A stretch of 64,000 nt of DNA from an uncultured Bacteroidales bacterium (GTDB lineage: Bacteria > Bacteroidota > Bacteroidia > Bacteroidales > WCHB1-69), in NCBI GenBank assembly GCA_900315245.1, contig OMYJ01000007.1, forward strand, positions 93,256-157,255. Reading direction: 5' to 3'. This document shows positions 1-64,000 of the stretch, piece by piece. Under the pieces are notes generated by a model. It searched no databases. It was not told the origin of the DNA and saw nothing but the letters and a program-made list of their open reading frames with translations. How positions within the stretch are numbered: the first letter of the stretch is position 1; every line of letters starts with the position of its first letter. The translations under genes were made by a program, and so were the position numbers.

Positions 1-26
1 TAGTCTATGAATTGTTCTTCTGCCAT
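1..26 (-). CDS. 5' end of a CDS that runs off the window (MAEEQFID...)
   Basis: ATG at 26..24. It is preceded by the same 40-nt leader module seen in front of nqrE and of 57983..59473, and by a TAnnTTTG box at 169..176. Confidence 0.35.
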
Positions 27-31
27 TCTTT

Positions 32-133
32 AATGGTTATTGGTTATGGGTTATTGGTTATTGAAGCTGGTGATTGTTGTTGGTGAATAGTGAATAGTGA
101 TTGGTGAATAGTGATTGGTGAATAGTGATTAGA
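32..133 (+). repeat. Leader 40-mer plus GTGAATA/GTGATTG heptamer array
   Basis: The 40-mer AATGGTTATTGGTTATGGGTTATTGGTTATTGAAGCTGGT is followed by 7-nt tandem units. The plus strand is C-free over the array. Confidence 0.85.
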
Positions 134-168
134 GGTTCTTCATCGTCATTAATCGTTGAATGACGCGG

Positions 169-176
169 CAAAAGTA
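169..176 (-). promoter_or_regulatory. Bacteroidota -7 box (TACTTTTG)
   Basis: Matches TAnnTTTG on the minus strand, ~140 nt upstream of the ATG at 26. Confidence 0.5.
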
Positions 177-192
177 CGATTTTTTCGGGATA

Positions 193-3100
193 TCATCGGA
201 TCAATGTGACATTCCCTTTCAGTTCCAACTCATCGCCGTCCATGCACTTGCCTTTGAAATAGTAGTCATAAACACCCCTTTGGCATTCTTTCTTCTTGAA
301 AGAGCCGTCCCAGCCGACGGTCTTGTCGTGCGTTTCGAAAATCTTTTCGCCTAAACGATTGTAAATCACGAAATAACATTCGTCTAATATGTCGCTGCGA
401 ACGTACAGAATATCGTTTACACCGTCACCGTTGGGGGTGAAACTGTTTGGGATAAACACAAACGGCATGTCACAAGTTACCGGATCCACTTTGACGGTGA
501 CCGTATCGGTGAGTGCGCATCCGAAAGTGTCAGTGACGGTAATGGTAAAGGTGGTTGTCTCGGTGGGGGAGGCGGTGGTGACGGGACGATAAGGCGTATC
601 CACTATGGTTGGGGGAGTCCATGAGTATGTGTAGTCGCTTCCATAATCGTTTGTATATAAGGTTGTTTTATGGTATGCGAGCACATTGGTGGGGGAGCAC
701 CAAGCCTGTAGTGAATCCTGAAATGTGCCTACTCTCACCTTAATCACGCCGTTTGCCGTGGCTGTGCATCCGTTGATGTCTGTGACGGTGACTGAGTAGT
801 TGGTGGTTTGTTGTGGGGTGAATGTCGGATTTGCCTCTGTGGATGCCTCGCCGTCGTCCAACTGCCATTGGTATTGGTAAGGTTGAGTGCCGCCACCGCA
901 AAGCACTTGTGCTGAAACCTCGTTTTCAAAACATAGCAGATAGTTCGGATTGTCAGTTATTTCCATTTTGATTACGGTGATAGAATGAGGGATTATTCTG
1001 ATACAGTAATCGGTAGTCACGCGTGCGTAATAGCTTCGCGAAGAAGTTGGAGATACCGTCGCGGATAAAGTGTTGGCTGCAATAATATTTTGGAAATCAG
1101 GGGATTCAGACCAATCCACCACATAATTGTCTGTGGTGGCAACATTGATGGATAGAGTGGTGCTTTCCCCGACGCAAATAATGGAGTCTCCAGATATTGA
1201 GGCGGAAACATCGTGAACATCCACTTGTTGGAAGATCGTGTCCACGCAGGCGGCGGTGGAGGCTGTTAATGAGTATAGAGTGGATTGGGTGGGGGTGGCT
1301 ATGGGGTTGGAAATGGTCGGATTGTTCAGGTTTTCCGCCGGCGACCACAGGTAGTCCACCCCGATAGACGGCGGGACTCCCAATTCGGCATATTCACCGG
1401 TGCAGATATTGACCGTGGGCAAGGTGGATTGGGTGTTGGAGAGCACCAGTATCCGTTTCCGAAGTGTGTCGGCCACATTGCAGCTTCCCAGATCATGTAT
1501 AATCAGGGTCACTTCGTAGTATCCCGTTTGGGCATAAACATGGTAGGGCTCCCACTGATTCGAGGTGTTGCCGTCACCGAAATTCCACGAAATGTCTGTT
1601 TGTGAACTGATTGTTTGCGAATAGTTGGTGAAGAAGACGGTGTCGGGCAGACAAACGACGTTGGGCATCAGGAAATCGGCCACCACCACGGGCAAACTGA
1701 AATCGATTTTGATAACTCCGAGATTGCAGTTGGAACTTCCGTTAAGGTTGGCATAGACGTTGTCGGGAGTTGTGGGGAAGCTGCTCTGTCCACCGCATCC
1801 CGCACACACGGCTTGGTAAATTTTGCCGTGTTTGTCGAACCGGCTGGTGCCGCCGTCCACGTGTTCTCGTGCGGAACCGGCCGCGCCACCGAAGTAAGTC
1901 GCATAAATCAGGTTGCTGGCATCGTCGCTGATGGCCATGAAATAGAAATCGCTGCCGTCGGTGGTGGATTGGAAAGCGCCATCGGTGACGGGAAGTCCGT
2001 TGGTGCCTCCGAATCCGTTCAACTGGCGGGAACCCCATCCGGAGAGGTAGATGTTGTCGCAGTAATCCACCAACATGGCGGTGGGGGAGATGTCCGGTCC
2101 GCCATTGCCGGACCCGAGGGCCGTGGACCAAATGGAAGTGCCAAGGTCTTTCGACAATTTGATCAAAAACTGACCGCCTCCGGTCACATAATAACCGACA
2201 TTTTGAACCCATTGGGTGCCATCGGCAGATGTCTGCCCCAGCAAATGTGGAAAGTCTTCGTCGTCACCCTTAATCAAATAGGCCTGATCGTAATTGGATT
2301 TTCCCAAATAGGTGCTTTGCAGTAACAAACTGCCGTTCGAGGAAAGGTGCGCCACGAATCCGTCAACGGAAGCGCCGTTGTCAGCATGGGCGGGTTGATA
2401 GACATTTGGGGTGATGGGTAGATCTACGGATGTGGTGCCGCCACAGAAATAGATGCTTTTGTCAGCCGCCACATACATGCTGTAACCCGCATCATTACTG
2501 GAACCGCCGAAATAGGTACACCAGATTAGCGAGGAAAGGTCTTGGCTGAATTTGAAGACACAGACACTTTGATTGCCGGAATTGCTTGGTTGGTAACAAT
2601 TTGCGGTGACGGGGAAGTCTGACGAACTTGTGGAGGAAACCACATAGACATTACTGTTCCCATCTACGATGATTTCACCCCGATTGTCGTCAGCGTAGTT
2701 TTTGCGAAGCCCGGAGGCGGTGTTGACCCCGTCGTTTCCGCTGCCACCGATGTAAGTGGATGCTGGCAGCTGCGTGCCGTCCGCACTTAGCTTGGCGACG
2801 AAGATATCGGATCCGGCGGGAAAATCCATGCTGGTGGAGAGGGAGATGTTCGGGCCGCCGTTGAAGGAGGTGTCGAACGCATCTGCAGTGACAGGGAAGT
2901 CAGCAGACCCCGTAGTACCGAAAATGTAAAGCTCGTCATTGTCGTTCACATACAGACTGTGCGGAATGTCGGCGGCGGTGCCTCCAATGTAAGTGGAATA
3001 GTGCAGGAAACTGCCCGTGGCATCAAATTTGGAGATGGCAATATCCACATCCCCGGCAAAGTCGGTTTGATAGGCGCCGAGGGCGGGGACGAGAGGATAA

Positions 3101-3951
3101 CCCACACCAAAGACAATGCCGCCGCCATAGAGGTTGCCGTGTGAGTCGTAGGTGGCGGTATAGCCCCAGTTGTCAGCGGTGGAACCTGAGTAAGAGGAGA
3201 AAACCACCGTCGGGTCAATCACTAACGGCAAAGCTGGGTCGTATTGGTCGAGGGTGAACGATACAATGTCTTTTGAAAGGGAGTAAGAACACTTGATGGG
3301 GATTGTATCTCCTTTATCATCAATTTGATAAGCGAACGGAGCGAGTTCCAATACGCGATCCACAGCAGTGTGCAGCAATAATTCTTCCCCCATTTTGGAG
3401 ATACTTTTCAGTCCGTCGTAGCGTAGCCGGATTTGCTTCGGGTCACCTCCCGGAGCAATATGAAATTCGTATTTCAGATAATCACCATCCCCTAAGAAAT
3501 ATAAATCAATATTGGGGTATAGCTGATTGTATTCCAAATGATGATAGGCGGATACATGGGATGCCCAGCCTTTGGCAGAGCGGCCTGTATAAAAATTGTA
3601 ATAATGTTCGAAAGGTTGAATGCCGTTCACCTTGATATCATTCAAGGCATTCATGAACGTCACCCGGTAGGCAGCGGCGTCGATAAAAGATGACGGGAAG
3701 GGTTTCCCCGAATGTTTGGCCTCGTGGAAAGCCTCTAATTGGTTCGGGTCTAATTGTGCGACAAGGAAAGAGTTATGTTCAAAGAAAAGAGCGCCGCCGT
3801 ACATAGTGGCTTTGTACAGCACGGGGGATTCCCATTGACCGAGATTCTGCACAAATTCCCATCGCCCTGCCGACAGGGTGTCGATGGGCTTTCGTGCCCA
3901 CAAATTCACCACGGACAATAAGGTGAGTGTGAATAAAATCAATCTCTTCAT
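193..3951 (-). CDS. Large secreted adhesin-like protein with beta-propeller-type repeats, a PKD domain and a T9SS type-B (gliding-motility) C-terminal sorting domain
   Basis: Track ORF 193..3969. The signal peptide MKRLILFTLTLLSVVNLWA starts at ATG 3951; 3969 is a TTG inside the -7 box. Repeated GGSxxD...DFPVT motifs. PKD-like ISWNFGDGNTS. C-terminal IPNSFTPNGDGVNDILYV motif. Confidence 0.85.
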   Translation of the reverse strand: MKRLILFTLTLLSVVNLWARKPIDTLSAGRWEFVQNLGQWESPVLYKATMYGGALFFEHNSFLVAQLDPNQLEAFHEAKHSGKPFPSSFIDAAAYRVTFMNALNDIKVNGIQPFEHYYNFYTGRSAKGWASHVSAYHHLEYNQLYPNIDLYFLGDGDYLKYEFHIAPGGDPKQIRLRYDGLKSISKMGEELLLHTAVDRVLELAPFAYQIDDKGDTIPIKCSYSLSKDIVSFTLDQYDPALPLVIDPTVVFSSYSGSTADNWGYTATYDSHGNLYGGGIVFGVGYPLVPALGAYQTDFAGDVDIAISKFDATGSFLHYSTYIGGTAADIPHSLYVNDNDELYIFGTTGSADFPVTADAFDTSFNGGPNISLSTSMDFPAGSDIFVAKLSADGTQLPASTYIGGSGNDGVNTASGLRKNYADDNRGEIIVDGNSNVYVVSSTSSSDFPVTANCYQPSNSGNQSVCVFKFSQDLSSLIWCTYFGGSSNDAGYSMYVAADKSIYFCGGTTSVDLPITPNVYQPAHADNGASVDGFVAHLSSNGSLLLQSTYLGKSNYDQAYLIKGDDEDFPHLLGQTSADGTQWVQNVGYYVTGGGQFLIKLSKDLGTSIWSTALGSGNGGPDISPTAMLVDYCDNIYLSGWGSRQLNGFGGTNGLPVTDGAFQSTTDGSDFYFMAISDDASNLIYATYFGGAAGSAREHVDGGTSRFDKHGKIYQAVCAGCGGQSSFPTTPDNVYANLNGSSNCNLGVIKIDFSLPVVVADFLMPNVVCLPDTVFFTNYSQTISSQTDISWNFGDGNTSNQWEPYHVYAQTGYYEVTLIIHDLGSCNVADTLRKRILVLSNTQSTLPTVNICTGEYAELGVPPSIGVDYLWSPAENLNNPTISNPIATPTQSTLYSLTASTAACVDTIFQQVDVHDVSASISGDSIICVGESTTLSINVATTDNYVVDWSESPDFQNIIAANTLSATVSPTSSRSYYARVTTDYCIRIIPHSITVIKMEITDNPNYLLCFENEVSAQVLCGGGTQPYQYQWQLDDGEASTEANPTFTPQQTTNYSVTVTDINGCTATANGVIKVRVGTFQDSLQAWCSPTNVLAYHKTTLYTNDYGSDYTYSWTPPTIVDTPYRPVTTASPTETTTFTITVTDTFGCALTDTVTVKVDPVTCDMPFVFIPNSFTPNGDGVNDILYVRSDILDECYFVIYNRLGEKIFETHDKTVGWDGSFKKKECQRGVYDYYFKGKCMDGDELELKGNVTLIR

Positions 3952-3966
3952 CCCGAAAATTTGCCG

Positions 3967-3974
3967 CAAACATA
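3967..3974 (-). promoter_or_regulatory. -7 box (TATGTTTG) for the T9SS adhesin gene
   Basis: TAnnTTTG match 16 nt upstream of ATG 3951. Confidence 0.55.
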
Positions 3975-4124
3975 CATAAAATATGAATATACGCGGAAAA
4001 TGTTCCGATCTTGTAATAAAAACAGAATGGTTAAAAAGTGGTGTACAGGCAGGAGATGTCGCCTTCGGAACGAACCATGAACAGCAATAATACCAGAATG
4101 AATATTGCTATGGTAATCAATACT

Positions 4125-5234
4125 TTAACGATTCTCTTTTTCCAAAACATATTCTCTGATTTTCTGATAGATTAAAAATGCGCCATAACTGTTTGGATGC
4201 TGCCAGTCATCGAAAGTGGCGGGATTGGCGGAGAGCTCGGAGCAGTCTATGTATTGCGCTCCCTCCTTTTCCAATAATCGGATGGTGTTGGTCACAACCA
4301 GTTGAATGTCATTTAGATATTCTGGATGAATTTGTTCGAAGGCGGCTCGGTTGTAGGGGCCGACCACAAACGTGGCATCCACCCCATGTTCGCGGCACAG
4401 TCGGACCATCGTGCGCAATTCGTCGTAACGGTACTGCTCCTCAGGATATGGTCGCAGCATATAGGAATAGACATTGAACGTGCTGGAAATATTCAACGAA
4501 TAGTTGTGCTGGTTGCTGTCCGGAGGAGTACAATTCCGTGCCTTTCGGTTTATCCAAGCTGTGTCAGCCCATGTCAGACGATGATAAAACTTGGTGGGAT
4601 CCAGCGCAAAGGCAAGGTCCTGATGATATTTCCGGCGAACCCGGTCTGCCATACACGAAAGAGGTTCCACAATCCTGTCCGATAATCGCACATTGCGACG
4701 ATTTACCTTCAAAATATGGTCAACATCTTGATCCTTAGGATGATTAGCCTTCCTGTATTCTGTAATCGAGACATATCGGTGGAAATAGTCCGCATTGCTT
4801 TTCGCCAGTTTGTTGCACCAATAGGAAGGGTTGACAAAATAGATAAGCTTGAGATTCCGCACATTCTCATTGCTCTGAATTAGAGGAAAATAGGTACAGG
4901 GAGTTCGTCCGGCACCGCCGATGACGGAGAAGAAGGCATGGATGGTGGTATCCGCATTCAGAAAGTCGAAATAGTTGCCGTTCGGTAGCTCGTTGGTCTC
5001 CGAAGTTCCCAACACCAAGTACCCGTCATGTTCTTTGATGCCCTTCAGCAGCAGATTTGTGTACAATGGGTTGTTGTCACGCAAATCCTGATGTCGGATG
5101 GTGTAGATTTGCGCACTGCTGTCAGGCGTGGTATAGGGTGGGATGCACCAAGCCACCGCCATCCAGAACAGGATCGCGACGAGTGCCGCCATCCCAATCC
5201 AAGCTAAAACTCTCAGTGTGTATATTTTTTTCAT
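4125..5234 (-). CDS. Membrane-anchored DltD/SGNH-like partner of the MBOAT acyltransferase (putative)
   Basis: N-terminal TM helix. Its ATG overlaps the stop of the upstream MBOAT gene (ATGA). LVLGTSETNEL resembles the GSSE motif of DltD-type proteins. The assignment is from memory only. Confidence 0.4.
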   Translation of the reverse strand: MKKIYTLRVLAWIGMAALVAILFWMAVAWCIPPYTTPDSSAQIYTIRHQDLRDNNPLYTNLLLKGIKEHDGYLVLGTSETNELPNGNYFDFLNADTTIHAFFSVIGGAGRTPCTYFPLIQSNENVRNLKLIYFVNPSYWCNKLAKSNADYFHRYVSITEYRKANHPKDQDVDHILKVNRRNVRLSDRIVEPLSCMADRVRRKYHQDLAFALDPTKFYHRLTWADTAWINRKARNCTPPDSNQHNYSLNISSTFNVYSYMLRPYPEEQYRYDELRTMVRLCREHGVDATFVVGPYNRAAFEQIHPEYLNDIQLVVTNTIRLLEKEGAQYIDCSELSANPATFDDWQHPNSYGAFLIYQKIREYVLEKENR

Positions 5235-6430
5235 CAGAACAGCAATTCAAACATTACCAATAACTTATCAACAGGATAGTTGAAGAAAACCCAACCGACG
5301 GTCACAAAAAGGAATGTGACAACAATGCCGACAACTTTACGTGTTGTGGTGAGGGGCTTTGCCGTTTTTCCATACGTAAACAGCTTATAGACAGAGAGTC
5401 CTATGCCATGCCAGAGGCCCCACAGAACAAAATTGAGCGTGCTGCCATGCCAAAGGCCGCAGACGAGGAAAGTGACGAGGTAGGCCGTGACGGAGACCGC
5501 CATCCGCCATTTAGCGATGGGCAGACGGTTCAGCAGTCCGATGACTGGCTTGAAGACATAGATTTTCAGGAATGTGGAGAAAGTGATGTGCCAACGTTTC
5601 CAGAATTCTGAAATGTTGCTTGAAAGATAGGGGTTGTCGAAGTTTTCGGGAGTTCGGACGCCCATTGTGTAGGCCATACCAATGGCCATGTCGCAATAGC
5701 CGGAGAAATCGATGTAGATGTAAAGCGAATAGAGTAGGGCGGCGGTACAGACCGCTCCCCATGGGCTGAGTTGAGGAATAAAGGCTTGGTAGTCAATGGC
5801 GTATGGCTTTATCAGCGGGACGATGAGCAAGGCCTTGACAGCTCCAATAAAGATCCTTCCAATGCCGGCAAGGAACATTCGCCTGTTGAAGCGTACGCGG
5901 GTTGTGCTCATCCAGTAGTGGAAGTTGTTGAATGTGTCGATAGGACCGGCCATGAAAGTCGGGAAGAAGAACAGGTAGTTTAAGAAAGACAAGAAGTTGC
6001 GACTTCGGAGGGTGTTTTTGTAACTTTCCACCAACCAATGGATGATGCGGAACAGAATGTACGACAGCCCGATTTTCTCCACCGAAAGGAAATGTTTGCC
6101 CAGCGTGTCGGTCCACCAGGTGCCGAGCCACGACTGCACCAGAGGGTAGTTGCGGACAGAGAAGAGGAGGATCAGTAAGGAAAGTGACAAAGCCAGCACC
6201 CAGCCAGACTTGCGCTTTCTTAACAGGAGTCCCGCGCCGTATGCCAACAGTGCCAGCAGCGAAAGCAGGAATAGCGATTTCCATGATACTATATGCGTCA
6301 GTATCAATATGTTGCCGCCGATGAGCAGGAGATTGTTGAGCCAACTCTTTTTGAGCCCCCATTTGACAATGACGAACAGGAGTATGAAAAGCAGGATTTC
6401 AAAGAAGAGTTCGTATGAGGTGAACAGCAT
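5234..6430 (-). CDS. MBOAT-family membrane-bound O-acyltransferase (AlgI/DltB-like)
   Basis: Polytopic membrane protein. FWKRWHITFSTFL and CGLWHGSTLNFVLWGLWHG motifs contain the conserved MBOAT histidine. Confidence 0.85.
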   Translation of the reverse strand: MLFTSYELFFEILLFILLFVIVKWGLKKSWLNNLLLIGGNILILTHIVSWKSLFLLSLLALLAYGAGLLLRKRKSGWVLALSLSLLILLFSVRNYPLVQSWLGTWWTDTLGKHFLSVEKIGLSYILFRIIHWLVESYKNTLRSRNFLSFLNYLFFFPTFMAGPIDTFNNFHYWMSTTRVRFNRRMFLAGIGRIFIGAVKALLIVPLIKPYAIDYQAFIPQLSPWGAVCTAALLYSLYIYIDFSGYCDMAIGMAYTMGVRTPENFDNPYLSSNISEFWKRWHITFSTFLKIYVFKPVIGLLNRLPIAKWRMAVSVTAYLVTFLVCGLWHGSTLNFVLWGLWHGIGLSVYKLFTYGKTAKPLTTTRKVVGIVVTFLFVTVGWVFFNYPVDKLLVMFELLF

Positions 6431-6442
6431 GTGGTGAATCGG

Positions 6443-6784
6443 TTAATAAAACAAGTGTTGCTTGGACTTGTTCTTCCAGCCGGCCTCGCTCTTGTAGTCG
6501 GTGAAATACACTTTGACATCCGCTTCGGAGCTGTATTCTGTAAAATAGATTTTCTTCTTCGCCTCACTCTTGTATTGAGTGAAATACCAGACCCCCTTGT
6601 TGTCCGTGGCTTCCGAACTGTATTTGGTCTTATAGACGACAAGATCCGCTTCGGAGCGATAGTTGGTCACATACACCTTCACGTCGGCCTCGGACTTGTA
6701 GTTTGTGGAATAGATCTTCTGCGCTTGAAGACCGCAGATTCCCAGCAACAGGAAAAGCAACAAGATAAATGTTCTCTTTTTCAT
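6443..6784 (-). CDS. Small secreted protein built from five Y-x-SEAD-x-KVY repeats
   Basis: Signal peptide MKKRTFILLLFLLLGICGLQAQ from ATG 6784. Repeats include YKSEADVKVYVT, YRSEADLVVYKT, YSSEADVKVYFT. A TAnnTTTG box lies at 6826..6833. Confidence 0.6.
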   Translation of the reverse strand: MKKRTFILLLFLLLGICGLQAQKIYSTNYKSEADVKVYVTNYRSEADLVVYKTKYSSEATDNKGVWYFTQYKSEAKKKIYFTEYSSEADVKVYFTDYKSEAGWKNKSKQHLFY

Positions 6785-6825
6785 ATATGTATAGTTTTGC
6801 TGAATGACAGATAACAATTTGACGG

Positions 6826-6833
6826 CAAAGATA
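6826..6833 (-). promoter_or_regulatory. -7 box (TATCTTTG)
   Basis: Extended GCAAAGATAC context, 42 nt upstream of ATG 6784. Confidence 0.55.
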
Positions 6834-6890
6834 CGCTTTTTTTTAGTTAGAAGTTAGTGGTTAGCAATTAGTAGTTGTTGGATATAAAAA

Positions 6891-6914
6891 GCGCCCACAG
6901 AATCCTGTGGGCGC
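6891..6914 (-). terminator. Rho-independent terminator of 6942..7532
   Basis: GCGCCCACAG-AATC-CTGTGGGCGC, followed on the minus strand by TTTTT. Confidence 0.75.
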
Positions 6915-6941
6915 CGTTTCGATTATATGTACGGATAACGC

Positions 6942-7532
6942 TTATGCAGCAGTTGCGTCGCGGTGGAACACCAACGGGAAGTTGATGGTGGTGTCTTCGT
7001 CCTCGGCGTTGGCGAATTGCAGGTTGATGGTGATGGTATCTTCGTCGTCATCGTAGGTGAAGACAATCTGATAGTTGATGGGGTTGCCGTTCTCGTCGTT
7101 GCCTACAGCCGTCAGAGTGCCGGTGTGTGTAGAACCGTCATAAACGTACGCAAGATCCATGTTTTCGATTTCCTCATTAGTATATTCGCCGGCCAGCTCA
7201 GCCACGTTGATCACAGTGATGTTGTCGCCAAAGGTGATATGGGCGTACTCGCTGTCGAAATTGATGTGGAACGTCATGTTAGCGTCAAATCCTTCAGGGA
7301 ATTCGCAACCGTAGTCGCTGAGGTTCATGCCGGTCATGGCTTGGAGCAAGTCTTCGAGGGCGAGGTTGGCTGTCCAGTCGGTGCCGATGAGGTCAGAAGT
7401 GACGGCCACTCTCGGAGTGTTGGCAGGGTTTTCACCATTCCCAGAGATGCCAGGGATGATTTCTTCTCTTTGACAAGATGCCATGCAGAGGGTGATGGCG
7501 ATGAATGCGATTGCAAAAATGTTTTTCTTCAT
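6942..7532 (-). CDS. Acidic lipoprotein, function unknown
   Basis: Lipoprotein signal MKKNIFAIAFIAITLCMASC. Followed by a strong hairpin + T-run terminator. Confidence 0.6.
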   Translation of the reverse strand: MKKNIFAIAFIAITLCMASCQREEIIPGISGNGENPANTPRVAVTSDLIGTDWTANLALEDLLQAMTGMNLSDYGCEFPEGFDANMTFHINFDSEYAHITFGDNITVINVAELAGEYTNEEIENMDLAYVYDGSTHTGTLTAVGNDENGNPINYQIVFTYDDDEDTITINLQFANAEDEDTTINFPLVFHRDATAA

Positions 7533-7709
7533 ACTCTTGATTTTTTTACTTTGATTGATTATTTGAATTAATTCGATTGTTTCTGTTGTAAGAACGCATC
7601 AAGAGAATGAAAAACTACAACGGCAAAAAAAATTTTTCGAATTGCAAAGAATGAAAAGAACCGCCCGTTTCTGTGTCATCGCGGGTTGTGTTCGTACTCA
7701 GGAGCAAAA

Positions 7710-7743
7710 AACTCCTAACTCTTAACTCCTAACTGCTAACTAT
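7710..7743 (+). repeat. AACTCCT-type heptamer array
   Basis: AACTCCT AACTCTT AACTCCT AACTGCT AACTATT. Confidence 0.8.
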
Positions 7744-8987
7744 TATTTCCCTCCAAAATCATCATAATGCACCATTTCCTTCGTGACGCCCAAGCTGTCG
7801 AGCATCTTCAGCACGGCCTGCAGCATCATGGGCGGACCGCAGATGTAGTACTCGATGTCCTCGGGTGCGGGGTGGTTCTTCAGGTACTGCTCGTAAATCA
7901 CGTCGTGGATGAAGCCCGTGGGACCGGTCCAGTGGTCCTCGGGGAGGGCGTCGGAGAGGGCGACGTGGAACTCGAAATTGTCGTGTTCCGCCGCAAGCCG
8001 CTCGAATTCGTCCATGTAGAAGAGTTCCTTGCGCGAGCGGCCGCCGTACCAGAAGGTGGTTTTCCGTTGTGTATGTTTCACTTTGAACTGGTCGAAGATG
8101 TGCGAGCGCATGGGGGCCATGCCCGCGCCGCCGCCGATGAACATCATCTCACGGTCGGTCTCTTCCACGAAAAAGTCGCCGTAAGGTCCTGAGACATAGA
8201 CTTTGTCGCCCGGCTTCAGGCTGTAGATGTAGGATGACGCCACGCCTGGGTTCACCTTCTCCATCCGTCCCTTCTTGCGGTTGAAGGGTGGGGTGGCGAT
8301 GCGCACGTTGAGCATCACGATGCCGTTTTCCGCCGGGTAGTTGGCCATCGAGTAGGCGCGCACCGTCGGGGTTCCGTTCTTCATCCGCAGGTCGAAGAGC
8401 CCCATCTTCTGCCAGTCGGCGCGGTAGGGTTCCTCCACCGTCATGTCGGAGAAGTTGACGGTGCCGGCGGGGATGTCGATCTGGATGTAGCCACCGGAGC
8501 GGAAGTCCATGACCTCGCCCTCGGGCAGCTGCAGCACCAGCTCTTTGATGAAGGTGGCCACGTTGTGGTTGGAGACGACCTCGCACGCCCACTTCTTGAT
8601 GCCGAAGAAACTCTCGGGAATCTCGATTTCCATGTCCTCGCGCACCTTCACCTGACAAAAGAGGCGGTAATGGTCGGCGGCCTCCTTGCGGGAGATGTGC
8701 GTCAGCTCGGTGGGCAAGATCTCGCCGCCGCCGCTGAACACTTTGCCCCGGCAGGTGCCGCAGGAACCACCCCCGCCGCACGCCGACGGCACGAAGACCT
8801 GGGCGTCGGCCAGCGCCTGCAACAACGTGCACCCGCGCTCATGCTCGATCTCCTTCTTTCCGTTGATGTTGATCTTCACCGATCCCTCGGGGATCATCTT
8901 CTTCCGCGCAAATAACAGTATTCCGACCAGTAACCAGATGATTACCAGGAAGATGCTGGTAGCGGATATGATGGTTAAGATGTTCAT
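7743..8987 (-). CDS. nqrF: Na+-translocating NADH:quinone oxidoreductase subunit F
   Basis: N-terminal TM. 2Fe-2S motif [17 protein letters not shown]-binding region RAYSMANYP. Position after nqrE. Confidence 0.95.
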
Positions 8988-9004
8988 AGTCTGATTCGTT
9001 TTAT

Positions 9005-9079
9005 ACCCCCCTGCCCTTCGGGCATCCCCCCTAAAGGGTTTTACCCCCCTGCCCTTCGGGCATCCCCCCTAAAGGGGGG
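9005..9079 (+). repeat. Two tandem copies of a GC-rich double-hairpin element
   Basis: ACCCCCTGCCCTTCGGGCATCCCCCCTAAAGGG(GGG) twice, with stems TGCCC/GGGCA and CCCCCC/GGGGGG. A third copy is at ~9907..9944. Confidence 0.85.
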
Positions 9080-9099
9080 AATGGTCCTTCGACCGTATT

Positions 9100-9160
9100 A
9101 TTCTACATTATTAATTCTTAATTCATAATTCATCATTCATCATTCATCATTCATAATTGG
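9100..9160 (+). repeat. CATTCAT/AATTCAT heptamer array (nqrE-nqrF spacer)
   Basis: ...TTAATTCTTAATTCATAATTCATCATTCATCATTCATCATTCATAATTGG. Confidence 0.8.
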
Positions 9161-9162
9161 AA

Positions 9163-9765
9163 TTACATTCCCAGGAACGCCATAAACCCCATGCCTAACA
9201 GTCCGGTGATGATGTAGGCGATGCCGTTGCCTTGCAGTTTGGGCGGGATTTTCGCGTATTTGAGGCGCTCGCGGATGGCGGCGAAGGCGGTGATGGCTAA
9301 TAGCCAGCCGATGCCGGAACCGAGCGCGTAGGCCAGACTGTGCGCCACGGTGGGGAAGTTGCGCTCCTGCATGAAGAGCGAGCCGCCGAGGATGGCGCAG
9401 TTCACGGCAATCAGCGGCAGGAAGATGCCTAACGTCATGTACAGCGCCGGAAGATACCGCTCGAAGACCATCTCCAACAACTGCACGATGCCCGCGATCA
9501 CCGCGATGAAGATGATCAGCGACAGGAACGAGAGATCCGTGCCGGCAAAGCTCGCGCTCAGCCACGTCAACGCCCCTTCGCGGAGCAGGTATTTGTCGAT
9601 CAGGTAGTTGACGGGCACGGTAACCGTCAGCACGAAGCAGACGGCCAGTCCCAACCCGAAAGCAGTCTTCACGTTCTTGGAAACGGCCAGATAGGAGCAC
9701 ATGCCCAGGAAGTAGGCGAAGACCATGTTGTCGATGAAGACGGAGCGGAGGAAGATTTCTATCAT
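9163..9765 (-). CDS. nqrE: Na+-translocating NADH:quinone oxidoreductase subunit E
   Basis: 200-aa polytopic protein, FIDNMVFAYFLGMCSYLAVS, typical NqrE/RnfA family. Confidence 0.95.
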   Translation of the reverse strand: MIEIFLRSVFIDNMVFAYFLGMCSYLAVSKNVKTAFGLGLAVCFVLTVTVPVNYLIDKYLLREGALTWLSASFAGTDLSFLSLIIFIAVIAGIVQLLEMVFERYLPALYMTLGIFLPLIAVNCAILGGSLFMQERNFPTVAHSLAYALGSGIGWLLAITAFAAIRERLKYAKIPPKLQGNGIAYIITGLLGMGFMAFLGM

Positions 9766-9802
9766 AATGGTTATAGGTTATGGGTTATTGGTTATTGAAG
9801 CC
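9766..9802 (+). repeat. Leader 40-mer variant abutting the nqrE start codon
   Basis: AATGGTTATAGGTTATGGGTTATTGGTTATTGAAGCC differs at 2 positions from the copies at 32..71 and 59474..59513. Confidence 0.85.
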
Positions 9803-9838
9803 CTACACTGCGGCTTCGCTGCGCCTATGTGGGCTAGT

Positions 9839-9908
9839 GCCCCACACTGCGCTTCGCTTATGTGGGGTTATTAGCGCTTCGCGCGTCTTGCCCCTTCGGG
9901 GCTGCTTA
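9839..9908 (+). repeat. ~70-bp direct repeat, left copy, flanking the methyltransferase gene
   Basis: GCCCCACACTGCGCTTCGCTTATGTGGGGTTATTAGCGCTTCGCGCGTCTTGCCCCTTCGGGGCTGCTTA. A further degenerate half-copy lies at 9801..9838. Confidence 0.8.
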
Positions 9909-9960
9909 CCCCCCTGCCCTTCGGGCATCCCCCCTAAAGGGGGGAATTGGGGATTTTCGC

Positions 9961-10030
9961 ATCTTCATTCAACATTCATAATTCAGCATTCATAATTCAG
10001 CATTCATAATTCATAATTCTTAATTCTTAA
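9961..10030 (+). repeat. CATTCA(T/G)-type heptamer array
   Basis: ATTCAACATTCATAATTCAGCATTCATAATTCAGCATTCATAATTCATAATTCTTAATTCTTAA. Confidence 0.8.
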
Positions 10031-11030
10031 TGGAGTTTCGTTCCCAGAAGACGCCGTCGGCGTATCCTTGTATTGTGGGATTCGTGTCGGCGAGGAGGAG
10101 GCGTTTGGCGGTCCAGAGGCAGTATTCGCGGTTGAGTTCGACGCAGCAGAAGCGACGGTTGAGCTTCTTGGCAACGACGGCGGCGGTGCCGCTGCCGGAG
10201 AAGGGGTCGAGGATGCGGTCGTCGGGGTTGGAGGAGGCGAGGATGAGTTTGGCGTAGAGTTTCTCGGGCTTCTGCGTGGGGTGGTCGGTGTTCTCGGGCA
10301 TCGACCAGAAGGGCACGCTAATGTCGTCCCAGAAGTTGGAAGGGTGGGTGAGTCGGAATTTGCCCTCGGCGGTGTCGTCCCAGTCTTTGGGCTTCCCGTT
10401 CACTCGATATGGGGCTATCACCTTGCGTTTCATCATGACGGCATCCAGGTTGAAGGTGTGGTGTTTCGGGTCTTTCACGGCGAACCAGATGTCCTCCATG
10501 CTGTTCTTCCAGTTGGATTTCGCCCCGCGGCCCTTCTCGCGTTGCCAGGTGATGCGGTTGAGGATGGTAAGTCGCTCTTCGATAACCCGTTGCATGGAGG
10601 AGGAACATTTCCAGTCGCCGCACATGTAGAGCGTGCCAGTCGGTTTCAGCTTGTCGCACACCTTGCCGAACCAGCTGCGCAGGAATTCCTCGTATTCGTC
10701 TGATTTCATAGACGAGAACTTCCGTCCGTTGAAGTCTTTGTCGAGGTTGTAGGGCGGGTCGAGGAGGATGAGGTCGAAGTGTTTGTCGGGGATGAGGTCG
10801 AGGCATTCGAGCAGGTCGCCGTTGACGAGCATGTTGTCGCGGAAGCCCGAGCGCAGGTCGTCCGGCGTGCTGACGATCGGTTCCAGCGCGGGGACTTCCC
10901 CGGCGGTGACCGTCAGCGTCTGATTACGCGGGGCACGTCCCCCACACTGTGGCTCCGCCTTGTGTGGGGTTAATTTTGCTTCGCGCGTCTTGCCCCTCCG
11001 GGGCTGCTCAAGGAATGAATTCGTTGTCAT
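10020..11030 (-). CDS. Orphan beta-class N6-adenine/N4-cytosine DNA methyltransferase (N6_N4_Mtase family)
   Basis: Motif IV LLDPPYNL precedes motif I DPFSGSGTAAV. The track start 11075 is a TTG inside the -7 box, so the first plausible ATG is 11030 (alternative 10832). The first ~35 codons are encoded by a repeat element. No adjacent endonuclease is recognisable. Confidence 0.85.
   Translation of the reverse strand: MTTNSFLEQPRRGKTREAKLTPHKAEPQCGGRAPRNQTLTVTAGEVPALEPIVSTPDDLRSGFRDNMLVNGDLLECLDLIPDKHFDLILLDPPYNLDKDFNGRKFSSMKSDEYEEFLRSWFGKVCDKLKPTGTLYMCGDWKCSSSMQRVIEERLTILNRITWQREKGRGAKSNWKNSMEDIWFAVKDPKHHTFNLDAVMMKRKVIAPYRVNGKPKDWDDTAEGKFRLTHPSNFWDDISVPFWSMPENTDHPTQKPEKLYAKLILASSNPDDRILDPFSGSGTAAVVAKKLNRRFCCVELNREYCLWTAKRLLLADTNPTIQGYADGVFWERNSIKN
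10939..11010 (+). repeat. ~70-bp direct repeat, right copy (inside the 5' end of the methyltransferase ORF)
   Basis: CCCCCACACTGTGGCTCCGCCTTGTGTGGGGTTAATTTTGCTTCGCGCGTCTTGCCCCTCCGGGGCTGCTCA, in the same orientation as 9839..9908. Confidence 0.8.
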
Positions 11031-11064
11031 TTGCTGCCTCTTTCTCTCATGCTTTTCGAAGCCG

Positions 11065-11072
11065 CAAAGGTA
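11065..11072 (-). promoter_or_regulatory. -7 box (TACCTTTG) for the methyltransferase, possibly also feeding nqrEF
   Basis: Extended CCGCAAAGGTACA context, 35 nt upstream of ATG 11030. Confidence 0.55.
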
Positions 11073-11146
11073 CAATTTTTTGGTGTTCGTGCATAATCAT
11101 CAGAAACAACAATCGCATTTCACCTGCGCACTATCGGATTTTTTTG

Positions 11147-11154
11147 TACTTTTG
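11147..11154 (+). promoter_or_regulatory. -7 box (TACTTTTG) reading into the plus-strand island genes
   Basis: TAnnTTTG match divergent from the methyltransferase promoter. Confidence 0.45.
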
Positions 11155-11430
11155 CACCTGTAAAAATGGATAAGAACCAAACTTTATTGAATATTAGAAG
11201 AGAGAAATAGACATTTATAATTTTTTGATATAAAGCGTTTTTGCTTTTCAAGTAATCGGAAATCTGGACAATTTCCACTGTGTTACAGAAGAAGGCAGAA
11301 ATGCTCACGGTGTATCCGTGGGCTTTCTCGTTTGTAACACAGGCAGTCCAGAGCCTCCGATTAGACAGAAAGACTCACGGATTCTTTTTTGTGACAGCTC
11401 GAAAGGCGAAGCGCCCCAAACGCCAAGCCT

Positions 11431-11634
11431 ATGAGCACCAAGTTTTTCAACAATATCGAGACGAGGCTGATGGACAAATTCCACGGCATCGCCTCCGCCA
11501 TGGCCAACTTCGACATCTTCCATGCCGTGGTTGGCTATTTTCGTTCCAGCGGCTACTTCAAACTGCGCAAGGAGCTGGAGAAGGTCAGCGAAATCCGCAT
11601 CCTCGTCGGCATCAATATCGACACAATATTCTGA
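11431..11634 (+). pseudogene. N-terminal 67-codon fragment of a PLD-like-domain / SNF2-type restriction-like helicase gene
   Basis: MSTKFFNNIETRLMDKF...FDIFHAVVGYFRSSGYFKLRKELEKVSEIRILVGINID matches, from memory, the N-terminus of large PLD-helicase(-methylase) proteins. The ORF stops exactly where GC-rich sequence switches to AT-rich sequence. Confidence 0.55.
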
Positions 11635-11669
11635 AAATAATAAATACACGATTGCTTTTTAAGAAGTAG

Positions 11670-14027
11670 TTGAAACTTGCGACTATTTTTTTAGTTTTGC
11701 AAAGTCATATTCAAAAGAATTGTTTTTACAAAATATCAATAGTTGTGGAAAATTATAAACATGCTTGGCAATATGCTTTAAGAAATCAATTAAAGCACTT
11801 GCGGTCCGAAGGTGAGATATCTGAAAGAGAGTGCCTGTCTTTAATAGATGATATAATATCTTGTGATTCTGAAGCGGAATTTTATCGTCGTCATGACATG
11901 GATAACATTTTGAGTGGCGATATCATTCCTGACTTTGTCACAACTGATGATATTATCACAGATGACCTAACTATTGAAGACGAAGCACGTAAAATTGTAT
12001 TAGAGAAAAATATACAACTTATTGATGGCGTTTATTATTGTTTGAAAGAAAAAAAAGTAATCGCTATTAAGGGCGATGTAACACATTGTCATATACGAGA
12101 AGGAATTAAAGAAATCACTTACTATGCTTTTAGAAACTACTCCGAATTTGATATTCGAGATATTCTTGAGGATTATTCTGTCTTCAGTCACAATGCTTTA
12201 CTGGATATCATATTGCCTGATAGTTTAAAAAAGATAGATGACCTCGTCTTTTATAATACTAGTTTACGTAATGTTAAATTACCTGATGGTTTAGAAATGT
12301 TGGGAGAAAAAACTTTTGCTGCTAATGATTCTTTAGAAACAATTGTTTTACCAACCAAACTGCGCACAATAGGGAAAGGATGCTTTTCTAATTGTCCAAA
12401 ACTTAAGGAAGTTGAGCTTCCCCAATCGGTAAAAATGATAAAAGATGATTGTTTCAATGGCTGCACTTCTTTAGAAAAGTTTATTTTCCCTCAAACAGTG
12501 AAATCCATTGGTAAGTGCGTTTTCGAAAAATGTGTCTCTTTAAAAGAAATTGAGCTTCCTCATTCTTTGGAAACTATAGGACAAGCCGCTTTTACTAAGT
12601 GTACATCCCTACAGTCTATTATTATACCTAAAAATGTAAAAAACATTTCCGATAATGTATTTGGATATTGTTCCTCTTTAAAGAAAATTGAGTTTTTAGG
12701 GAGCTTCGACGAATTGAAGGGTGGTTTTTTTCGCAGTTGCTATTCATTGAAAGAAGTATTGTTGCCAAATAGTTTAGTAGAAATCGGCAATGCTGCTTTT
12801 AGCTCATGTATATCCTTAAAGGGCATAAAGATTCCTGACACAGTAGAATTAATAGGCTGTAACACTTTTAGAGATTGTATTTTGTTGGAGGAGTTCAGAT
12901 TTCCGAATAATCTTCAAGTTATTTTATCGCAAGCTTTTAAGGGATGCAAGAGCCTACGAGTAGTATATGCAAACAACAATATTGTAAAGATTTTTCCTAA
13001 CGCCTTTGATGATTGTAGTTCATTACAAGCCATTGTTGTTCCACCAGGATCGCTAAAACGAATGCAAAGTATCTTCCCGAAACGTGTTGCTGAAAAACTA
13101 GTAGAAATAGACCAGTTTCGGCCAGAAACTATTGTTGCTGTGCAACTTTATAAGAAAGATTATGTAATTAACAATATCAATCGTTCTTTTTTGAATAGTT
13201 TTCCGTGGAAGTATATTAATACCAACAATGTTACTCTCTTGCATCCCAATTACGTAGTTGGGCCTTGTCCAAAGCACCTTATTTATGAACGGGAAGATTT
13301 ATTGTCTCTTGAAACAAAGTACCAAGATTATTATTATAAGATTCAAAATGATTTTATACGAGGAACATTTTACAATCTCGATGACGAAATGTATAAGACG
13401 TATGCTTTCATACTATTTTTCGACTTAATTGCATCATACAGAGACAATAAAGATTTGAGTAAATTGCTTAATCAATTAGAAATTGTGCGTATTTCCTGTC
13501 CTATAATAGGGGATTATGTCCCAGAAAAGCTAATGACAATAATAGATTATAAACAATTGACTGGCACCTCTAAATTAATGATTCTTAAGGCTTTTCCGGG
13601 TTTTCGAGGCATGATGTCCATAAAGGACTATGCCCTGTTGGTGTTAAATTATTCTGATTCTCAAATAATCAAATTGAAAATACTGGAAGACGTTCAGATT
13701 TGTGAAATACAATTGTTGAAGTCTTATGAGAAAAGATACAAAGTGACACAAGGAGAGATTATAAAAGAAACGATAGATCTTGTGCTGCAAGTCGCCGGAA
13801 AATATGATGATTTTTCAAAGGCAGCGTTGTTGGCAGCAAAAAGGCAAAAAATCACATCTCTAACAGAGATAGGTTCGAGATTTTTGCGCAGATGCTTTCA
13901 GGAAGTGCTTCGTAATCATAATCCAAATATTATTTATGGTGATGGGATAGGATATGGAGATTGTGGAATTGAGAAAATTGATGAATACCTAAAGGAAATC
14001 ATGGAATCGAACACGCCGATTCACTGA
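11670..14027 (+). CDS. Signal-peptide-less BspA-type leucine-rich-repeat (LRR_5) protein with an unknown ~320-aa C-terminal domain
   Basis: About 11 repeats of the form LP.SL..IG..AF..C.SL..I.IP. The start is uncertain: TTG 11670 or the first in-frame ATG at 11898. AT-rich. No signal peptide or TM is visible. Confidence 0.75.
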   Translation: MKLATIFLVLQSHIQKNCFYKISIVVENYKHAWQYALRNQLKHLRSEGEISERECLSLIDDIISCDSEAEFYRRHDMDNILSGDIIPDFVTTDDIITDDLTIEDEARKIVLEKNIQLIDGVYYCLKEKKVIAIKGDVTHCHIREGIKEITYYAFRNYSEFDIRDILEDYSVFSHNALLDIILPDSLKKIDDLVFYNTSLRNVKLPDGLEMLGEKTFAANDSLETIVLPTKLRTIGKGCFSNCPKLKEVELPQSVKMIKDDCFNGCTSLEKFIFPQTVKSIGKCVFEKCVSLKEIELPHSLETIGQAAFTKCTSLQSIIIPKNVKNISDNVFGYCSSLKKIEFLGSFDELKGGFFRSCYSLKEVLLPNSLVEIGNAAFSSCISLKGIKIPDTVELIGCNTFRDCILLEEFRFPNNLQVILSQAFKGCKSLRVVYANNNIVKIFPNAFDDCSSLQAIVVPPGSLKRMQSIFPKRVAEKLVEIDQFRPETIVAVQLYKKDYVINNINRSFLNSFPWKYINTNNVTLLHPNYVVGPCPKHLIYEREDLLSLETKYQDYYYKIQNDFIRGTFYNLDDEMYKTYAFILFFDLIASYRDNKDLSKLLNQLEIVRISCPIIGDYVPEKLMTIIDYKQLTGTSKLMILKAFPGFRGMMSIKDYALLVLNYSDSQIIKLKILEDVQICEIQLLKSYEKRYKVTQGEIIKETIDLVLQVAGKYDDFSKAALLAAKRQKITSLTEIGSRFLRRCFQEVLRNHNPNIIYGDGIGYGDCGIEKIDEYLKEIMESNTPIH

Positions 14028-14072
14028 GCATACTGATTAAAAATAGGCGTGATGCTCTTTCTTTCTTTTATT
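14026..14072 (+). terminator. Candidate terminator after the LRR gene
   Basis: GAGCATAC...GTGATGCTC imperfect stem followed by TTTCTTTCTTTTATT. Confidence 0.4.
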
Positions 14073-14247
14073 AGTTGAAGCTTGGAGTTGCATATTCCGG
14101 CGATACCCGTTGGAGTTTTTGAGTTTGCGGAAAATTAGTCAAATATCTTATGAAAAAGAAAAACGATAACAAATACCGAAAATCAATACAATCAATATGT
14201 GATTGAGGTAATATCATAATCTCAAACACAATGGGGATTTACTACAG

Positions 14248-14469
14248 TTGGATAAGGTTCAATTTCTTACAGTCCCGTTATACTGTCCTTCTACTAAGCA
14301 ACAAACACTCGTTGTCGCTTTGGTTGACAAAATCATTGATGCTAAGAAGTCCAATCCTTCGGCTGATACCTCCGCGTTGGAGCGTGAGATTGACGAGTTG
14401 GTGTACGAGTTGTATCAATTGTCACCTGAAGAGATTGCCACAACAGAGGGTTATTGTACACAGAATTAA
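14248..14469 (+). pseudogene. C-terminal fragment of a type IIG / Eco57I-like restriction-modification methyltransferase
   Basis: ...LVVALVDKIIDAKKSNPSADTSALEREIDELVYELYQLSPEEI is the characteristic C-terminal tail of gamma-class RM/BREX-type methylases (from memory). No upstream catalytic region is present. Confidence 0.55.
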
Positions 14470-14548
14470 AATAATAGTGTAAATCGCTGTGTGATTTCTT
14501 GTTCAAAAGGTCTATTCACCTGTAATTTACTGCAATTTGGTTGATAAG

Positions 14549-14594
14549 AAATAGCATTTTTTTCTGACAATTCACGAATTAAATGCTATTTTTG
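14549..14594 (+). promoter_or_regulatory. -7 box (TATTTTTG, 14587..14594) embedded in an 11-bp inverted repeat
   Basis: AAATAGCATTT (14549..14559) and AAATGCTATTT (14581..14591) are perfect reverse complements. The right arm overlaps the -7 box. Confidence 0.5.
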
Positions 14595-14631
14595 TGAAAT
14601 AATCAACCTAACGAAAGGAGGTATAAAAGAA

Positions 14632-14757
14632 ATGGCAAAAAAAGTACCATCAAGAAGAGTCGCATCTCTTGCAGCTCGTGCGTTAAGAAATCGCAAATCA
14701 AGCAGAGCCTTAAAAAGTTTGGCGGGAAGTGTGCTTTCACAGCGAGAAAAGAGATAA
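14632..14757 (+). CDS. 41-aa Arg/Lys-rich micro-ORF (MAKKVPSRRVASLAARALRNRKSSRALKSLAGSVLSQREKR)
   Basis: Not in the track because it is <60 aa. ATG is preceded by AAAGGAGG at -18..-11 and by a TAnnTTTG box at 14587..14594. Coding status is unproven. Confidence 0.3.
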   Translation: MAKKVPSRRVASLAARALRNRKSSRALKSLAGSVLSQREKR

Positions 14758-14801
14758 AGCAATAAAAATGTTTATAATTCTAACAATTAAATCTAAGTAA
14801 C

Positions 14802-15224
14802 ATGGATAGTAGCAAATTAAAAGATCTTATCGTGACTTTGCTCATAGAAGAGTCATCAAAAGTTGGGAACAGATTCACGTTTGATGCCTGCGCAACACCG
14901 ATAAAAGAATCAACGTCTGATGATGTTGAGCGCGTACTGCATTCGTTGGCGCAAGATGGATTCATCAATTGTGATGATTTATTAGAAAACAACTACTTTA
15001 TAACATTAAACCAGTCAATTTTTGATTTGAAAGAGCGCGGCGGGTTTTCAATGCAACTTGAAATCCTAAAGTTGAGATTTGAGAAACTACAAATAGAGGT
15101 TGAAAAACTTGAGAAAGAAGACTTCGAAAAAAGCTCCATGAAAGTTTCCGCGTTTCGTGACATTACGGGAATATTGAGCTCTCTTATCAATATCGTTTCT
15201 GCCATTGCAGATTCTTACAAATAA
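14802..15224 (+). CDS. Hypothetical protein (possible wHTH-like N-terminus, coiled coil, hydrophobic C-terminal helix)
   Basis: AT-rich ORF with a 12-nt gap to the next ORF. LEILKLRFEKLQIEVEKLEKEDFEK coiled coil. C-terminal ITGILSSLINIVSAIA. No family recognised. Confidence 0.55.
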   Translation: MDSSKLKDLIVTLLIEESSKVGNRFTFDACATPIKESTSDDVERVLHSLAQDGFINCDDLLENNYFITLNQSIFDLKERGGFSMQLEILKLRFEKLQIEVEKLEKEDFEKSSMKVSAFRDITGILSSLINIVSAIADSYK

Positions 15225-15236
15225 AATAATCATACA

Positions 15237-16073
15237 ATGAAGACATTTCAAGATAATAACAAAAATGAATGCCCTAAACCAGGAATTCGTCAGAGGTGTT
15301 TTCGACACTCGATTTTTAAAACGCTATCTGATATTAAGGACTTTTATGAAAGTTTGTCTGGGAATGATGATACATCTACTATTCTCGCAATTAAGGGTGA
15401 AATCAACGTTAACTGGAGCATTCTTGAATCTCTTTCTAATACTATTGACTCCATAATAACATTGTTGGAAAGAGGTCATGTGAATGACTCGCTTGCCTTA
15501 ATGAGAAAATACAGCGATGCTGTCTTTTTGCATGTTTACATGCTTGTGCTAATAGAACAAGGAGAACAAAACTTTTTCGAAAAAGAATATGCAGATATCT
15601 ATGACAATGTCCTTAACCAATGGGTTAGAGGGGAAAGTTGTTTGATTGAGAAAAAGGACAAAGATGAGAAAACAGACGCTTATTTAGCAGAAATACGAAA
15701 ACGAGACGCTATATTAACCAAGCTGTTGTTTACAAAAGGCAATAAAACATTGTATGGAGAAGGTAGGGCTTCTTTTAACGACAACATTCATTACAACAAC
15801 TTGAAATCGTTTCGGTGGAACAATAATGCCTTTTTGGATTATGAAACATGTTTAACTGTACTGAATCAAGCAGAAAAAGCAATCAAACTTATTTTGAGCA
15901 TTCATTTCGCTTACATAACTCTATTGCGCCCAATGGCTTTGAAATCAGAAGAGGTTGGATCTTGTGCGGCCAATCCTTTCGCAGACGAAATTTTCAAGAA
16001 GTATATTGTTCCTGAATACTGCGAGTTAGCCAGTTACTTGAGACATTGTTCTTTTTTAACATTCGAAGAGTGA
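15237..16073 (+). CDS. Hypothetical all-alpha protein
   Basis: 278-aa AT-rich ORF tightly linked to 14802..15224. No family recognised. A loose resemblance to AbiV/HEPN-like helical proteins is only a guess. Confidence 0.55.
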   Translation: MKTFQDNNKNECPKPGIRQRCFRHSIFKTLSDIKDFYESLSGNDDTSTILAIKGEINVNWSILESLSNTIDSIITLLERGHVNDSLALMRKYSDAVFLHVYMLVLIEQGEQNFFEKEYADIYDNVLNQWVRGESCLIEKKDKDEKTDAYLAEIRKRDAILTKLLFTKGNKTLYGEGRASFNDNIHYNNLKSFRWNNNAFLDYETCLTVLNQAEKAIKLILSIHFAYITLLRPMALKSEEVGSCAANPFADEIFKKYIVPEYCELASYLRHCSFLTFEE

Positions 16074-16118
16074 CCGACTATAACTATCTTCGTGTCTATT
16101 CTATAAAATCAAACTATT

Positions 16119-16424
16119 ATGAACCAAAACGACCCGCGCATCACCGAATATCAAAACGACTTACAGCGCTATCAATCTTGGGGAAATTTATTCCTCGGTT
16201 TCTCTTTTGGTAGCTTCTTCTCCCCAAACGTGCCGTGCGATTCGCTAACCCTTCACAACGGCTTAGAGTATCTCAAAGCCAAAATGAAACTAAACGCCTT
16301 TAACAGCCAACATCATTCGGACGAGGAAATCGAGCACCGTTTGCGACAAATCGATACGGACATCCGCCATGTGGAGGAGGCCCTGCGGAACGACCTCTCC
16401 TTCCGAGGCCTGCTCCGTCCGTAA
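16119..16424 (+). CDS. Small hypothetical protein whose 3' half belongs to the island composite repeat
   Basis: 101 aa. Hydrophobic WGNLFLGFSFGSFFSP. The C-terminus HRLRQIDTDIRHVEEALRNDLSFRGLLRP recurs at 19500..19609, and a paralogous tail recurs at 16800..16887. Confidence 0.45.
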   Translation: MNQNDPRITEYQNDLQRYQSWGNLFLGFSFGSFFSPNVPCDSLTLHNGLEYLKAKMKLNAFNSQHHSDEEIEHRLRQIDTDIRHVEEALRNDLSFRGLLRP

Positions 16425-16887
16425 CCGCCGTCACGCGCCTCCCTGCCTACACCGGCGTCAACCGCCACGCCTCCGGCATCCGCATCGAGCTGATGGACAG
16501 CATGGTGCCGGTGGAAGCACTGGTGTGCGGGGTGAATCATCCCCGTCAGGGGATGCCTGTCTGTAGCGGATGCCCATGCGCGGGTTCAAATCCCCGGAGG
16601 GGATTCATGTTCAGCGGGTTGCCGAAACATTGTTGTGCCCGATGTGCAACCCCTCACGGGGTTGTGGGGGCTGCCGCATCGCCAACGGCTACAGACAGGG
16701 AACCCCTAACGGGGTTCGGGGGTGCGGTCGGGAACGTCCTCGCGCTACAGATATGGAAGCCCTGACGGGCTTTGGAAGGATACGGAAACGAGCCCATCAC
16801 CGCCTTGCCGAAATCGACGACGACATTCGCAAGGCCGAGGAGGTTTTCCGCTACGACCTCTCCTTCCTCAGGCGGTTGGAAACATGA
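16281..16887 (+). repeat. Island composite repeat copy A (alpha + beta units)
   Basis: Alpha ~16281..16623 aligns with 19469..19813. Beta ~16624..16887 aligns with 20980..21200. It is made of short perfect hairpins such as ATCCCC-GTCA-GGGGAT. Confidence 0.85.
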
Positions 16888-17047
16888 ATGCCCTAGTTCC
16901 ATATAATATAATAAGAACGCCCTGTTGCCACTATCGCACGTCGGGAATCCCATCCAAGTGGAAAATGCATTCCGTTAACAATGCGAATAGCAGATTTCAA
17001 AAATAATTCCAATCATCCAATATTTATTGCATAGAACAAAAAAAATG

Positions 17048-17055
17048 TATTTTTG
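17048..17055 (+). promoter_or_regulatory. -7 box (TATTTTTG) for the DUF4062/AlbA_2 pair
   Basis: TAnnTTTG match 80 nt upstream of ATG 17135. A GCAAGC/GCTTGC hairpin lies in the leader. Confidence 0.55.
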
Positions 17056-17134
17056 CAATTGCAAGCCGAGTTCGTTTACTCAGCTTGCATGAACTAATTT
17101 GGTGTAGTCATTGAATGTTTATTGAATCGGTGTG

Positions 17135-17794
17135 ATGGTAGAAAAGGACAAATTTACGGTGATGGTGAGTTCATCAGTGAACGGATTTGAAGATCAATTG
17201 CTTCGCATTGAGGCACAATTCATCACGTTGGAATATGATGTAATAATGTCAATGTCGGGTTCAATGAAGGTTGACCCAAGACTGCACAACTTTGACAATT
17301 GCTTAAAAGCCGTTGAAGAGTGTGATCTGTTTTTTGGAATTATCAGACCTGATTGCGGTACAGGCAGAGACGGAAGTGAAAGTATTACCTTTCAAGAATT
17401 TAAACATGCTCGGGAATGTCATAAACCTTGTTGGTATGTGATTGATAATCGAATTAAAACATACAAGAATTTGCTGAAATCTTTAGTTCTGCGTGAACAT
17501 CCAGACACAAAAGATGAAGATTTGAACAAAGCCATCACATCTTTCTATGATAACACTATAAGACAAAGGAGGAAACTTCCAAGAGTGTTGGATCTTTTTG
17601 AGACCAAAGACTTACATCAGTTTGATCCTTTATGTTTTGTTATGGAAGATTTTGTGAACCACAAAGGTTTACCTAAAGAAGAAATCACCAATAATTGGAT
17701 GCACTATTATGACCATGAATTGGATATCGCAAAATATATCCGTACAAATTTTGGGGACAAGGTATTCATTGCTAATGTATTAAAAGAATTTTGA
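17135..17794 (+). CDS. DUF4062-like (TIR / nucleoside deoxyribosyltransferase-like fold) protein
   Basis: FTVMVSSSVNGFEDQL...CLKAVEECDLFFGIIRPDCGTG...ITFQEFKHARECHKPCWYVI follows the DUF4062 pattern (vFiSS...DL..eR...cD.fv.i.G.rYG...S.te.Ey..A...kp...f). GTG 17132 / ATG 17135. TAnnTTTG box at 17048..17055. Confidence 0.6.
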   Translation: MVEKDKFTVMVSSSVNGFEDQLLRIEAQFITLEYDVIMSMSGSMKVDPRLHNFDNCLKAVEECDLFFGIIRPDCGTGRDGSESITFQEFKHARECHKPCWYVIDNRIKTYKNLLKSLVLREHPDTKDEDLNKAITSFYDNTIRQRRKLPRVLDLFETKDLHQFDPLCFVMEDFVNHKGLPKEEITNNWMHYYDHELDIAKYIRTNFGDKVFIANVLKEF

Positions 17795-17796
17795 TT

Positions 17797-19356
17797 ATGA
17801 GCGACAATTCGTATATAGTGGATTTTTTACTCAAAGATAGGCAAAATGTGGTGCCTATTCCAACAGCAGACCCCGTAGAGATTGCTAAAAATGCTTGTGC
17901 TTTGGCCAACACACAAGGAGGTACTATGCTCATTGGGGTCAATAATCTTGGCGAACTTGTAGGTGTTGGCCTAAAAGAAGCCACGGACATCATAAACAAA
18001 TGCCTTATCAACAATGTACACCCAACACTTCCTTTTACTATTGGCCATTCTGAAAAAGAGGGCAAAAACATTGCAATAGTTTCTGTTTGGGAAGGCCCGA
18101 ACAAGCCCTATGTTGCAAACGGTGCCTTTTACATACGAAAAGAGGATACTACTGTTGCTGCCTCATCTGACGAAATGATTGGCCTTTTTGAAGAAAAATA
18201 TTCATTAGATGAAGGATGGGAACGGAGAACGCAAGTTTCTGCTTCTATTGATGATTTAGACAGTGTTGCCATATCAAAAATTCGAAACGTATTACTACGG
18301 AAAGATGGAAAGTATGCGACAGCTTCAGAAGTGGAAATTATGCGAACTATGGGATTTGTAAAAGACCAATCCTTCACAAATGCTGGTGTTGTGGTAATGT
18401 CAAAACAGCCTTCCATATTTATACCTCAAACAAGAATTAGAGTGTCGGTATTCACAACGGATAATGGTCAAGCATCTTTGGCAGATGTAAGGTTATACGA
18501 TATTAGTCTTATATCCGCTGTTGACGAAGTGGTCGCCTATCTTTACAATCTATATCCTAAGCGTGTTGTTATCGAAGGAATGTTACGCTCTGATGTCGAG
18601 TCATTGCCGTTGTTGGCCTTACGAGAAGGAATATTAAACGCCGTAGTTCATCGTTCGTATGAAAGCCATCAGTCTTTTGTTGCCATTAATGCATATAGCG
18701 ATTATCTGGAAATTGTTAATAGTGGGAATCTTATGGATGGTGTCACCTTGGATGGATTAAAGAGCGTTCATCGTTCTGTTTTACGTAATCCGGATATTGC
18801 AAATGCTTTTTACCAATTAAGATATATCGAAATGGTGGGAAGTGGTACTTTAAGGATTATTGAATCCTGCAGACAAAACAGATGCGAAGAACCAGTATGG
18901 ACATTGGCGAACAATTGCGTGATTCTGACTTTTCCAAATGTCCATCACAATTTACAACCATTGAAAGAAAAGAAATCTGTTGATGTTTCCAATCTGACGA
19001 CAGACAATTCGGTCAAAGTTTCATTAACTGCTATTATGGATTATTTAGCTACTCATGATCACGTTAAATTAAATGAGTTGACAGAACTGACAGGAAAGAG
19101 CTACCCTTCAGTGAAAAGATACATGCGAATTCTGAAAGACGCATCATTAATTGAATATCTTGGTAATTTGCGTTCTGGCGGCTGGGCATTATCTAATAGT
19201 GTCAGCACCTCGCGTCATAGCAGACCGCTTGATGATCCCAATGATAGTCCTAATGATGATCTTAATGGTGATCCCAATGACGATCCTAATGATGATCCCA
19301 ATAGTGATCCCAATGGTGATTCCAATGGTGTTCCTAATGGTGATCCTAATATATAG
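17797..19356 (+). CDS. Schlafen-type AlbA_2 domain + HATPase_c_4 + wHTH protein (RecG-like putative regulator family) with a low-complexity Asp-Pro-Asn tail
   Basis: N-terminal IAKNACALANTQGGTMLIGVNNLGELVGV (AlbA_2). LREGILNAVVHRSY...MVGSGTLRIIESC (HATPase_c_4). wHTH LNELTELTGKSYPSVKRYMRILKD. Start is either ATG 17797, 2 nt after the upstream stop, or TTG 17791 overlapping it. Confidence 0.8.
   Translation: MSDNSYIVDFLLKDRQNVVPIPTADPVEIAKNACALANTQGGTMLIGVNNLGELVGVGLKEATDIINKCLINNVHPTLPFTIGHSEKEGKNIAIVSVWEGPNKPYVANGAFYIRKEDTTVAASSDEMIGLFEEKYSLDEGWERRTQVSASIDDLDSVAISKIRNVLLRKDGKYATASEVEIMRTMGFVKDQSFTNAGVVVMSKQPSIFIPQTRIRVSVFTTDNGQASLADVRLYDISLISAVDEVVAYLYNLYPKRVVIEGMLRSDVESLPLLALREGILNAVVHRSYESHQSFVAINAYSDYLEIVNSGNLMDGVTLDGLKSVHRSVLRNPDIANAFYQLRYIEMVGSGTLRIIESCRQNRCEEPVWTLANNCVILTFPNVHHNLQPLKEKKSVDVSNLTTDNSVKVSLTAIMDYLATHDHVKLNELTELTGKSYPSVKRYMRILKDASLIEYLGNLRSGGWALSNSVSTSRHSRPLDDPNDSPNDDLNGDPNDDPNDDPNSDPNGDSNGVPNGDPNI
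19231..19353 (+). repeat. 12-nt tandem repeat (~10 units) encoding the (D/N/S)-(D/G)-P-N tail
   Basis: GATGATCCCAAT GATAGTCCTAAT GATGATCTTAAT GGTGATCCCAAT ... Confidence 0.85.
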
Positions 19357-19381
19357 CATTTGATGATTGAGGAAAAAGTGA

Positions 19382-19612
19382 CATTGGCATCTCATTTCTC
19401 AGCTACTTTTCTTCCGATCTCCCAGCGGTTCCATAATTCGCAACAACAGTTTGGAATTCTGCAAATCCCAAAAGAAGCTAAACGCCCTCACCGATGCCCG
19501 TCACTCTGACGAGGAAACCGCTCACCGTTTGCGGCAAATCGACACGGACATCCGCCATGTGGAGGACGTCCTCTGTCACGACCTCTCCTTCCGAGGCCTG
19601 CTCCGTCCGTAA
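19382..19612 (+). pseudogene. Start-less degenerate copy of the 16119..16424 ORF
   Basis: The in-frame translation ...KKLNALTDARHSDEETAHRLRQIDTDIRHVEDVLCHDLSFRGLLRP* parallels the C-terminal half of the 101-aa ORF. There is no ATG, and a TGA lies immediately upstream. Confidence 0.45.
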
Positions 19613-19813
19613 CCGCCGTCACGCACCTCCCTATCCCACACCGCCCCCAACCGCCACGCCTCCGGCACCCGCATCGGGCTGATGGACAGCACGGTGTCGG
19701 TGGAGGCGATGGTGGGCGGGGTGCCCCCATCCCCGTTAGGGGATGCCTATCTGTAGCGGATGCCCACGCGCGGGTTCAAATCCCCGGAGGGGATTCATAT
19801 TCAACGGGTTGCA
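19469..19813 (+). repeat. Island composite repeat copy B (alpha unit only)
   Basis: Near-identical by eye to 16281..16623, with scattered substitutions. Confidence 0.85.
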
Positions 19814-19917
19814 AGGTGAAAATTGTCGTGAAATTATGTTCGTGCAATAAATGCGCCCCGTCCTCGTTAATCTCTGAAATAAAACGGAATATTAAACAAA
19901 CAGTAAAAGAAAACAGA

Positions 19918-20658
19918 ATGGAAATAGGAAATTTCGGATACTACTGGTTGGACACCTGGGTGATGTCCAACGTGATACAACTCGCCACGCAGGATTTCTG
20001 CAGGCGCTATCTAAACCGTTCCAACGATCCGTGTGGCCGCCAATACGACCAGATGACGCAAGCGGCACGGTCGGTACCGGCCAACATCGCGGAGGGAAAC
20101 TCGCGACACGACACCTCTAAGGAGACCGAGATGCGGCTCACAGATGTGGCCCGCGCGAGCCTCGCAGAACTGGCCAACGACTACCTGAACTGGCTCCTCC
20201 AGCACGAAGAGCTCCCATGGTCGGTGAAATCGGACATCTACTGCAAGGTGTCAAACACCCACCTCGACAAGCCCTTATACAAGGACGATGTGCAATATCT
20301 AAGCAGCCAACATATTCTGGTCCAAAAGCACAAATTCGATGAGTGGCTGGAGGCAAAGAACTCGATTATGGCAGCCAACTGCTTGTTAGTCCTCTGCAAT
20401 CGTTTGATCATGATGCTGAGGAAACAACTGGCTAACCAACTGGAAACTTTCCGGGCCGAAGGCGGTTTCACAGAAGCCCTGACCGCCGAAAGACTCGCTT
20501 ACCGAGCCGAACAAAGCGCGAACTCCAACGCCCCTGTCTGCCCGAAATGCGGCAAACCGATGATAAAGCGGATGGCAAAGAAAGGCATAAATTCGGGAAA
20601 GGAGTTCTGGAGCTGTTCCGGATACCCGGCGTGCAGAGGGACCAGAAACGTAGAGTAA
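19918..20658 (+). CDS. Four-helix-bundle (23S rRNA IVS / Avd-like) domain fused to a topoisomerase-type C4 zinc finger
   Basis: From ATG 19918: WVMSNVIQLATQDFCRRY...SVPANIAEGNSRHDTSKETEMRLTDVARASLAEL (TIGR02436-like). C-terminal CPKCGKPMIKR...FWSCSGYPACRGT (zf-C4_Topoisom-like). Confidence 0.75.
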   Translation: MEIGNFGYYWLDTWVMSNVIQLATQDFCRRYLNRSNDPCGRQYDQMTQAARSVPANIAEGNSRHDTSKETEMRLTDVARASLAELANDYLNWLLQHEELPWSVKSDIYCKVSNTHLDKPLYKDDVQYLSSQHILVQKHKFDEWLEAKNSIMAANCLLVLCNRLIMMLRKQLANQLETFRAEGGFTEALTAERLAYRAEQSANSNAPVCPKCGKPMIKRMAKKGINSGKEFWSCSGYPACRGTRNVE

Positions 20659-20676
20659 GGGTAATGTCGATGTGTC

Positions 20677-20703
20677 ACGTTATCACGTGATAACGTTTAT
20701 CTT
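20677..20703 (+). terminator. Perfect 20-nt palindrome after the 4HB-zinc-finger gene (terminator or operator)
   Basis: ACGTTATCACGTGATAACGT followed by TTTATCTT. A third ACGTGATAACGT half-site lies at 20704..20715. Confidence 0.45.
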
Positions 20704-20732
20704 ACGTGATAACGTAATCTTCAAATTGACAT

Positions 20733-21275
20733 CTCCGTCACGACCTCTCCTCCCGTCGCCTGCTCCGTCCGTGACCCCCTGTCCCGCACCTCCCTTGTCC
20801 CTCACCGCCTCCACCCGCCACGCTTCCGGCACCCGCATCGGGCTGATGGACAGCACGGTGCCGATCGAGGCGCTGGCGAGCGGGGTGGCTCATCCCCGTT
20901 AGGGGATGCCTATCTGTAGAAACGGATGCCCATGCGCGGGTTCAAATCCCCGGAGGGGATTCATTTTCAACGGATTGCCAAAACATTGTCGTGACCGATG
21001 TGCAACCCCTCACGGGGTTGTGGGGGCTGCCGCATCGCCAACGGCTACAGAGAGGGAACCCCTAATGGGGTTCGGGGGGCGCGGCCGGGAACGTCCTCGC
21101 GCTACAGATATGGAAGCCCTGACGGGCTTTGGAAGGATACGGAAACGAGCCCATCACCGATTTGCCGAAATCGACGACGACATCCGCAAGGCCGAAGCCC
21201 CTCCGTCACGACCTCTCCTTCCGTGGCCTGCTCCGTCCGTGACCGCCGTCATGCATCTCCCTTGTCCTACACCGC
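20733..21275 (+). repeat. Island composite repeat copy C (5'-truncated alpha + beta + a second partial alpha abutting nqrD)
   Basis: 20733..20979 aligns with the distal part of alpha. 20980..21200 aligns with beta. 21200..21275 repeats the start of the alpha core and overlaps the nqrD stop codon. Confidence 0.8.
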
Positions 21276-21857
21276 CCTCGGTCCTTTCGCCCAAATAATC
21301 ACCCCAATCAAGATCAGCGCCATGGGCGGCAAAATCATCAGCCCGTTGTTGAGGTAGCCGGCGGCGTACCAGCTGTCGGGGACGACCTGGTGGTTCCACA
21401 ACGTGCCGGAGCCGAGCAATTCGCGGAAGAAGGCCACCACGACGAGCACCAGCCCGTAGCCGAGACCGTTCATCACGCCGTCCATGAACGACGGGAACGG
21501 TTTGTGTGACAGCGCGAAGGCCTCCAACCGGCCCATGATGATGCAGTTGGTGATGATGAGTCCCACGAAGACCGACAGCATCTTGCTCACATCATAGAGA
21601 TACGACTGCAGCAACAGATCCACGAGGATAACGAAGAAGGAGACCACCAGCAGCTGCACGATGATGCGGATGCGTGGCGGTATCGTGTTGCGCATCAAAG
21701 AGATGATGAAGTTGGAGCAGGCACAGACCACCGTCACGGAGAGCGCCATGACCACGGCGGGCTTGAGTTGCGCGGTCACTGCCAACGCAGAGCAGACGCC
21801 CAACGTCTGCACTAAAATCGGGTTGTCTTTGCTGAGAGGTCCGAGGTACTTTTTCAT
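21267..21857 (-). CDS. nqrD: Na+-translocating NADH:quinone oxidoreductase subunit D
   Basis: NPILVQTLGVCSALAVT, polytopic, 196 aa. The last codons and the stop lie inside an island repeat. Confidence 0.95.
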   Translation of the reverse strand: MKKYLGPLSKDNPILVQTLGVCSALAVTAQLKPAVVMALSVTVVCACSNFIISLMRNTIPPRIRIIVQLLVVSFFVILVDLLLQSYLYDVSKMLSVFVGLIITNCIIMGRLEAFALSHKPFPSFMDGVMNGLGYGLVLVVVAFFRELLGSGTLWNHQVVPDSWYAAGYLNNGLMILPPMALILIGVIIWAKGPRAV

Positions 21858-21861
21858 GGCA

Positions 21862-22476
21862 TTAATGGTGATTGGTGATTTGTGAAGAGTGAATGGAGGA
21901 TTGCATCATCTCATCCACTCCTTTGGAGGTCAGTGTGGCGCCGGAGATGGCATCCACGCGGTTCTCTTTGGCGATTTCGCTAGCGGTTCCAGCTTTCAGA
22001 ACCCTCACGGACACGAAGTTGCCATCCTTATCGTAGAGTTTCTTGCCTTCGAAGGCTTTCAGGAACGCCTTTTCTGTGATTTTCGCGCCCAAGCCGGGGG
22101 TTTCCGATTTGTGGTCGAAAGCGACACCTTTGAGCGTTTGTCCGTCCTCCGACACCACCGCGTAGCCCCATATCGGACCCCAAAGCCCTTTGCCATCGAG
22201 ACGGATTGCTGTGCCCTTCGAACCGTCGGCGCAGATGACACGGTACTGCTGACCGTCATCGGTCAACGGCTCGGCAAGGTTTGCGAACGCCGCCACAGCT
22301 TTCGAACGGTCGATGTCGTGTCCGGCCGCCCGCAGGATCTGCTGATACGTCTCGGCCTGCCGATTGCGGTCGCGTCGCGGCTTTAACCCCGTGGAAACCA
22401 GAGTAAGCACCACCGCTATCACCACAACTAACGCCGTGATATAGAGGAAGATGTAGGTGTTGCTGAATTTTTTCAT
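21862..22476 (-). CDS. nqrC: Na+-translocating NADH:quinone oxidoreductase subunit C
   Basis: N-terminal TM. FMN attachment motif SGATLTS. The C-terminal QITNHH is encoded by heptamer-repeat-like sequence. Confidence 0.95.
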   Translation of the reverse strand: MKKFSNTYIFLYITALVVVIAVVLTLVSTGLKPRRDRNRQAETYQQILRAAGHDIDRSKAVAAFANLAEPLTDDGQQYRVICADGSKGTAIRLDGKGLWGPIWGYAVVSEDGQTLKGVAFDHKSETPGLGAKITEKAFLKAFEGKKLYDKDGNFVSVRVLKAGTASEIAKENRVDAISGATLTSKGVDEMMQSSIHSSQITNHH

Positions 22477-22478
22477 TT

Positions 22479-22648
22479 AGTGATTGGTGATTAGTGATTG
22501 GTGATTAGTGATTGGTGATTAGTGATTAGTGATTGGTGATTAGTGATTAGTGATTGGTGATTAGTGATTGGTGATTAGTGAATAGTGATTAGTGATCGGA
22601 GCCAAAAGTCTCAAGTCTCAAGTCATAAGTCCAACGTCTTACGTCTCC
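22479..22648 (+). repeat. GTGATTA/GTGATTG heptamer array (~16 units) plus an AGTCTCA array in the nqrB-nqrC spacer
   Basis: ~115 nt are C-free on the plus strand. The AGTCTCA/CGTCTTA units run into the nqrB stop region. Confidence 0.9.
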
Positions 22649-23687
22649 GTTTGATGTGGTTTTGTACGATGCACCAGTCGATGAGGGGGGCGAAGATGTT
22701 CATGAGCAGGATGGCGAGCATCATGCCTTCGGGGTAGCCTTTGTTGAGGGTGCGGATGAGGATGGCCAAGATGCCGATGAGCAGTCCGTAGAAGTACTTG
22801 CCGTTGCGGGTGTGAGCGGCGGTGACAGGGTCGGTGGCCATGAAGACCGCGCCGAACATGAATCCGCCCATCAGCAATTGGTCGTGGGCGGCGACGGGAC
22901 AAAGACCTGTCAGCTGGCAGACCACCGCTGTTGCATAGCCGCCGACGAACACGGAGAGCATAATCCGCCAGTCGGCCACCTGCGTGAAAATCAGGATGGC
23001 TGCGCCGATGAGGATGGCGATCTTGCAAGTCTCCCCGATACAGCCGGGAATCGTGCCGAAGAAGAGTTCCCATGTGGAGGGCATCGCCTCGGGGTGACCG
23101 TTCATGACGAGGGCGAGGGGAGTGGCGCCGGTGACCGCGTCCGCACCGGAAATCCAGACTTTGTCACCGGAGATCACCGACGGGTAGGCGAAGAAGACGA
23201 AGGCACGGGCCAGCAACGCAGGGTTCAGGAAGTTGTAGCCGGTTCCGCCGAAGACCTCCTTGCCGAAGATCACGGCGAAGATAGTGGCCACCGCCACGAT
23301 CCAGAGCGGCACGTCGGGCGGCATGATCATCGGGATGAGGAAGCCCGTGACGAAGAAGCCCTCCGCCACCTCCTCCTTGCGGATTTGTGCGAAGAGGACC
23401 TCCACGCCGAGCCCGCTGACATAGGTCACGATGACCAACGGCAGCCATTTCAGAAAACCGTACCAAAGGCAAGGCCACAGTGCAGTCTCTCCCCCGATAG
23501 CGAGGAAATGCTGATAGCCCACGTTCCACCAGCCGAACAGTAGCGCGGGACAGAGCGCAATCATCACGGTAATCATGATGCGCTTCATATCGACCGCGTC
23601 GCGCACGTGGCAACGGCCGTCCGTGACTGTCGCGGGCGTGCGCAGGAACGTGTCCATGGCGTCGAGCAGGGCGTTGAACTTTCTCAT
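22623..23687 (-). CDS. nqrB: Na+-translocating NADH:quinone oxidoreductase subunit B
   Basis: Polytopic NqrB/RnfD-family protein, located between nqrA and nqrC. Confidence 0.95.
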   Translation of the reverse strand: MRKFNALLDAMDTFLRTPATVTDGRCHVRDAVDMKRIMITVMIALCPALLFGWWNVGYQHFLAIGGETALWPCLWYGFLKWLPLVIVTYVSGLGVEVLFAQIRKEEVAEGFFVTGFLIPMIMPPDVPLWIVAVATIFAVIFGKEVFGGTGYNFLNPALLARAFVFFAYPSVISGDKVWISGADAVTGATPLALVMNGHPEAMPSTWELFFGTIPGCIGETCKIAILIGAAILIFTQVADWRIMLSVFVGGYATAVVCQLTGLCPVAAHDQLLMGGFMFGAVFMATDPVTAAHTRNGKYFYGLLIGILAILIRTLNKGYPEGMMLAILLMNIFAPLIDWCIVQNHIKRRRKTLDL

Positions 23688-23688
23688 A

Positions 23689-25029
23689 TTAATTTTGCGT
23701 TCTCAATTCAAAAATAGCGTCTTCCACGATCTTTTGGCACTCTTTCTTTGATGGGCAAACCAGCTCGCACAGGGCGAAATCCTCGCTATCGACTTCGTAG
23801 ATGCCGAGCGCCTCCATCTGTTCTAAATCTTTGATTTCGCAGGCTTTGAGCAGTTGCAGCGGCATCAGGTCGAAGGGGAAGACTTTGTCATAGACGTCCG
23901 TCATCATGAAGGCGCGGCGGCCTCCCTGCAACGATGTGTTGACGGCATACGTGCGCTTGGGGGTGAGCCAAGCCAGGAAAGTGTGCGACAGACTCCACTT
24001 CTTCAACCCGGGCAGCAACCAGCCAATGAACTCCCGTTTGCCGCCTTCCGCAATGACAGATATTTGATGGTCATGGAAGCTAAGGGTTGGATTATCTGTT
24101 AACTTTCTGCCATTCAATATACTACCGCTGATTATGCGCACGTCCTTCTGCGTGAGGCTGTCGCTGAGAAAGGCGGAAAGATCGGCTCCGTGTATGGTCT
24201 GGAAATAGCCGGTCGCCTTAACCTCCGGACCCGTGAGCGCCGCCGTTTTCCCGAATTGCAGCTTGTGCTCCGCGAAGAAGCAACCGATGCGGGCAACCTC
24301 TTGTGGATCAATAAACCACACGGTCTCCCCTTTGCCGATGGGATCGATATGGTGGATATGGGTGCCGACATTGCCAGCCGGATGCGGACCACTGAAGTAG
24401 TGCTTCTGTACGTTCTCGACAGTTTCAAACAGTTCGTTCTCTGCGTCTTTCCGCATACAGAGATGGATCGGGGCGTTTTCTGCGGCCAAATGCAACATTT
24501 TAAGTCCGTGTCGGAAATGTTCCTCTTTGTCGCGCATCAGTATATTAAAGTCGGGAGCTAACGGATTGCTGTCGAAACAAGGGATGAAAACCGATTTCGG
24601 GCTGATGTCGGGATTTGGGATGACCGAATAAGGTCGTTGCCGCAGACAAGGCCATAAACCGTATTGTAACAGCAGTTTACGAGCCGATTCACCATCAGTG
24701 GGGTCGTCAAAATCTACCAAAGTTTCCAAAGCGGTCTCGCAGTTACGAACGATGGTGATCTCCTCGATGACGCGCTTTTCTCCCCTCACAATCTCTTTCA
24801 CGGAACCCGCCACGGGCGAGACCGTCACGACCCGTTCCTCTTTTTTGTCTGCGAACAGCGGGGTGCCGATTTGCACGCGGTCGCCGGGTTGCACAAGCAG
24901 CTTCGGGGTAAGCCATCGGAAATCGTCCGGGCGGATGTGGAACAGGTCCGGCAGCGCGAAATCCAACATCGTGTCGGTCGCGCCACCGTCAATCTTCAAA
25001 TCCAGCCCTTTGGTAATCTTGACGTTCAT
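23689..25029 (-). CDS. nqrA: Na+-translocating NADH:quinone oxidoreductase subunit A
   Basis: MNVKITKGLDLKIDG... is a typical NqrA N-terminus. The track start 25050 is a TTG inside the -7 box, so ATG 25029 is used. Confidence 0.95.
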   Translation of the reverse strand: MNVKITKGLDLKIDGGATDTMLDFALPDLFHIRPDDFRWLTPKLLVQPGDRVQIGTPLFADKKEERVVTVSPVAGSVKEIVRGEKRVIEEITIVRNCETALETLVDFDDPTDGESARKLLLQYGLWPCLRQRPYSVIPNPDISPKSVFIPCFDSNPLAPDFNILMRDKEEHFRHGLKMLHLAAENAPIHLCMRKDAENELFETVENVQKHYFSGPHPAGNVGTHIHHIDPIGKGETVWFIDPQEVARIGCFFAEHKLQFGKTAALTGPEVKATGYFQTIHGADLSAFLSDSLTQKDVRIISGSILNGRKLTDNPTLSFHDHQISVIAEGGKREFIGWLLPGLKKWSLSHTFLAWLTPKRTYAVNTSLQGGRRAFMMTDVYDKVFPFDLMPLQLLKACEIKDLEQMEALGIYEVDSEDFALCELVCPSKKECQKIVEDAIFELRTQN

Positions 25030-25047
25030 CGTTTCGTTTTGAAACTG

Positions 25048-25055
25048 CAAAGGTA
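25048..25055 (-). promoter_or_regulatory. -7 box (TACCTTTG) for nqrA
   Basis: Extended TGCAAAGGTACA context, 19 nt upstream of ATG 25029. Confidence 0.6.
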
Positions 25056-25066
25056 CAATTTTTTGG

Positions 25067-25115
25067 GATTAGTGATTAGTGAATAGTGAATAGTGAATGG
25101 TGATTTGTGATTGAA
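25067..25115 (+). repeat. GTGATTA/GTGAATA heptamer array upstream of nqrA
   Basis: GATTAGTGATTAGTGAATAGTGAATAGTGAATGGTGATTTGTGATTG. Confidence 0.8.
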
Positions 25116-25125
25116 GATGCCTTTG

Positions 25126-25560
25126 TCAAATAAGTGCGGAGAAAAGTCCCGCTACCGCCATGTAGCGCAGTCCTTTGCCGATGAACATGAGGAGGGTGGT
25201 GGGCACCACGCGGGTGCGCATAAGCCCCATGGCGAGTGCGATCGGGTCGCCGATGATGGGAATCCAAGTGAGGAGTGCGGCGAAAGAACCGTATTTTTCG
25301 ACTTTTTGATGCGCTTTGGCCAGCGTTTCCTCCTTCACTTTCAGGAAACGTTCAATCCAGGACCATTTGCAGAGCCAACCCAACAGGTAACAGGTCATGC
25401 CGCCGATGGTGTTGCCTAATGTCGCCACAAGGATTACTGTCCATGGCGAATAGTCAAGCAGCAGCGCCCCTGTCACTAATGCTTCCGATGAAAACGGGAT
25501 GATAGTGGCCGACAGCAGGCAGCCCAAAAACAACCCCCAAAGTCCAAGCTGATTCAGCAA
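25126..25560 (-). CDS. YqaA/DedA-type (VTT domain) small membrane protein
   Basis: 144 aa with 4 TM. FLGCLLSATIIPFSSEALV...LGNTIGGMTCYLLG. Only a TTG start is available. Confidence 0.65.
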   Translation of the reverse strand: MLNQLGLWGLFLGCLLSATIIPFSSEALVTGALLLDYSPWTVILVATLGNTIGGMTCYLLGWLCKWSWIERFLKVKEETLAKAHQKVEKYGSFAALLTWIPIIGDPIALAMGLMRTRVVPTTLLMFIGKGLRYMAVAGLFSALI

Positions 25561-25563
25561 CTC

Positions 25564-25597
25564 AACTACTAACTGCTAACTACTAACTGCTAACTGA
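25564..25597 (+). repeat. TAACTAC/TAACTGC heptamer array
   Basis: AACTACTAACTGCTAACTACTAACTGCTAACTGA. Confidence 0.8.
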
Positions 25598-27004
25598 TTA
25601 TAGCGTTCCCTGCTTCAGCTTCTCCACATATTCGTCCACCATCTGCATCATTTCGGGAATTCGGATGCGTTGTGGGCAATGCGTTACGCACTCGCCGCAG
25701 TGGGTGCAGTGGTCGGCTTGGCGAAGTTTCGGCACGCTGCGGTCGTAGCCGATGAGGAACGCCCGCCGCATCTTCTTGTATTCGCTCTCGTCCCGCGACT
25801 TGGCCAAGTTGCCCTCTTTGATGCACTTGTTGTAGTGTGAGAAGATGCCGGGAATGTCCAAACCGAAGGGACAGGGCATACAATACTGGCAGGCGGTGCA
25901 AGGAATGTTTTTCAGGTCGTAAATCTTTTTGGCGATCTCTTCCAAGAAGTTAAGTTCTTCATCCGTAAGCGGTTTCAGCGGACAGTGAGTGGCGAGGTTG
26001 TCGTCGAGGTGGTCCATGTAGGTCATGCCGCTGAGGGAGGTGAGCACATTGGGGAAGGTGCCGCAGAAGCGGAACGCCCACGAGGCCACGCTGCGCTCGG
26101 GTTCGCGGGTCTTCATCTCTTCCACGATGTGGTCGGGAACGTTGGCGAGGCGACCGCCCAACAGCGGTTCCATGATGACGGCAGGTATGTTTCTCTTTGT
26201 CAGTTCGTTGTAAAGATATTCGGCATCCGTGTTCCGGTCGTTGATCTCGTCGGCGAAGTGCCAGTCGAGGTAGTTCATCTCGATTTGCACGAAGTCCCAC
26301 TTGTACTCGTCGTGGCGCGACAGCAGGTAGTCGAACACCTTGACGTCGCCGTGGTAGGAGAATCCGAGGTTCCGGATGACCCCCTTCTCGCGCTGTTCCA
26401 ACAAGTAGTCGAGGATGCCGTTGTCGTAGTAGCGTTTGCGGAGCGTCTCCATGCCATCCTCGCCGCCACCGATGCTGTGCAAAAGCAGGTAGTCGATATA
26501 ATCGGTTTGCAACTCCTTGAGGGAGTTTTCGAACATTTTGATGGATTCCTCACGCGGCCAGGTGCCGGGCGCGAAGTTCGACATCTTGGTGGCGATGAAA
26601 TATTCGTCGCGTTTGTGCCGCGACAGGGCGATGCCCGTGGCATGTTCGCTGCGTCCCTGGCAATAGGCCGGGGAGGTGTCGAAGTAGTTGACCCCGTATT
26701 CGATGGCTTTATCGACCATCTTGTTGACCATCTCCTGGTCAATGGGGGCGGGCACCTCACGACCGGAGGCGCCGCTCGGGCCATCCTCCTCAATCACGGG
26801 AAGCCGCATCATCCCGAATCCTAACAACGACACTTTATCGCCGGTTTTCGGGTTCGTACGGTAGGTCATCTGCCCTTTCTGGGGCTTGATGGTGCCTTTG
26901 GGGTCAAGGTCGCTGTCGTTTTTGCACCCTGCCATCGTCGCGGCCGTCGCGACGGTGCCGGCACCTAATATTTTGAGGAAATCTCGTCTGGATATGTCTT
27001 TCAT
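25598..27004 (-). CDS. Tat-exported aldo/keto reductase with a C-terminal 4Fe-4S domain
   Basis: Twin-arginine signal SRRDFLKILGAGTVATAATMAGC. AKR core. CTACQYCMPCP and CTHCGECVTHCP cluster motifs. Confidence 0.85.
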   Translation of the reverse strand: MKDISRRDFLKILGAGTVATAATMAGCKNDSDLDPKGTIKPQKGQMTYRTNPKTGDKVSLLGFGMMRLPVIEEDGPSGASGREVPAPIDQEMVNKMVDKAIEYGVNYFDTSPAYCQGRSEHATGIALSRHKRDEYFIATKMSNFAPGTWPREESIKMFENSLKELQTDYIDYLLLHSIGGGEDGMETLRKRYYDNGILDYLLEQREKGVIRNLGFSYHGDVKVFDYLLSRHDEYKWDFVQIEMNYLDWHFADEINDRNTDAEYLYNELTKRNIPAVIMEPLLGGRLANVPDHIVEEMKTREPERSVASWAFRFCGTFPNVLTSLSGMTYMDHLDDNLATHCPLKPLTDEELNFLEEIAKKIYDLKNIPCTACQYCMPCPFGLDIPGIFSHYNKCIKEGNLAKSRDESEYKKMRRAFLIGYDRSVPKLRQADHCTHCGECVTHCPQRIRIPEMMQMVDEYVEKLKQGTL

Positions 27005-27163
27005 TAATTATGAATGTTGAATGATGAATGATGAATGATGAATGCTGAATGCTGAATGTAGAATGAAGAATAGTAGTTGATAGTTATTAGTCTAAGTCTA
27101 AGTTTAAGTCATTATTAGTTAAAAGCTAATAGCCAACAGCCAAAGGCCAACAGCCAACAGCCG
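27005..27163 (+). repeat. Spacer composed almost entirely of several short tandem-repeat families
   Basis: TGAATGA/TGAATGC x8. AGTCTA hexamers x4. AGCCAAC/GGCCAAC heptamers x4. Confidence 0.9.
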
Positions 27164-28696
27164 TTAAATCGTCCGTTGTTGTTCGACGCCTTCGACGTAA
27201 ATGGCGGACAATGGGCGGGCGGGGCAGACGTATTCGCAGGCGCCGCAGCCGATGCACTTGCTCTCGTTTATGGCGGGGATGAGCAGTTTGCCGGTGTCGT
27301 CGCCGCGTTTGGGCACCATCTCGATGGCTTCGGCGGGACAGTGGCGGGCGCAGTTGCCGCAGGGGATGCCGTCAGCCACCACGATGCAGTTTTGGACCAA
27401 CCAGATGGCCTGCCCTTTCTTGGTCACCGCTTTCTCCTCCTTGAGCAGTTTCTGGATCGCGCCGGTGGGGCACACATCGCTGCAGGCGGTGCATTCGGGA
27501 CGACAGTAGCCGCGTTCGAACGACATCACCGGCTGCATCAAGTGCATGAGGTCGGTGGAAGGACGCAGTACATCGTTAGGACACTGTGACACACAGAGTT
27601 GGCAGCCAGTGCAACGGGTGCGGAACCGTTGGAGGGAACCCGCGCCGGCAGGTACGATAGGCGTTTTCCGTTCGGGAGCCACCTTGTCCTCAATGGCCGC
27701 CAAACCACCATCGACTTTCTTCTTCTCCTGTGCGAAGGCGGCGGTGCCGAGGGCCACGGCGGAACCAATCAGGAAGGCGCGCTTGCCGGTATCAACGGTT
27801 TCGGAGGGCGTTTCGTTGTTGCCCGATAGGGGCGAATGATTATTCGCCTCTACAACGGTGGTATTGCCCTTAACGTGTTTGTATTCAATCGCCTCTTTCG
27901 GGCACACCGCCATGCAATTGCCGCAGGTCACGCACCGCGAATAATCGACAAAACCGTTCTTGCCATCAATGCAGGAGGCCTTGCAGTTCTTGGTGCAGAG
28001 ACCGCATTGCACGCATTTCTCCTCGTTGATGTGCATCTTGAACCAAGAAAACCGGCTGAAGAAGCTGAGGAAAGTGCCTACGGGGCAGATGTTGTTGCAG
28101 TAAGTGCGGCCGTTGCGCCACGCCAACACCACGATGACCACGAATGTCACCGCCGCAATGATGAAAGTGGGCAGACTGCGCATCCACACTTCTTTGCTGT
28201 AGAAGGCGTAGCTGTTGAAATGTTCGCTGAGACTGGCCAGACCGTTGTTGCACCACTGCCATATCGGGGCGAAGAGGTTCTGCACGATTCGGCCGTAGGC
28301 GGAGTAGGGGGCAAAAAGCGCAGCCAGTGAGCTCACACCTGCGATGAGCGTAATGACGAATACTCCCAACATGATGTAACGCAGGATGTTGTTCGCCTTT
28401 GAGAACGTGTAGCGGTTCTTCTTTGTCCAGTTGTGGACGTGCGCCACCCCGTCCTGGAACACGCCTAACGGACAGATGACGGAGCAGTAGATACGGCCGA
28501 ACAGCAAAGTGATAATCAATAGGATGACGACAACTATGAAGTTGAGGGCGAGCACTGCAGGCAGGAACTGCACCTTGGCCATCCAGGCCAAAAATTTGTG
28601 CAATGTGCCAGTGAAATCGAGGAACATCAGCGTGATGCCGAGGAAAAAGATAGCCGCGAGCACCCGCCGGATCCGTTGTAAGGTTTTCTTGTGCAT
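27164..28696 (-). CDS. Membrane-bound polyferredoxin (NapH/MauN-like 4Fe-4S binding protein)
   Basis: N-terminal TM segments with CxxC, and multiple CxxCxxCxxxCP motifs (CVQCGLCTKNC, CVTCGNCMAVCP, CTGCQLCVSQCP, CIGCGACEYVCP). Confidence 0.8.
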   Translation of the reverse strand: MHKKTLQRIRRVLAAIFFLGITLMFLDFTGTLHKFLAWMAKVQFLPAVLALNFIVVVILLIITLLFGRIYCSVICPLGVFQDGVAHVHNWTKKNRYTFSKANNILRYIMLGVFVITLIAGVSSLAALFAPYSAYGRIVQNLFAPIWQWCNNGLASLSEHFNSYAFYSKEVWMRSLPTFIIAAVTFVVIVVLAWRNGRTYCNNICPVGTFLSFFSRFSWFKMHINEEKCVQCGLCTKNCKASCIDGKNGFVDYSRCVTCGNCMAVCPKEAIEYKHVKGNTTVVEANNHSPLSGNNETPSETVDTGKRAFLIGSAVALGTAAFAQEKKKVDGGLAAIEDKVAPERKTPIVPAGAGSLQRFRTRCTGCQLCVSQCPNDVLRPSTDLMHLMQPVMSFERGYCRPECTACSDVCPTGAIQKLLKEEKAVTKKGQAIWLVQNCIVVADGIPCGNCARHCPAEAIEMVPKRGDDTGKLLIPAINESKCIGCGACEYVCPARPLSAIYVEGVEQQRTI

Positions 28697-28812
28697 TATC
28701 GGTTGTTTTTGTTGACAGAATCAGGGTGCAAAAATAATATTTTTCACGATAATACACATTGGTCTTAAGTTTGCAGAATATAGTTGCAATTGCATTTGTG
28801 GTCAACCGTATG

Positions 28813-30060
28813 TTATGATTGGCAGTTATTTCCCTCATTTATAAATTTGCAGAATTCTTCCAGACTTCGTTGAATGACACTGCCAGCCTGCAGATGTTCT
28901 TTATAGAGTGCTACCATTGTGGGTGACATACTACGGTTCAGGGCGTATCGTACCACCTCCATGTTGGCATCTTTACATAGGATGATTCCAATGCTTGGAT
29001 TTTCGTTCGAACGACGTTCTTCTTGATCAAGTGCTTCCAGATAAAATTCTAGTTGTCCCAAATCCTTTGGTTGGAATTCTTCCGTTTTTAATTCAATAGC
29101 TACCATACATTGCAACAATCTGTGGTAGAACAACAAATCCACCTTGAATGTTTTTCCGCCCACTGACAAACGATGTTCTTCGTCGATAAACAGAAAATCT
29201 TTGCCCATCTCCAAAATGAAATCCTTCATGTGGGCTGTTATTTTTTTCCTCAGTTTCGATTCTTTATATTTCATGGGTAGCCCGAACATTTCCAGATAAA
29301 CTGTATCTTTAAACACTATGCCGCTTTGCGGGTATTTCCGTTTCATCATTTCAGACTGCATTTTCTTGCTCCCAAGTATAGCAGACATCGCATCTGTTTT
29401 CAGCGCACGCTGAAGTTCTTTATATTCTAACTGTTCGTGACCTGCATAAAGTATGTAAAACAACCGTTGTTCATTGGTTTTGCATTGTCTCATAATCAGT
29501 TGATGGTTACTCCAACCTGTGGAAAAAAGCACATTGGGGATTTGTATCATTTCAAATGGCACAAGTTCATCTTTTTCAATTTGTGTCAATTCGATTGACA
29601 CAAAATCGTTCTTTGGTAATGAAGCCAAGCGAACTGGCAATGATGACTCTTTGTCAGAAGATGACTCGTTGGATATTGTCCCCAACAAGTGGTTTTGCAT
29701 TCCATAATGATTGACCAGTTGAGCAAAACTCTTTGTGGAATAAGTATCATAAAACCTCACCATTCTGTATATGGTACTATAGCTCCATCCTTTGGCTTTG
29801 GGATTCCGAGTGCGGATGTAATCTGCAAGCATTCGGATTACCCGGTCACCCCAAACGGCTTTCTTCAAACGGTCTGACACGTAGGCACCCACTTCCCAAA
29901 GCATGCGGAGCGACTCGTTGTGCACAGCATTCATTGCCCGTCGCTTATGGGCTGATATGATGCCATAAATCATTTCAAAATCATCTTTGTAAACTAGAGG
30001 ATTACTGTCAGTATCAATAACTGTTGAGGGATTATTCTTTTTTGTCTTATTCTTTGCCAT
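28813..30060 (-). CDS. YhcG-family (DUF1016) PDDEXK nuclease-domain protein
   Basis: N-terminal ...AMNAVHNESLRMLWEVGAYV...WSYSTIYRMVRFY. C-terminal VAIELKTEEFQPKDLGQLEFYLEAL. An AT-rich gene in a GC-rich context. Confidence 0.75.
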   Translation of the reverse strand: MAKNKTKKNNPSTVIDTDSNPLVYKDDFEMIYGIISAHKRRAMNAVHNESLRMLWEVGAYVSDRLKKAVWGDRVIRMLADYIRTRNPKAKGWSYSTIYRMVRFYDTYSTKSFAQLVNHYGMQNHLLGTISNESSSDKESSLPVRLASLPKNDFVSIELTQIEKDELVPFEMIQIPNVLFSTGWSNHQLIMRQCKTNEQRLFYILYAGHEQLEYKELQRALKTDAMSAILGSKKMQSEMMKRKYPQSGIVFKDTVYLEMFGLPMKYKESKLRKKITAHMKDFILEMGKDFLFIDEEHRLSVGGKTFKVDLLFYHRLLQCMVAIELKTEEFQPKDLGQLEFYLEALDQEERRSNENPSIGIILCKDANMEVVRYALNRSMSPTMVALYKEHLQAGSVIQRSLEEFCKFINEGNNCQS

Positions 30061-30095
30061 TTTTTTTGTTTATAAACATTTTGTTTTTTTGCCGA

Positions 30096-30103
30096 CAAAG
30101 ATA
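30096..30103 (-). promoter_or_regulatory. -7 box (TATCTTTG) for the YhcG-like gene
   Basis: Extended GACAAAGATACA context, 36 nt upstream of ATG 30060. Confidence 0.55.
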
Positions 30104-30108
30104 CAACA

Positions 30109-30133
30109 AAACCTCTTGTTTGTCAAGAGGTTT
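30109..30133 (-). terminator. Candidate rnr terminator
   Basis: AAACCTCTTG-TTTGT-CAAGAGGTTT 10-bp stem with a U-rich tail on the minus strand. Confidence 0.5.
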
Positions 30134-30308
30134 GTTGAAATTTTTGTTGTCCCTGAACAACAATAAGTTGTGATTAAAATTTACAATTTAAATCACTGAT
30201 TGTTAAATTATAAGAAAGAGTTTTTGCAATAAGATGTGTGAGTTGCGGTATCGAATCGCAAAACGCAAAATGCTGAAAGAGGGCGGAAAGATTCATGGAT
30301 TGCAGTCC

Positions 30309-32447
30309 CTACACCCTCTCGAAATCCATCCTCCGTTTGATAATATCCACCGCAACCACACGCACGCGCACCGGGTCGCCGAAACGGAGGTTCTTGCCGT
30401 GATGCAAACCCACCAACGTGTAGTTTTCTTCGTCAATGTAGTAGAAGTCGTCGTCGAAACTGCGCATCGGGATCATGCCCTCGCAGTGGGAATCCTTCAG
30501 CTCGGCATAGACGCCCCACTTGGAGATGCCCGACACCACCGCGTCGAACTCCTGCCCGATCTTGTCGGACAGGTACTCGGCCTGCTTGTACTTGATGGAG
30601 TTGCGCTCGGCCTCCATTGCCTGCCGCTCCATGTCGGAACAGTGCTTGCAGTAGTCCTCGTATTGTTCTTTGTTCACCGACGGCTCATGCGCCAAATAGC
30701 GGTCTAACAATCTGTGTACCATCAAGTCAGGATAACGACGGATGGGCGAGGTGAAGTGGGTGTAGTAGGGGAATGCGAGCCCGTAGTGGCCGATGTTGTC
30801 GGTGGTATAGACGGCGCGAGCCATAATGCGGATGGAGAGCTTGCTCAACATGTCGTAGTCGGGCTTGCCCTTCTCGCCCTCCAGCATTTTGTTCAGCGAG
30901 CTGCTGAAGGCCTTCGTGGAGGTGGTCTTCAGGTCGAAGCCCAACTTCTTGACGAAATTCTTGAAGATGCCCAATTTGTCCTCCAACGGTTTGTCGTGGA
31001 CACGATAGACGAAGACGTTCGTGGGCTGCGTGGCCGTGCGTTTCTTGCCGATTTTCTCGGCCACGCGCTTGTTGGCTAACAGCATGAACTCCTCGATGAG
31101 CCAGTTGGCCTCTTTCTGCTCTTTGAGATAGACGCCGATGGGCTTGCCGTTCTCGTCGAGTTTGAACTTGACTTCCTCGGTTTCGAAACTGATGGCGTTG
31201 TTGTCGAAACGTTGCTTGCGCATCACCTGCGCGAGCTTGTGCAGTTGCAGGATGGCCTCGCTGAGGTCGCCTTCGCCCGTCTCAATGATTTGCTGCGCCT
31301 GCTCGTAGTCGAAGCGGCGGTTGGAGCGGATGACCGTGTGGCCGAACCACTCCTTGTGGACTTTGGCCTTGTCGTCGAGGTCAAAGACGGCACTGTAGCA
31401 GAGTTTGTCCTCGTCGGGACGGAGCGAGCAGAGGTTGTTGGAGAGTGCTTCGGGAAGCATCGGGATAGTGCGATCGACGAGATAGACGGAAGTGCCTCGG
31501 CTGTAGGCCTCCGCGTCGATGCCGCTGCCGGGCTTCACGTAGTAGGAGACGTCGGCGATGTGGATGCCCACGCGGTAGAGACCGCTCTCAAGCACCTCGA
31601 AGGAGAGGGCGTCGTCGAAGTCCTTGGCATCGGCGGGGTCGATGGTGAAGGTGGTCACGTCGCGGAAGTCGCGGCGGCGCAGGATCTCCTTTTCAGGGAT
31701 TTCCGTGGGGATCGCTTCGGCCTCCAGCTCGACGGCTTTCGGGAAGGAGACAGGGAAGTCGCTCTCGGCGAGGATGCTGAGCATCTCCACATCGTTGCTG
31801 CCGGGCTTGCCGAGCACGTTGAGGACTTCGCCGATGGGATTGCGGTGGTTGCCCGACCAGTCGAGGATGCGCACCACCACCTTGTCGCCGGTCTTGGCTT
31901 TGCGCAGGTTTTTGCCGGGGATGATGACGTCGCGGCGCAGAATCGTGTTGTCGGGCACGAAGAAGGCGATGCCTTGCTTGATGTGGATGGTGCCGACGAG
32001 TTGCCGTTTACTGCGCTGCACGACCTCGACCACCTGACCTTCAAGGCGTTTGCCTTTGCGGGCGGGGAAGAGGACCACCTTCACGAGGTCGCCGTTGAGG
32101 GCGTTGCCGAGGTTGCCGTCTGCCACGAAGATGTCATCGATGGTGGATTCGTCGGGCGTGTCGTCCTGCTTGCCCTGCGGGATGACGAAGGCCATGCCGC
32201 TGCGTTTCTGCTCCACGCGGCCGATGATGTAGTGCTTGCCGGTGGTCTTGGTGTCCTGGAACTTGCTGTTCAGCTTGTACTTGCCGCGGCCGGCCTTCAG
32301 CACGACCTTGGCGTTGATGAGCTTTTCAAGCTCTTTCTTCACTTCCTCGCGGCCTTTCTTGTCGAAAATCTTCATTTTGGCCGCTATCTGCTTGTAATTC
32401 AGTTTTTCGCTGCTGTTCGACAGCACTTCTATGATTTGTTTGTTCAT
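30309..32447 (-). CDS. rnr: Ribonuclease R
   Basis: 712 aa. Cold-shock/OB N-terminus. RNB core (DPADAKDFDDALS, SPIRRYPDLMVHR). C-terminal S1 domain. Confidence 0.95.
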   Translation of the reverse strand: MNKQIIEVLSNSSEKLNYKQIAAKMKIFDKKGREEVKKELEKLINAKVVLKAGRGKYKLNSKFQDTKTTGKHYIIGRVEQKRSGMAFVIPQGKQDDTPDESTIDDIFVADGNLGNALNGDLVKVVLFPARKGKRLEGQVVEVVQRSKRQLVGTIHIKQGIAFFVPDNTILRRDVIIPGKNLRKAKTGDKVVVRILDWSGNHRNPIGEVLNVLGKPGSNDVEMLSILAESDFPVSFPKAVELEAEAIPTEIPEKEILRRRDFRDVTTFTIDPADAKDFDDALSFEVLESGLYRVGIHIADVSYYVKPGSGIDAEAYSRGTSVYLVDRTIPMLPEALSNNLCSLRPDEDKLCYSAVFDLDDKAKVHKEWFGHTVIRSNRRFDYEQAQQIIETGEGDLSEAILQLHKLAQVMRKQRFDNNAISFETEEVKFKLDENGKPIGVYLKEQKEANWLIEEFMLLANKRVAEKIGKKRTATQPTNVFVYRVHDKPLEDKLGIFKNFVKKLGFDLKTTSTKAFSSSLNKMLEGEKGKPDYDMLSKLSIRIMARAVYTTDNIGHYGLAFPYYTHFTSPIRRYPDLMVHRLLDRYLAHEPSVNKEQYEDYCKHCSDMERQAMEAERNSIKYKQAEYLSDKIGQEFDAVVSGISKWGVYAELKDSHCEGMIPMRSFDDDFYYIDEENYTLVGLHHGKNLRFGDPVRVRVVAVDIIKRRMDFERV

Positions 32448-32451
32448 TTTT

Positions 32452-32535
32452 GTAATGGTTATTGGTTATGGGTTATAGGTTATTGAGGGTTAATGGTTTA
32501 TGGTTATTGAGGGTTAATGGTTTATGGTTGGTGGG
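32452..32535 (+). repeat. GGTTATT/GGTTAAT-type repeat array upstream of rnr
   Basis: AATGGTTATTGGTTATGGGTTATAGGTTATTGAGGGTTAATGGTTTATGGTTATTGAGGGTTAATGGTTTATGG. C-free on the plus strand. Confidence 0.85.
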
Positions 32536-33633
32536 TTAATGGGGTAGTGGGTTGGAAGTGTGGAGTACGTCTTTTACTTCGTGGATGATTTGTAGGCATC
32601 GTTCACGACTCATTTTGGTGTTCATGCCGACGGTAATCATGTCTTCATCCGATGGCAATCCCTTGAAATTAACGGATGTGGCATGTTCTCCAAGTGTCTC
32701 GTTGTACGTCAGATCGTATGCTGGAGAGAGTTCCCAATGTTCGTCGCGGTAGATGAAACTGAAATTGCGGGCGTGGTCATCGTAGTTGTGGGCGTAATGG
32801 TTGAAAACCATCCTTCGGAATTGTTGTTCCACAGCCGCAGGCGATTGCGTGAGGTAGCCTGTGAGCTGCAAGAGCGTGTAGTAATCCATTTTGGGTGGGG
32901 AGATGGGTTCGTTGAGCAGTCCACTGGCAGTGGCCACATGCAGCCGTTTGCCGTTTTCATCAATATCGAACCGTTTCGTGGCGAAATACTTCCCTTCCAT
33001 CAATCGGAACTCAGGCACGTCAATGCCAGCACGTTTTGCAACCTCATTGTAGCGGTATTCCATTTGCCCGATGTCCTTCGGGTCATAGATATGCCGGAAT
33101 TTGACGAGCCAGTGCCCATCCGCGTCATGGTAAACACATTTGGGACGGACCCCCCCCGAGTTGCCGCTGTGCATCAACAGCAGACCTGCGTTCTCGTCTT
33201 TTTTCTCCGAAAGCACCTCTGTCGCCATAGCCTGCATCTCATCAAGAGTGACAGACGAATCCATTTCCATCAGCCTGTTTTCAGGGACGTAGCATAGCGC
33301 CCCCATTCCAGAACTCCCTACAATACTCAGTTGTTGGATTGGTGTAAGACTTTGATAGTCAATTCCATTACGACGCAAAACCTTGTGCAAGAGATAGTCG
33401 CCATAACCTCCTGGAAGACTGTCTTTGAAGATGCCGAAATTGCCGTTAAAGGGTCGGTAGTCTGCGGTGAAAAGTCCCGTTTTCAAGGGCAAATGTAACG
33501 GTGATATAGAAAAGCCGTCGCGAAGCCATTCCCGATTGTATTCAAACTGGCAACACGAATGGGTATCCATTGAAAGTGTTCCCACGTTACGTTCATGGCA
33601 CATCACGCGCACATATTTCACATCCTTTATCAT
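32536..33633 (-). CDS. hipA: Type II toxin HipA-family Ser/Thr kinase
   Basis: HipA N-terminal coupling region and C-terminal kinase motifs (NYDDHARNFSF, SPAYDLT). 4-nt overlap with the upstream HTH gene. Confidence 0.85.
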   Translation of the reverse strand: MIKDVKYVRVMCHERNVGTLSMDTHSCCQFEYNREWLRDGFSISPLHLPLKTGLFTADYRPFNGNFGIFKDSLPGGYGDYLLHKVLRRNGIDYQSLTPIQQLSIVGSSGMGALCYVPENRLMEMDSSVTLDEMQAMATEVLSEKKDENAGLLLMHSGNSGGVRPKCVYHDADGHWLVKFRHIYDPKDIGQMEYRYNEVAKRAGIDVPEFRLMEGKYFATKRFDIDENGKRLHVATASGLLNEPISPPKMDYYTLLQLTGYLTQSPAAVEQQFRRMVFNHYAHNYDDHARNFSFIYRDEHWELSPAYDLTYNETLGEHATSVNFKGLPSDEDMITVGMNTKMSRERCLQIIHEVKDVLHTSNPLPH

Positions 33634-33941
33634 ACGCCGCGTTTTCTGGTTTTGTTCTTGTTTATTTCCAGCAATTCCTCCATCGTGTCGTATTTAGGTT
33701 CGGCAAGAAGTTGCATCATCTCTTCGGAGTAGCCAAGGGCCTTTGCCAGACGAACGTATGATTCCAATGAAATGGCATGTTTCAGTTCAAACCGTTGGAT
33801 AGTGGAGGCCGGAACACCGCTCATTGTCGCCAAACTCTTGGTGGATAGCTTTTTCTCCAAACGACGGGCACGGAGATTCACTGCCAACTGTTGCATGGTT
33901 TGCGACAAAGGGTACGGGTCAAATACATATTCGTTACGCAT
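33630..33941 (-). CDS. XRE-family HTH antitoxin (HipB-like)
   Basis: 103 aa. HTH LSTKSLATMSGVPASTIQRFE. Overlaps the hipA start. Palindromic operator-like sites lie upstream. Confidence 0.75.
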   Translation of the reverse strand: MRNEYVFDPYPLSQTMQQLAVNLRARRLEKKLSTKSLATMSGVPASTIQRFELKHAISLESYVRLAKALGYSEEMMQLLAEPKYDTMEELLEINKNKTRKRGV

Positions 33942-33972
33942 ATAATACTATGTGTAAAAAGATATTTCGTTG

Positions 33973-34015
33973 TTTTACGCAGCATATATTATGCGTAAAA
34001 TTTTCGGCAAAGATA
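33973..34015 (-). promoter_or_regulatory. -7 box (TATCTTTG, 34008..34015) plus a 9-bp inverted repeat operator candidate for hipBA
   Basis: TTTTACGCA (33973..33981) / TGCGTAAAA (33992..34000). An extra TTACGCA half-site lies at 33934..33940. Confidence 0.55.
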
Positions 34016-34139
34016 CAAAAAATTCTAATTTAGTAATTGCGTCAAACATTATAAATCGACAACATCCCCTGATAATCATTCAGCATTCAACATTCATAAT
34101 TCTACATTCTTCATAGTTGGCGCATATTCGTAATTTGTG

Positions 34140-34147
34140 TACTTTTG
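34140..34147 (+). promoter_or_regulatory. -7 box (TACTTTTG) for the Ser/Thr kinase
   Basis: TAnnTTTG match 9 nt before ATG 34156. Confidence 0.5.
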
Positions 34148-34155
34148 CGCCCGTT

Positions 34156-35538
34156 ATGCCTACATCTCGCAAAATGCAAACGGAATCGCATCAGGCTTCC
34201 TCTTCTGGCGAAATCACCTCTTCATTCGAGAATATCTCGGACGTGTTCACCGCGTATGCGGAAATCCCGTCGGGTGGGTTCAACCGCTTGTATAAGGCGA
34301 AGCGGTACGGAAAGTGGTTTGTGTTGAAGGGCCTGAAGCCGGAATTTCAGAGGAAGGCTGTCTATAATGAGCTGCTGACCAAAGAGTTTGAGTTGGGGGT
34401 ACAGATGGATCACCCCAACATCGCGCATACGTTCAGCTTTGAGACCGACCCTGTTGCCGGGCCGTGCATCGTGATGGAGTATGTGGATGGATGTACGCTC
34501 AAGGAGTTCCTCACACAGAGTCCATCTCGGGCCGTACGGATGAAGGTTGCGAAGGAGATACTATCGGCAATGTCCTACTTCCATGGCAAACAGATTATCC
34601 ATCGCGATCTGAAGCCCGACAACATCTTGATCACGCACAACGGACACAACGTGAAAATTATCGATTTTGGGTTGGCGGACACCGATTACCACGGCATTCT
34701 GAAGCAGCCGGCGGGTTCGGACAAATACGCTGCGCCCGAGCAGGTGGCCGGCAGCGTGCCGTTGGACTGCCGTGCCGACCTGTATGCGTTCGGGGTCATC
34801 TTCCGGCAGATTTTCCCGCATCGCTATGGGGGCATCTTCCGCAAATGTACGCAACCCGACCGCAATCGGCGGTTCAACAACGCGGAGGAGATTCTGCAGC
34901 GGCTGCAACGGAGCCAGCGACAAATCCCCGTTTTCATCACTTTGACCTCTCTACTCGTTATTGCGGTGGGCGCGTGGGTGTTGTGGCCAACGGCAAGCGA
35001 GGTGCAACCCAAGCCTTTGTCGCCAGAGACAGAGGAAACCGCACCCTCGGAAACACCATCTGGAAATGTCGGGGAGCAGCAGGAGCTTCAGACAGTGCCA
35101 TTGCCTCAAGTTGAACCGGGCAATACGGCTGCGCCAATAGCCCAAGTGGAGCAGAATAGCCAGACCGCACAGGAAAAGGAGGTGGATGTGTTTTCGGAAG
35201 AGTATATTTACCGGCAGATTCCTGCAGAGGCCAAGAAGATGATAGAAACCTCCTTGGACACGCTTTTCCGTCCGTTCTGGGATTGGAACCGGGCTGCGGA
35301 GGCGCAAGGGATGACTCCTATTGACAAACTTGCGCATTACACCCAGTCGGATTTTTTCAAGAACAATTACGAAATCCGGGAACGGCATCGCGAGGTGGTG
35401 GTAAACGACCTCCTGCGGCGTTACCCGCAGTGTGAGCCTGTCAAGGAGAAAGTGACCATGTACTACAATCTCCTGTTTGCAAGGCGGATGATTGCGGTGG
35501 GCAACGTGGTGTATGAGTGGCAGAAGGCCGCGCGCTAA
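34156..35538 (+). CDS. Membrane-spanning Ser/Thr protein kinase with an unknown C-terminal domain
   Basis: Hanks kinase motifs VLKGL, HRDLKPDNIL, DFGLA, APE. TM VFITLTSLLVIAVGAWVLW. ATG 34156 (alternative 34174) lies just after the TAnnTTTG box at 34140..34147. Confidence 0.85.
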   Translation: MPTSRKMQTESHQASSSGEITSSFENISDVFTAYAEIPSGGFNRLYKAKRYGKWFVLKGLKPEFQRKAVYNELLTKEFELGVQMDHPNIAHTFSFETDPVAGPCIVMEYVDGCTLKEFLTQSPSRAVRMKVAKEILSAMSYFHGKQIIHRDLKPDNILITHNGHNVKIIDFGLADTDYHGILKQPAGSDKYAAPEQVAGSVPLDCRADLYAFGVIFRQIFPHRYGGIFRKCTQPDRNRRFNNAEEILQRLQRSQRQIPVFITLTSLLVIAVGAWVLWPTASEVQPKPLSPETEETAPSETPSGNVGEQQELQTVPLPQVEPGNTAAPIAQVEQNSQTAQEKEVDVFSEEYIYRQIPAEAKKMIETSLDTLFRPFWDWNRAAEAQGMTPIDKLAHYTQSDFFKNNYEIRERHREVVVNDLLRRYPQCEPVKEKVTMYYNLLFARRMIAVGNVVYEWQKAAR

Positions 35539-38500
35539 TTGCGGAGGCAGCGGACGGAAAACGCACTGTTTTGACCATGGGAAGTGAAGTTGAAACCACA
35601 GAAGTCTGAACAAGAGCTTCTCAAACAGGCGTGCTCAACATTAACATTTGACGGGTCGTCGGTAATCCAAAACACTGCTTCTTCAAGGAAATGGCTTGCA
35701 GAGCCGCAGCCCGCAGGCAGAGCGGAGAACCCCGAGGCGTTATTGGTTGCGGGAGTATTGCCCACGGAGCATTCGTTGTCGGAATAAGACCAGAACTTTG
35801 TGGAAGCCAATGCCTTGGCGACGAGATTGCTGTCGTCACCGCATCTGTATTCTGCTTGGCTGCCTACGTAATCGACAAGTTGATGCCACTCTGCGGCACT
35901 CGGTACGTGCCAACCTGCAGGGCAGACGCCTTGCAAGCCGCTGGGGTTGGCACTGCTGGTGTCCGAACCATGCAAAGCAGCCGCTCTGTTGTAGAGATAT
36001 CCGAATATGGGGACCGCCTCGTTATCGCCATTCCAAGGGGCAAAGCGATAGGGTGTGGTTGCGTATGTGGTTGCATTATAGCCAAGAGCTATCGCCGAGC
36101 CGTCGGCAAAGTGCGTGGCCCGCAAGTTCTCCCTCAGCCAGCACTGGGTGCCGATTTGAATGGTGCGGTAGATGTTGCCGTCGAAGTCCATCACGGTACT
36201 GCCTCCGCAGGAGTCAGGCCAGTAGGTGGTGAAACTCCGCTCTTCCCCGTAGGCAGTGCCCACATCGCTGGTGGCGTAGGGTCGCAAATAGTAGGTGGTG
36301 CCGGGCGACAGACCTGTGATTTCGCTGTTGAAGCGGCCTGTGCCGATGCCTTCGGAGGTGTGGCTGTCACCCACGGTAGGGTTTTGGGAGGTGCTCCAGC
36401 AAAATCCTCTGGTGGTTACCGCCGATCCGCCGCTGGCCGTCACAAAACCTATGCAGGAGGCCGAAGTGGCGTCAATGCCGTCGAGAGTGATAAGCGAGAC
36501 GACCGGCAAAACAGCCGTACTGCTGTCCACCCCCGAATCATTTAGAAGACAACGTACGGAAACGACATCGTAACCACTGTTGAAGGAAATATCCCCCCAG
36601 TTACGGAACGTCTTTTCCTCGGTGTCCTGGCCGCCATCGCCGAGCCCCGATCCGAAAAACGAAAAGGAATCGTAACAGAAGAAACGGGCTTCATCATGGT
36701 AGTAAAAATTCCAGGAAAAGAAGCCTGCCGGCAACGCAGAAAAACCGGTGGCATTGTTGGAAGGCAAATCCATCTTAGGAGAACACAAACTTAGAGGAGG
36801 GATCACTCCTGCGCCATTTTCCCATCGGGTGGTGGAGGCCAATGCTTTGGATATGTTGTTGCCGTTGCAAGTATATTGGCTTTGGCTACCCACAAAATTC
36901 ATCAACTGTTCGGATTCAGTACAACTGGGTATATGCCATCCCTCAGGACAAATCCCTTGCACCCCGTCGGGATTGGAGTCGTTTCCGTTAGCTCCATGCA
37001 TTGCTGCCCCCATATTGTAAAGGTAGCCATAAATGGGCACATTGCCACTGTTGTCTCCGGGTGCTCTTCGATAATTGTCATAGGAAGAGGGGTACTCGGG
37101 GATGGTCATGCCATCGGGATAGTGCGTGGTGCGAAGGTTCTCCTTCATCCAGCACTGGGTGCCGATTTCGACCGTGGGATAGCGGTTGCCGTCGTAGTCG
37201 GCCACTGAGTCGATGCCGCAGTAGAACGGACCTATGACCGTGTCGGAAGGCAAGGTGGTAAAGCTGCGCTCCTCCCCGTAGGCCGTGCCCACACTGTTGG
37301 TGGCGTAGGCCCGGACATAATAGGTGGTGTTGGCGTACAAGCCGAAGATGTGGCTTGTGAAACTGCCGACACCGCTGCCGTCGCTGGTGTGGATGTTGCT
37401 CAAGGTAGGGCTCTGCGTCGTGCTCCAGCAGACACCGCGCATCGTCACGGCACTGCCGCCGTCATACGTCACATTGCCGCCGCAGACCGCCCCGTGGATT
37501 GCGGTGTCCGTCACCATGAATGTGTGCACCTCCGGCAGATCCGACTGCGTGTCGAAGTAAAGTATGTCTCCATAGGTGATTCCCAGGTCCGTCCTGGCAT
37601 AGGCCCGGTAGTAGTATCGGGTGCCCATCTGCAGGCCGCTGACCTCATAATGGAAACTTCCGCCGCCCGCGCCGTCCGTGTAGTCGGAGGCCCCGACCAA
37701 CTGGGCGTTGTCGGTGATCAGGAAACCGCGGCTGAAAACAGGATATCCGGAGGTCTCCACTACCAAACCGTTCAGCTTGGCCTCCGTGGGCGTGATGTTG
37801 GTCGCGGCTTCGGTCGTCACGGTGGGCAGCGGCAAGTTGAACGGAAGCGTAATCAATTCCGAACCGTTTTGCATCTGAAGCACCGGATCACTGGTGAAAT
37901 CCGTTCCCGCCAAATGGACGTCGCCCACATACAGCATCCAGTCGCCGTAGTTGAACGGCAGGTTGGTGTTGCCCTTGGCGTTGTCATCCGACTTTGCCAT
38001 GGGAGAAGTCTCCCCTTTGCCGAGGTATTCGAGGCGGTTCTGTCCGGCGCGGCCTGCATTGACCATCTTGATCTGGATGGTGCCGCCGTCTGTCCGGGCG
38101 TTGAGCAGGTAGGTCTGCGGGGACGCTAACCAGGAGCGGAATCTGTGGCTTCCCGGATCTAATGAACCTGAGTGGGTGGCCGTCACGATGCCGTTCAAAT
38201 CGCAGATTTCGAGCAGCACCGCTGAAGCTTCCGGCAGGTAGAGTACAAAGTCAGTCACCCCGTCAAAAGGGTTCGGCACATTCTGGAAAAGCCGCACGCC
38301 GTCACTGAGCTGTTCGATTTCTTCAATGCCGGTTTGCCCGATGAAGAGAGTTGTGTCGGGATAGTAGAGCATCTCCTGCCAGTGTTTGGTGACATTCTCC
38401 ACGGTGACGGTGCTCAACGGCACGTGCTGGCCGAATTAGTCTTGTCCGGTAAATTGCAGGGTGACGGGGGCTTGGGCGTGGCCTAACAATGAGCAAACGA

Positions 38501-38546
38501 CCAAGACGGTCATATAGACAATCTTATTCAAGTCAAGTTGGGCCAT
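35535..38546 (-). pseudogene. FISUMP (Fibrobacter succinogenes major paralogous domain) surface protein interrupted by an in-frame TAA after the signal peptide
   Basis: ATG 38546 encodes MAQLDLNKIVYMTVLVVCSLLGHAQAPVTLQFTGQD. TAA follows at 38438..38436. The same frame then continues FGQHVPLSTVTVENV... as track ORF 35535..38423. Two FISUMP-type modules are present (DYDGNRYPTVEIGTQCWMKENL; DFDGNIYRTIQIGTQCWLRENL). Confidence 0.7.
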
Positions 38547-38570
38547 ACAAATTTTCGCGAATAAAACGTG

Positions 38571-38578
38571 CAAAAATA
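38571..38578 (-). promoter_or_regulatory. -7 box (TATTTTTG) for the FISUMP gene
   Basis: 25 nt upstream of ATG 38546, inside three imperfect copies of ACAAATTTTCGCGAATAAAA. Confidence 0.55.
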
Positions 38579-38642
38579 CAAATTTTCGCGAATAAAAGTG
38601 GGAAATACACAAATTTTCGCAAATAACGGTCTTGCGGCGTGG

Positions 38643-39572
38643 CTAAGGGTGGCGTTCCATTGTCACCCTGAAACCGACGGAAACGCTGACATCATCGCCG
38701 TTGTAGAAGTCCCGGCCGGTCACGCGGCAATAGGTGGGGAAATAGGTCCATGCGCCGCCTCGCAGCACGAACAGGCTTCCGGAATCGGCAAGCGGGTCTG
38801 TCTGTGGCGTGCTGGGGTACGGTCCGTAGGTGTCCAGGCACCACTCCCACAGACTGCCGCTCATGTCGTGGAGACCCAATTCGTTGGGAAGTTTCCCGCC
38901 CACGGGATGCAATGAACCGTTGGCGTTTTCCTTGTGCCAGGCTACCTCATCTACATCGTTGCTGCCACTGTAACGCAAATGCAGAGACTGGTTCCCGCCC
39001 CGTGCGGCGTATTCCCATTGCGCCTCGGTAGGCAGCCGGAAGGGAAGACGGGTCATGGCACTCAGCCTTTCCACAAACCGCAATGCGTCGGTTCGCGACA
39101 CATTGTAGGCGGGGAAATCATCCCCTCTCCCGTATTGTTCCGGCCAGTCCAGCTCGTCGCCCATGATTGTGCGCCATTCCTGTTGGGTGATTTCGAACTT
39201 GCCGATAAAGTAATTGCTGAGTGTCACCTCATGTACGGGATTTTCGTTGTCGCGGGCCTCGGTGTCGTAATTGTCGGATTGGGGATCACTGTTTTGCGCA
39301 CCCATTCTAAAAGTTCCACCCGACACGCTCACCATATTCGCAACGAGGTTCCGCACCACAATTTTCTGTTCGTCGCTGATGTCCATCGTGTCGGCCCAGT
39401 GGATGAGGATCCCGTTGATATCATCCACCTTCGAGAAATCGTCGTGCTCGTAGAGGTAGTCCCCCTGCTCAAAGACGGGATCCTTCCCGCAAGAGAAAGC
39501 TGCAAGTCCCATGAAAACAAGAGCGACCACAACGAACAGGGGTGATATACGTTTATACTGTTGCAAGTTCAT
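38643..39572 (-). CDS. Formylglycine-generating-enzyme (FGE-sulfatase/SUMF1) family protein
   Basis: GGTFRMGAQ, NPVHEVTLSNYFIGKFEITQQEW, LPTEAQWEYAARGG, LHDMSGSLWEWC, RGGAW. Confidence 0.85.
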   Translation of the reverse strand: MNLQQYKRISPLFVVVALVFMGLAAFSCGKDPVFEQGDYLYEHDDFSKVDDINGILIHWADTMDISDEQKIVVRNLVANMVSVSGGTFRMGAQNSDPQSDNYDTEARDNENPVHEVTLSNYFIGKFEITQQEWRTIMGDELDWPEQYGRGDDFPAYNVSRTDALRFVERLSAMTRLPFRLPTEAQWEYAARGGNQSLHLRYSGSNDVDEVAWHKENANGSLHPVGGKLPNELGLHDMSGSLWEWCLDTYGPYPSTPQTDPLADSGSLFVLRGGAWTYFPTYCRVTGRDFYNGDDVSVSVGFRVTMERHP

Positions 39573-39597
39573 AACATGAATTGTCCATTATCAATTA

Positions 39598-40815
39598 TCA
39601 ATTATCAATTCCAAAACTGTACCCAATCCCCACACGAGCACCCCATGCACACTTCATGTCGTTAATCCGATTCAGGTTGTACATCATGCCCGTGGCTTCG
39701 GCGGAAAGGGCGAGGCGCCAGACGTGGAACATCACGCCGAGCGAGGCGGTGGGACCATAGTAGTTCCGTTTCGGGAAGTTATGCCAGCCCTGGTCGCTTT
39801 CGAAGTTGAGGGTTCGGTAGCCGAAACCGGCTCCAATATGGAGGGAGAACAGGTCGTGGGGACGGACAACCAATCCCAACTGTCCTTCAAGGTAGGTGGT
39901 CTTGGAGACACCAGTGAGAACGTAATGTACGTTGGGACTGAAGGTGGAGAATGCGCCTTTGTAGTTGAAGTTGGTCATCGCGCTGAGATACCAGCCGAGT
40001 CTCCGCATGGTGCCGACCTTGAATCCGAAGGACCATTGTGGCATCGCGGTGTAGGTGGTGTTGAGGGTGAAGAAGGTGGTCAGCGGGTAGGCGTTGAGGA
40101 ATGCCTTTCGTTTGGCGGCTTTTCCTTGTCTTTCGGCGGCCTTTTCGGCGGCGAGAAGGGCACGTATGGAGACCTTCGTGGTGTCGTTGGCAGTCGTTCG
40201 GGAGGGTGGGGAAACTGTTTCTGTCTTCCCAACGCTATCCCTCTCATCACGCCTTAAGTTATAGTCATTGCCATAGTTATTGTTATAGTTGTTGTTATTG
40301 TCCCCGTCCTCGTCCCCGCCATCGTAATCCATCGCCAGTCGGAATCCCGTGGAGGCATCGTTGCCACCAAGGTAGAAGGAGGGGGTGACGTCCGGGAGGA
40401 GACCCGTCTGGACGGCACACGTCCATTCCGATTCCGTGGGGAGGCGGTACTGCATATTCGTTTTCTGGTTAAGCCAGAAGATGAAAAGCTGCACCTCGTC
40501 GCGGGAGACGTTGGTCACGGGCAGATAGTCGTCGGCCTCTCCGTTCGCGTGGGTACCCATGACCTCGTTCCAAAGCCGTCGCGTGACCTTATGCTTGGCG
40601 ATATAGAAACCTTTAGCGAGGGCAGTGCCTGTTTGCGCGGCTGAAGCGTCGTTCATGGACAGACAAGACGGCACAAAGCGCATCTCGATGACGGGGTTGC
40701 TATTGTGCGAGATGTCGTTTTGGGAATAGAGAAGTGACGGGAATACGGTTGATAAAAGACACACTATCAGCGTGATAAGAAATATTTGCCGTGATGCTGA
40801 TGTGTTCTTTGCCAT
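39598..40815 (-). CDS. Secreted protein with a partial FGE-sulfatase-like N-domain, an Asn/Asp-rich linker and a beta-barrel-like C-domain
   Basis: Signal peptide. FYIAKHKVTRRLWNEVMG...LPTESEW. Linker GGDEDGDNNNNYNNNYGNDYN. The C-terminal 170 aa show alternating hydrophobic strands. Confidence 0.5.
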   Translation of the reverse strand: MAKNTSASRQIFLITLIVCLLSTVFPSLLYSQNDISHNSNPVIEMRFVPSCLSMNDASAAQTGTALAKGFYIAKHKVTRRLWNEVMGTHANGEADDYLPVTNVSRDEVQLFIFWLNQKTNMQYRLPTESEWTCAVQTGLLPDVTPSFYLGGNDASTGFRLAMDYDGGDEDGDNNNNYNNNYGNDYNLRRDERDSVGKTETVSPPSRTTANDTTKVSIRALLAAEKAAERQGKAAKRKAFLNAYPLTTFFTLNTTYTAMPQWSFGFKVGTMRRLGWYLSAMTNFNYKGAFSTFSPNVHYVLTGVSKTTYLEGQLGLVVRPHDLFSLHIGAGFGYRTLNFESDQGWHNFPKRNYYGPTASLGVMFHVWRLALSAEATGMMYNLNRINDMKCAWGARVGIGYSFGIDN

Positions 40816-40853
40816 AAAGTCCGAAATTCTTCCATGATCTTTGAAAGATTCGG

Positions 40854-40861
40854 CAAAATTA
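40854..40861 (-). promoter_or_regulatory. -7 box (TAATTTTG)
   Basis: 39 nt upstream of ATG 40815. Confidence 0.5.
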
Positions 40862-40967
40862 CAAAAAAATCCAAATCATAGCCTTTTGAGACAACATACT
40901 CACTATAGTAATTAAACATATCAGGAAAGAGAGCAATACATGATAAAGATTCCTATTGTTTTTTTCA

Positions 40968-42437
40968 TTAAATGAGTGTTGGTTGCTGGAAAAGATGGTT
41001 TAAGGTAACCACGTGCTGGAAAATCCCGCTGTGCACATTTTGGTGAAGACCGAAAGTGGTGACCAACACATGTTGCAAGGCTTTTTTTGTTTTGGTTTCT
41101 TTGCGAAACAAGGTTTCCCTGTTGCGAAGATGTTCTGCATAACTGGCATCCACCGTGAAATTATCTTGAGCGTATTTCATTTCGCAAACACTGATTACAT
41201 TGTCGTTCCGGTCTATCAGCAAGTCAATCTGCCCTCCTTTCCAGTGTGTCCCATCGCTATCGGTGAATGGTTTGCAAAGCCAAGTGTATGCGTTGCTCAA
41301 AATCCCCAGAATGCTCATGCTGCTTTTGATTTGATTCAAATGCAGCAGACACACCTGTTCGAAAGCATATCCAGACCATGCGTTTTTAGCCCCTGACCCT
41401 TGTATGTTGGTCCAGAAAAGCTCGTCTTGCCCGCTCCCTTTGGCTACAAATCGCAGGTGAAAAAGTGAAAAAAGGTCAGTAAGCTGATACAAGGTGTTCT
41501 TTTCCTTTTTTCCGAATTCGGTATATTTTCGTATGAAGTCGCATTTGCACAGATTCTCCAAGGCGAGGGTCAGTACCCCTCCATCTCCTATGCCGATTTC
41601 AGACATGATCTCTTTTCTGGTAAGTCCTTTGAGTTTCGTGGACAGAGCCTCCACGATGTTTTGGTAGAGTTTGGATTCTTTGAAAAGAGAGCGGAACAGA
41701 AAGGTATATTCATTCCTCAGAGGAGCGTCTTTCCCGAAAAACAGTCGGTCGATGTTGCGGCTCAACGGCAGATTGGTTTCCATCATGTCAAGATAATAGG
41801 GAATACCGCCCATAATCATATACGTTTCCAGAATCTGCATTCTTCCCCAATTTAATCCTTTGATTTTCAGAAAGTATTGTTCAGTTTCATCCAACGAGAA
41901 AGGGGACAAATGGATGGGACGGCAAACGCGTCCGTAAAGGCCGCCCTTGTCGCCGACAAATTTGTCAAGCATCCAAGTGGTGGCTGATCCGCATACAAAC
42001 AGTTTGAGGTTGGGTTGTGTGGATCCCCATGTGTTCCAAAAGTTGGAGAAAGCGGCCAGAAAATTGCTCCGTGGAGTGTCCATCCAAGGCAACTCATCCA
42101 AAAACACGACCAGCTTCTTCTTGTTCAGCGTTTTCAAATAGTCTTTCAATGCGTCAAAAGCGGTGAACCAGTCCTTCAAAGGGGGCATTTTTTCGGTTGT
42201 AAGACGTGAAAGCTCTTTCCGGAACAGAGAAAGATGCACCGCGCGGGAGGTCTCGTACATCCCCGTGAAATAAAAGTCGAACTGATTCTGAAAAAAGGAC
42301 TTCACCAAGTACGTTTTGCCAACCCGTCGTCGTCCGTAAATAGCGACAAGCTCGGCTTTTGGCGAGTCTAAGTATTGCTGTATCAAGGATTTCTCGTATT
42401 CTCTTCCAATAAATAGAGGTGTTGAAACAGTATCCAT
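40968..42437 (-). CDS. AAA ATPase (archaeal-type ATPase domain + DUF234-like C-terminus)
   Basis: From ATG 42437: FIGREYEKSLIQQYL...VAIYGRRRVGKTYLV (Walker A), VVFLDELPW (Walker B). TAnnTTTG box at 42457..42464. Confidence 0.75.
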   Translation of the reverse strand: MDTVSTPLFIGREYEKSLIQQYLDSPKAELVAIYGRRRVGKTYLVKSFFQNQFDFYFTGMYETSRAVHLSLFRKELSRLTTEKMPPLKDWFTAFDALKDYLKTLNKKKLVVFLDELPWMDTPRSNFLAAFSNFWNTWGSTQPNLKLFVCGSATTWMLDKFVGDKGGLYGRVCRPIHLSPFSLDETEQYFLKIKGLNWGRMQILETYMIMGGIPYYLDMMETNLPLSRNIDRLFFGKDAPLRNEYTFLFRSLFKESKLYQNIVEALSTKLKGLTRKEIMSEIGIGDGGVLTLALENLCKCDFIRKYTEFGKKEKNTLYQLTDLFSLFHLRFVAKGSGQDELFWTNIQGSGAKNAWSGYAFEQVCLLHLNQIKSSMSILGILSNAYTWLCKPFTDSDGTHWKGGQIDLLIDRNDNVISVCEMKYAQDNFTVDASYAEHLRNRETLFRKETKTKKALQHVLVTTFGLHQNVHSGIFQHVVTLNHLFQQPTLI

Positions 42438-42456
42438 AACGATGATTTTTCGCGGG

Positions 42457-42464
42457 CAAAAATA
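42457..42464 (-). promoter_or_regulatory. -7 box (TATTTTTG) for the AAA ATPase
   Basis: 20 nt upstream of ATG 42437. Confidence 0.55.
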
Positions 42465-42528
42465 CAAAAATATTCGGATACCATATCCGAAACCTGTCAA
42501 AAAATAGTAGTTTCGGATATAGTATCCG

Positions 42529-42888
42529 CTATTGTTTATCCGTAACTATGTAAAAATATAGGGTTTCGGATGTGCTATTGACGAGGAAGGCCGTTAAGGC
42601 TGCGGGCTCGGTGGCACAGGCTATTTCCTGATTTCCGGCTCCACAATTCTCCGTCTCCAGATCCATGATCTTGAGTCCTTCGAAGAGTTCCTTCTGTCCT
42701 TTGAAATACGAGTCTAACGTGGTGGACAGCAGGCTCTTGCCGAACCGACGCGGCCGGCAGAGGAAGACGAAAGGACTCTCCTTGGTGACCTTCCAGACCA
42801 AGTCTGTCTTGTCGATATAGAGGTAGTTCTCTTTTCTCAGCCTTTCAAAGGTCTGGATTCCCACGGGGTATTTGTGGACGGTGTTCAT
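42529..42888 (-). pseudogene. Truncated N-terminal fragment of an AAA-ATPase_like (PF09820-type) / PDDEXK_9 protein
   Basis: YPVGIQTFERLRKENYLYIDKTDLVWKV...FLCRPRRFGKSLLSTTLDSYF is the N-terminus of a family that is normally ~500 aa. Only 119 codons remain. Confidence 0.6.
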
Positions 42889-42908
42889 GACGGGCGGTTT
42901 TATCGCGG

Positions 42909-42916
42909 CAAAGGTA
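42909..42916 (-). promoter_or_regulatory. -7 box (TACCTTTG) for the truncated ATPase fragment
   Basis: 21 nt upstream of ATG 42888. Confidence 0.5.
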
Positions 42917-43033
42917 CAAATTTTTCGTTTATGGCTCATATACGATGCAAGGGCTTGGGAACGCCTTGCCGGCGAAATGTCAGCGTTGTTCTGTTCGAAT
43001 GCTCCTCAGCCGCGGGACAGGGTGTAGCCGTCC

Positions 43034-44371
43034 TCACTCCTTGACAACATACTTCGCCCGGTAGTATTCCGTGGTGGGCATCGTGGCCAAGGATTCGAGC
43101 CACAGATAGACGGAGTAGCGCACGCGGGTGTTCTCGAAGCCGAAGTAGAGGGTCTTCACACCTTTGGTGGGGATGCGGTCGTTGCACGACTGGGTGCCCT
43201 TCTTGGAGAGATCGACGTTGTACTTCAGGTCTGCCACGGGCTTGCCGTCGGCGAACTTCTTGGCCTCGGCGGAGCTGGTGAAGATGTAGAGGTTACAGTA
43301 GGCCTCCTCCTCGCGGTAGGGCTCGCAGGCGTTGAGCAGCTCGCGGAAGATGTTGGAGGAAGAGTTGTGGGATTCGTAAAGTGGTAATCCTAACAGCTTG
43401 ATTTCCTTGTATTTTTCGTCCATTCTGCGGCAGAACTGTCCGTCGGCGTTTTGGTCGCTTTGTGAAGTGGAGATACGCAGGCTGTAGGCTACGTCGGTGC
43501 TGCCGGCGGGTACTTGCATGGCTACCACCGAGCGGGTGCCGCCGCCCGAAAACAGAGCCTTGCCCTGCGAGCGCAGCGTGACCTTTCTTGGTTCCTCGAA
43601 CACGCTCTTCAGCTTAATGCCCTGGATTTTCTTTGCCCCGAAGTCTTTGGCGGTGCATTCCGACTTTTCCTCTTCGATGTCGGGGGTTTCTTTGGAGAGA
43701 TCCTCGGCCTTCGCCACGGATTTTGTTGCCGTGAAATCAACGTACTGGCTGCCCACGGGCTTGAATTCCACCACATACACGGCGGTGTGGGCGACCGGGA
43801 TGGAGTCGTGTACCACTTTCTTCCCGGCGTACGTTTTCAGCGCGGAATGGCTGTCGGCGTTATAGACCCGCAAGGTAACGTTGCCCTGCGTCTCGAAATC
43901 GAGGAACAGTTTCTCGCCTTTGCGCAGATATACCGGGTGGGATTCCGTTTCCGCAATCAGGTGGTCGCTTTCGGAGAACAGCGGCTTGCGAATGCGTTTC
44001 AGTCCTGTTTCCAACAGGGCTTTGACGGACTGTGCGGTGGAGTCGGCCTCTGCCGCCAGCTTCCGGTCCGCACGGAAAAGATCCTCATCGTCGCAGAGCG
44101 TCTGCAGCTCCTTATGGACTTTCATCAGCCGTTTGAAGTTCTTCTCCGAGGGTTCCCGTTCGAACTTGCGCACGGCGAGGGCGGCATCGCCCAACAGGTC
44201 GTCGGCTTTCTCCTTGATTATCTCCTCCGGGCTTTTCTGGGGTTGTTCGCTCATCAAGCCGTTTTTAGTAGTTTCTTGCGAGGACTGGTTTTTGCTTCCG
44301 CAAGCGGAGAGGCCCAACGACAGGGTCAGGAGGGCGATGGATGCGAGTGTGAATTGTTTTAAGGGGGTCAT
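43034..44371 (-). CDS. Lipoprotein, function unknown
   Basis: Lipobox LSLGLSACGS. 445 aa. No family recognised. Confidence 0.6.
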   Translation of the reverse strand: MTPLKQFTLASIALLTLSLGLSACGSKNQSSQETTKNGLMSEQPQKSPEEIIKEKADDLLGDAALAVRKFEREPSEKNFKRLMKVHKELQTLCDDEDLFRADRKLAAEADSTAQSVKALLETGLKRIRKPLFSESDHLIAETESHPVYLRKGEKLFLDFETQGNVTLRVYNADSHSALKTYAGKKVVHDSIPVAHTAVYVVEFKPVGSQYVDFTATKSVAKAEDLSKETPDIEEEKSECTAKDFGAKKIQGIKLKSVFEEPRKVTLRSQGKALFSGGGTRSVVAMQVPAGSTDVAYSLRISTSQSDQNADGQFCRRMDEKYKEIKLLGLPLYESHNSSSNIFRELLNACEPYREEEAYCNLYIFTSSAEAKKFADGKPVADLKYNVDLSKKGTQSCNDRIPTKGVKTLYFGFENTRVRYSVYLWLESLATMPTTEYYRAKYVVKE

Positions 44372-44397
44372 ATTGTCGTTTTTTTGTTATGTCGGTG

Positions 44398-44423
44398 TAT
44401 AGACGTTGTGCGCAACGTCTATA
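44398..44423 (-). terminator. 11-bp perfect hairpin between 44452..45225 and 43034..44371
   Basis: TATAGACGTTG-TGCG-CAACGTCTATA. There is no clear U-tract, so its function is uncertain. Confidence 0.3.
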
Positions 44424-44451
44424 CAGAGGGTAACTATTGTTCCTGGAATCA

Positions 44452-45225
44452 CTAATTGATCAGCCACGCCCCCCCGAGCCCAATTCCGTTGAAACTCCGG
44501 GGATCCTGGCAGTTGAACATCCCGTAGAGGTCGAGTTGCACACGCGGGTGTACGAGGCAGTTGAAGCCGAAGTCTAAGTCGCATTCCGCTTCGGTGTTTT
44601 TCTTTCCGTAACGGGTGAAGTAGTTGTAACTCTCCACAAAGGCTCCGAAGCGGTCGGACATATTGAAGCCGAGGCAGAGGGCAAGGAAGGTGGACGGGAT
44701 GTGCGAGACGCCTGACCATTCCGCTCCAACATTGTAGCCGATGTTGAACCACTCGGTGACGTCGTTTTGGAAGAGCAGGTAGAGCGACGGGGCCACATGG
44801 GGTTGCACACCTCCGTCGGGCACGCGGGTGAGTGGGATGGCGAGGTTGGCCATCAGGGAGATTTTGGGCACCCACTTGTAGCCTTCGAAGATTTTGACTT
44901 TGGTGCCGATGACGAGCGGCTGCACGTCGTAGGACCAGTAACGGAGTCCATGATGGTCGAAGCGGCAGTACGAGCCATCGTACTCAAGTCGCAGTTCAGC
45001 GAAGCGGGTTACGCCGAAGCGCAGCATTGTGGTGGGCAGCAGGAATCCTGGGGAACCGTTCCAGGTGCTTTCAAAGCCGGTCTCCCACACCACTTTCAGG
45101 AAGGGGGTGACGTCGGGTCCCGTCGCCATTCCGGGCCGGTCGGCGGAGAGGGTGGGGGAGTCGGTTTGGGCGTTGGCGGTAACGAAGCACGCCAGGAGGA
45201 GGAAAAGGGGGAATAGTTTCTTCAT
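44452..45225 (-). CDS. Outer-membrane beta-barrel protein (MetA-pathway/phenol-degradation-like transporter family, tentative)
   Basis: Signal peptide. N-terminal LSADRPGMATGPDV motif. Beta-strand periodicity. Confidence 0.45.
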   Translation of the reverse strand: MKKLFPLFLLLACFVTANAQTDSPTLSADRPGMATGPDVTPFLKVVWETGFESTWNGSPGFLLPTTMLRFGVTRFAELRLEYDGSYCRFDHHGLRYWSYDVQPLVIGTKVKIFEGYKWVPKISLMANLAIPLTRVPDGGVQPHVAPSLYLLFQNDVTEWFNIGYNVGAEWSGVSHIPSTFLALCLGFNMSDRFGAFVESYNYFTRYGKKNTEAECDLDFGFNCLVHPRVQLDLYGMFNCQDPRSFNGIGLGGAWLIN

Positions 45226-45274
45226 ATTCTATAGGAGGTGTGGTTGTTTTGTTAAAATGTTTGTTTTCAGTTTT

Positions 45275-47035
45275 TTACAGTTTTACCACCGCATTGTAAA
45301 ACTCGATACAGGATTCCTTGATCTGGTCGGTGTTGGTGCGGTAGTCACCCTCCAGTTGCGCTTCCCATTTGTGGAGGTTTTGATTTTTCTTCCCCAAATG
45401 ATAGTTGAAATGGTATTTGGCTAAGTCGCCACCAGCCATAACGTTTATCTTTTCCACCATATCCGGGTTTTCTGTTTGAATCTGCAACGTGAAGGAATTG
45501 TCTTTGGGCGAGCAGCGGAATTCCGCCTTTAAGTTGTTGCGTTCGTAAATCCTGCCGTAGGTCTTGCCTTTTACCGCCCTTATGCTCGGAATGGAGGGTT
45601 TCAAGTCGGCCACGAAATGCTCAAAGAAACTCATTATTTCAAGGGCGGCCTGGCTCTTGCCCCTCTTCGGAGCCGTGTCGAACGCCTTGAGGTTGGTGAC
45701 CGCCGACAGGGCGATGACCGATTCCACGATGTCGCCCAATTTGTCGTCATTGCCGATGATTTCGGCGATTTTGTTGAGCAGTCTCGACACTTGGAAGGCG
45801 CGTATGCTCAGATAGGTCTCCTTTTGACACATCCGGAACAACACTTTCTCCCACTCCTCGTCGAACTCTGTGGCAGCGTTCAGGCTCTCCTTCTCATCTT
45901 CGGTCAGATGGCGCAGTTTCAGCTTCGCGGCAGTGCCATCGTTCCAATTCTTGAAATCGGGTTCTTCCGTCAGCTGGTTATACACGTACGGATAGGCGAT
46001 CTGCATACAGACCAACGCGAAATTGATCAGTTTGGCCTGTGTGGCATTGGTGTCATTCACCTCGTCATCGTCATCCCCTTCGTTGATGATGGAGATGAGC
46101 GACAGGGTGTTGCTCAGGCGTTTCAACGAGCGCGGGTTGCTTCCGACCGACAGGCGGGCAATCTCACTGAGGTTTTCGGCCAGAGACTCGTTTTCCAATT
46201 CCTTTGGTGAAAAAAATTCGATTTTCTGGAGGGCATCCACCAGGAAGGTGTCAACGTTGTAGGAGGCCACGGGCATCGAGAAGGGCAGTTGGATGATCTT
46301 GTCGAAGAATGCGCGGAACTCGCGCTCGTTCTTGTCGGTCAGCTCGCCGAATTTGGATCTCAGGCCCTTGATGACCACGTCGTAGTCTATGGCGAGGATG
46401 AACACGCACTTGTCGAGGTCGAAGATGTTCTTCATCAGTTCCAGAATCTCCACGGCGACAGGCGGGTCGATGCGGTCGAGGTCGTCAATGTAGAAAGTGA
46501 AGCCGATTTTCGACGGGTTCATCTTGAGGGCCTCCTCGATGAGTTTGGCGATTTCATTTTTCAGCTGGAGGATATCGGACTCAGCGCTTTCGCCGCCGAA
46601 CAGTTCGTCCACCACATCTCCGTCCACGCCCACGGTGCTGGCCGCCACCTTGGCGCCCACCGAGGCCATTTTCTTGAAGATGCCGCCAATTTTCTTCTTG
46701 CTCTCGTTCCATTTGTGGTCGGGATTGATTTCGCCGATTTGGTTTATACACCCTTCGAGGATGCTCATAATGGCCTGCGGTGGCGTTTTCATCAGCGAAT
46801 ACTGCCACGTGTTGACCCATACGGGGAAATAGGGTGCTCCCTCTTTGTCACACAGCTCATAGCGGAGCTGGTTCATCAGCGAGGTCTTTCCGCTGCCCCA
46901 CTCGCCTTGCAGGGCGATGGTGATGGGCGTGTTGGTGAGCCGGATGAACTTGACTAGCGCGTTCTGGTATTTTTGGATTCCGAACAAATCTGCCTCCGAA
47001 TATTTGCGAGGCACATCAATGATGCTGGATTTCAT
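45275..47035 (-). CDS. KAP-family P-loop NTPase
   Basis: Walker A LQGEWGSGKTSLMNQL. YIDDLDR Walker B/KAP signature. 586 aa. Confidence 0.85.
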   Translation of the reverse strand: MKSSIIDVPRKYSEADLFGIQKYQNALVKFIRLTNTPITIALQGEWGSGKTSLMNQLRYELCDKEGAPYFPVWVNTWQYSLMKTPPQAIMSILEGCINQIGEINPDHKWNESKKKIGGIFKKMASVGAKVAASTVGVDGDVVDELFGGESAESDILQLKNEIAKLIEEALKMNPSKIGFTFYIDDLDRIDPPVAVEILELMKNIFDLDKCVFILAIDYDVVIKGLRSKFGELTDKNEREFRAFFDKIIQLPFSMPVASYNVDTFLVDALQKIEFFSPKELENESLAENLSEIARLSVGSNPRSLKRLSNTLSLISIINEGDDDDEVNDTNATQAKLINFALVCMQIAYPYVYNQLTEEPDFKNWNDGTAAKLKLRHLTEDEKESLNAATEFDEEWEKVLFRMCQKETYLSIRAFQVSRLLNKIAEIIGNDDKLGDIVESVIALSAVTNLKAFDTAPKRGKSQAALEIMSFFEHFVADLKPSIPSIRAVKGKTYGRIYERNNLKAEFRCSPKDNSFTLQIQTENPDMVEKINVMAGGDLAKYHFNYHLGKKNQNLHKWEAQLEGDYRTNTDQIKESCIEFYNAVVKL

Positions 47036-47112
47036 AAGTGTTCTAAGGTGTTTAAATTATTGTTTCCCAAAGTCCGTTTTGTTAATGAGTTGACCGATTT
47101 TGCGACGCCCAG

Positions 47113-47355
47113 TTACTTCTCCCGCTTCAATGCCTCCTTGGCGTTTTCGATGTTGCGCTTGATGGACTCGATGTTGCGGTCGTGGGAGGCCGCATGGTCG
47201 ATCTTGGATTTGCGGTAGGAAGCCTTTGAGGAGGGCGAGGACGCGCTCTTGATCAGGCTCGCATAGCGTTCGTTGTCTCTTTTCTTGGCCTCGCGCTCGC
47301 GTTCCAGCTGCGCCCGCAGGTCGATGATTTTCTTTTTGTAGTACTCTTTGCTCAT
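47113..47355 (-). CDS. 80-aa charged coiled-coil protein
   Basis: Lys/Glu/Arg-rich heptad-like sequence on the same strand as its neighbours. Confidence 0.45.
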   Translation of the reverse strand: MSKEYYKKKIIDLRAQLEREREAKKRDNERYASLIKSASSPSSKASYRKSKIDHAASHDRNIESIKRNIENAKEALKREK

Positions 47356-47377
47356 AATTCTTTATTACTGTTGTTTC

Positions 47378-47417
47378 GCCTACTCTTTTCCGGATTTTTG
47401 GCGGGCTCCGTGGTAGG
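47378..47417 (+). repeat. Conserved intercistronic motif, copy 1
   Basis: GCCTACTCTTTTCCGGATTTTTGGCGGGCTCCGTGGTAGG. Compare 49961..50000 and 50900..50935. Confidence 0.8.
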
Positions 47418-47422
47418 AATTG

Positions 47423-49043
47423 TTATTTCTCGTAATTCTTTCGTGCCATTTCCAAGATGGTGAGCGCGGCCTTCGTCTGCTCAGTGGTCGGGGCTTTGTC
47501 CACCGGGAACTTGAAGGTGTGGTAGCTGACATTGCGTGAGGTGACCTTGTGCTCGAAGTTCGGAAGCGCTTTGCCAATCTTTTCAATCGCCACCGAATCC
47601 TCCATACCCCAGGCATTGACAACGAGAGCCTTGGGCTGTGGGGCAAAGGTGACGAAGTTCTTGGCCTTGCCATTCTGCGAAAAGCCGATGTAGCTTTTGC
47701 TGTCGTAGTTCACTTGGTAGGTGCCGTCTTGTACGTATGGCATCCCCGCAACGAGCCTGTCCAAAATCTGCAGCGCAGGTTTCACATCCTTCACCATGTT
47801 CTCCCAAACATCGCGGCCGGGAGCGGTCGAGCTGGCAGACTTTGCGGTTTGTTTCACTTCTTTGGGCGTCTCTTTTTCTTTCTTGGGTTCTTCTATTTTC
47901 TCGACAACTTTCTTCTCTGCCTTTGGTGTTTCTTTCTCTTTTTTTTGGTGCGTTTTTCTGCTGAGCCTCGTAAATGCGAGCATCCAGCAGCAGCTCGAAC
48001 TCATCGGTGTCGCCGCCGGCTTCTTTTACCTTTTTGATGAGGATGGCACGCTCTTTGTCGGTGACCACACCATCCACTAGGGCGGCTTGGATGAGTTTCT
48101 CCAGGTCAATGGAGGCTCCTTTGGCCGGGACTGTTTCCTTTTTCTTTTCCTTGGTTACTTTTTCCGCTGCCGGTTTCGGAGCTTTCTTTTTGCCCAGGTA
48201 GTTGATTTTTACACGATTGGTGAATGCGGTAGGGTGAATGACCACCTCTCCCTCCTCGTTCAAGATGTTAGCGATCTCAAGACCACATAACTGATCTCCA
48301 TTATCACCAAAGGCATCGTTGGCAACTGCAGTGACAGAATCGGGTATTGTGATTTCTTTTAATGAAGAACAGCCCTTGAAAACAGAGGAATTAATAAAAA
48401 TGACAGAATCGGGTATTGTGATTTCTTTTAATGAAGAACAGTCGGAGAAAGCATCGGGACCAATGGAAGTGACGGAATCGGGTATTGTGATTTCTTTTAA
48501 TGAAGAACAACGCTCGAAAGCAGAATCACCAATTTCAGTGACAGAATCGGGTATTGTGATTTCTTTTAATGAAGAACAGCCCAAGAAAGTACCGTAACGA
48601 ATGGAAGTGACAGAATCGGGTATTGTGATTTCTTTTAATGAAGAACAGCCCAAGAAAGCACAGCAATCAATGAGAGTGACAGAATCGGGAATTGTGATGG
48701 TTTCCAACGAGGAAGGAAAACGACAAGAAATTTTTTTGATTGTTTTAGGCAACACCACTTCTCTAGTTTGTGAATTAAAAATCTGCTCATACACTTTCGA
48801 GCTTCCTTTTTTTCTTTTATCAAAATATATCTCGGCTTCTTTGTATCTATCCAGAGCGGTGACTGTATATTCCACTCCGTTATATCTGACTCTTATAGGG
48901 ATGACGCACCTCTCAGAAGAATTTGTAGCATGTATTAGCGCCACCTCTTTTTGGGATTCATCTATGATTTTATAATAGAAACCGTAGAATTCAAAGGATG
49001 TTTTTTCGTCAGTACTGGTAATTTTTGTGTAATAATCTGCCAT
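47423..49043 (-). pseudogene. BspA-type LRR + TerB-like helical module + unknown C-domain protein, split by a frameshift in an A8 tract
   Basis: Track ORFs 47583..49043 and 47423..48004 overlap. Removing one A from the A8 run (47939..47946) joins ...YEAQQKNAPKK to EKETPKAEKK.... Six LRRs of consensus SLKEITIPDSVT. No signal peptide. Confidence 0.7.
48333..48720 (-). repeat. Six 69-bp tandem units encoding the LRRs of the frameshifted gene
   Basis: Units start at 48333, 48402, 48471, 48540, 48609 and 48678. A ~41-nt block (GACAGAATCGGGTATTGTGATTTCTTTTAATGAAGAACA) is invariant and ~28 nt are variable. Confidence 0.9.
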
Positions 49044-49091
49044 ATTTTTAAATTTATTTGTTTAGTCGTTATTGTTGTTGTTTCAAAAATG

Positions 49092-49931
49092 TCATATTTT
49101 TTTGCTTGCCGGATAAATCTGCGTATCTTTCTTGTCGTTACATCTTAAAATATCCTTATGGTTATGTCGCAAATAGTTTCTGACCATCCATATCAAGTTG
49201 TCCTTACTGCCGTTGTCCAATGCACGTTGTCCAGAAAGCATAGAGGAGAAGTACATCTGGGCCTTGAAACCCTTTGTGGAAAAGGTGTAGCCTCCGAGTT
49301 GGTCGTTTTGGGTCAAGCTATACTTGGCATTCTTGTAGAAATTGTCGTATTTGGGTTGGTCGAGTTTCAAGAGATCCCTACATAACATTTTGCAAGCAAG
49401 AGCATTGGCAACAATAATGACTTTTGGCTGAGTCAGTATCAAATACTTCAAAAAAAGTTCAAACATCTCCTTGTAATAGTCTGGGTTTTCCAGAAAATCC
49501 TCTCTTACGACAGACTGGTTGCTCTGCACGATACCGAAAAGATCCAATTCTGAAAAACTATTCGTACAACCTAAACATTTTTCCGCAAACTCCCCCATCT
49601 CTCTATAGTACGGGCTGTCCCCACCATAGGCAAACACATCTTCTTTGTTGCGGGAATAGCTTTTCTTGTCAGTTCCGGAAGGATTCATGCCGACAAACAG
49701 GAGAGGAGCTCCCTCGCAAAGCCGGTCGCTTATTTCAATGCAGGGAATCTCATCCGGTTTGTCACCGCTATTTTTCTTCTCAGAATACTTGCACTTGTCG
49801 CGTTCAAGAACCCATTCTTCCGTCTTGTTGTCAAGTCTTATCTTGCGGTTGCAGAATCTTTCTCTAAAACTTGGAACATTCCATAGCGCGACGTATTCTT
49901 CTTTCAACTGCGTTGTCAATGGGCTTATCAT
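49092..49931 (-). CDS. Uracil-DNA-glycosylase-superfamily-like protein (Mug/TDG-like motifs; tentative)
   Basis: PLLFVGMNPSGTD resembles the Mug motif LFVGINPG. FSSMLSGQRAL resembles the PNPSGLS second motif. From memory only. Confidence 0.35.
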   Translation of the reverse strand: MISPLTTQLKEEYVALWNVPSFRERFCNRKIRLDNKTEEWVLERDKCKYSEKKNSGDKPDEIPCIEISDRLCEGAPLLFVGMNPSGTDKKSYSRNKEDVFAYGGDSPYYREMGEFAEKCLGCTNSFSELDLFGIVQSNQSVVREDFLENPDYYKEMFELFLKYLILTQPKVIIVANALACKMLCRDLLKLDQPKYDNFYKNAKYSLTQNDQLGGYTFSTKGFKAQMYFSSMLSGQRALDNGSKDNLIWMVRNYLRHNHKDILRCNDKKDTQIYPASKKI

Positions 49932-49960
49932 TGTTTTTTTGACAAAGGATAAATAGTAAT

Positions 49961-50000
49961 GCCTACTCTTTTTCGGATTTTCGGCGGACTCCGTGATAGC
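49961..50000 (+). repeat. Conserved intercistronic motif, copy 2
   Basis: GCCTACTCTTTTTCGGATTTTCGGCGGACTCCGTGATAGC. Confidence 0.8.
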
Positions 50001-50138
50001 GTTTTATTCAGCTCAAGCTCCATTCCGTTGGAGTCTCTGCTTGATTAATCCGTTCGGTGGAAAGGCGGTTCGTGAAAGTCTAGTTCAAAAAAAGATGACT
50101 ATCTGGCAAAACTGTCAGATAGTCATCAATAATTATGG

Positions 50139-50876
50139 TTAGTTATTTCCAGCGTCTTTCAACATGGAGCTGTCGTTGGAAAGTTTGCTGTCATCCGAGC
50201 GGGCCACCTGGACATTGATGCCGAAAATGGATTTCATCTTATATTCAAAGTCCATCACCTTCATTTCGTTGGTGGCCTCGAAACTACCCACTTGGGTGGC
50301 ATCACCGTCAATGCGAAGACCGGCGAGGTGTGCCTTCGGGTTCGCCTTTTTGCCGCTGGGTTCATAAACACGCAGGCAGGCATTGAAAGCATCTTTGAAT
50401 TCCTGCTGCAAGGTGTTCACCGTCATACGGCCGTCCACTTGGAAGGTGAAGCCGGCAAGATATTCCAACTCGTAGGAGCCGCGTTCAGTGCCTCCTTTGG
50501 TCTTTTCGAAGGAGGCAACCTCTATGCCGAGTCCCTTTGCGTGCTCCACTATGGTTGGGAAGTTGCTTTCTCCCCACATTATCTTGTAGAAGATAACTTC
50601 GGTGCCGTCTTCCAAGGTGAGATACCAGTGAATTTTTCTCCATTGGGCGACGTCTGCTTTCTCGCGATCGGTGCCGTTTGCCTCGACTCCATTCTCCAGT
50701 TCATTCAAATCAACGAGAAGTTTGTCAGTGCTTTTAGTCGAGGCGAACTTATCGCGCGGGAAAGCCTTGTTCAGGTCTTCCAATGTGGCGTAAGGATAAA
50801 TCTTCAAATAGGCATTAATTATGCCAAGGGCAGTCCACCCTTTTGCTTTTCCATAAACTAAAACTTTAGGTTCCAT
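50139..50876 (-). CDS. Hypothetical protein carrying module X at its C-terminus
   Basis: The C-terminal ~95 aa (VNTLQQEFKDAFNACLRVY...FEYKMKSIFGINVQVARSDD) are paralogous to 52040..52342 and 52388..52750. Confidence 0.55.
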   Translation of the reverse strand: MEPKVLVYGKAKGWTALGIINAYLKIYPYATLEDLNKAFPRDKFASTKSTDKLLVDLNELENGVEANGTDREKADVAQWRKIHWYLTLEDGTEVIFYKIMWGESNFPTIVEHAKGLGIEVASFEKTKGGTERGSYELEYLAGFTFQVDGRMTVNTLQQEFKDAFNACLRVYEPSGKKANPKAHLAGLRIDGDATQVGSFEATNEMKVMDFEYKMKSIFGINVQVARSDDSKLSNDSSMLKDAGNN

Positions 50877-50899
50877 AATAATATTGTTTTTGTTGTTTT

Positions 50900-50935
50900 G
50901 CCTACTCTTTTCCGGATTTTCGGCTTACTCTGGTT
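50900..50935 (+). repeat. Conserved intercistronic motif, copy 3
   Basis: GCCTACTCTTTTCCGGATTTTCGGCTTACTCTGGTT. Confidence 0.8.
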
Positions 50936-50975
50936 ACACTTATCTTCGGTGTTTTTATTCTACAGTTGTAATAGA

Positions 50976-51407
50976 TTATTCGAATAATTTTGTGATGTTG
51001 GATATCTTTTTTGCGAAGTCAGAGACATCATCCATCATTTTCATTGCGTCGTCCAATTCAGCCAAATCTTTCCGTTTCCGTTCTTCCTCCGTCAGGAAAG
51101 TCTTGTCGAAATCGTCATCGAATTCGAATTCGAAATAGTCGTCGTAGTTGGGTTTCCGGAAGAGGGATTTTTTAGCGCCTCGTTTTTTGGAGGTCACCAT
51201 AGCGTCCAACAACAGTCCGAACTCCTCGGCATCGAACCCTATTGCCACGGCTTTGCGTATCAGGATGCCCGCATCAAGTTCGGAGAGTTCGTCCTTCATC
51301 AGGGCGGAGCGTACGAGTGGGCGCAACGATTCAACCTGCGGCAACGGTGTTTTATCCCCGTTGCCGCCAGCTGAATGGTTGAAAATGTCAATATCGTTGG
51401 TGTTCAT
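50976..51407 (-). CDS. Hypothetical acidic protein with a TerB-like helical module
   Basis: ATG 51407 (MNTNDIDIF). LSELDAGILIRKAVAIGFDAEEFGLLLDAMV parallels VTDKERAILIKKVKEAGGDTDEFELLLDARI in the LRR gene. Confidence 0.5.
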   Translation of the reverse strand: MNTNDIDIFNHSAGGNGDKTPLPQVESLRPLVRSALMKDELSELDAGILIRKAVAIGFDAEEFGLLLDAMVTSKKRGAKKSLFRKPNYDDYFEFEFDDDFDKTFLTEEERKRKDLAELDDAMKMMDDVSDFAKKISNITKLFE

Positions 51408-51459
51408 TATAGTATGTGTCGTAAGGATTGGTATGAAAGATGTTGGGAATAGCGAGGCT

Positions 51460-51768
51460 TTACATTTCCTTTTCTTCAACAAGTTCCGTTAGAATACCTT
51501 TGGCATGTTCTGTGTCAATGCCAAGAATGCCGGCAAGGACAAAGAAATTGTTGATCTCTTCTTCTGCAAGGTAGGAATCGCATCCCATCAGTTGGAGGCA
51601 GAGGGCTAATATCCCGTCTTTTTCTTCGGGATTTACCTTTTTGGCGGCGTCGGTGAGCTTTTTAGTCAGTTCATCAGCAGATAGATTTGTGACATCTGCT
51701 ATACAAGCCTGAACATCGTCAACTAAGGTGTCTAGTTCGAGATTGGCTGCGATTTCTTGTGTCGCCAT
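51460..51768 (-). CDS. Small acidic helical protein (TerB-like, tentative)
   Basis: 102 aa. DGILALCLQLMGCDSYLAEEEINNFFVLAGILGID. Its start overlaps the stop of the upstream peptide ORF. Confidence 0.45.
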   Translation of the reverse strand: MATQEIAANLELDTLVDDVQACIADVTNLSADELTKKLTDAAKKVNPEEKDGILALCLQLMGCDSYLAEEEINNFFVLAGILGIDTEHAKGILTELVEEKEM

Positions 51769-51938
51769 TATTTACGTTTTTTCCTGCCTGTGAAAAGGTT
51801 GAGGATTCCCCTCCCGATTTTGCGTTCCAGGCCGCCTTTGGTGGTTGGTATGCGTGTCTTGCGGGCGATTTTGGTCTTGAGACCAGAGATGCCGATGGCC
51901 CGTTTTAAGGAAAATGAAAGACCACGTACACGAGACAT
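51768..51938 (-). CDS. 56-aa Arg/Lys-rich peptide
   Basis: MSRVRGLSFSLKRAIGISGLKTKIARKTRIPTTKGGLERKIGRGILNLFTGRKKRK. This is the distal part of track ORF 51768..52175. Its stop overlaps the next start (TAATG). Confidence 0.3.
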   Translation of the reverse strand: MSRVRGLSFSLKRAIGISGLKTKIARKTRIPTTKGGLERKIGRGILNLFTGRKKRK

Positions 51939-52039
51939 AATGTGATATTTTAGTGGTGGATTGGTGCTTTTTTGAATTAAACTCATAAAAGTTGTACGCT
52001 GTTGTGCCAGCGTACAACTTTGCGATTTAAAACGAAATA

Positions 52040-52342
52040 CTATCTGCCGGCGGCAGCGATAGTGATGTCGTTGTCGGCCAGTGCGCTGTCGTCCTTGGTG
52101 GCGACTTGCACGGTGACGCCGAACAGCTCTTTCATTTTGGTCTCGAAGTTGCCGACCTTGAGGTTTCCGGCGCATTTGAGTTCACCGCCCTTGGCGTCGC
52201 CCACGCGGATAGACGCGAGCGTGGCGTCATCGTCAGCGAATTGTTTGCCCTTGTAAACTCTCAGCGTTGCACCGAAAGCTTCTTTGAATTGTTTCTTCAG
52301 ACTTTTGACCGTCAAGCGGCCGCTAATGTTAAATTCTGCCAT
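52040..52342 (-). CDS. Hypothetical 100-aa protein consisting of module X
   Basis: LTVKSLKKQFKEAFGATLRVYKG...KVGNFETKMKELFGVTVQVATKDD. Confidence 0.55.
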   Translation of the reverse strand: MAEFNISGRLTVKSLKKQFKEAFGATLRVYKGKQFADDDATLASIRVGDAKGGELKCAGNLKVGNFETKMKELFGVTVQVATKDDSALADNDITIAAAGR

Positions 52343-52387
52343 AATGAATGTTTTTTTAGTGAATAATTGGGTTGAAAAAGGTTTCTG

Positions 52388-52750
52388 TTAATATTCGCCA
52401 CGAGCAGCCTGCCCGATGGTGATGTTGTTCGGCACACACTCCTTGCCGGCCTTGTCCTTGATTTGGACGGTTACGCCAAAAGCATCGTTAAACATTTTCT
52501 CTGCATCTCCCACCTTGGTGCTGCCCTTGAGTTTGATCTCTGCGTTAGCTTTTTTCACATTTTTGGAAGTGTGCTTGTCCAATTCCGCAAGCGTCATGTC
52601 GCCGTCCGCGATCATCGACCCTTTGTAGAAGACAAGTGTGCAGTCGAAATTTTTCTTGAATTCCGCTGAAATGGTTTTCAATTTCTTGTTCGGAGCGACC
52701 GTGAACTCCGCGTTGTTGAATCGGTCTTTGATGTTGTTGAGAATACCCAT
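52388..52750 (-). CDS. Hypothetical protein consisting of module X
   Basis: ATG 52750 (track start 52780 is a TTG). LKTISAEFKKNFDCTLVFYKG...KVGDAEKMFNDAFGVTVQIKDK. Confidence 0.55.
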   Translation of the reverse strand: MGILNNIKDRFNNAEFTVAPNKKLKTISAEFKKNFDCTLVFYKGSMIADGDMTLAELDKHTSKNVKKANAEIKLKGSTKVGDAEKMFNDAFGVTVQIKDKAGKECVPNNITIGQAARGEY

Positions 52751-53018
52751 AACAATTAAGTTTTGATTGTTTTTGATCAATGAATCAATACTGCAAGGGC
52801 TTCACTAACAGGCACGAAAAAAGGCGTGGCCTGTCTTTGTCGTCAAAGAGGTTCTAGCAAAACCCAAGCAGAAAACAAAAAACAATCCACGCCTGTTGCA
52901 GGCATGATCACTGTAATTGCTTTTCTGCTGTTGATTAAAATTTGCTAGATTTCTTTGACAAACAAAAAGCGATTGCACGATAACTAAAGAACGTCAGTTT
53001 TTCGAGGAAAACATGCTG

Positions 53019-53026
53019 CAAAAATA
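53019..53026 (-). promoter_or_regulatory. -7 box (TATTTTTG) ~265 nt upstream of 52388..52750
   Basis: TAnnTTTG match. It implies a long structured leader. Confidence 0.45.
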
Positions 53027-53027
53027 T

Positions 53028-53099
53028 AAAAAAATCATACACAAGCGTGAATTGTGTTTTTTTTCAAAGAACGACGTGAAATCCGTTGCCTGTGATTTC
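53028..53099 (-). ncRNA. Candidate ~70-nt small RNA or promoter-proximal attenuator
   Basis: -7 box at 53106..53113. 9-bp hairpin CGTGAAATC/GATTTCACG (53075..53102). Second hairpin ACACAA/TTGTGT (53039..53057) followed by a T-run on the minus strand. Confidence 0.25.
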
Positions 53100-53105
53100 A
53101 CGCCG

Positions 53106-53113
53106 CAAAGATA
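53106..53113 (-). promoter_or_regulatory. -7 box (TATCTTTG)
   Basis: Extended CCGCAAAGATAA context. Followed by two hairpins and a T-run. Confidence 0.45.
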
Positions 53114-53362
53114 ATATCTTGATTGATTGCCCGTTTGGTCCGAATTGGTCCGAATTAGGGTCGGCTGTTAGGGGTTGCTCTCGCAAGAGCCCCTATCATC
53201 ATCGCTTCATCGTTTCATCGCTTCATCGTTTCATCGTTTCGTCGCTTCATCGTCAAATTTTTCGCCAAATCACGACCTTAAAATTTACAATTAGAAATCG
53301 AATAGTTAACTGAATTTTTGTAAACAATTGACTCTCAGCGAGAAATAAATTACGCAAAACCC

Positions 53363-53393
53363 TTGACAAACGGGATGTTTTGTTGTACCTTTG
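53363..53393 (+). promoter_or_regulatory. Promoter for 53501..53950: TTG (53363..53365) and TACCTTTG (53386..53393)
   Basis: 20-nt spacing between the -33-like TTG and the -7 box. The ~100-nt leader contains the hairpin AGAGACGCGCCATGGCACGTCTCT. Confidence 0.55.
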
Positions 53394-53500
53394 TCATCGG
53401 AAATGCGGTTGAACAATGGGGCATTTGTGTTCCCGTTTCAGAGACGCGCCATGGCACGTCTCTACGGATGACTGCCTGACCGGAACGAACAAAAAAAAGA

Positions 53501-53950
53501 ATGACGAAAACTAATATTAAAGAAGCAGTTGTAGAAACAGGGAAATATGGTCCAGTGTACAGACAATTTGCGGGGAAGCCAAAAGAGGCTATCAAATTTC
53601 TACGTGAAAAGAAAAATGGCGAATGTATAGCAGCCCTGTACCGCAGCGACATTGGGGACATTGACATCGTTTGGGGAGAAATTACAGACCCGATCAAACA
53701 CAAAGGATATGGTTTGGCTCACATTATTGACAAGCACGAACTTGAAATCAATAAGTTGGGATTTAATGTGGAAGATTTTGTACCTATCGTCGTTCAATTT
53801 GGCAATTTCAATCTAAAGAAGTCAGACAGTCAGAAAAAAGTGTTTGAAAGCGAGACTTTCAGATTTGTTGTGGCATTGGAAAACGAACAGAATGGGAAGA
53901 TAAAGAAATGGTTGCTCTCAGCCTTTGATATATTAAAAAGACCGAAGTGA
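53501..53950 (+). CDS. Small stand-alone protein resembling the N-terminal nuclease-like domain of phage/ICE polyvalent proteins (PBECR-like; tentative)
   Basis: GPVYRQFAGKPKEAIKFLREKKNGECIAALYRSDIGDIDIVWGE...GYGLAHIIDKH resembles, from memory, a domain at the N-terminus of giant conjugative-element/phage proteins. It has its own TAnnTTTG promoter and a terminator hairpin. Confidence 0.4.
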   Translation: MTKTNIKEAVVETGKYGPVYRQFAGKPKEAIKFLREKKNGECIAALYRSDIGDIDIVWGEITDPIKHKGYGLAHIIDKHELEINKLGFNVEDFVPIVVQFGNFNLKKSDSQKKVFESETFRFVVALENEQNGKIKKWLLSAFDILKRPK

Positions 53951-54030
53951 ACCTTCGGTCTTATATTGTTCGTCACTGCCAAAAACATCGACGCTGACAG
54001 TCTTCGTTACCTGCGCTGTATGGTAAAACG
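53935..54030 (-). ncRNA. Candidate ~95-nt small RNA convergent with 53501..53950
   Basis: -7 box at 54037..54044, no ORF, and a terminator hairpin + T-run at 53962..53935 that overlaps the stop codon of the opposite gene. Confidence 0.3.
53938..53962. terminator. Bidirectional terminator hairpin at the end of 53501..53950
   Basis: AAGACCGAAG-TGAAC-CTTCGGTCTT. The minus-strand version is followed by a T-run. Confidence 0.65.
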
Positions 54031-54036
54031 ACACCG

Positions 54037-54044
54037 CAAAGATA
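54037..54044 (-). promoter_or_regulatory. -7 box (TATCTTTG) pointing into the 3' end of the plus-strand gene 53501..53950
   Basis: Extended CCGCAAAGATACA context. No CDS lies downstream on that strand. Confidence 0.45.
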
Positions 54045-54152
54045 CACTTTTTTAATGTCCACACAATATTCGATATTTTTTTTATAAACCGAAAAGGCAC
54101 GTTTTGTCAACCAACGCACCATCTATCGTTCCAATCATCGTCATTCATCGCT

Positions 54153-54722
54153 TCATCGCATCATCGACACTTCCGTGAGCCCGCCTTTGTTGCCGACCAC
54201 GAACAGCGTCGGGGCGTTGCTGCCGTGTACGAAGTTGTCGAGGTAGAGCGGTTCCCCGATGACGAAACAAGAACAGGAGAAGGAGTCGCCGGGCTTGAGC
54301 TTGGAATTCTCGCTTTCCATCACCATGAAACTCCCTTCGCCGAGGTGACGCAGCAGCACACGGCGGTCAGGAGACCACGCGATGCGCACGAGACCTTCCT
54401 CAGGGATCTCTTCGGGATGCAGGGCGCGGCCGAGCACCAGGTTCGAGGATTCGCCCATGCGGTTGTGGTTGGTCAGGAAGTCCTCCCAGTCGCGGAAACC
54501 CACGCAACGGGCGAGGACCGAGAGGGTGGAGTAGCGGGTGGTGTCGTAGCCCTCCACATAACCCCAGATGCGCTTGAGGGTGGTCACGCCGAGCGTTTCT
54601 TTGCAACGCTCCTGGATCACGCCGGTCAGGAATTGGAAGTCAGCCGGGGTTTTCATCTTGCGCGACACGGACTCCTCTACCATTTCGCGAAGTTGCAGGA
54701 TTTCGGTTTCGTTGGGTTTCAT
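54153..54722 (-). CDS. Hypothetical protein
   Basis: 189-aa ORF with a TAnnTTTG box 20 nt upstream. No family recognised. Confidence 0.55.
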   Translation of the reverse strand: MKPNETEILQLREMVEESVSRKMKTPADFQFLTGVIQERCKETLGVTTLKRIWGYVEGYDTTRYSTLSVLARCVGFRDWEDFLTNHNRMGESSNLVLGRALHPEEIPEEGLVRIAWSPDRRVLLRHLGEGSFMVMESENSKLKPGDSFSCSCFVIGEPLYLDNFVHGSNAPTLFVVGNKGGLTEVSMMR

Positions 54723-54741
54723 AAAGGGAATTTTAGACGCG

Positions 54742-54749
54742 CAAAATTA
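54742..54749 (-). promoter_or_regulatory. -7 box (TAATTTTG)
   Basis: 20 nt upstream of ATG 54722. Confidence 0.5.
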
Positions 54750-54785
54750 TAAAATTCGGAAATCTGTTGACGGTCCGATTTGGTC

Positions 54786-55793
54786 CTAATGCTGGCCCTC
54801 CGTTGTAGGATGTTTCCTCATTGTGAACCCTCCGTCCTCTTCCGCAACAATAAACCACGCCTCCAGTTCCGGATGCTGCTTCACGATTTGTTCGGACTTT
54901 TCGTGGCCGAGTACCATGAAGGCGGTGGCGTAGGCGTCGGCGGTGGCGCAGTCGGGGGCGACAACCGTGACGCTCAGCAGGTTGGTGCGCTCGGGCTGGC
55001 CGGTGCGCGGGTCGAGGATGTGGGTGTAGCGCACACCGCCCTCCTCGAAGTAGTTGCGGTAGTTGCCGCTCGTGGCCACGGCCCGACGGTCGGGCAGGGG
55101 AATCGTTTCGAAGCTCTCACGCGCCCCGTCGGCTGTCTTGGTCGGCACCTGGATGCCCACCTTCCAGGGCTTGCCGTTCTTGGTGCCGCGGGCCGCCACC
55201 TCGCCGCCAATCTCGACGAGACAGTCCGTGTAGCCGTTTTCCACCAACCAGTCGGCCACACGATCAACAGCATAGCCCTTCGCCACGGCATTGAAGTTCA
55301 GCTGCACGCGCGGGTCTTTCCGAAGGATGCTGTCCCCTTGGATGTCAACAAGTTGGAAACCGACGAACTCGCGAATCGCTGCGAGCGTGTCGTCACCAAC
55401 CGTGTGGCGCACGCCGTCCTTGCCGAAGCCCCACAGCTGCACCAGCGGCTGCACGGTGCAGTCGAACGCGCCGTCGGTGACTGCACTCACACTCTTGGAA
55501 AGCCGCAGCACGTACAGGAAGTCTTCGTTCAACTTGACATCTTCCCCCTTGTTCCAGTGGTATATGATGGAGGTGGTGTCGAAAATGGAGAAGGTGTGTG
55601 ACAAATCCGCCAACAGCGAGTCGATTTGCGGACGCAATATTCTGCTTTCATCCGAAGCGCTGTTGCCGATGCAGTTGATGGAGTACATTGTTCCAAAAGC
55701 CTGACCTTCAAAGTGAATGACAGATTTCTGATGACAGGAACACATCGTCAGTGTCAGGCAGGACAACAATATGTATATGAAATTTTTTTTCAT
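54786..55793 (-). CDS. apbE: FAD:protein FMN transferase (ApbE)
   Basis: Lipoprotein signal from ATG 55793 (MKKNFIYILLSCLTLTMCSC). SGNYRNYFEEGGVRYTHILDPRTGQP. ADAYATAFMVLG. ATGA overlap with the upstream ORF. Confidence 0.9.
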   Translation of the reverse strand: MKKNFIYILLSCLTLTMCSCHQKSVIHFEGQAFGTMYSINCIGNSASDESRILRPQIDSLLADLSHTFSIFDTTSIIYHWNKGEDVKLNEDFLYVLRLSKSVSAVTDGAFDCTVQPLVQLWGFGKDGVRHTVGDDTLAAIREFVGFQLVDIQGDSILRKDPRVQLNFNAVAKGYAVDRVADWLVENGYTDCLVEIGGEVAARGTKNGKPWKVGIQVPTKTADGARESFETIPLPDRRAVATSGNYRNYFEEGGVRYTHILDPRTGQPERTNLLSVTVVAPDCATADAYATAFMVLGHEKSEQIVKQHPELEAWFIVAEEDGGFTMRKHPTTEGQH

Positions 55794-57250
55794 TTCGAGG
55801 ATTTTTGTGAAATAAGACAAATGGAAGGTGGAATGGCGATCAATAGCAGGCAGAAAATGATTAGTAGGTATGCTAACGGATTTTGTCGGTGCTGATATTC
55901 GATAAGTTGGGATTGATACAGTTTTTCCGGCGCCATTGCGTTGATGCGCTCCAAACGCTCACTGGACAGACACCGTAGCACAAGTTGGTGCGAGCCGGTA
56001 GGGACATCTTCGGAAAAGACAATGTCCAGTCGGCTTGAGGTGGTGTTGGAGTCCAAAGTGAATGTTTTGTCCTCCCGCTCTGTTCCATTAAAAAACAGTT
56101 GGAAATCAGATTCTTGAATGTTGTTGAAGGAAAGTTGGAAGAGTGCGGTGGCATTGTTTCGACGAGCTTCTTTGTTCATGAAATCCTCCAAACGGATGTG
56201 GAGCGTGTCGGGCCGGTTGGCTTTCCAGAACAGAAACGTGGGGTAATGTTGTATTTGAAGTTCGGAAAACCATCTGAGCGGAAGATAAAGGATTCGTTCG
56301 GGCTTGTTCACCACACGGACATGGATGCTGTCGGTGACGAGCCAAAGGTCGTGGGTGTCCGCTTTTATTCGGATGTCAAAGTGGTATTCGTTCCTGCCTG
56401 ACAAGCTGTCCTCAATGGTTTTGGGGAATTTGGGCATGATGTTGATACTGCCGTAGCTGTTTGCAAGCTGGATTTTGTTTTGCACATGGAAGAGAGGGTC
56501 ATCCGTGTTTGCGGAAAAGGTGAACGGGCCGTCGATGGAGAAATGAATCTCTTGCCTTGATGAAATGCCAAAGGGCCAGCTGTTACGGCTGTTGTCCTGC
56601 ATGTCTTGCAGGTTCACCACGATTTCGCGTGGCATAAAGGCACATACGGGTTTTGGCTTCCGCCCTTTTGATTCAAGGAGAAAGACATCCGGACAACAAT
56701 TGATAGCTTCTACAACAGACTCGTTGTATGCGTTTTGGGAGAGCATGATGTAGAAGACATGGACGTTTTCGGGCTTCATGACGCACCAGTTTCGGATAAA
56801 ACGGCAGAGCGCTTCCGCATCGCTTGTTTGAACGGGACTGTTCGTCAAAATGTAGATGAAATTGTCTTTTTTGTTGTCAATATGTTTTACCGCTTCCTTT
56901 ATGGCGTTGTAATGATTCGCTTGTTCCTTTTTCCGCATCAATCGTCCCATTTCGTTTTCCACCTTGCTGACAAACCCATTTAGTTGATTTTCAGTCTGTT
57001 CGTTGGCGTTGAAAGAGATGGAGGGGGAAGTTTCTTCTTGGAAGGGGATGAAGGTCACTTTCCCCTCATGTTGATTCTGGATGTCGTGCTCAAGCCATTT
57101 CAGGGTGTTTTTCCAAAGGCTTTGGGTGTTGTTCATGGCGGAGCTTGCGTCAACCATGTAAATGAGGTTGCGTTCGCGCTGCGCATGAAGGATCATAGCG
57201 GAGAATATACAGCAGAAGAGGACTAATATTTTGACAATGAGGTGCTTCAA
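55790..57250 (-). CDS. Hypothetical exported protein with a C-terminal TM anchor (possible vWA-like N-domain)
   Basis: Signal-like N-terminus (TTG start). LIYMVDASSAMNN weakly resembles a MIDAS motif. C-terminal TM YLLIIFCLLLIAIPPSICLI. Confidence 0.55.
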   Translation of the reverse strand: MKHLIVKILVLFCCIFSAMILHAQRERNLIYMVDASSAMNNTQSLWKNTLKWLEHDIQNQHEGKVTFIPFQEETSPSISFNANEQTENQLNGFVSKVENEMGRLMRKKEQANHYNAIKEAVKHIDNKKDNFIYILTNSPVQTSDAEALCRFIRNWCVMKPENVHVFYIMLSQNAYNESVVEAINCCPDVFLLESKGRKPKPVCAFMPREIVVNLQDMQDNSRNSWPFGISSRQEIHFSIDGPFTFSANTDDPLFHVQNKIQLANSYGSINIMPKFPKTIEDSLSGRNEYHFDIRIKADTHDLWLVTDSIHVRVVNKPERILYLPLRWFSELQIQHYPTFLFWKANRPDTLHIRLEDFMNKEARRNNATALFQLSFNNIQESDFQLFFNGTEREDKTFTLDSNTTSSRLDIVFSEDVPTGSHQLVLRCLSSERLERINAMAPEKLYQSQLIEYQHRQNPLAYLLIIFCLLLIAIPPSICLISQKSSK

Positions 57251-57279
57251 AACGATAGACAGATCTTTTTTTTATGCCG

Positions 57280-57287
57280 CAAATGTA
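57280..57287 (-). promoter_or_regulatory. -7 box (TACATTTG)
   Basis: 30 nt upstream of the TTG start at 57250. Confidence 0.5.
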
Positions 57288-57339
57288 CGAAATAAACCAA
57301 AAGGTTTGATAACAGTCATTCTATATCCGATGAAAAATG

Positions 57340-57347
57340 TACTTTTG
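57340..57347 (+). promoter_or_regulatory. -7 box (TACTTTTG)
   Basis: 28 nt upstream of ATG 57375. Divergent from the 57280 box. Confidence 0.55.
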
Positions 57348-57374
57348 CACGCGAATTTGATTCGAATCTTGTTT

Positions 57375-57926
57375 ATGAAAAAGATAATTTTTACCGTGTT
57401 GTTTTGTGTAGCTTTGGTTGCCGGTTATGCGCAGACGCAGCCGATGAAGTTTTTGGGTGTCAGCATGAACAGCACAATGTCCACATTCGTTTCCAAACTC
57501 AAGGGCAAGGGTTTCGTGGAGGATGTCAGCCATACAAAACCCAATTATACTGTGATGAAAGGCACTTTCGCGGGCGAGCGCGTGAAAGTGGAAATCCGTT
57601 CTGCCGCCAAGACCCACCTCATCTACAAGGTGGATGTCTATTTCAATATGAGCACCCAGTTCACTTATCCGGATTTGCAGGACCGCCTCAGTGGCAAGTA
57701 CGGAGAAATCACGCAGGAGGTTAATAATATTAAAGGGGAGCCGGTTTATGTGAAATACACTTCCGACTACTCCAAATGGCAGACCGACACCGACACGCTG
57801 ACCCAAGGATTTAACACGATCATCCTTTCCAAATGCAGCTATCACAGCACCTCACCAGTGGTAATATCCTATATTGACGGGAAAAATTCCAAGGTGGAGG
57901 CGTTGGAGGTTAATTCGGATTTTTAA
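57375..57926 (+). CDS. Secreted hypothetical protein
   Basis: ATG 57375 gives MKKIIFTVLFCVALVAGYAQ. TAnnTTTG box at 57340..57347. Confidence 0.6.
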   Translation: MKKIIFTVLFCVALVAGYAQTQPMKFLGVSMNSTMSTFVSKLKGKGFVEDVSHTKPNYTVMKGTFAGERVKVEIRSAAKTHLIYKVDVYFNMSTQFTYPDLQDRLSGKYGEITQEVNNIKGEPVYVKYTSDYSKWQTDTDTLTQGFNTIILSKCSYHSTSPVVISYIDGKNSKVEALEVNSDF

Positions 57927-57982
57927 TGGTTATGGGTTATAGGTTATTGATGTGTTCGCTGGCGAGAAGCAGAACCTTGAAC

Positions 57983-59473
57983 CTAAAACAGCAGATACAA
58001 ATTCACGGGCAGCAAATTCCTTCCTTTCTCCATGGCATCGCAGCTGAGGGAGAAGATGCGCATCTCCTTTCCAAAATGTGAAGATTTCCCTTTTTCAGAG
58101 AGCTGTGATGGCCAATAAGGGTCTGCATCTTCATGTAAAATCACATAATTGAATATGGAAGACGATGCAACAGCTTCGTTGACAAAACCATAGTAGCGGT
58201 TTTTACTCAAGTCTTCATTGCTCTTGAAACTTTTCAGGTAGGCAGTTGCCGCTTCTGAAGAGGGGGCGAAGACGAGGGCGCGGTCATTGGCGACCACCCA
58301 ACTCATGCTGTCTGGCATCAGCACTGGCATCATGGGTGCAAGCATATAAGGCAGCGGATAAATGCCATTGGGATACGCGTTTCGTACGGAGTCGCCACAA
58401 TTGGTGTTCGAGTACAATAAGCCGAGGAAATCGTTTGTGGAATCGGGAAGAAGGACGAAATATTGGTATTTGTTTGTGTCTGCGCAGAGTGAAAAACAAC
58501 CGGCATGCGTGGGGGCAAGTTTGTTTAAGGTGGCCTTTTGACCCTCGTTAAGGCCCGGGGTGCGGTCAATGACATTTGCCCAGTAGGATTTGCCGTTGCA
58601 GGCCCGAGTGTACCAGCTCACAAGATTGGGGAAGACGGACAGAAAGTCTTCCATGCCGTCAGATTTGGAAACGTTGAAACGTTCACTGGTGTAACGGTCG
58701 GGATTGTCCATGAACGCATAGCCGGAAAGATACATCTCATTGCCGGAAAAGCGCAGCTGCAATGCTGTCCAACCAGTGGCTGCCAAGCCGTCTGTGATTG
58801 TTTTCACCATATCCTCTTTCAGAAAAGAGGAGAGATATTTGGTATAACTCTTCGGATTGATAATCAGCCAGTTTTGTTTGTTGTTTTTCTCCGTAAGATT
58901 ATACATCTCCTTGAACTGTTTGTCCGACAACAGATTTTTGGGATGGGAATGTTGCACGATGGCGCGTTTCAACAGCTCTATGTCGGTGGAGAAGGATATG
59001 ACATGGTTGAGAAAGACAAACTTCATGCTTTTGAAATTGGTGCCGTAGGTGTAGATTCGGTTGTTCTCAAAAGCCGTGTAATTGTTGGGGTCGATGCTGA
59101 GGGCGCGCAAAAGCCGTTTGAAAGCCGCCTTGTCGGCGTGCGTGTTGAAAAGGACACTGACTCCCTCATTGTTGGTGTGTCCTGAAACGGTGAGGTCGTA
59201 CTCGCCGTCAGGCAGCTTGCCGCGCATGGTCTCGTATGCGGGCAGCGCATCCATTGCGAAAATCTCGTTCAGGTAAGTCGCCACCTTTGCCGAACTGACC
59301 ACGAAACCGTCATTGTCGTTCAATGTGAAGATGAACGTTGCATCCGTCGGGATAGCCTCGATCAGCTCCGACTTCGATTGCCGGAAAAGGTTGTAATAGA
59401 AAAAGATGCCTACACCGGCAAGGATGACAGCAATGATGGTGAGCCAAATGAGCCATGGACGGTTTTCTTTCAT
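57983..59473 (-). CDS. Membrane-anchored hypothetical protein (DUF3352-like, tentative)
   Basis: N-terminal TM WLIWLTIIAVILAGVGIFFYY. 496 aa. Confidence 0.55.
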   Translation of the reverse strand: MKENRPWLIWLTIIAVILAGVGIFFYYNLFRQSKSELIEAIPTDATFIFTLNDNDGFVVSSAKVATYLNEIFAMDALPAYETMRGKLPDGEYDLTVSGHTNNEGVSVLFNTHADKAAFKRLLRALSIDPNNYTAFENNRIYTYGTNFKSMKFVFLNHVISFSTDIELLKRAIVQHSHPKNLLSDKQFKEMYNLTEKNNKQNWLIINPKSYTKYLSSFLKEDMVKTITDGLAATGWTALQLRFSGNEMYLSGYAFMDNPDRYTSERFNVSKSDGMEDFLSVFPNLVSWYTRACNGKSYWANVIDRTPGLNEGQKATLNKLAPTHAGCFSLCADTNKYQYFVLLPDSTNDFLGLLYSNTNCGDSVRNAYPNGIYPLPYMLAPMMPVLMPDSMSWVVANDRALVFAPSSEAATAYLKSFKSNEDLSKNRYYGFVNEAVASSSIFNYVILHEDADPYWPSQLSEKGKSSHFGKEMRIFSLSCDAMEKGRNLLPVNLYLLF

Positions 59474-59577
59474 AATGGTTATTGGTTATGGGTTATTGGT
59501 TATTGAAGCTGGTTTATAGTTTGTAGTGAGTAGTGAATAGTGAGTAGTGAGTGGTGAATAGTGAATAGTGATTGGAA
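59474..59577 (+). repeat. Leader 40-mer plus GTGAGTA/GTGAATA heptamer array
   Basis: A 40-mer identical to 32..71 directly abuts the ATG of 57983..59473. Confidence 0.9.
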
Positions 59578-59580
59578 AAT

Positions 59581-59608
59581 GTAGAGACGCAAAATTTTGC
59601 GTCTCTAC
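59581..59608 (-). terminator. Perfect 28-nt palindrome after 59618..60055
   Basis: GTAGAGACGCAAAATTTTGCGTCTCTAC, followed on the minus strand by ATTTTCC. Confidence 0.6.
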
Positions 59609-59617
59609 GGTCGGGAA

Positions 59618-60055
59618 TTATTCGTTGTCAGATTTCTCTGCGGGTTCCTCGGTCTTTTCCTCGGTTGCCGGTTCCTCTAAATCCACCAGATTGTGCTCCA
59701 CGAGGATGTTGTACCAAGAGAAGACCTTCTTCATGTTGGAAACATAGACGCGATCGCGGTCGTATTCGGGCAGAATCTCAGCGAAATAGGCCTTGATGGC
59801 GTTGCTGTCTTTCGGAATCTCCAATTTCTTGCCGTCCTCTTTGCGGTAGATGTTTTGGAAAACGGTCTGCAACGGCACTTCGTCCGTTTCAGTGAAAATA
59901 GCGATGTTGTCCAGTGCGGCCACACCGTCGCTGGAGAAGGCAGGAAAACGTTTGCCGTCATCCAACCCTTCCACGATGAAGCTGTTGGTCGTTTTAGAGA
60001 GGAACTTGAACAGGCCTCCTTTGCCTGTGATCGATAAAATCTTGCTTAAATCCAT
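59618..60055 (-). CDS. Conserved Bacteroidota protein (DUF5606-like)
   Basis: MDLSKILSITGKGGLFKFLSKT...GKRFPAF...DNIAIFTE pattern. Acidic C-terminal tail. Confidence 0.55.
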   Translation of the reverse strand: MDLSKILSITGKGGLFKFLSKTTNSFIVEGLDDGKRFPAFSSDGVAALDNIAIFTETDEVPLQTVFQNIYRKEDGKKLEIPKDSNAIKAYFAEILPEYDRDRVYVSNMKKVFSWYNILVEHNLVDLEEPATEEKTEEPAEKSDNE

Positions 60056-60079
60056 CTTTTTTAAGTTTATAGGTTAATT

Positions 60080-60117
60080 ACTTCGTGTTTTTTACTTCGT
60101 GTTTTTTACTTCGTGTT
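60080..60117 (+). repeat. 14-nt tandem repeat ACTTCGTGTTTTTT (2.7 copies)
   Basis: A further ACTTCGTGTT follows the 18-mer array at ~60248. Confidence 0.8.
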
Positions 60118-60120
60118 AGT

Positions 60121-60246
60121 TAGCCTTCGGCTGTTGATTAGCCTTCGGCTGTTGATTAGCCTTCGGCTGTTGATTAGCCTTCGGCTGTTGATTAGCCTTC
60201 GGCTGTTGATTAGCCTTCGGCTGTTGGATAGCCTTCGGCTGTTGAT
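60121..60246 (+). repeat. 18-nt tandem repeat x7 (TAGCCTTCGGCTGTTGAT)
   Basis: Seven head-to-tail units, six identical and one with a single substitution. Each contains the mini-hairpin AGCC-TTC-GGCT. Confidence 0.95.
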
Positions 60247-60261
60247 TACTTCGTGTTGGGC

Positions 60262-60333
60262 AATCCCCGTCAGGGGATCCATATCTGTAGAACGGTGCAT
60301 CCACGCGGTTTTAAAATCCCCGTAGGGGATACA
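60262..60333 (+). repeat. Solo copy of the hairpin pair found in the alpha repeat
   Basis: AATCCCCGTCAGGGGATCCATATCTGTAGAACGGTGCATCCACGCGGTTTTAAAATCCCCGTAGGGGAT parallels 16537..16610. Confidence 0.7.
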
Positions 60334-60335
60334 TG

Positions 60336-61244
60336 TTAATAATAAGAGAACGTCCGTTTTTTGATATAGACGATTTGTCCATCAACGGCGCAGACCTCGG
60401 TCTGCCAGTTTTTGTGGGTGTCGTAGTCGAAGAAGTAGTGGAATTCCTTGACGTGGTGCAGTTTGTCCTCGTAAATGACCTTGCGCACGCGGCCGTCCTG
60501 GGCGTATTCCGTGTAGGTGTATTCAATCATCTGGTTGCCGGCCTTATAGACGCAGCGGTTGACTTCGTCGCCGTAGTTGTCGTACTCCATTTTTGCGGTC
60601 TTGAAGACCTTGCCGTTGGGTTCGTATTCTATGATTTCCGTCACCAGCCCTTGCTCGTTGTACTTGTTCTCCAGCGTGGTCTTATACCTGCCGAACGACT
60701 GTACGGTTCGAATGGCGTTGCCGATACCGTCGGTGGTGTGACTGAACGACATCACCATACTGTCGCCTTGGAAAATCTGTTCGCCCACGAGAAACCCGTT
60801 ACGGTCGTAGGTGTAGTTCCCGTGCGTAACCTGCGCCCCGTCAGCGTCATACTCTTCCCATCCTGTGATGTGCGCTTCCTTGTCGTACGTGTAGTTGCGG
60901 CGAAGGATCGTGTCGGATTCGGAGAGCTTGATGAACTCCATCAACCATCCGTCAGAGGTGTAGCGTTGAATGGAGCTGGCACGGTCGGAAACCCCGCATG
61001 TTGAATCGCAAACGGCCATCAGTCTCTTCAGGTCCGCTGTGTCCTTCACGGGTATGGAATCCCGCTGCACATAAAAGGTCGCAGTTCCCAACTCCTTGAC
61101 ATTCCCGAATATATGGTTCCTTTGCAGGTGGTTCTTCTCAATGTCGGGGGTAATGACGATAGGGGCGGGCTTCTTGCGGCAGCCGGAAAGGCACGCAACG
61201 AGCGTTAGGATCAATATCGTTATGGTTGGAGTACGCATTATCAT
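60336..61244 (-). CDS. Lipoprotein, function unknown
   Basis: Lipobox LVACLSGC. 302 aa. Confidence 0.6.
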   Translation of the reverse strand: MIMRTPTITILILTLVACLSGCRKKPAPIVITPDIEKNHLQRNHIFGNVKELGTATFYVQRDSIPVKDTADLKRLMAVCDSTCGVSDRASSIQRYTSDGWLMEFIKLSESDTILRRNYTYDKEAHITGWEEYDADGAQVTHGNYTYDRNGFLVGEQIFQGDSMVMSFSHTTDGIGNAIRTVQSFGRYKTTLENKYNEQGLVTEIIEYEPNGKVFKTAKMEYDNYGDEVNRCVYKAGNQMIEYTYTEYAQDGRVRKVIYEDKLHHVKEFHYFFDYDTHKNWQTEVCAVDGQIVYIKKRTFSYY

Positions 61245-61246
61245 TT

Positions 61247-61278
61247 TAGTGATCAGTGAATAGTGATCAGTGATCAGG
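61247..61278 (+). repeat. GTGATCA/GTGAATA heptamer array
   Basis: TAGTGATCAGTGAATAGTGATCAGTGATCAGG. Confidence 0.8.
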
Positions 61279-61654
61279 ATTTGGGGTTCGATGTTGATTG
61301 TTTGGTTAGTTTTGTATTGAGATAACTGATATATCCTGATAAAATTTTTCTAACCGTAATAAGTTGCTCGAATATGTCATTATTTGATTTAATGTAATCA
61401 AGTTCAGCAGAAATCAGCAATTGAGTTTCTAATTCAGCTAATGAACCTTGGGAAATAAGGCAAAAACGTAAAAGTTCCTTGTCGCTGTTTCGTCCCGCAC
61501 CTTCTGCAATGTTAGAAGGAATAGACACCGCAGTCCTTCTCATCTGAGAACAAATTCCGAATTGTTCATAAGACGGATATGATTTCAGTAAAAGATAAAC
61601 TTCCTTTACCAATTTCATACTCTCTTTCCAAACCGCCAAATCCTTATGATTCAT
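61274..61654 (-). CDS. Four-helix-bundle protein (23S rRNA intervening-sequence / Avd-like family)
   Basis: LAVWKESMKLVKEVY...RRTAVSIPSNIAEGAGRNSDKELLRFCLISQGSLAELETQL is the canonical TIGR02436 pattern. Confidence 0.85.
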   Translation of the reverse strand: MNHKDLAVWKESMKLVKEVYLLLKSYPSYEQFGICSQMRRTAVSIPSNIAEGAGRNSDKELLRFCLISQGSLAELETQLLISAELDYIKSNNDIFEQLITVRKILSGYISYLNTKLTKQSTSNPKS

Positions 61655-61680
61655 AGTAACACGCTAAATCGTCACAACCA

Positions 61681-61712
61681 ACTGCTCACTGCTCACTGTT
61701 CACTGTTCACTG
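61681..61712 (+). repeat. CTCACTG/TTCACTG heptamer array
   Basis: ACTGCTCACTGCTCACTGTTCACTGTTCACTG. Confidence 0.8.
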
Positions 61713-63710
<1,998 letters not shown>

Positions 63711-63720
63711 ATCTTTTGGT

Positions 63721-64000
63721 TTATTGTTTGCTGTTTAAGGGAAGAAGATTTTCTATATTATCTACAAACTCGTGGGATAAAGGAGCCATTTCACGGACTT
63801 CCGTTTCCGAAACTTCTGCTATGCTGTTGTAATCTGCTTTGATGCGAAGTTGAATCATTCGGGCAAAAAAGCGACCAAATTGTTTGTCTAATTTACCTGT
63901 AAGAATGAAGTGCTTGCCAAGTTCTGTAAGAGTTCCATCGTGGGTCTTTACGATAATGTTGTTGGAAATAAAAACGGCATGGACTATATGATAGCAGGCA
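63721..64000 (-). CDS. HEPN-domain protein (toxin half of an MNT-HEPN pair), 5'-truncated by the window edge
   Basis: Not in the track. My translation of the minus strand gives ...ACYHIVHAVFISNNIIVKTHDGTLTELGKHFILTGKLDKQFGRFFARMIQLRIKADYNSIAEVSETEVREMAPLSHEFVDNIENLLPLNSKQ*, with R-x4-ADY typical of HEPN. The stop is at 63721..63723. Confidence 0.65.
   Translation of the reverse strand, partial: ACYHIVHAVFISNNIIVKTHDGTLTELGKHFILTGKLDKQFGRFFARMIQLRIKADYNSIAEVSETEVREMAPLSHEFVDNIENLLPLNSKQ

Follow-up and report, generated by a model that had tools for sequence, protein, structure and literature searches.

Accessory and defence-type genes between nqrD and nqrE of an uncultured rumen Bacteroidales bacterium: a probable hotspot within a respiratory operon

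Gene content of the nqr locus

The stretch of 64,000 nt that was analysed (the window) contains a Na+-NQR locus in which all six subunit genes (6/6) are present and intact, lie on the minus strand in canonical order, and are identified by Pfam (Table 1). The six genes are not contiguous: nqrABCD (21267-25029) and nqrEF (7743-9765), both intact and on the same strand, are separated by a gap of 11,501 nt (9766-21266) carrying opposite-strand genes. NqrD and NqrE align end-to-end with the V. cholerae subunits (PDB 7xk3). In this alignment, the NqrD motifs LGVCSALAV and ITNCIIMGR and the NqrE motifs LGMCSYLAV and VNCAILGG match the V. cholerae motifs. The cysteines of these four motifs are presumably the Fe ligands of the intramembrane Fe centre seen in the V. 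cholerae structures. Among strains, nqrD shows 18-24 and nqrE 7-15 nucleotide differences, with no amino acid differences in either; because these differences are all synonymous, both halves of the operon are probably still in use.

The gap contains a single same-strand gene, encoding an N6_N4 DNA methyltransferase, and approximately 10 opposite-strand ORFs or remnants. The GC contents of three of its blocks (11624-14212, 14416-16254, and 16888-19424) are 0.33-0.38, compared with 0.55-0.58 for the nqr genes and 0.507 +/- 0.052 for 1-kb windows outside the gap, and nowhere else in the window is the GC content as low as in these blocks. The split, the dominance of opposite-strand genes, and the AT-rich blocks (judged by eye) had been noted in a preliminary description of this DNA, and are confirmed here by Pfam, by gene counts, and by computed GC values, respectively.

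Table 1. Positions of the nqr genes and of the features located between and beside them
Feature	Position	Strand	Basis or remark
nqrF	7743-8987	-	Pfam Fer2, FAD_binding_6, NAD_binding_1
nqrE	9163-9765	-	Pfam Rnf-Nqr; alignment to V. cholerae NqrE
Residual native nqrE leader (REP-like hairpin and heptamer repeats directly 5' of ATG)	9766-9840	-	Aligns with L024, L023
Direct repeats flanking methyltransferase cassette, 76-78 nt	9831-9906 and 10931-11008
Methyltransferase cassette in nqrE leader	~9841-11039	-	Boundaries from comparison with L024, L023
N6_N4 DNA methyltransferase ORF	10020-11030	-	Pfam; PADLOC type II MTase
Conserved nqrE promoter region/leader start	11040-11117	-	Colinear with region 5' of nqrE in L024, L023
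-7 box TACCTTTG, nqrE promoter region (candidate)	11065-11072	-	Motif search; motif statistics among relatives
PLD/HKD-SNF2 helicase gene, truncated (5' region and first 67 codons; ORF 11431-11634)	11195-11634	+
AT-rich block, GC 0.33	11624-14212	+	Junctions by comparison with relatives
BspA-type LRR protein gene	11670-14027	+	Pfam LRR_5
Eco57I-like (type IIG-like) methyltransferase gene, 3' remnant, 203 nt	14213-14415	+
AT-rich cassette, no family match	14416-16254	+	Homologous to L012, L137
ORFs of this cassette: 140 aa, 278 aa, 101 aa	14802-15224, 15237-16073, 16119-16424	+
GC-rich repeat copy A, complete unit, GC 0.60	16255-16887	+
DUF4062 and Schlafen/AlbA_2-HATPase_c_4 cassette, GC 0.38	17132-19356	+	Pfam
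DUF4062 gene	17132-17794	+
Schlafen/AlbA_2-HATPase_c_4 gene	17791-19356	+
GC-rich repeat copy B	19425-19831	+
23S_rRNA_IVP four-helix-bundle domain fused to Top1-type zinc ribbon (IVP-Zn)	19918-20658	+	Pfam
GC-rich repeat copies C and D	20733-21285	+	End of cassette array; abut/overlap nqrD stop
nqrD	21267-21857	-	Pfam Rnf-Nqr; alignment to V. cholerae NqrD
nqrC	21862-22476	-	Pfam FMN_bind
nqrB	22623-23687	-	Pfam NQR2_RnfD_RnfE, 6e-102
nqrA	23689-25029	-	Pfam NQRA_N, NQRA_2nd, NQRA_SLBB; ATG 25029; longest ORF from TTG 25050
Bacteroidetes-type -7 box TACCTTTG 5' of nqrA	25048-25055	-	Motif and k-mer search

Judged by its gene remnants, the region from ~11120 to 21285 is a decayed defence island. 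The 429 nt kept from the 5' end of the helicase gene are 97.7% identical to the intact 1144-aa gene of L105, and the methyltransferase remnant is 89% identical to the 3' end of a 1068-aa gene in L012. Intact helicase (1087-1144 aa) and Eco57I-like methyltransferase genes occupy the same position in L011, L013, and L152; relative to these, the AT-rich LRR block has taken the place of the main part of the helicase gene and of almost the entire methyltransferase gene. In the island core of these sister strains, PADLOC detected HKD+Snf2, DrmD (1.7e-36), REase_MTase_IIG (2e-68), and DrmMI (2e-19); the sister-strain islands also carry an HNH gene, and AbiH is present in one related array. The helicase/methyltransferase pair also sits in three chromosomal contexts outside the nqr locus (95-98% amino acid identity), and in each of them the GC-rich repeat comes after it. 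Among the window cassettes, PADLOC gave a strong match to the methyltransferase only and a weak one to the Schlafen-like ORF, and most have no recognised defence function.

Three orphan cassettes remain in the window strain, separated by GC-rich repeat units of 200-633 nt, the copies of which are 80-92% identical over hundreds of bases. The DUF4062 and Schlafen pair is found at 99-100% amino acid identity in L118 and L131 beside a different methyltransferase, and the IVP-Zn gene (92-100%) at other array positions in L011, L114, L120, L130, and L135. More generally, the IVP-Zn, AAA_14, DUF4062 and Schlafen, 104-aa, 413-aa, and 140- plus 278-aa cassettes are shared at 87-100% amino acid identity, in orders that vary between the repeat copies. 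The 101-aa ORF extends into repeat A.

At the nqrD end, homology of nqrD to every relative ceases at 21285/21286, and its final six codons together with the TAG (21267-21285) match the GC-rich repeat, from which the 3' end of the gene is derived. The preliminary description had correctly placed this junction in a repeat copy, but assigned to it ~3 codons rather than the ~6 found here. A hairpin element of ~60 nt, termed X, adjoins the nqrD stop. Cassette arrays always terminate in X, both at nqrD and at an unrelated locus, and solo copies are present in the 'empty' nqrD-nqrE spacers of L023, L024, L132, and L138. Copies of the repeat, X included, are present next to nqrD and at internal positions; neither was found at the opposite island end (11040-11230), nor were paired att repeats. 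By sequence reading, the repeat hairpins carry CCCCGTTAGGGG or CCCCTAACGGGG; canonical RYYYAAC/GTTRRRY pairs were not found in them, and the repeat gave no covariation or structure signal.

Related loci and strain variation

All relatives compared are MAGs or metagenome contigs. Of the 69 species-level relatives for which the fetched locus contains both genes, 63, among them the close relatives L025-L034 (NqrE 83-93% identical), have an nqrD-nqrE spacer of at most 170 nt, so the two genes are normally linked, as the preliminary description had presumed; since they are adjacent in sister species, the DNA between them was inserted. The split is fixed in the species group and not strain-specific. 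Interrupted operons are common in this clade, being present in five of nine species at NqrE identities of at least 90%, versus 5 of 56 at 75% or less. Gap lengths in relatives extend from 0.3 to 22 kb, and the same flanking core genes enclose different cargo in different strains and species, the cargo types being those of the window, L011/L013, L012/L152, L022, and L035/L036. In one strain type that keeps the intact island, a sulfate-assimilation cluster with an araC-type gene has in addition replaced the old promoter, yielding a gap of ~22 kb.

Every strain has kept the methyltransferase cassette, as have two further species, and the gene differs between the window and L002 by 33 nt and 8 amino acids. 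In L024, the order is a promoter-like box, a leader reading '...GAGAAAGAGGC', the REP hairpin, the heptamers, and the nqrE ATG; in the window, the box and leader of L024 are followed by the 1.2-kb methyltransferase cassette and then by the hairpin, heptamers, and ATG of L024. From this order, the cassette is recognisable as an insertion of its own, placed within the old nqrE leader on the downstream side of the box. The segment 11040-11117 is also colinear with the region upstream of the methyltransferase gene in L021 and L022. L021 and the window share 11058-14085 at 97.2% identity, and their nqrE-F genes only at 90.6%, which indicates a recent exchange of this segment.

Promoter-like boxes and transcription

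On the minus strand of 7000-26000, TAnnTTTG occurs at 11065, 15884, 16998, 17149, 17832, 23709, and 25048, the motif having a frequency of ~1 per 2.5 kb per strand. The box at 25048 lies inside a 17-mer whose sole other occurrence is at 11065; neither box has a clear -33 TTTG partner. The motif search found no TAnnTTTG between nqrE and 11065, in agreement with the preliminary description, which had seen none directly upstream of nqrE. In all four relatives with an enlarged spacer and no methyltransferase (L023, L024, L035, and L036), the motif is present within 130 nt upstream of nqrE, and L039 and L041, two loci without a nearby nqrD, have it too; among the 63 loci with adjacent genes, it lies within the spacer in one (L055). 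A copy was observed in L100, 250 nt upstream, inside nqrD.

The motif lies upstream of the methyltransferase gene in the window, L021, and L022, and the preliminary description had taken the box at 11065-11072 for that gene's own promoter. This assignment is not sustained, given that L024, a relative lacking both the methyltransferase and the island, has the same box and leader 5' of nqrE. The accompanying suggestion that the box drives nqrE-F has fared better: it is likely the nqrE-F promoter, and no terminator-like site was found on the minus strand between 11065 and nqrF. The arrangement suggests that nqrABCD and nqrE-F now most likely run as two transcription units, and that respiratory genes probably share a transcript with a DNA methyltransferase gene, an unusual combination.

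Origin of the inserted DNA

Taken as a whole, the comparison gives us good confidence that the nqrD-nqrE spacer is a hotspot for accessory and defence genes, in an operon that most likely forms two transcription units. The spacer would first have been enlarged to 0.3-0.5 kb, with a promoter-like -7 box and with X at the nqrD stop. The methyltransferase cassette would have entered the nqrE leader downstream of the box next. Between X and the box lies a defence island, comprising the PLD/SNF2 helicase, the Eco57I-like methyltransferase, and a cassette tail with GC-rich repeats of 0.2-0.6 kb; in the window strain, the LRR gene block has taken the place of the helicase and methyltransferase genes. 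On the basis of the 8-nt motif, nqrABCD may be transcribed from the 25048-25055 box and methyltransferase-nqrE-nqrF from the 11065-11072 box. The island genes, read in the opposite direction, would run towards nqrD and away from the nqrE promoter, and this orientation should therefore cause little interference. The turnover of cassettes (gain, loss, and exchange) may proceed through recombination at the repeats and conserved flanks rather than by an island-encoded recombinase. Because X also terminates arrays at unrelated loci, L023 and L024 may owe their short spacers to deletion, as scars and not as the pre-island state, in which case the promoter need not have preceded the island.

The preliminary description had regarded the gap as a single 11.5-kb island. 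A recent insertion of one mobile element (an integrative element, ICE, or prophage remnant) would agree with the AT-richness relative to the flanks, the repeat copy at the nqrD junction, and the adjacency of the genes in relatives. This reading is largely refuted and very improbable: the repeat is confined to one end, the methyltransferase part was inserted separately and is conserved across species, and the remainder is a mosaic whose content varies cassette by cassette between strains. Pfam detected no integrase, transposase, or relaxase domain in the gap ORFs or the strain variants, no match was found in the viral contigs searched, and plasmid matches are all below 40% identity. Of the classical genomic-island features, deviant GC content and strain-variable presence are observed, and an integrase and paired att repeats are not. 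A chimeric contig joining two unlinked nqr half-operons through shared repeats is still harder to credit. The data are metagenomic, the region is repeat-rich, and contigs L103 and L104 stop at the island edge (~11115-11142), but positions 7000-26000 (19 kb) are recovered at 100% identity in contigs of ERZ931332 and ERZ27279877 and at 99.97% in ERZ28614290 (ENA assemblies, among which may be the source of the window itself). Moreover, sister-strain contigs L152 and L153 run from nqrD across the island to the methyltransferase, a single contig of the species representative L022 carries nqrD and, after a 2-kb gap, the methyltransferase and nqrE, and in the independent JGI rumen contigs L114, L126, L127, L130, and L132 nqrD is followed by the repeat and not by nqrE.

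An integron-like capture, in which X or the repeat serves as recombination site for a recombinase encoded elsewhere and the nqrD-proximal X drew the array in, seems unlikely. It would account for the co-oriented cassettes with a repeat copy after each, for identical cassettes in different orders, and for both the array-terminating and the solo copies of X. Against it, no recombinase gene was found in ~20 array-bearing loci, the repeats (200-600 nt) have no attC-like architecture and no covariation or structure signal, and their similarity suffices for ordinary homologous recombination. Integron arrays, CALINs, and defence-carrying integrons (10.1101/2024.07.02.601719; PMC12614218) resemble these arrays in having small co-oriented cassettes, each followed by a repeat, in the shuffling of cassettes between arrays, and in defence-like content. 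They differ in that attC sites are hairpins of 57-141 nt (imperfect palindromes with R''/R' boxes), and in that the arrays described here are attached to a helicase/methyltransferase operon and not to attI and Pc; neither the window nor the array-bearing loci yielded an IntI with attI. It is correspondingly doubtful that the repeat and X are sites of an undescribed, IntI-free cassette-capture system on PLD/SNF2-helicase and type IIG-like methyltransferase operons of rumen Bacteroidales; if they were, X at the nqrD stop would be the attachment point that makes a respiratory operon a cassette dock.

Na+-NQR requires all six subunits, and the nqrD-nqrE island therefore shows how an essential operon can tolerate foreign DNA between its genes. 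Wherever a lineage has nqrE apart from nqrD, either nqrE itself or the gene that has come to lead it is preceded by a promoter-like box, and this pattern offers a testable case of operon splitting and re-wiring. The nqr operon of Chlamydiae has been reported to be split into three fragments (PMC4014512) and is likewise not one contiguous operon; the window differs in that its halves are syntenic and co-oriented, with foreign genes that vary between strains occupying the break, nqrD and nqrE being adjacent in most other Bacteroidales species representatives sampled. As in the core defence hotspots and islands of P. aeruginosa (PMC10250203) and E. coli (PMC10121019), fixed core flanks enclose strain-variable content with restriction-modification or defence-type genes, often without mobility genes of their own. 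The nqr hotspot differs from these in that its flanks are two genes of one respiratory operon whose products form one enzyme, and in the metabolic (sulfate-assimilation) cluster of one strain type.

The sister-strain islands resemble type IIG and DISARM class 1 systems in combining an SNF2-type helicase carrying a PLD/HKD nuclease domain with an Eco57I-type N6-adenine methyltransferase; drmA, drmB, and a separate drmC of DISARM class 1 were not seen, the sister strains having only DrmD-like and DrmMI-like genes. There is no active system of this kind in the window, because only 67 helicase codons and 203 nt of the methyltransferase gene remain. The locus, with its widely varying gap length, marks strain-level variation in uncultured rumen Bacteroidales, and helicase/methyltransferase islands with shuffled, repeat-separated cassettes could be mined for new defence genes.

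The divided nqr operon and its relatives

The six nqr ORFs lie in canonical order on the minus strand, with nqrD and nqrE separated by 11,501 nt (9766-21266). This gap contains a single gene on the nqr strand, an N6_N4 DNA methyltransferase, and approximately ten ORFs or gene remnants on the opposite strand. The GC content is 0.55-0.58 in the nqr genes and averages 0.507 +/- 0.052 (1-kb windows) outside the gap; the lowest values of the 64 kb are those of three gap blocks, i.e. 0.33 (11624-14212), 0.36 (14416-16254), and 0.38 (16888-19424). The homology of nqrD to all relatives stops at 21285/21286, directly after the ...IIWAK codons, indicating that the variable region starts inside the last nqrD codons. 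The remaining GPRAV-stop aligns with a GC-rich repeat; the corresponding tail is NRVTER-stop in L024, and in L022 a stop codon follows ...IIWAK directly (both are loci of near relatives). The alignment to Vibrio cholerae NqrD likewise stops after ...IIWAK, and the replaced tail is thus non-conserved. The Pfam assignments, ORFs, and computed GC contents therefore bear out the preliminary description of a split operon with an AT-rich, ORF-rich, mostly opposite-strand gap, as does the repeat alignment for its placement of the right junction at the nqrD end inside a copy of the island repeat.

An assembly artefact is very unlikely: ENA contigs match the region 7000-26000 at 100% (ERZ931332 and ERZ27279877) or 99.97% identity (ERZ28614290), although one of these assemblies may be the window's own source, nqrD is followed by the island repeat in independent JGI rumen contigs (L114, L126, L127, L130, and L132), and two sister-strain contigs (L152 and L153) span nqrB-D, an island, and then the methyltransferase. 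Among strains, nqrD shows 18-24 and nqrE 7-15 nucleotide differences, with no amino acid difference in either, and both operon halves are under strong purifying selection. Alignments with the V. cholerae proteins show that NqrD and NqrE retain the cysteine motifs, which we take, from published V. cholerae structures, to bind the intramembrane Fe centre. Pseudogenization in a sister contig was also rejected, since the shorter gene calls of loci L003, L015, and L102 sit on 100% identical DNA and are thus gene-caller differences.

The nearest genomes are MAGs of uncultured rumen Bacteroidales (e.g. RUG13189, RUG538, and RUG182). The nqrD-nqrE spacer is at most 170 nt in 63 of the 69 species representatives whose fetched locus contains both genes, including the close relatives L025-L034 (NqrE 83-93% identical); therefore, DNA has been inserted into a once-tight junction. 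This comparison with related loci upholds the inserted-DNA reading of the preliminary description, but not its single island, as two layers were found instead. Spacers are graded in the nearest relatives: 316 nt in L024, 508 nt in L023, and 3.3 kb in L022 (nqrD, ~2 kb, methyltransferase, nqrE), and in L021 >8.8 kb of other AT-rich genes precede the methyltransferase and nqrE.

Interruptions of the operon (A/B, C/D, D/E, or E/F) are frequent in this clade: they were found in 5 of 9 species with >=90% NqrE identity, in 3 of 11 species in the 76-89% range, and in 5 of 56 with <=75%. Insertions at nqrC/nqrD and nqrA/nqrB are other recurrent interruptions: an EF-G/TetM-like GTPase gene (~690 aa) lies between nqrC and nqrD in three related species, and a gene for a secreted protein of ~600-630 aa, alpha-L-fucosidase-like by eye, lies between nqrA and nqrB in L022 and L025. 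In Chlamydiae, the nqr operon is split into three fragments (PMC4014512).

Coordinates of the features (window positions unless a related locus is named)
Feature	Position	Strand	Remark
NqrA	23689-25050	-	Pfam; likely ATG 25029
NqrB	22623-23687	-	Pfam
NqrC	21862-22476	-	Pfam
NqrD	21267-21857	-	Pfam
NqrE	9163-9765	-	Pfam
NqrF	7743-8987	-	Pfam
N6_N4 methyltransferase	10020-11030	-	
Helicase 5' region + 67 codons	11195-11634		remnant; 97.7% to L105
Eco57I-like methyltransferase 3' end	14213-14415		remnant; 203 nt
Cassette 1			140 + 278 + 101 aa; downstream of Eco57I-like methyltransferase remnant
Cassette 2			DUF4062 + Schlafen/AlbA_2 ATPase
Cassette 3			23S-rRNA-IVP/zinc-ribbon protein
GC-rich repeat copies	16255-16887; 19425-19831; 20733-21285		one after each cassette
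Boxes of island genes	11147; 11692; 14587; 17048	+	
Modules in other contexts	L105:10001-19270; L111:10001-19149; L112:10001-23039		
EF-G/TetM-like GTPase insertions	L023:6845-8920; L026:3663-5729; L028:6258-8330	same as nqr	
7-nt arrays	83-132; 9112-9158; 9967-10031; 22477-22596; 25070-25110; 27006-27071; 59523-59571		
REP-like elements	9003-9082; 9906-9947; 9831-9906; 10931-11008; 60263-60337		

The methyltransferase cassette and the predicted transcription units

On the nqr strand of L024, AAAAAAAATGTACCTTTGCAGCTTCAAAAAGTATGAGAGAAAGAGGC comes first, and a REP-like hairpin and heptamers of the AACCAAT type then lead up to the nqrE ATG. In the window, the same pieces stand in two places, the box and leader at 11040-11090, upstream of the methyltransferase, and the hairpin, heptamers, and ATG at 9766-9840; comparison with L024 places the insert parting them at ~9841-11039. 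Its ends are direct repeats of 76-78 nt (9831-9906 and 10931-11008) that are 83% identical. The methyltransferase, assigned to the type II methyltransferases by PADLOC, occurs in every strain as well as in L021 and L022, and is intact, differing from that of L002 at 33 nt but only 8 aa.

As the preliminary description had noted, no Bacteroidetes-type -7 motif (TAnnTTTG, hereafter box) lies directly upstream of nqrE; the only intergenic minus-strand boxes upstream of nqr-strand genes are those at 25048 (nqrA) and 11065 (methyltransferase), the latter being the nearest. The same description took 11065-11072 for a methyltransferase promoter that might make nqrEF dependent on island-derived transcription. 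This proposal was abandoned because the box and leader also precede nqrE in L024 and the insert lies downstream of them. The box is better described as a putative promoter element that belongs to the spacer's nqrE side, the methyltransferase having landed behind it. In all lineages with nqrE parted from nqrD, a box lies <=130 nt upstream of nqrE or, in the window, L021, and L022, precedes the methyltransferase; only 1 of the 63 loci with adjacent nqrD and nqrE has a box within the spacer. No terminator-like site was found on the minus strand between 11065 and nqrF, and the methyltransferase-nqrE spacer (hairpin and heptamers) matches in kind the nqrE-F and nqrB-C spacers within the operon. From the box distribution, the lack of such a site, and this operon-like spacer, we infer that nqrABCD and methyltransferase-nqrE-nqrF form separate transcription units; the island genes would be transcribed in the opposite direction from their own plus-strand boxes. 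A 17-mer common to the 25048 and 11065 boxes is absent elsewhere in the window, but the 11-mer at its core is found at four sites; a promoter duplication from nqrA is thus not claimed, and the 17-mer may simply be consensus. A sigma-70 consensus scan yielded 33 sites against 24 expected, this consensus being uninformative for Bacteroidetes.

The defence island and its cassettes

In the sister strains, the PLD/HKD-SNF2 helicase found at the same place and in the same orientation is intact (1087-1138 aa), and downstream of it lie an Eco57I-like methyltransferase (1034-1068 aa) and then small genes; the PADLOC matches of the pair are HKD+Snf2, DrmD, type IIG RM, and DrmMI. The window retains remnants of both, and a block of GC 0.33 with a BspA-type LRR gene fills the space between them. 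L021 has the same junction, matching window 11058-14085 at 97.2% and nqrE-F at just 90.6%, indicating that this segment was swapped more recently than the core diverged. The helicase/Eco57I-like methyltransferase pair (95-98% aa identity) occurs at three or more further chromosomal locations in rumen Bacteroidales, with differing repeat-separated cassette tails (AbiH, AAA_14/DUF4143, and unknowns). The helicases P0001, P0003, P0004, and P0007 sit in other chromosomal contexts; the cluster member P0245 led to the distal side of the nqr island.

A copy of the GC-rich repeat follows each of the three cassettes. In the three other contexts, the helicase/methyltransferase pair is trailed by other cassettes (e.g. 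AbiH and AAA_14) and by this repeat in the same orientation; the repeat belongs to the island family and not to nqr. The cassettes recur in JGI rumen contigs at 87-100% aa identity, in differing orders between repeat copies: L114 reads nqrD-repeat-AAA_14-repeat-IVP-Zn, and in L118 and L131 DUF4062-Schlafen adjoins a different methyltransferase. A hairpin-forming repeat piece of ~60 nt, X (CCGGCACCCGCATCGGGCTGATGGACAGCACGGTGCCGG), is always the array end, adjoining the nqrD stop and, at an unrelated locus, a peptidase gene; L023, L024, L132, and L138 have a solo X in their short spacers. The end of the Schlafen/AlbA_2-like ORF (19230-19350) consists of a 12-nt tandem repeat (~10 copies) that encodes a repetitive D-P-N-rich tail.

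Several origins of the island and its repeat were considered. Carriage by phage or plasmid was rejected, since viral contigs lack the X 20-mer and all helicase matches on plasmids are <40% identical. The repeat contains a T-loop-like GGTTCAAATCC, but a tRNA or tmRNA origin was dismissed as ARAGORN detected no gene in the window. Rfam returned nothing for 7000-26000 but a chance Cyano-2 match inside nqrB, and RNAalifold predicted 44 pairs among 12 repeat copies with no compensatory change. One frame of the repeat is stop-free (RIGLMDSTVP-EAL), but a reverse frame is likewise open and codon-position periodicity is weak (17/22/26), giving no clear coding signal. As the copies are 80-92% identical across hundreds of bases, ordinary homologous recombination is the simplest route of cassette shuffling; a dedicated site-specific system is a less likely alternative, and no recombinase was found in the island or array loci.

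Hotspots of variable defence genes flanked by fixed core genes are well documented (PMC10250203, PMC10121019), and the present locus is broadly of this type. It differs from them in sitting inside a respiratory operon, in its repeat-separated cassette array, and in the loss of the helicase/methyltransferase core from the window strain. Integrons with defence cassettes are also known (10.1101/2024.07.02.601719, PMC12614218); unlike these, the array has neither IntI nor attC-like sites and was negative in integron tests.

Strain variation and other intergenic repeats

Three sister-strain contigs (L152, L153, and L154) link both half-views, with a gap of ~22 kb. From the nqrD side, nqrBCD and a 413-aa gene are followed on the other strand by cassettes, the Eco57I-like methyltransferase, and the helicase, and then, also on the other strand, by cysH, cysN, and cysD plus genes for a sulfate ABC transporter and a porin; on the nqrE side, the methyltransferase and nqrE-F are preceded by an araC-type gene. 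Window 10926-11076, which contains the old box and one REP copy, is replaced by this araC gene and the sulfate cluster (GC 0.55), and strains of this type have a different TACTTTTG 28 nt upstream of the methyltransferase. In the strain locus L008, an IS element between the methyltransferase and nqrE brings TACCTTTG 187 nt upstream of nqrE. All strains seen keep nqrD and nqrE syntenic. A second strain-specific insertion is a DUF1016/YhcG PDDEXK nuclease gene (28813-30060; GC ~0.41), present in L014-L016 (window-type) and absent at the same place in L011-L013. A CotH gene lies upstream of nqrA in L011-L013 and L017-L020 and is absent from the window.

Many intergenic spacers are filled by tandem arrays of 7-nt units, which often immediately precede a start codon and include TTAGTGA x17 between nqrB and nqrC; L023-L025 carry such arrays upstream of nqrE as well. 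GC-rich REP-like hairpins are dispersed in intergenic DNA and 5' leaders, and some read into ORF N-termini. In RUG538, an IS200/RAYT-like ORF with YHIV...HVH motifs (by eye) lies in the nqrD-methyltransferase gap (L022:7166-7615). At 60120-60248, ~7 tandem copies (96% matches) of an 18-nt unit, TTAGCCTTCGGCTGTTGA, lie downstream of a minus-strand ORF and immediately precede a two-hairpin REP-like element, and a low-GC stretch at 48330-48698 contains 5.3 tandem copies of a 69-nt unit (83% matches).

Follow-up and report, generated by a model that had tools for sequence, protein, structure and literature searches.

The locus and its features

The sequence analysed here, referred to as the window, is a 64,000-nt stretch from the genome of an uncultured rumen Bacteroidales bacterium (GCA_900315245.1), a MAG that is 99.8% complete; the genomes compared with it are metagenome assemblies throughout. 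In the window, the nqr operon is interrupted between nqrE and nqrD by a defence hotspot, a fixed chromosomal position at which different strains carry different defence cassettes. Neither tRNA genes nor Rfam families were found at 9-22 kb, and therefore the island is not a tRNA-site integrant, a reading that was ruled out on these grounds, nor are the GGTTCAAATCC-like strings remnants of tRNAs. The features on which the analysis is based are the following:

11077..11430, + strand: retained upstream region of the former helicase gene, with 88-93% nucleotide identity to the region 5' of the intact helicase genes of G008, G020, G017 and G033
11431..11634, + strand: relic of a PLD-SNF2 helicase gene (first ~64-67 codons, followed by three altered codons and TGA)
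11632..11636, no strand: left junction, at which the helicase gene (...GACAAYCTYTTCCG) gives way to the AT-rich insert, located by aligning three intact genes with the window, G019 and L019
11635..11744, + strand: 5' leader of the insert, with a -7-like box of its own (TAGTTTTG) at 11692-11699, 46 nt before the start codon
11745..14027, + strand: LRR gene, 760 aa from a probable GTG start (Pfam LRR_5, E 1.9e-83)
13179..13544, + strand: conserved helical module of ~120 aa within the C-domain of the LRR protein, with the motif YYYKIQNDFIxGxFYNLxDExYxxYAFILFFDL
14038..14085, + strand: right junction, which aligns with the end of a methylase gene of the L039 type (last ~10 nt, stop codon GGCGTGATGC and T-rich tail) and with ~35 nt of its downstream spacer
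14086..14212, no strand: unmatched stretch of 127 nt, with a second breakpoint somewhere inside
14213..14469, + strand: second methylase-tail relic (89% nucleotide identity to the end of the G008:C70 Eco57I/TaqI_C methylase gene), including the ORF 14248..14469
47423..49043, - strand: second LRR_5 gene, leaderless, with a TerB/DUF533-like segment, upstream of a KAP NTPase gene (45275..47035)

Remnants of a restriction-type operon

The ORF at 11431..11634 (67 aa) had been taken in a preliminary description of this region for the N-terminal fragment of a PLD/SNF2-type helicase. Pfam and NCBIfam gave only noise on this fragment and on the methylase fragment downstream and recognised neither, so that six-frame searches of relatives were needed to identify both. 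In these searches the relic matched the N-termini of long open frames in same-genus genomes, with 96-97% identity to frames of 1104-1188 aa (G008, G017, G020 and G033) and 75% identity to a frame of 1194 aa (G018), the best E-value per genome ranging from 1.5e-40 to 5.9e-29, which confirms the proposed identity. The intact protein of G020, to which the relic aligns at 96% (E 2e-43), contains PLDc_2, SNF2-rel_dom, ResIII and Helicase_C domains, with PLDc_2 at residues 58-208 and the helicase motifs from about residue 270. The relic stops at residue 67 and includes neither the HKD (PLD) catalytic motif nor the SNF2 helicase motifs, and no further pieces of the helicase were found in the window or in its own genome. 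Within the retained upstream region, a motif scan located a Bacteroidetes-type -7 box (TACTTTTG) at 11147, one of 19 such motifs on the + strand of the 64 kb. The preliminary description had also placed the end of the fragment at a switch in base composition, and this agrees with our results: GC drops from 0.52 (11300-11599) to 0.32 (11600-11899), nucleotide homology to all intact helicase copies stops at 11623-11633, and the left junction is identical in all three gutted assemblies.

In G020, in G008:C70 and in contigs L039 and L041, a PLD-SNF2 helicase gene and, after it, an Eco57I/TaqI_C methylase gene are adjacent and intact, and this pair forms one operon. The two restriction-type fragments map to the two ends of this adjacent gene pair. 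The intact relatives share the exact architecture and gene order of PLD(HKD)-SNF2 plus Eco57I/Cj0031-like type IIG pairs (PADLOC candidate 'HKD+Snf2' C3a139). No other copy of the helicase or of an Eco57I/TaqI_C methylase was found in the 99.8%-complete genome to which the window belongs.

The AT-rich insert spans positions from about 11634 to about 14038-14050. The un-gutted state is found in contig L039, which has the same downstream genes as G019 at 98.9% identity (L012 11111-19894 of G019 corresponds to 5917-14700 of L039, in which the methylase ends at 5930). An '18-codon KAP stub' considered at 14030-14085 was dropped, as gene callers begin the KAP gene downstream (899-907 aa) and L039 shows a methylase end plus spacer there. 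The 73-codon fragment at 14248..14469, previously regarded as the right-hand boundary of the replacement, lies 160 nt beyond this true edge. It is indeed the tail of a methylase: homology runs from 14215 to 14451, with 81% identity over 79 aa to residues 987-1065 of the 1068-aa G008:C70 methylase (E 3e-34), a protein with matches to Eco57I (8.6e-33) and TaqI_C (1.2e-9), and the window tail is 58% identical to that of the G020 methylase (E 7e-21). The tail of the intact G008:C70 gene and the genes downstream of it match window positions 14213-14415 and 15273-16862, followed by nqrD. On these alignments the tail at 14213..14469 is a separate scar, left by a different, G008:C70-type methylase, and starts the next cassette or mosaic block. 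The earlier proposal that the fragments bracket a single replacement holds, then, in that both are restriction-type relics and that an interior was replaced by AT-rich DNA, and fails for the second fragment, which is not the edge of that replacement. The 127 nt at 14086-14212 matched nothing in 60 relatives.

The tail relic contains neither the SAM-binding/catalytic part nor the TaqI_C recognition domain and has no Pfam match; it is the single such tail in the window, where no other methylase pieces were found. Since only 67 N-terminal and 79 C-terminal residues are left, without HKD, helicase, SAM-binding or recognition motifs, the RM-like system is extinct in the window, and both fragments are inert relics in which every catalytic motif is absent. 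Methylase tails recur after cassettes in relatives.

The window, G019 (RUG13189) and the metagenome contigs L019/L020 have the right and the left junction in identical form and differ by ~13% in flanking DNA. The presence of both true junctions in three independent assemblies therefore points to one old event and not to misassembly, and the alignments indicate that about 6.5 kb were then replaced by 2.4 kb of AT-rich foreign DNA. In G002 the same helicase has been gutted independently by another AT-rich cassette. No integrase or transposase was found associated with the replacement of the operon by the LRR gene.

Two other explanations of these joints were weighed. Because the source genome is a MAG and composition shifts sharply at the joints, a metagenome-assembly chimera might account for the arrangement, or the fragments might be chance ORFs; the chimera is refuted by the same two junctions in three independently assembled data sets, and the homology of the fragments to RM and helicase genes, which is of E 1e-34 to 1e-43, argues against chance, so that the probability left to this explanation is negligible. 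Among the targets of programmed inversion, an enrichment has also been reported for methylases with an Eco57I domain and for Cj0031-like type II genes that adjoin a PLD+SNF helicase gene (PMC9881135). Together with the recurrence of tails in relatives, this might suggest that the tail at 14213-14469 serves, in the manner of phase-variable RM systems, as a silent specificity cassette that is retained to recombine in a programmed way with an active gene of the Eco57I type. However, the genome has no intact methylase of the tail's type, its only Eco57I-like gene being 30% identical and located on another contig; the tail is in direct and not inverted orientation; it consists of the last 79 residues only, with no full recognition domain; and no recombinase genes were found nearby (9-22 kb). 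We consider such a role very improbable.

The LRR gene and its product

The insert is a self-contained gene with its own promoter-like box, and its leader is conserved in L019 (87% identity over 11230-11774). The hairpin 3' of the gene was not convincing as a terminator in the window copy (z-score 0.58). The product had been described as an LRR_5 protein of 785 aa, which corresponds to a start at TTG 11670; the LRR_5 assignment stands, and the length has to be revised, as the start is probably GTG 11745 (760 aa), because both orthologues (L018 and L019) have ATG at the aligned codon. An N-terminal helical mini-domain (aa 1-57) and an acidic disordered linker precede the repeats (aa ~90-460), which are followed by a linker and an all-helical C-domain (aa ~480-760). 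The repeats, about 13-14 in number, are BspA-type, 23 aa each, of the form LxxIxIPxSVxxIGxxAFxxCxS; the LRR_5 matches fall in three stretches (Pfam), the repeat map gives eleven exact-period units plus degenerate flanking units, and the solenoid is modelled with a pLDDT of 85-95 (AF2).

The gene is intact in four lineages with a dN/dS of 0.22-0.30, which indicates purifying selection. The repeats vary between alleles, with the variation concentrated at non-scaffold repeat positions, and the C-domain is conserved; the gene is mosaic, with different histories for the repeats and the C-domain. The family is very rare, this domain combination being found in only four protein clusters among 5.8 billion. 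None of the families of PADLOC-DB 2.0 matched the protein at E 0.001, and PHROGs gave nothing specific, the matches covering the repeats only.

The C-terminal ~300 aa have no Pfam match, in line with the domain of ~320 aa and unknown nature claimed before, and structure prediction (AF2) rendered an all-helical model for which Foldseek found no fold match in PDB or BFVD at E <= 0.001. The ~120-aa module within this domain recurs in other proteins, often in tandem, N-terminal of TerB_C. In hhalign comparisons, a 34-sequence alignment of the module matched an 8-sequence TerB_N alignment weakly (P 2e-4, probability 46%), in register on the TerB_N motif YWPxYxxL...YL.WL..G......GYVFLYFYGLERR; with 5 sequences P was 0.0076, and Pfam TerB_N (PF13208) did not match the module even at E 5. 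TerB_C was rejected for the tail of the LRR protein, the C-terminal 166 residues of which gave a probability of 0.1% against a TerB_C alignment; the window protein has no TerB_C, which distant relatives of the module do carry. TerB-containing defence systems (Shango, Bunzi, Dionysus; 10.1101/2025.09.30.679545) offer a parallel in that the module recurs N-terminal of TerB_C. However, Pfam TerB_N is silent on the LRR protein, TerB_C is absent from it, and it has no ATPase or helicase partner of the kind seen in Shango. Taken together, these comparisons weakly suggest a TerB_N-like core of the C-domain.

Wherever the LRR gene occurs, it is located in an AT-rich islet beside defence genes. Genes for C-domain proteins have an AbiH gene as a same-strand neighbour, at a distance of 62-123 nt, in two lineages that are only distantly related and do not share the gene order. 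AbiH, described as a single-gene system, is missing beside the window copy. No partner gene is conserved next to the window copy of the LRR gene, which may thus have been orphaned from something larger. The second LRR_5 gene that had been announced at 47423..49043 is present, though split by a frameshift in an A8 run (47939-47946).

BspA-type LRR_5 proteins are typically surface proteins, and those of Bacteroidota, Clostridia and protists share with the window protein the 23-aa repeats, the strong LRR_5 match and the solenoid model. An ordinary BspA-like surface or secreted adhesin, exported via an unrecognised start codon or a non-classical route, would also fit the best NCBIfam matches (adhesin HupY/LrrG and Gli349, both far below cut-off) and the opening of the TTG-extended reading, MKLATIFLVL, a short hydrophobic run. 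However, that run comprises only 8 residues, and the upstream extension, in which a cryptic signal peptide would have to reside, lacks conservation: in L019 it is interrupted by an in-frame stop, and the ATG codons of L018 and L019 align with GTG 11745. In the LRR protein, no hydrophobic leader, lipobox or membrane segment was detected (maximum Kyte-Doolittle 19-aa mean of 1.2), nor any secretion-tail domain (Pfam), and the product of the second LRR_5 gene is likewise hydrophilic at its start. The window protein further differs from BspA-type surface proteins in its fusion to a helical N-domain and a conserved all-helical C-domain and in its location in defence islets. We thus hold an adhesin to be improbable; the protein is apparently soluble, leaderless, as had been noted before, and cytoplasmic. 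A partnership with a KAP NTPase is a further alternative: the LRR protein as sensor and a PifA-like ATPase would constitute a two-gene system, of which the window copy would be a dead half without its partner. KAP NTPases have been demonstrated to be antiphage proteins (bioRxiv 10.1101/2025.10.07.681051), a gene for a 938-aa KAP NTPase (PADLOC PifA 5.8e-26) lies directly 3' of the LRR gene in G019, and the second LRR_5 gene of the window precedes another. Nevertheless, L039 has the same KAP gene (98% identity) straight after its intact methylase and no LRR gene, from which it follows that the KAP gene of G019 pre-dates the insert. None of the other KAP1 relatives has an LRR gene next to it, the genes upstream of KAP2 relatives are GIY-YIG or TerB/DUF533 genes, and KAP1 and KAP2 are only 22% identical. 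With KAP present without LRR in L039, L040 and L041/L042, and the LRR gene present without KAP in the window, L019 and L018, adjacency is not conserved across relatives, and an LRR-KAP operon is largely refuted and quite unlikely.

Turnover of the hotspot and a possible intracellular role

In outline, the locus is evidently a case of ordinary defence-island turnover, in which a foreign, AT-rich LRR gene took the place of the interior of a restriction-type operon. The ancestral occupant was an RM-like operon of two genes, the first for a PLD-nuclease/SNF2-helicase and the second for an Eco57I-family methylase that has TaqI_C as its specificity domain. The replaced stretch extended from codon ~68 of the helicase gene up to the final few methylase codons, and the former promoter region, helicase codons 1-67 and the methylase stop with its T-rich tail stayed in place; nuclease and methylase were lost together, which avoids self-restriction. 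The joint to the second methylase tail (14213-14469) is established by alignment, and we infer that later recombination or deletion united the LRR-gutted product with this tail and the downstream cassettes; the order of the two recombination events is not reconstructable from the data. The locus resembles defence-island hotspots with cassette replacement in its fixed site, varying cassettes, truncated gene ends and AT-rich incoming DNA. Compared with the usual exchange in such hotspots, however, this replacement is unusually tidy, with the promoter region and 67 codons kept on the left and the stop codon and T-rich tail on the right, and nuclease and methylase were lost in a single step.

We favour, with a probability of about 0.75, the reading of the locus as a scar of cassette turnover in a defence hotspot, with an inserted foreign LRR gene whose product would serve a conflict system as an intracellular sensor or binding protein. 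A cytoplasmic sensor is plausible: the absence of export signals, the purifying selection, the variation at non-scaffold repeat positions, the AT-rich islets beside defence genes and the adjacency to AbiH in two lineages are all compatible with it. Recognition of a phage or mobile-element protein would fall to the LRR face, and relay of the signal, or docking to a partner or the membrane, to the conserved and possibly TerB_N-like C-domain; in some lineages the protein would work beside AbiH. A more far-reaching proposal, tentative and on balance doubtful, is that the leaderless LRR_5 plus helical C-domain would define a novel and very rare family of immune receptors that act within the cells of rumen/gut Bacteroidales, either a single-gene anti-phage system or a swappable sensor arm of AbiH. 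Its hypervariable LRR face would bind a phage protein, and the TerB_N-like C-domain, common to non-LRR sensors such as P0005-P0008, would be the output or docking module.

The locus provides a base-level example of the overwriting of a defence hotspot: one step took out an entire restriction operon, nuclease and methylase together, and spared its expression signals, and the gene tails left behind are marks of successive exchanges, which they may facilitate. With the incoming gene, the BspA-type LRR proteins gain a member that apparently acts inside the cell. Were it not a sensor, the locus would be a routine island scar. LRR-based intracellular recognition is known from plant and animal NLRs and from bacterial Avs/STAND proteins; if the sensor role is true, it would be extended to a non-NTPase scaffold, and the poorly understood AbiH and TerB_N families would gain a testable partner.

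Remnants of a helicase-methylase pair

The window (G000:C18:93256-157255) lies in a MAG of 3.05 Mb and 99.8% completeness, whose nearest public relatives are the rumen 'uncultured Bacteroidetes' MAGs RUG13189 and RUG11690. The island considered here splits two Rnf-Nqr membrane-subunit genes (Pfam 2.4e-55 and 2.7e-56), beyond which are found NqrF-like and FMN_bind genes, and most of it has a GC content of 32-37%, versus 55-62% in host DNA. Its main features and those of a second region are:

9163..9765, first Rnf-Nqr membrane-subunit gene
11431..11634, start of a PLD-SNF2 helicase gene (N-fragment)
11745..14027 (+), LRR gene, encoding 760 aa
14248..14469, ORF in the tail of an Eco57I/TaqI_C methylase gene (C-fragment)
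21267..21857, second Rnf-Nqr membrane-subunit gene
45275..47035 (-), KAP NTPase gene (KAP2), with a second LRR_5 gene upstream (-)

The 67-codon ORF at 11431..11634 had been regarded as the N-terminal fragment of a restriction-type gene. Although it matched nothing in Pfam or NCBIfam, a six-frame search of 60 relatives rendered homologues of its product in 13 genomes other than that of the window. In G008, G017, G020 and G033 it corresponds, at 96-97% identity, to residues 1-67 of 1104-1188-aa open frames, and in G018 it is 75% identical to the start of a 1194-aa frame, so that the fragment is real. The intact G020 protein carries PLDc_2, SNF2-rel_dom, ResIII and Helicase_C domains, its top PADLOC model being the candidate 'HKD+Snf2' (8.8e-45). 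Directly 3' of the helicase gene, in G020, contig G008:C70 and the loci L039 and L041, lies a gene for an Eco57I + TaqI_C methylase of 1017-1105 aa (top PADLOC model: type IIG REase/MTase, 6.7e-88). The C-terminal fragment of such an enzyme is also genuine: homology around the ORF spans 14215-14451, and the 79 aa aligned with residues 987-1065 of the G008:C70 methylase are 81% identical to them (E 3e-34) and 58% identical to the G020 tail, the nucleotide identity to the G008:C70 gene being 89%. The two fragments map to the two ends of a locus that in relatives is an intact pair of adjacent genes. The low GC content of the tail is no sign of a separate origin, because the G008:C70 methylase gene itself falls from ~0.52 to ~0.35-0.40 over its final third, and the genes downstream are likewise AT-rich. 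No other piece of the lost helicase or methylase was found in the window or in the rest of the genome, whose sole other Eco57I-like gene (G000:C7:33537-35864, a 1070-aa open frame) encodes a protein 30% identical to the lost methylase.

Upstream of the helicase fragment, an orphan N6_N4_Mtase gene (10020-11075 (-), Pfam 5.4e-41) has 50-nt direct repeats, 88% identical, on either side (9857-9906 and 10959-11008); the whole unit is missing from the relative G002, in which nqrE adjoins the helicase upstream region.

Boundaries of the replacement and turnover of the operon

At the left edge, the alignment with three intact helicase genes loses identity after ...GACAAYCTYTTCCG, at codon ~67/68 (window ~11632), and GC drops from 0.52 to 0.32 at the same place, so that the fragment does end at the compositional switch reported for it. 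The right edge is given by RUG13189 (G019), in which this N-fragment and this LRR gene are both present (97% identity across window 11058-14085), and by L039, in which the intact helicase and 1105-aa methylase genes (end 5930) are followed by the same genes as in G019, namely those for a KAP NTPase (KAP1), an AAA_21+RloB pair and a ResIII helicase. G019 (L012 11111-19894) and L039 (5917-14700) are 98.9% identical starting 11 nt past the LRR stop, which places the end of the insert within the final ~10 nt of the methylase ORF. The methylase stop codon (within GGCGTGATGC) and a T-rich tract are kept in the window (14039-14070), G019 and the metagenome contig L019. The replaced stretch therefore begins at helicase codon ~68 and reaches the last methylase codons, equivalent to ~6.5 kb in G020, and the insert of ~2.4 kb comprises a leader of 110 nt, in which a Bacteroidetes-type -7 box lies at 11692 (TAGTTTTG), the LRR gene and ~10 nt beyond its stop. 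Both junctions are common to the window, G019 and the two ENA metagenome contigs L019/L020, the flanks of the latter diverging by ~13%. This excludes an assembly artefact and, judged from the sequences, points to the gutting of the pair as one old event.

The preliminary description was hence right in substance in proposing that the interior had been replaced by foreign DNA, but it misplaced the right border, since the C-fragment is a second scar. The window tracks the L039/G019 spacer for ~35 nt past the retained methylase end, up to 14085; the following 127 nt had no match among the 60 relatives, and beyond them lies a tail of 79 codons from another methylase gene, one of the G008:C70 type. 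A block found only in the window (14470-15272) is then followed by a 278-aa gene, GC-rich repeats and nqrD, in the same order as downstream of the intact G008:C70 methylase gene (94% identity over 15273-16862 and 89% over 20793-21996). This mosaic suggests that a second recombination or deletion would have brought together a haplotype gutted by the LRR insert and a right half resembling G008:C70. The 14470-15272 block contains a 41-aa Arg/Lys-rich ORF and a 140-aa ORF, and has a -7 box at 14587 (TATTTTTG); in the same place G008:C70 has 259-aa and 163-aa genes, and none of these four had a family match. GC-rich composite repeats with REP-like hairpins lie between AT-rich cassettes at 16237-16900, 19425-19812 and 20732-21262, and are also present in G008, G002, G015, G033 and L019. 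A further defence-like cassette of the island, at 17132-19356, encodes a DUF4062 protein (Pfam 4.1e-11) overlapping a Schlafen AlbA_2 + HATPase_c_4 + HTH protein (9.9e-16, 4.8e-17).

Turnover at this operon is recurrent. Methylase-tail relics (..ALEREI..LVY..) are also found after the KAP NTPase gene in L039 (8742-8831) and G019 (L012 13935-14024), and in G002 (L014, G002:C76, 1-4228) the same helicase has been gutted independently, residues 1-127 being followed by a 3.3-kb AT-rich insert, which codes for a DUF488 protein and two ORFs without assigned function (278 aa and 449 aa), and then by residues 682-844. The 3' end of Eco57I-type methylase genes, which is conserved, is thus a recurring inter-cassette scar and may act as an anchor for recombination.

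The LRR protein and its C-terminal domain

The orthologues in L018 (52% identical) and L019 (72%) have an ATG at the codon aligned with GTG 11745, the probable start, and L019 has an in-frame stop within the putative upstream TTG extension; in independent gene calls the protein has 760-766 aa. The lack of a signal peptide is supported by hydropathy, since the N-terminus (MENYKHAWQY...) is hydrophilic and the top 19-residue hydropathy mean across the protein is 1.2, which argues strongly for a cytoplasmic protein. Pfam recognised only LRR_5 and LRR_8. The full-length AF2 model (pLDDT 65.5) has four parts:

aa 1-57, helical mini-domain
between mini-domain and solenoid, disordered acidic linker
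aa ~90-460, confident solenoid of ~14 strands (pLDDT 85-95)
after the solenoid, helical C-terminal region

Modelled alone with a deeper alignment, this last region (C-domain, aa ~480-760) was all-alpha (pLDDT 71.8, pTM 0.66, residues 30-230 above 80), with no Foldseek match in PDB or BFVD.

The gene is maintained, as indicated by the absence of stop codons and by dN/dS values of 0.25, 0.30 and 0.22 against G019, L019 and L018, respectively. Its history is mosaic: with G019 there is one differing site in the first 470 codons and a dS of 0.155 in the C-domain, and with L019 dS is low in the C-domain (0.12) but saturated (> 1.3) in the N-domain and the repeats. Differences among orthologues sit at repeat positions 3, 5, 8, 9, 12, 15-17, 19, 20 and 22, scaffold positions being conserved, and L018 has one additional 23-aa repeat unit, a pattern that would be expected of a binding surface shifting specificity.

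The C-domain in LRR architecture forms only four 90%-identity clusters among 5.8 billion proteins, and a relative is encoded in only 2 of 185,579 species-representative genomes. An exhaustive HMMER search with the C-domain as query rendered 29 proteins at E <= 1e-3. Four of them (P0005-P0008) have the same domain, 31-38% identical over ~210 residues, after unrelated non-LRR N-terminal parts; the remaining matches share only a ~120-aa core, often as two tandem copies, on the N-terminal side of TerB_C-ending proteins. The core motif YYYKIQNDFIxGxFYNL..YAFILFFDL is in register with the TerB_N motif, and when profiles were compared, P was 0.0076 against five TerB_N sequences and 2e-4 (probability 46%) against eight, although the Pfam TerB_N model did not match the core; a TerB_N-like nature is thus possible but unproven. 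The tail of the LRR protein is not TerB_C, as judged against a TerB_C alignment. Among defence systems, Shango, Bunzi and Dionysus have TerB-type domains (10.1101/2025.09.30.679545).

Genomic company and possible role

The LRR gene was found in four contexts:

window, between relics
G019, KAP, AAA_21+RloB and ResIII helicase genes downstream
L019/L020, IS110 transposase and AAA_15/21 ATPase genes downstream
L018/L021-24, AbiH gene 123 nt downstream, in an islet of 28-32% GC

It could be thought that the LRR gene and a KAP NTPase form a system, since KAP1 follows the LRR gene in G019 and the second LRR_5 gene of the window lies upstream of KAP2, KAP NTPases having been validated as antiphage proteins (10.1101/2025.10.07.681051). 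However, the presence of the G019 KAP in L039, which shows that this KAP pre-dates the insert, the absence of LRR neighbours in other KAP1 relatives, the variable genes upstream of the very widespread KAP2 family and the 22% identity between KAP1 and KAP2 indicate that this adjacency is not a system. KAP2 belongs to a Bacteroidales family with >4600 matches, many of them 76-100% identical, and closes a same-strand gene row in which the penultimate gene is LRR-TerB-like in the window, GIY-YIG in L043 and TerB/DUF533 in L045. The second LRR_5 gene, whose presence had been pointed out, is broken by a frameshift in an A8 run (47939-47946), whereas an A7 run would give one ~540-aa protein; the frameshift may reflect phase variation, decay or misassembly. 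Its TerB/DUF533-like segment is weak (E 0.0018, below cut-off).

AbiH, which is absent from the window, follows the LRR version at L018 7288-8262, and at L054 4434-5393 a second AbiH precedes, by 62 nt, P0005, the nearest non-LRR relative of the C-domain. The two AbiH proteins are 23% identical (E 1e-8), and the latter islet, also AT-rich, holds an AAA_15/21 ATPase gene, a type found near P0006 too.

The scar is ordinary defence-island biology, documented to the base; the architecture of the LRR/C-domain protein is rare and undescribed. Of the clues from genomic context, the adjacency to AbiH, seen in two distant lineages, hints most clearly at a conflict role, and it is a reasonable hypothesis, from sequence, that the LRR protein could act as a sensor.

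Follow-up and report, generated by a model that had tools for sequence, protein, structure and literature searches.

A conserved four-gene cassette at a restriction-type defence locus of an uncultured Bacteroidales bacterium

What does a compact run of small genes do in a bacterial defence island when its products resist assignment to known families? The question arises from an AT-rich stretch (35% GC, compared with 49% genome-wide and 58% in the flanking nqr genes) within the 64,000-nucleotide segment of an uncultured Bacteroidales genome analyzed here, referred to below as the window. A preliminary description had presented this stretch as a three-ORF module without recognizable family, possibly of the toxin-antitoxin or abortive-infection type. 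Direct reading and the ORF list both bear out the 41-, 140- and 278-aa ORFs, with 12 nt separating the p140 stop from the p278 start. The genes and their packing thus stand as described, but their number does not, since a fourth gene follows:

14632-14757, forward strand: m41, a 41-aa peptide rich in Lys, Arg and Ser, with the conserved C-terminal motif SLAGSVLSQ.
14802-15224, forward strand: p140, 140 aa, heptad-rich in the middle (approximately residues 83-112) and ending in a C-terminal tail that is amphipathic and hydrophobic.
15237-16073, forward strand: p278, 278 aa, all-alpha, the conserved core of the cassette, distantly DUF5677-like.
16119-16424, forward strand: p101, 101 aa, the fourth gene of the cassette.

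Together, m41-p140-p278-p101 form a real, conserved, operon-like unit. Gene-neighbourhood conservation, a check proposed in the preliminary description, showed that the ORFs do co-occur elsewhere: all four are found together in five or more independent lineages of rumen Bacteroidales, and their order is kept in the homologous loci L005-L007, L008-L010, L011-L012, L021 and L022. The p140 gene always lies between m41 and p278, while p101 directly follows p278 in the window and in L005-L014, L021 and L022, and does so in every locus of type A or type B. Across the four genes, dN/dS values of 0.05-0.28 indicate purifying selection (0.05-0.28 for p140, 0.09-0.16 for p101 and 0.13-0.25 for m41), the exception being the m41 pair L005-L008, at 0.46 with three differing codons. 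Between the window and its nearest relative L021 the ratio is 0.4-0.5, a figure that comes from very few changes. The length of m41 is 41 codons in all five copies compared (window, L005, L008, L011 and L021), and the window and L021 peptides are identical. All four ORFs are intact in the window, and the cassette is AT-rich, mosaic and often recombined. The 3' end of p101 runs into a GC-rich island repeat, and its residues 39-101 recur at 19421-19609.

The surroundings were rightly called a defence-type island: a DUF4062 and Schlafen/AlbA_2 pair and an orphan methylase lie nearby, along with the remains of a restriction system. Most relatives keep this system: in L001, L005, L008, L013-L018 and L021, a gene for an HKD-nuclease/SNF2 helicase, which heads the system, and one for a type IIG-like methyltransferase stand immediately upstream of the p278 relative or cassette. 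Only the two outer ends of this system survive in the window:

11431-11634, forward strand: helicase remnant, codons 1-67 of the HKD-nuclease/SNF2 helicase gene.
14213-14469, forward strand: methylase remnant, the 3' end (last ~85 codons) of the type IIG-like Eco57I/TaqI_C methyltransferase.

The first remnant has 92-95% identity by tblastn to the N-termini of the L005, L008 and L017 helicases, and by blastn positions 11232-11623 align to the 5' regions of the L005 and L008 helicase genes. The breakpoints of the deletion lie at about 11634 and 14213; homology to the intact L021 locus begins at 14213 and continues onward at 93.5% nucleotide identity. A BspA-LRR gene stands between the two remnants. 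The helicase and methylase have been replaced by this gene, leaving the cassette orphaned and intact. PADLOC types the intact homologues as REase_MTase_IIG (E 8.9e-72) and HKD+Snf2 (C3a139; E 1.5e-41), and such HKD-SNF2/IIG pairs are related to DISARM DrmD/DrmMI and BREX PglX. The cassette genes, however, are not homologous to the components of any of these systems. The locus itself is a chromosomal hotspot between nqrD and nqrE, common to L013 and L014.

The relationship between the cassette and its absent neighbour can be approached through the loci where the two are separated. The spacer between methylase and cassette measures 160-360 nt, and the cassette carries its own conserved promoter-like box within it. 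In L011/L012 the cassette stands behind RES-domain genes and, as in L019, has no helicase/methylase system, which argues for autonomy. We think it reasonably probable that this is an autonomous four-gene operon with a Bacteroidota-type promoter, serving as a mobile accessory cassette of restriction-type defence loci. Alternatively, the cassette might be an obligate set of subunits or regulators of the HKD-SNF2/IIG system, acting in its control, targeting or assembly, and survive in the window as a functionless leftover that has not yet decayed. Same-strand adjacency to the system is consistent across relatives that are 41-94% identical, a family gene is translationally coupled within the helicase-Mod-Res operon of human-gut relatives, and the loss in the window looks recent, judging from the identical m41 and the close nucleotide match to L021. 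We nevertheless consider this unlikely in view of the separate promoter and spacer, the loci that have the cassette without the system, and the four intact ORFs. In addition, family members are found with mechanistically unrelated HpaII type II, type I and BrxD systems, contexts that a specific subunit role would not explain.

These contexts belong to the wider p278 family, which numbers 177 clusters (50% identity) among the 1.84 billion representative proteins of the library searched. Members are found next to, or within, restriction loci of types I, II and III, BREX-type loci (BrxD/helicase) and serine-recombinase loci. Some are flanked by an SNF2 helicase and a type III Mod methylase (with Res, or with AAA_21 and HNH) and show overlapping TAATG coupling; others come after HsdR and YgjP, after BrxC/D and a DEAD helicase, after an HpaII endonuclease, or after a resolvase. 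Neighbours also include an IS1595 transposase and relaxase-like genes, and about one third of the family contexts sampled contain no recognizable defence gene. The distribution is sparse and varies between strains (6 of 301 Bacteroidales species, none of three congeners), and restriction genes may be neighbours only because the two share hotspots, not because they are functionally linked.

The lack of a recognizable family, as first reported, applies to p140 and p101 but not to m41, which profile searches place in phrog_5079, nor entirely to p278, which has its own relatives and lies weakly near DUF5677; Foldseek gave no fold match. For p278, no Pfam, NCBIfam or PADLOC match rises above threshold. 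None of the cassette components is matched in PADLOC v2, where p278 relatives reach only sub-threshold HTH_VI hits (E 0.0004-0.0014), and a p278-family profile search against PDB sequences returned nothing. An AlphaFold2 model built on eight close sequences was unusable (pLDDT 41.9). With a 45-sequence alignment drawn from the fetched loci, the model is confident and all-helical (pLDDT 83.5, pTM 0.85). Foldseek comparison of this model with the PDB gave nothing at E ≤0.001 (best E 0.5, TM ≤0.28), and comparison with BFVD gave no meaningful match. The invariant residues of the family are S72, D84, L88, R90, Y101, W129, N181, H185, N187 and N195, and in the model the conserved polar ones sit on adjacent elements. 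The invariant polar set, composed of an R90-x3-D94 helix motif, D84 and a loop N181-D-N-x-H185-x-N187, looks like a putative active site in this predicted structure.

Two helical families were compared with p278. PrrC/RloC and Abi_2 are HEPN RNases found in type I restriction operons. HEPN RNases of the abortive-infection type, such as HepS of Gifsy-1 (PMC13043305), resemble p278 in being all-helical, in having a conserved Arg and His, and in genomic setting: they occupy prophage or defence slots, or are added to restriction operons to back up the first line of defence. Membership of p278 in this group was rejected because it has no R-x4-6-H motif and no fold match: the invariant R90 is not followed by a His 5-7 residues downstream, the nearest arrangement being R177-x7-H185, in which R177 is not invariant, and no HEPN entry, HepS structures 9OIJ and 9OIK included, is among the best 50 Foldseek rows from the PDB. 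The second family is the uncharacterized DUF5677 (PF18928). Its model scores p278 at 14 bits (E 0.054), below the gathering threshold of 27.1 bits, and is weakly matched by 15 of 73 family representatives (best E 8.1e-6), while hhalign of the p278 family against 12 Bacteroidales DUF5677 proteins gives weak support (E ~0.03 over 35 columns, at the R-x3-acid helix). Both families are all-helical proteins of ~260-300 aa with a helix motif L-x-R-x3-[D/E] and a conserved His ~95 residues on, colinear in the global hhalign alignment. Both also turn up in accessory, mobile and defence-island settings, in some cases directly next to serine recombinases. DUF5677 is reported to be enriched and co-transcribed beside serine recombinases that mark defence loci; in E. 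faecalis, five ORFs gave protection against six phages, and the single DUF5677 ORF tested was not one of them (PMC12632615). The families differ in the signature R-x2-C-N-D-N-x-H-Y-N of the p278 family and in their disjoint sets of Bacteroidales genomes (6 of 301 for the p278 family, 14 of 301 for DUF5677); a PF18928 search of the window's own genome found nothing.

While p278 keeps its identity from locus to locus, the genes upstream of it do not. In the window the partner is p140, whose relatives form six clusters among 5.8 billion proteins and which has no match in Pfam, NCBIfam, PADLOC, PHROG or PDB sequences (PDB profile E ≥0.36). The wHTH-like N-terminus suggested for it in the preliminary description likewise drew no hit in Pfam or among PDB sequences. 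Orthologues of p278 at 90-94% identity (L013/L014) carry unrelated upstream proteins of 259 and 163 aa, and relatives at 41% identity carry proteins of 269 and 102 aa. Small partners are missing altogether in L001, where the p278 relative lies directly 3' of the methylase, and in the L026 type, where it is translationally coupled between the helicase and the Mod methylase. Kinship of p140 with the alternative partners (the 259/269/284-aa family) was tried and rejected (hhalign E 0.1), and the N-terminal extension of a 381-aa relative, P0021, is likewise unrelated to p140.

This exchange of partners bears directly on the toxin-antitoxin proposal, as do the control elements ahead of m41:

14549-14591, forward strand: inverted repeat, arms 14549-14559 (AAATAGCATTT) and 14581-14591 (AAATGCTATTT), 11 nt, perfect.
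14587-14594, forward strand: -7 box TATTTTTG, matching the Bacteroidota consensus TAnnTTTG and overlapping the right arm of the repeat.
14614-14622, forward strand: extended Shine-Dalgarno sequence AAAGGAGGT, 9 nt 5' of the m41 ATG (14632).

The consensus Bacteroides promoter has TAnnTTTG at -7 and TTTG at -33. In the window, the -7 element TATTTTTG is present with no clear TTTG at -33, and a sigma-70-type scan also flags 14564-14592. Rfam, terminator and promoter scans found nothing other than this promoter-like site. The box is invariant across all aligned upstream regions of the homologous loci. The preliminary description had placed it in an 11-bp perfect inverted repeat, and this is so in the window; the repeat itself, though, is not retained beyond L021. 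It can be extended to 16 nt at 88% complementarity, and when the 162-nt spacer was shuffled 2000 times with dinucleotides preserved, a perfect inverted repeat of at least 11 nt appeared 10 times. The palindrome is present only in the window and L021 and was not found in L005, L008, L011 and L022, all of which retain the -7 box and the Shine-Dalgarno sequence; on sequence comparison, the repeat is specific to this lineage. When a conserved operator was sought in the orthologous spacers, only unrelated AT-rich imperfect repeats were seen.

Read as a classical type II toxin-antitoxin or Abi pair, the module would have p278 as its toxin and, as its antitoxin, a DNA-binding p140 acting on the palindrome to repress the promoter. 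Such a pair would account for the tight packing, the smaller gene lying upstream, the position in a defence island, and a palindrome that overlaps the -7 box and is unlikely to arise by chance. Even so, the arrangement is improbable. Depending on the lineage, p278 is paired with m41 and p140, with the 259- and 163-aa proteins, with the 269- and 102-aa proteins, or with no small partner at all, and partners that are swapped or absent argue against a classical pair. The palindrome is missing from orthologous loci that keep the promoter, the DNA-binding fold of p140 is only putative, and neither p140 nor p278 has a significant match to toxin or antitoxin families in Pfam, NCBIfam, PADLOC, PHROG or PDB sequences; none of the cassette proteins resembles a known Abi family either. 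A classical toxin-antitoxin pair is thus not supported, while the cassette may have an abortive-infection-like role. As an accessory cassette, the operon may work as follows. The p278 protein would supply the enzymatic or sensing activity of a second-line module, whether abortive-infection-like or restriction-supporting. Its upstream partners, which are exchangeable, would adapt or restrain it: p140 here, and elsewhere unrelated proteins with hydrophobic, putatively membrane-spanning segments. The m41 product would be a small, basic member of a family that also occurs in phages, and its strong, conserved Shine-Dalgarno sequence would provide an unusual translational entry point for the operon.

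The phage connection of m41 comes from phrog_5079, a family of unknown function whose profile matches the full-length peptide (E 1.1e-12; residues 1-40 aligned to positions 6-45 of the 49 in the profile), a match repeated in the genome search (E 4.5e-12). The two have in common a Lys/Ser-rich N-terminus and a ...K-S-x-A-G-S-[AV]-L-S-Q motif. Members of the m41 family occur in 18 of 401 Bacteroidota genomes, and phrog_5079 relatives are single or tandem-double ORFs beside DUF4917, nucleotidyltransferase, resolvase or DUF2278 genes. The cassette copies differ from them in two respects: only here does the peptide head a p140-p278-p101 operon, and among the sampled upstream sequences only the rumen cassette copies have a strong Shine-Dalgarno sequence. 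A tblastn search of a phage collection with m41 gave no match, probably because the low-complexity filter was on. It is very unlikely that the genes are mobile-element cargo without a defence role (element maintenance or transfer, or phage-derived genes), as m41's PHROG family, the resolvase, IS1595 transposase and relaxase-like neighbours and the recombined, AT-rich mosaic might suggest, given that restriction and helicase genes predominate as neighbours, that the nqrD-nqrE hotspot shared with L013 and L014 is chromosomal with no identifiable element, and that phage collections matched neither m41 (filter on) nor the p278 model.

The strong Shine-Dalgarno sequence noted before the m41 ATG was confirmed by direct reading and is conserved. 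A block GAAAGGAGGTAT is unchanged in all aligned upstream regions of type A (window, L005-L007, L008-L010, L011/L012) and in L021, while the bases that flank it vary between loci. The core AAAGGAGGTAT and the micro-ORF are kept in every cassette lineage. Between the lineages compared, m41 dS reaches 1.7-2.0, while the block is unchanged. A comparable motif precedes only ~32 first-ATG ORFs in the 3.05-Mb genome. When a site is defined by pairing with the 16S 3' tail over 8 nt or more, a spacing of 5-10 nt and conservation among orthologues, the predicted m41 site shows all three at the sequence level. The closest parallel is rpsU of Flavobacterium johnsoniae, which is autoregulated in a Shine-Dalgarno-dependent manner by ribosomes lacking bS21 (PMC7797042, PMC9976891). 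In both cases a long, conserved complement of the 16S 3' tail precedes a very small gene for a basic protein, and the host belongs to a class with ribosomes that are otherwise "blind" to such complements. However, m41 is not bS21, and Bacteroidales fall outside the published criteria for rpsU autoregulation.

A bolder combination, which we regard as quite unlikely, makes p278 a new enzyme or sensor fold acting as a promiscuous second-line component of ATP-dependent restriction systems, with the m41 Shine-Dalgarno sequence tying operon expression to ribosomes whose anti-Shine-Dalgarno is exposed, for example bS21-deficient or phage-remodelled ones. If true, exchangeable small partners would connect the p278 family to HKD-SNF2/IIG, SNF2/type III, type I and BrxD loci, and the cassette would read out the translational state of the infected Bacteroidales cell.

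Catalogues of defence systems cover gut and rumen Bacteroidales poorly, and a conserved four-gene cassette of these bacteria is now defined. The window shows an nqrD-nqrE defence hotspot in the course of erosion, its restriction genes lost and its accessory cassette kept. At the centre of the cassette, the ~270-aa p278 family adjoins, or is built into, several mechanistically different restriction-type operons. With these contexts and a confidently predicted fold that has no match, the family is a concrete candidate for an accessory function new to restriction-type immunity, and D84, R90, D94, N181, H185 and N187 are offered as residues for mutation. As for m41, it is a rare, conserved Shine-Dalgarno-led gene in a class reported to ignore such sequences, and it could be a natural test case for specialized translation.

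Four genes make up the cassette, a conserved operon with a predicted promoter of its own and a first gene apparently led by a Shine-Dalgarno sequence. All its features except p101 come from direct reading, together with the ORF list for m41, p140 and p278.

Features of the cassette in the window
14549-14559 and 14581-14591: inverted repeat with perfect 11-nt arms, AAATAGCATTT and AAATGCTATTT
14587-14594: -7-type box TATTTTTG, overlapping the right palindrome arm
14614-14622: Shine-Dalgarno sequence AAAGGAGGT, 9 nt 5' of the m41 ATG
14632-14757 (+): m41, 41 codons
14802-15224 (+): p140, 140 aa, with a putative wHTH
15237-16073 (+): p278, 278 aa, starting 12 nt past the p140 stop
16119-16424 (+): p101, 101 aa

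The preliminary description spoke of a three-ORF module; its three ORFs are present, and p101, which it overlooked, is the fourth gene of the unit. The cassette stretch has a GC content of 35%, against 49% for the genome and 58% for the flanking nqr genes. Close relatives are scarce, with 8 clusters for p278 and 6 for p140 among 5.8 billion sequences. Conservation of the gene neighbourhood is borne out by the encoding contigs and a genome scan: the order of micro-ORF, 140/142 aa, 277/278 aa and 101 aa is fixed, and no fewer than five rumen Bacteroidales lineages keep it independently of one another (loci L005-7, L008-10, L011-12, L021, and L022). In all five copies compared, m41 is 41 codons long. 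Its dN/dS is 0.13-0.25 between divergent lineages (dS 0.8-2.0), and the 0.46 of the near-identical L005-L008 pair rests on 3 differing codons. For p140, p278, and p101 the range is 0.05-0.28, and by these values all four are real coding genes. The stop codon of p140 and the ATG of p278 share a reading frame in three diverged lineages (window 15222-15239, L005 10427-10447, L011 6569-6586), with one TAA and 4-5 sense codons in between (YK*NNHTM, IH*RDHLIM, VK*HYSKM), which could be chance, a split-gene relic, or a readthrough option.

The palindrome, the TATTTTTG box embedded in it, and the strong Shine-Dalgarno sequence are all present as first described. The palindrome arms extend to 16 nt at 88%, and when the spacer is shuffled 2000 times with its dinucleotides preserved, a perfect inverted repeat of at least 11 nt arises only 10 times. 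When the upstream regions of homologous loci are aligned, a GAAAGGAGGTAT block and the TATTTTTG box are invariant and the adjacent bases variable. The left arm is confined to the window and L021, its closest relative, and the palindrome is thus lineage-specific and outside the conserved design. In Bacteroidia ribosomes the anti-Shine-Dalgarno is sequestered, and Shine-Dalgarno sequences are used only without bS21 (PMC7797042, PMC9976891). For this reason, and because such leaders are few in the genome (about 32 first-ATG ORFs with AAGGAGG or AGGAGGT at 4-11 nt), the conserved site before m41 is notable as a putative translational signal. Minus-strand sites noted for other strong-Shine-Dalgarno genes and for rpsU are C9:67830, C9:69040, C9:123996, C17:29052, and C16:234917-235441. 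One such gene has an N-terminus (AAAAAGGAGGTTTTTATG) read as hpf/RaiA-like, i.e., a ribosome hibernation factor; further ones are CorA-like, RnfE/NqrD-like, or belong to three tandem paralogues. The rpsU leader, GAAAGAGGTAT, is one base shorter than that of m41 and has its own TATTTTTG box upstream.

The products of the first three ORFs were initially placed in no recognisable family. This does not stand for m41, whose whole length is covered by a match to phrog_5079 (E 1.1e-12). That family is found in 18 of 401 Bacteroidota genomes; its members are either single peptides, about 42-53 aa long, or tandem-double ORFs (80-84 aa), with the common motif ...KS-x-AGS-[AV]-LSQ. Its neighbours are assorted accessory genes, including DUF4917, nucleotidyltransferase, DUF2278, and resolvase, and a strong Shine-Dalgarno sequence is absent from the upstream sequences listed for the sampled copies. 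As for p278, the statement holds for the window protein itself, which is below the DUF5677 cut-off (14 bits against 27.1), but its relatives match weakly (15 of 73, best E 8.1e-6). When the family is compared with Bacteroidales DUF5677 proteins by hhalign, the L-x-R-x3-[D/E] helix aligns (E about 0.03) and two His motifs are colinear, which suggests a distant homology. A preprint reports DUF5677 as one of the domains significantly enriched in ORFs whose co-transcription with serine recombinases that mark defence loci is predicted, and the single DUF5677 ORF it assayed in E. faecalis was not among the protective ORFs (PMC12632615).

The p278 family is broad: among 1.84 billion representative proteins, 177 relatives match its profile at E ≤ 1e-3, mostly of 260-295 aa. 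From an alignment of 45 sequences taken from fetched loci, the predicted structure is confidently all-alpha (pLDDT 83.5, pTM 0.85), in agreement with the earlier reading, yet Foldseek returns no neighbour for the model (best E 0.5 in PDB, 0.27 in BFVD). In the same alignment S72, D84, L88, R90, Y101, W129, N181, H185, N187, and N195 are invariant, with D94 and D182 nearly so; together these residues resemble a site for catalysis or binding. The family was not filed as HEPN because it has neither an R-x4-6-H motif nor a HEPN fold match.

The p278 gene or the full cassette lies immediately 3' of two large genes in L001, L005, L008, L013-L018, and L021. The first encodes an HKD(PLD)-nuclease/SNF2 helicase (PADLOC “HKD+Snf2”, E 1.5e-41), the second a type IIG-like Eco57I/TaqI_C methyltransferase (REase_MTase_IIG, E 8.9e-72). 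The window keeps only two pieces of them, and this restriction-type system has been lost from its genome.

Remnants in the window
11431-11634: first 67 codons of the helicase, 92-95% identical to relatives
14213-14469: 3' end of the methylase

Between them lies a BspA-type LRR gene (785 aa). The replacement stretch (11634-14213, 2.6 kb, 33% GC) took the place of about 6 kb of the helicase-methylase pair, with breakpoints near 11634 and 14213 as judged against L005, L008, and L021. Since L021 is 93.5% identical over 14213-16867 and has an intact methylase, the window cassette is the orphan of this roughly 6-kb replacement. In L013 and L014 the intact system likewise adjoins nqrD, and the nqrD-side insertion site is a chromosomal hotspot common to all three. 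A segment made up of the final ~60 p101 codons and of GC-rich sequence 3' of them that is full of hairpins (16300-16900) recurs in two more island copies (19421-19830, 20733-21277) and in L013, L014, and L021. Recombination between such repeats could serve to exchange cassettes at the nqrD-nqrE hotspot. Downstream in the island (17132-19356) is an overlapping pair encoding DUF4062 (220 aa) and Schlafen/AlbA_2-HATPase_c_4-HTH (521 aa) proteins, the latter matching PADLOC pAgo-associated models (E 3.7e-15).

Wider contexts were obtained from 42 metagenome loci by ORF calling, clustering, and Pfam typing of neighbours. In one, an SNF2 helicase gene precedes the family gene and a type III Mod methylase gene comes after it, with either Res or AAA_21 plus HNH next in line; the helicase stop and the family start overlap in a TAATG, and Mod begins with an ATG 2 nt past the family gene's stop. 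This coupling, to a 954-aa helicase, is seen in human-gut contigs (L026:4582-5466, L035:5983-6863, L029, L050), where a GGAGG within the helicase coding sequence precedes the ATG of the family gene by 9 nt. Elsewhere the gene is 3' of type I HsdR and a YgjP-like peptidase, of BrxC/D and a DEAD helicase, or of HpaII endonuclease, immediately 3' of a serine recombinase, or beside a transposase of the IS1595 type; at several more loci no neighbour can be recognised. Physical linkage to restriction-type systems is seen in many lineages. That the cassette is an obligate subunit of such a system is unlikely, weakened by its own predicted promoter, by its occurrence without the helicase-methylase system, and by the unrelated restriction types that the p278 family accompanies. 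Of the system-free copies, those of L011/12 follow genes for RES-domain and unknown proteins, and that of L019 has a different context. The genes that precede the cassette at L011:886-5512 encode a 287-aa protein with a RES domain and three unknown ones of 205, 555, and 428 aa, for which PADLOC and NCBIfam give no match; they may form another uncharacterised defence operon.

The cassette is a mosaic, with a conserved p278-p101 core and exchangeable partners around it. Between the window and L005, dS is 1.7-1.8 for m41 and p140 and 0.34-0.35 for p278 and p101; against L021 it climbs from 0 (m41) to 0.395 (p101). Homology with L013 starts 36 nt into p278. Upstream of this point L013 and L014 carry unrelated 259-aa and 163-aa genes, the 163-aa product having hydrophobic, putatively membrane-spanning stretches, and L016-L019 carry 269-aa and 102-aa genes. 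In L001 the p278 relative has no partner upstream, and the opposite strand carries a 284-aa protein of the 259/269-aa family. Profile comparison shows no relation between that family and p140. This second uncharacterised family (259-299 aa) occurs in three arrangements with the p278 family (L013:5257-6708, L016:1589-2713, L001:11030-11884 (-)); it has a conserved N-terminal “EKEF[VL]xELL”, a hydrophobic near-C-terminal stretch that is a putative transmembrane segment, and no matches in Pfam, NCBIfam, or PHROG. A classical toxin-antitoxin pair is improbable: stable pairing, homology, and a conserved operator are all lacking.

Of 301 Bacteroidales species, 6 have the p278 family, none of 3 congeners does, and p140 occurs in the window's own genome only. 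Mobile cargo with no role in defence is an unlikely reading. From the neighbourhood evidence, we consider it on balance probable that the cassette acts autonomously, as an accessory or second-line module that belongs to restriction-type defence loci; p278 would be its catalytic or sensing part.
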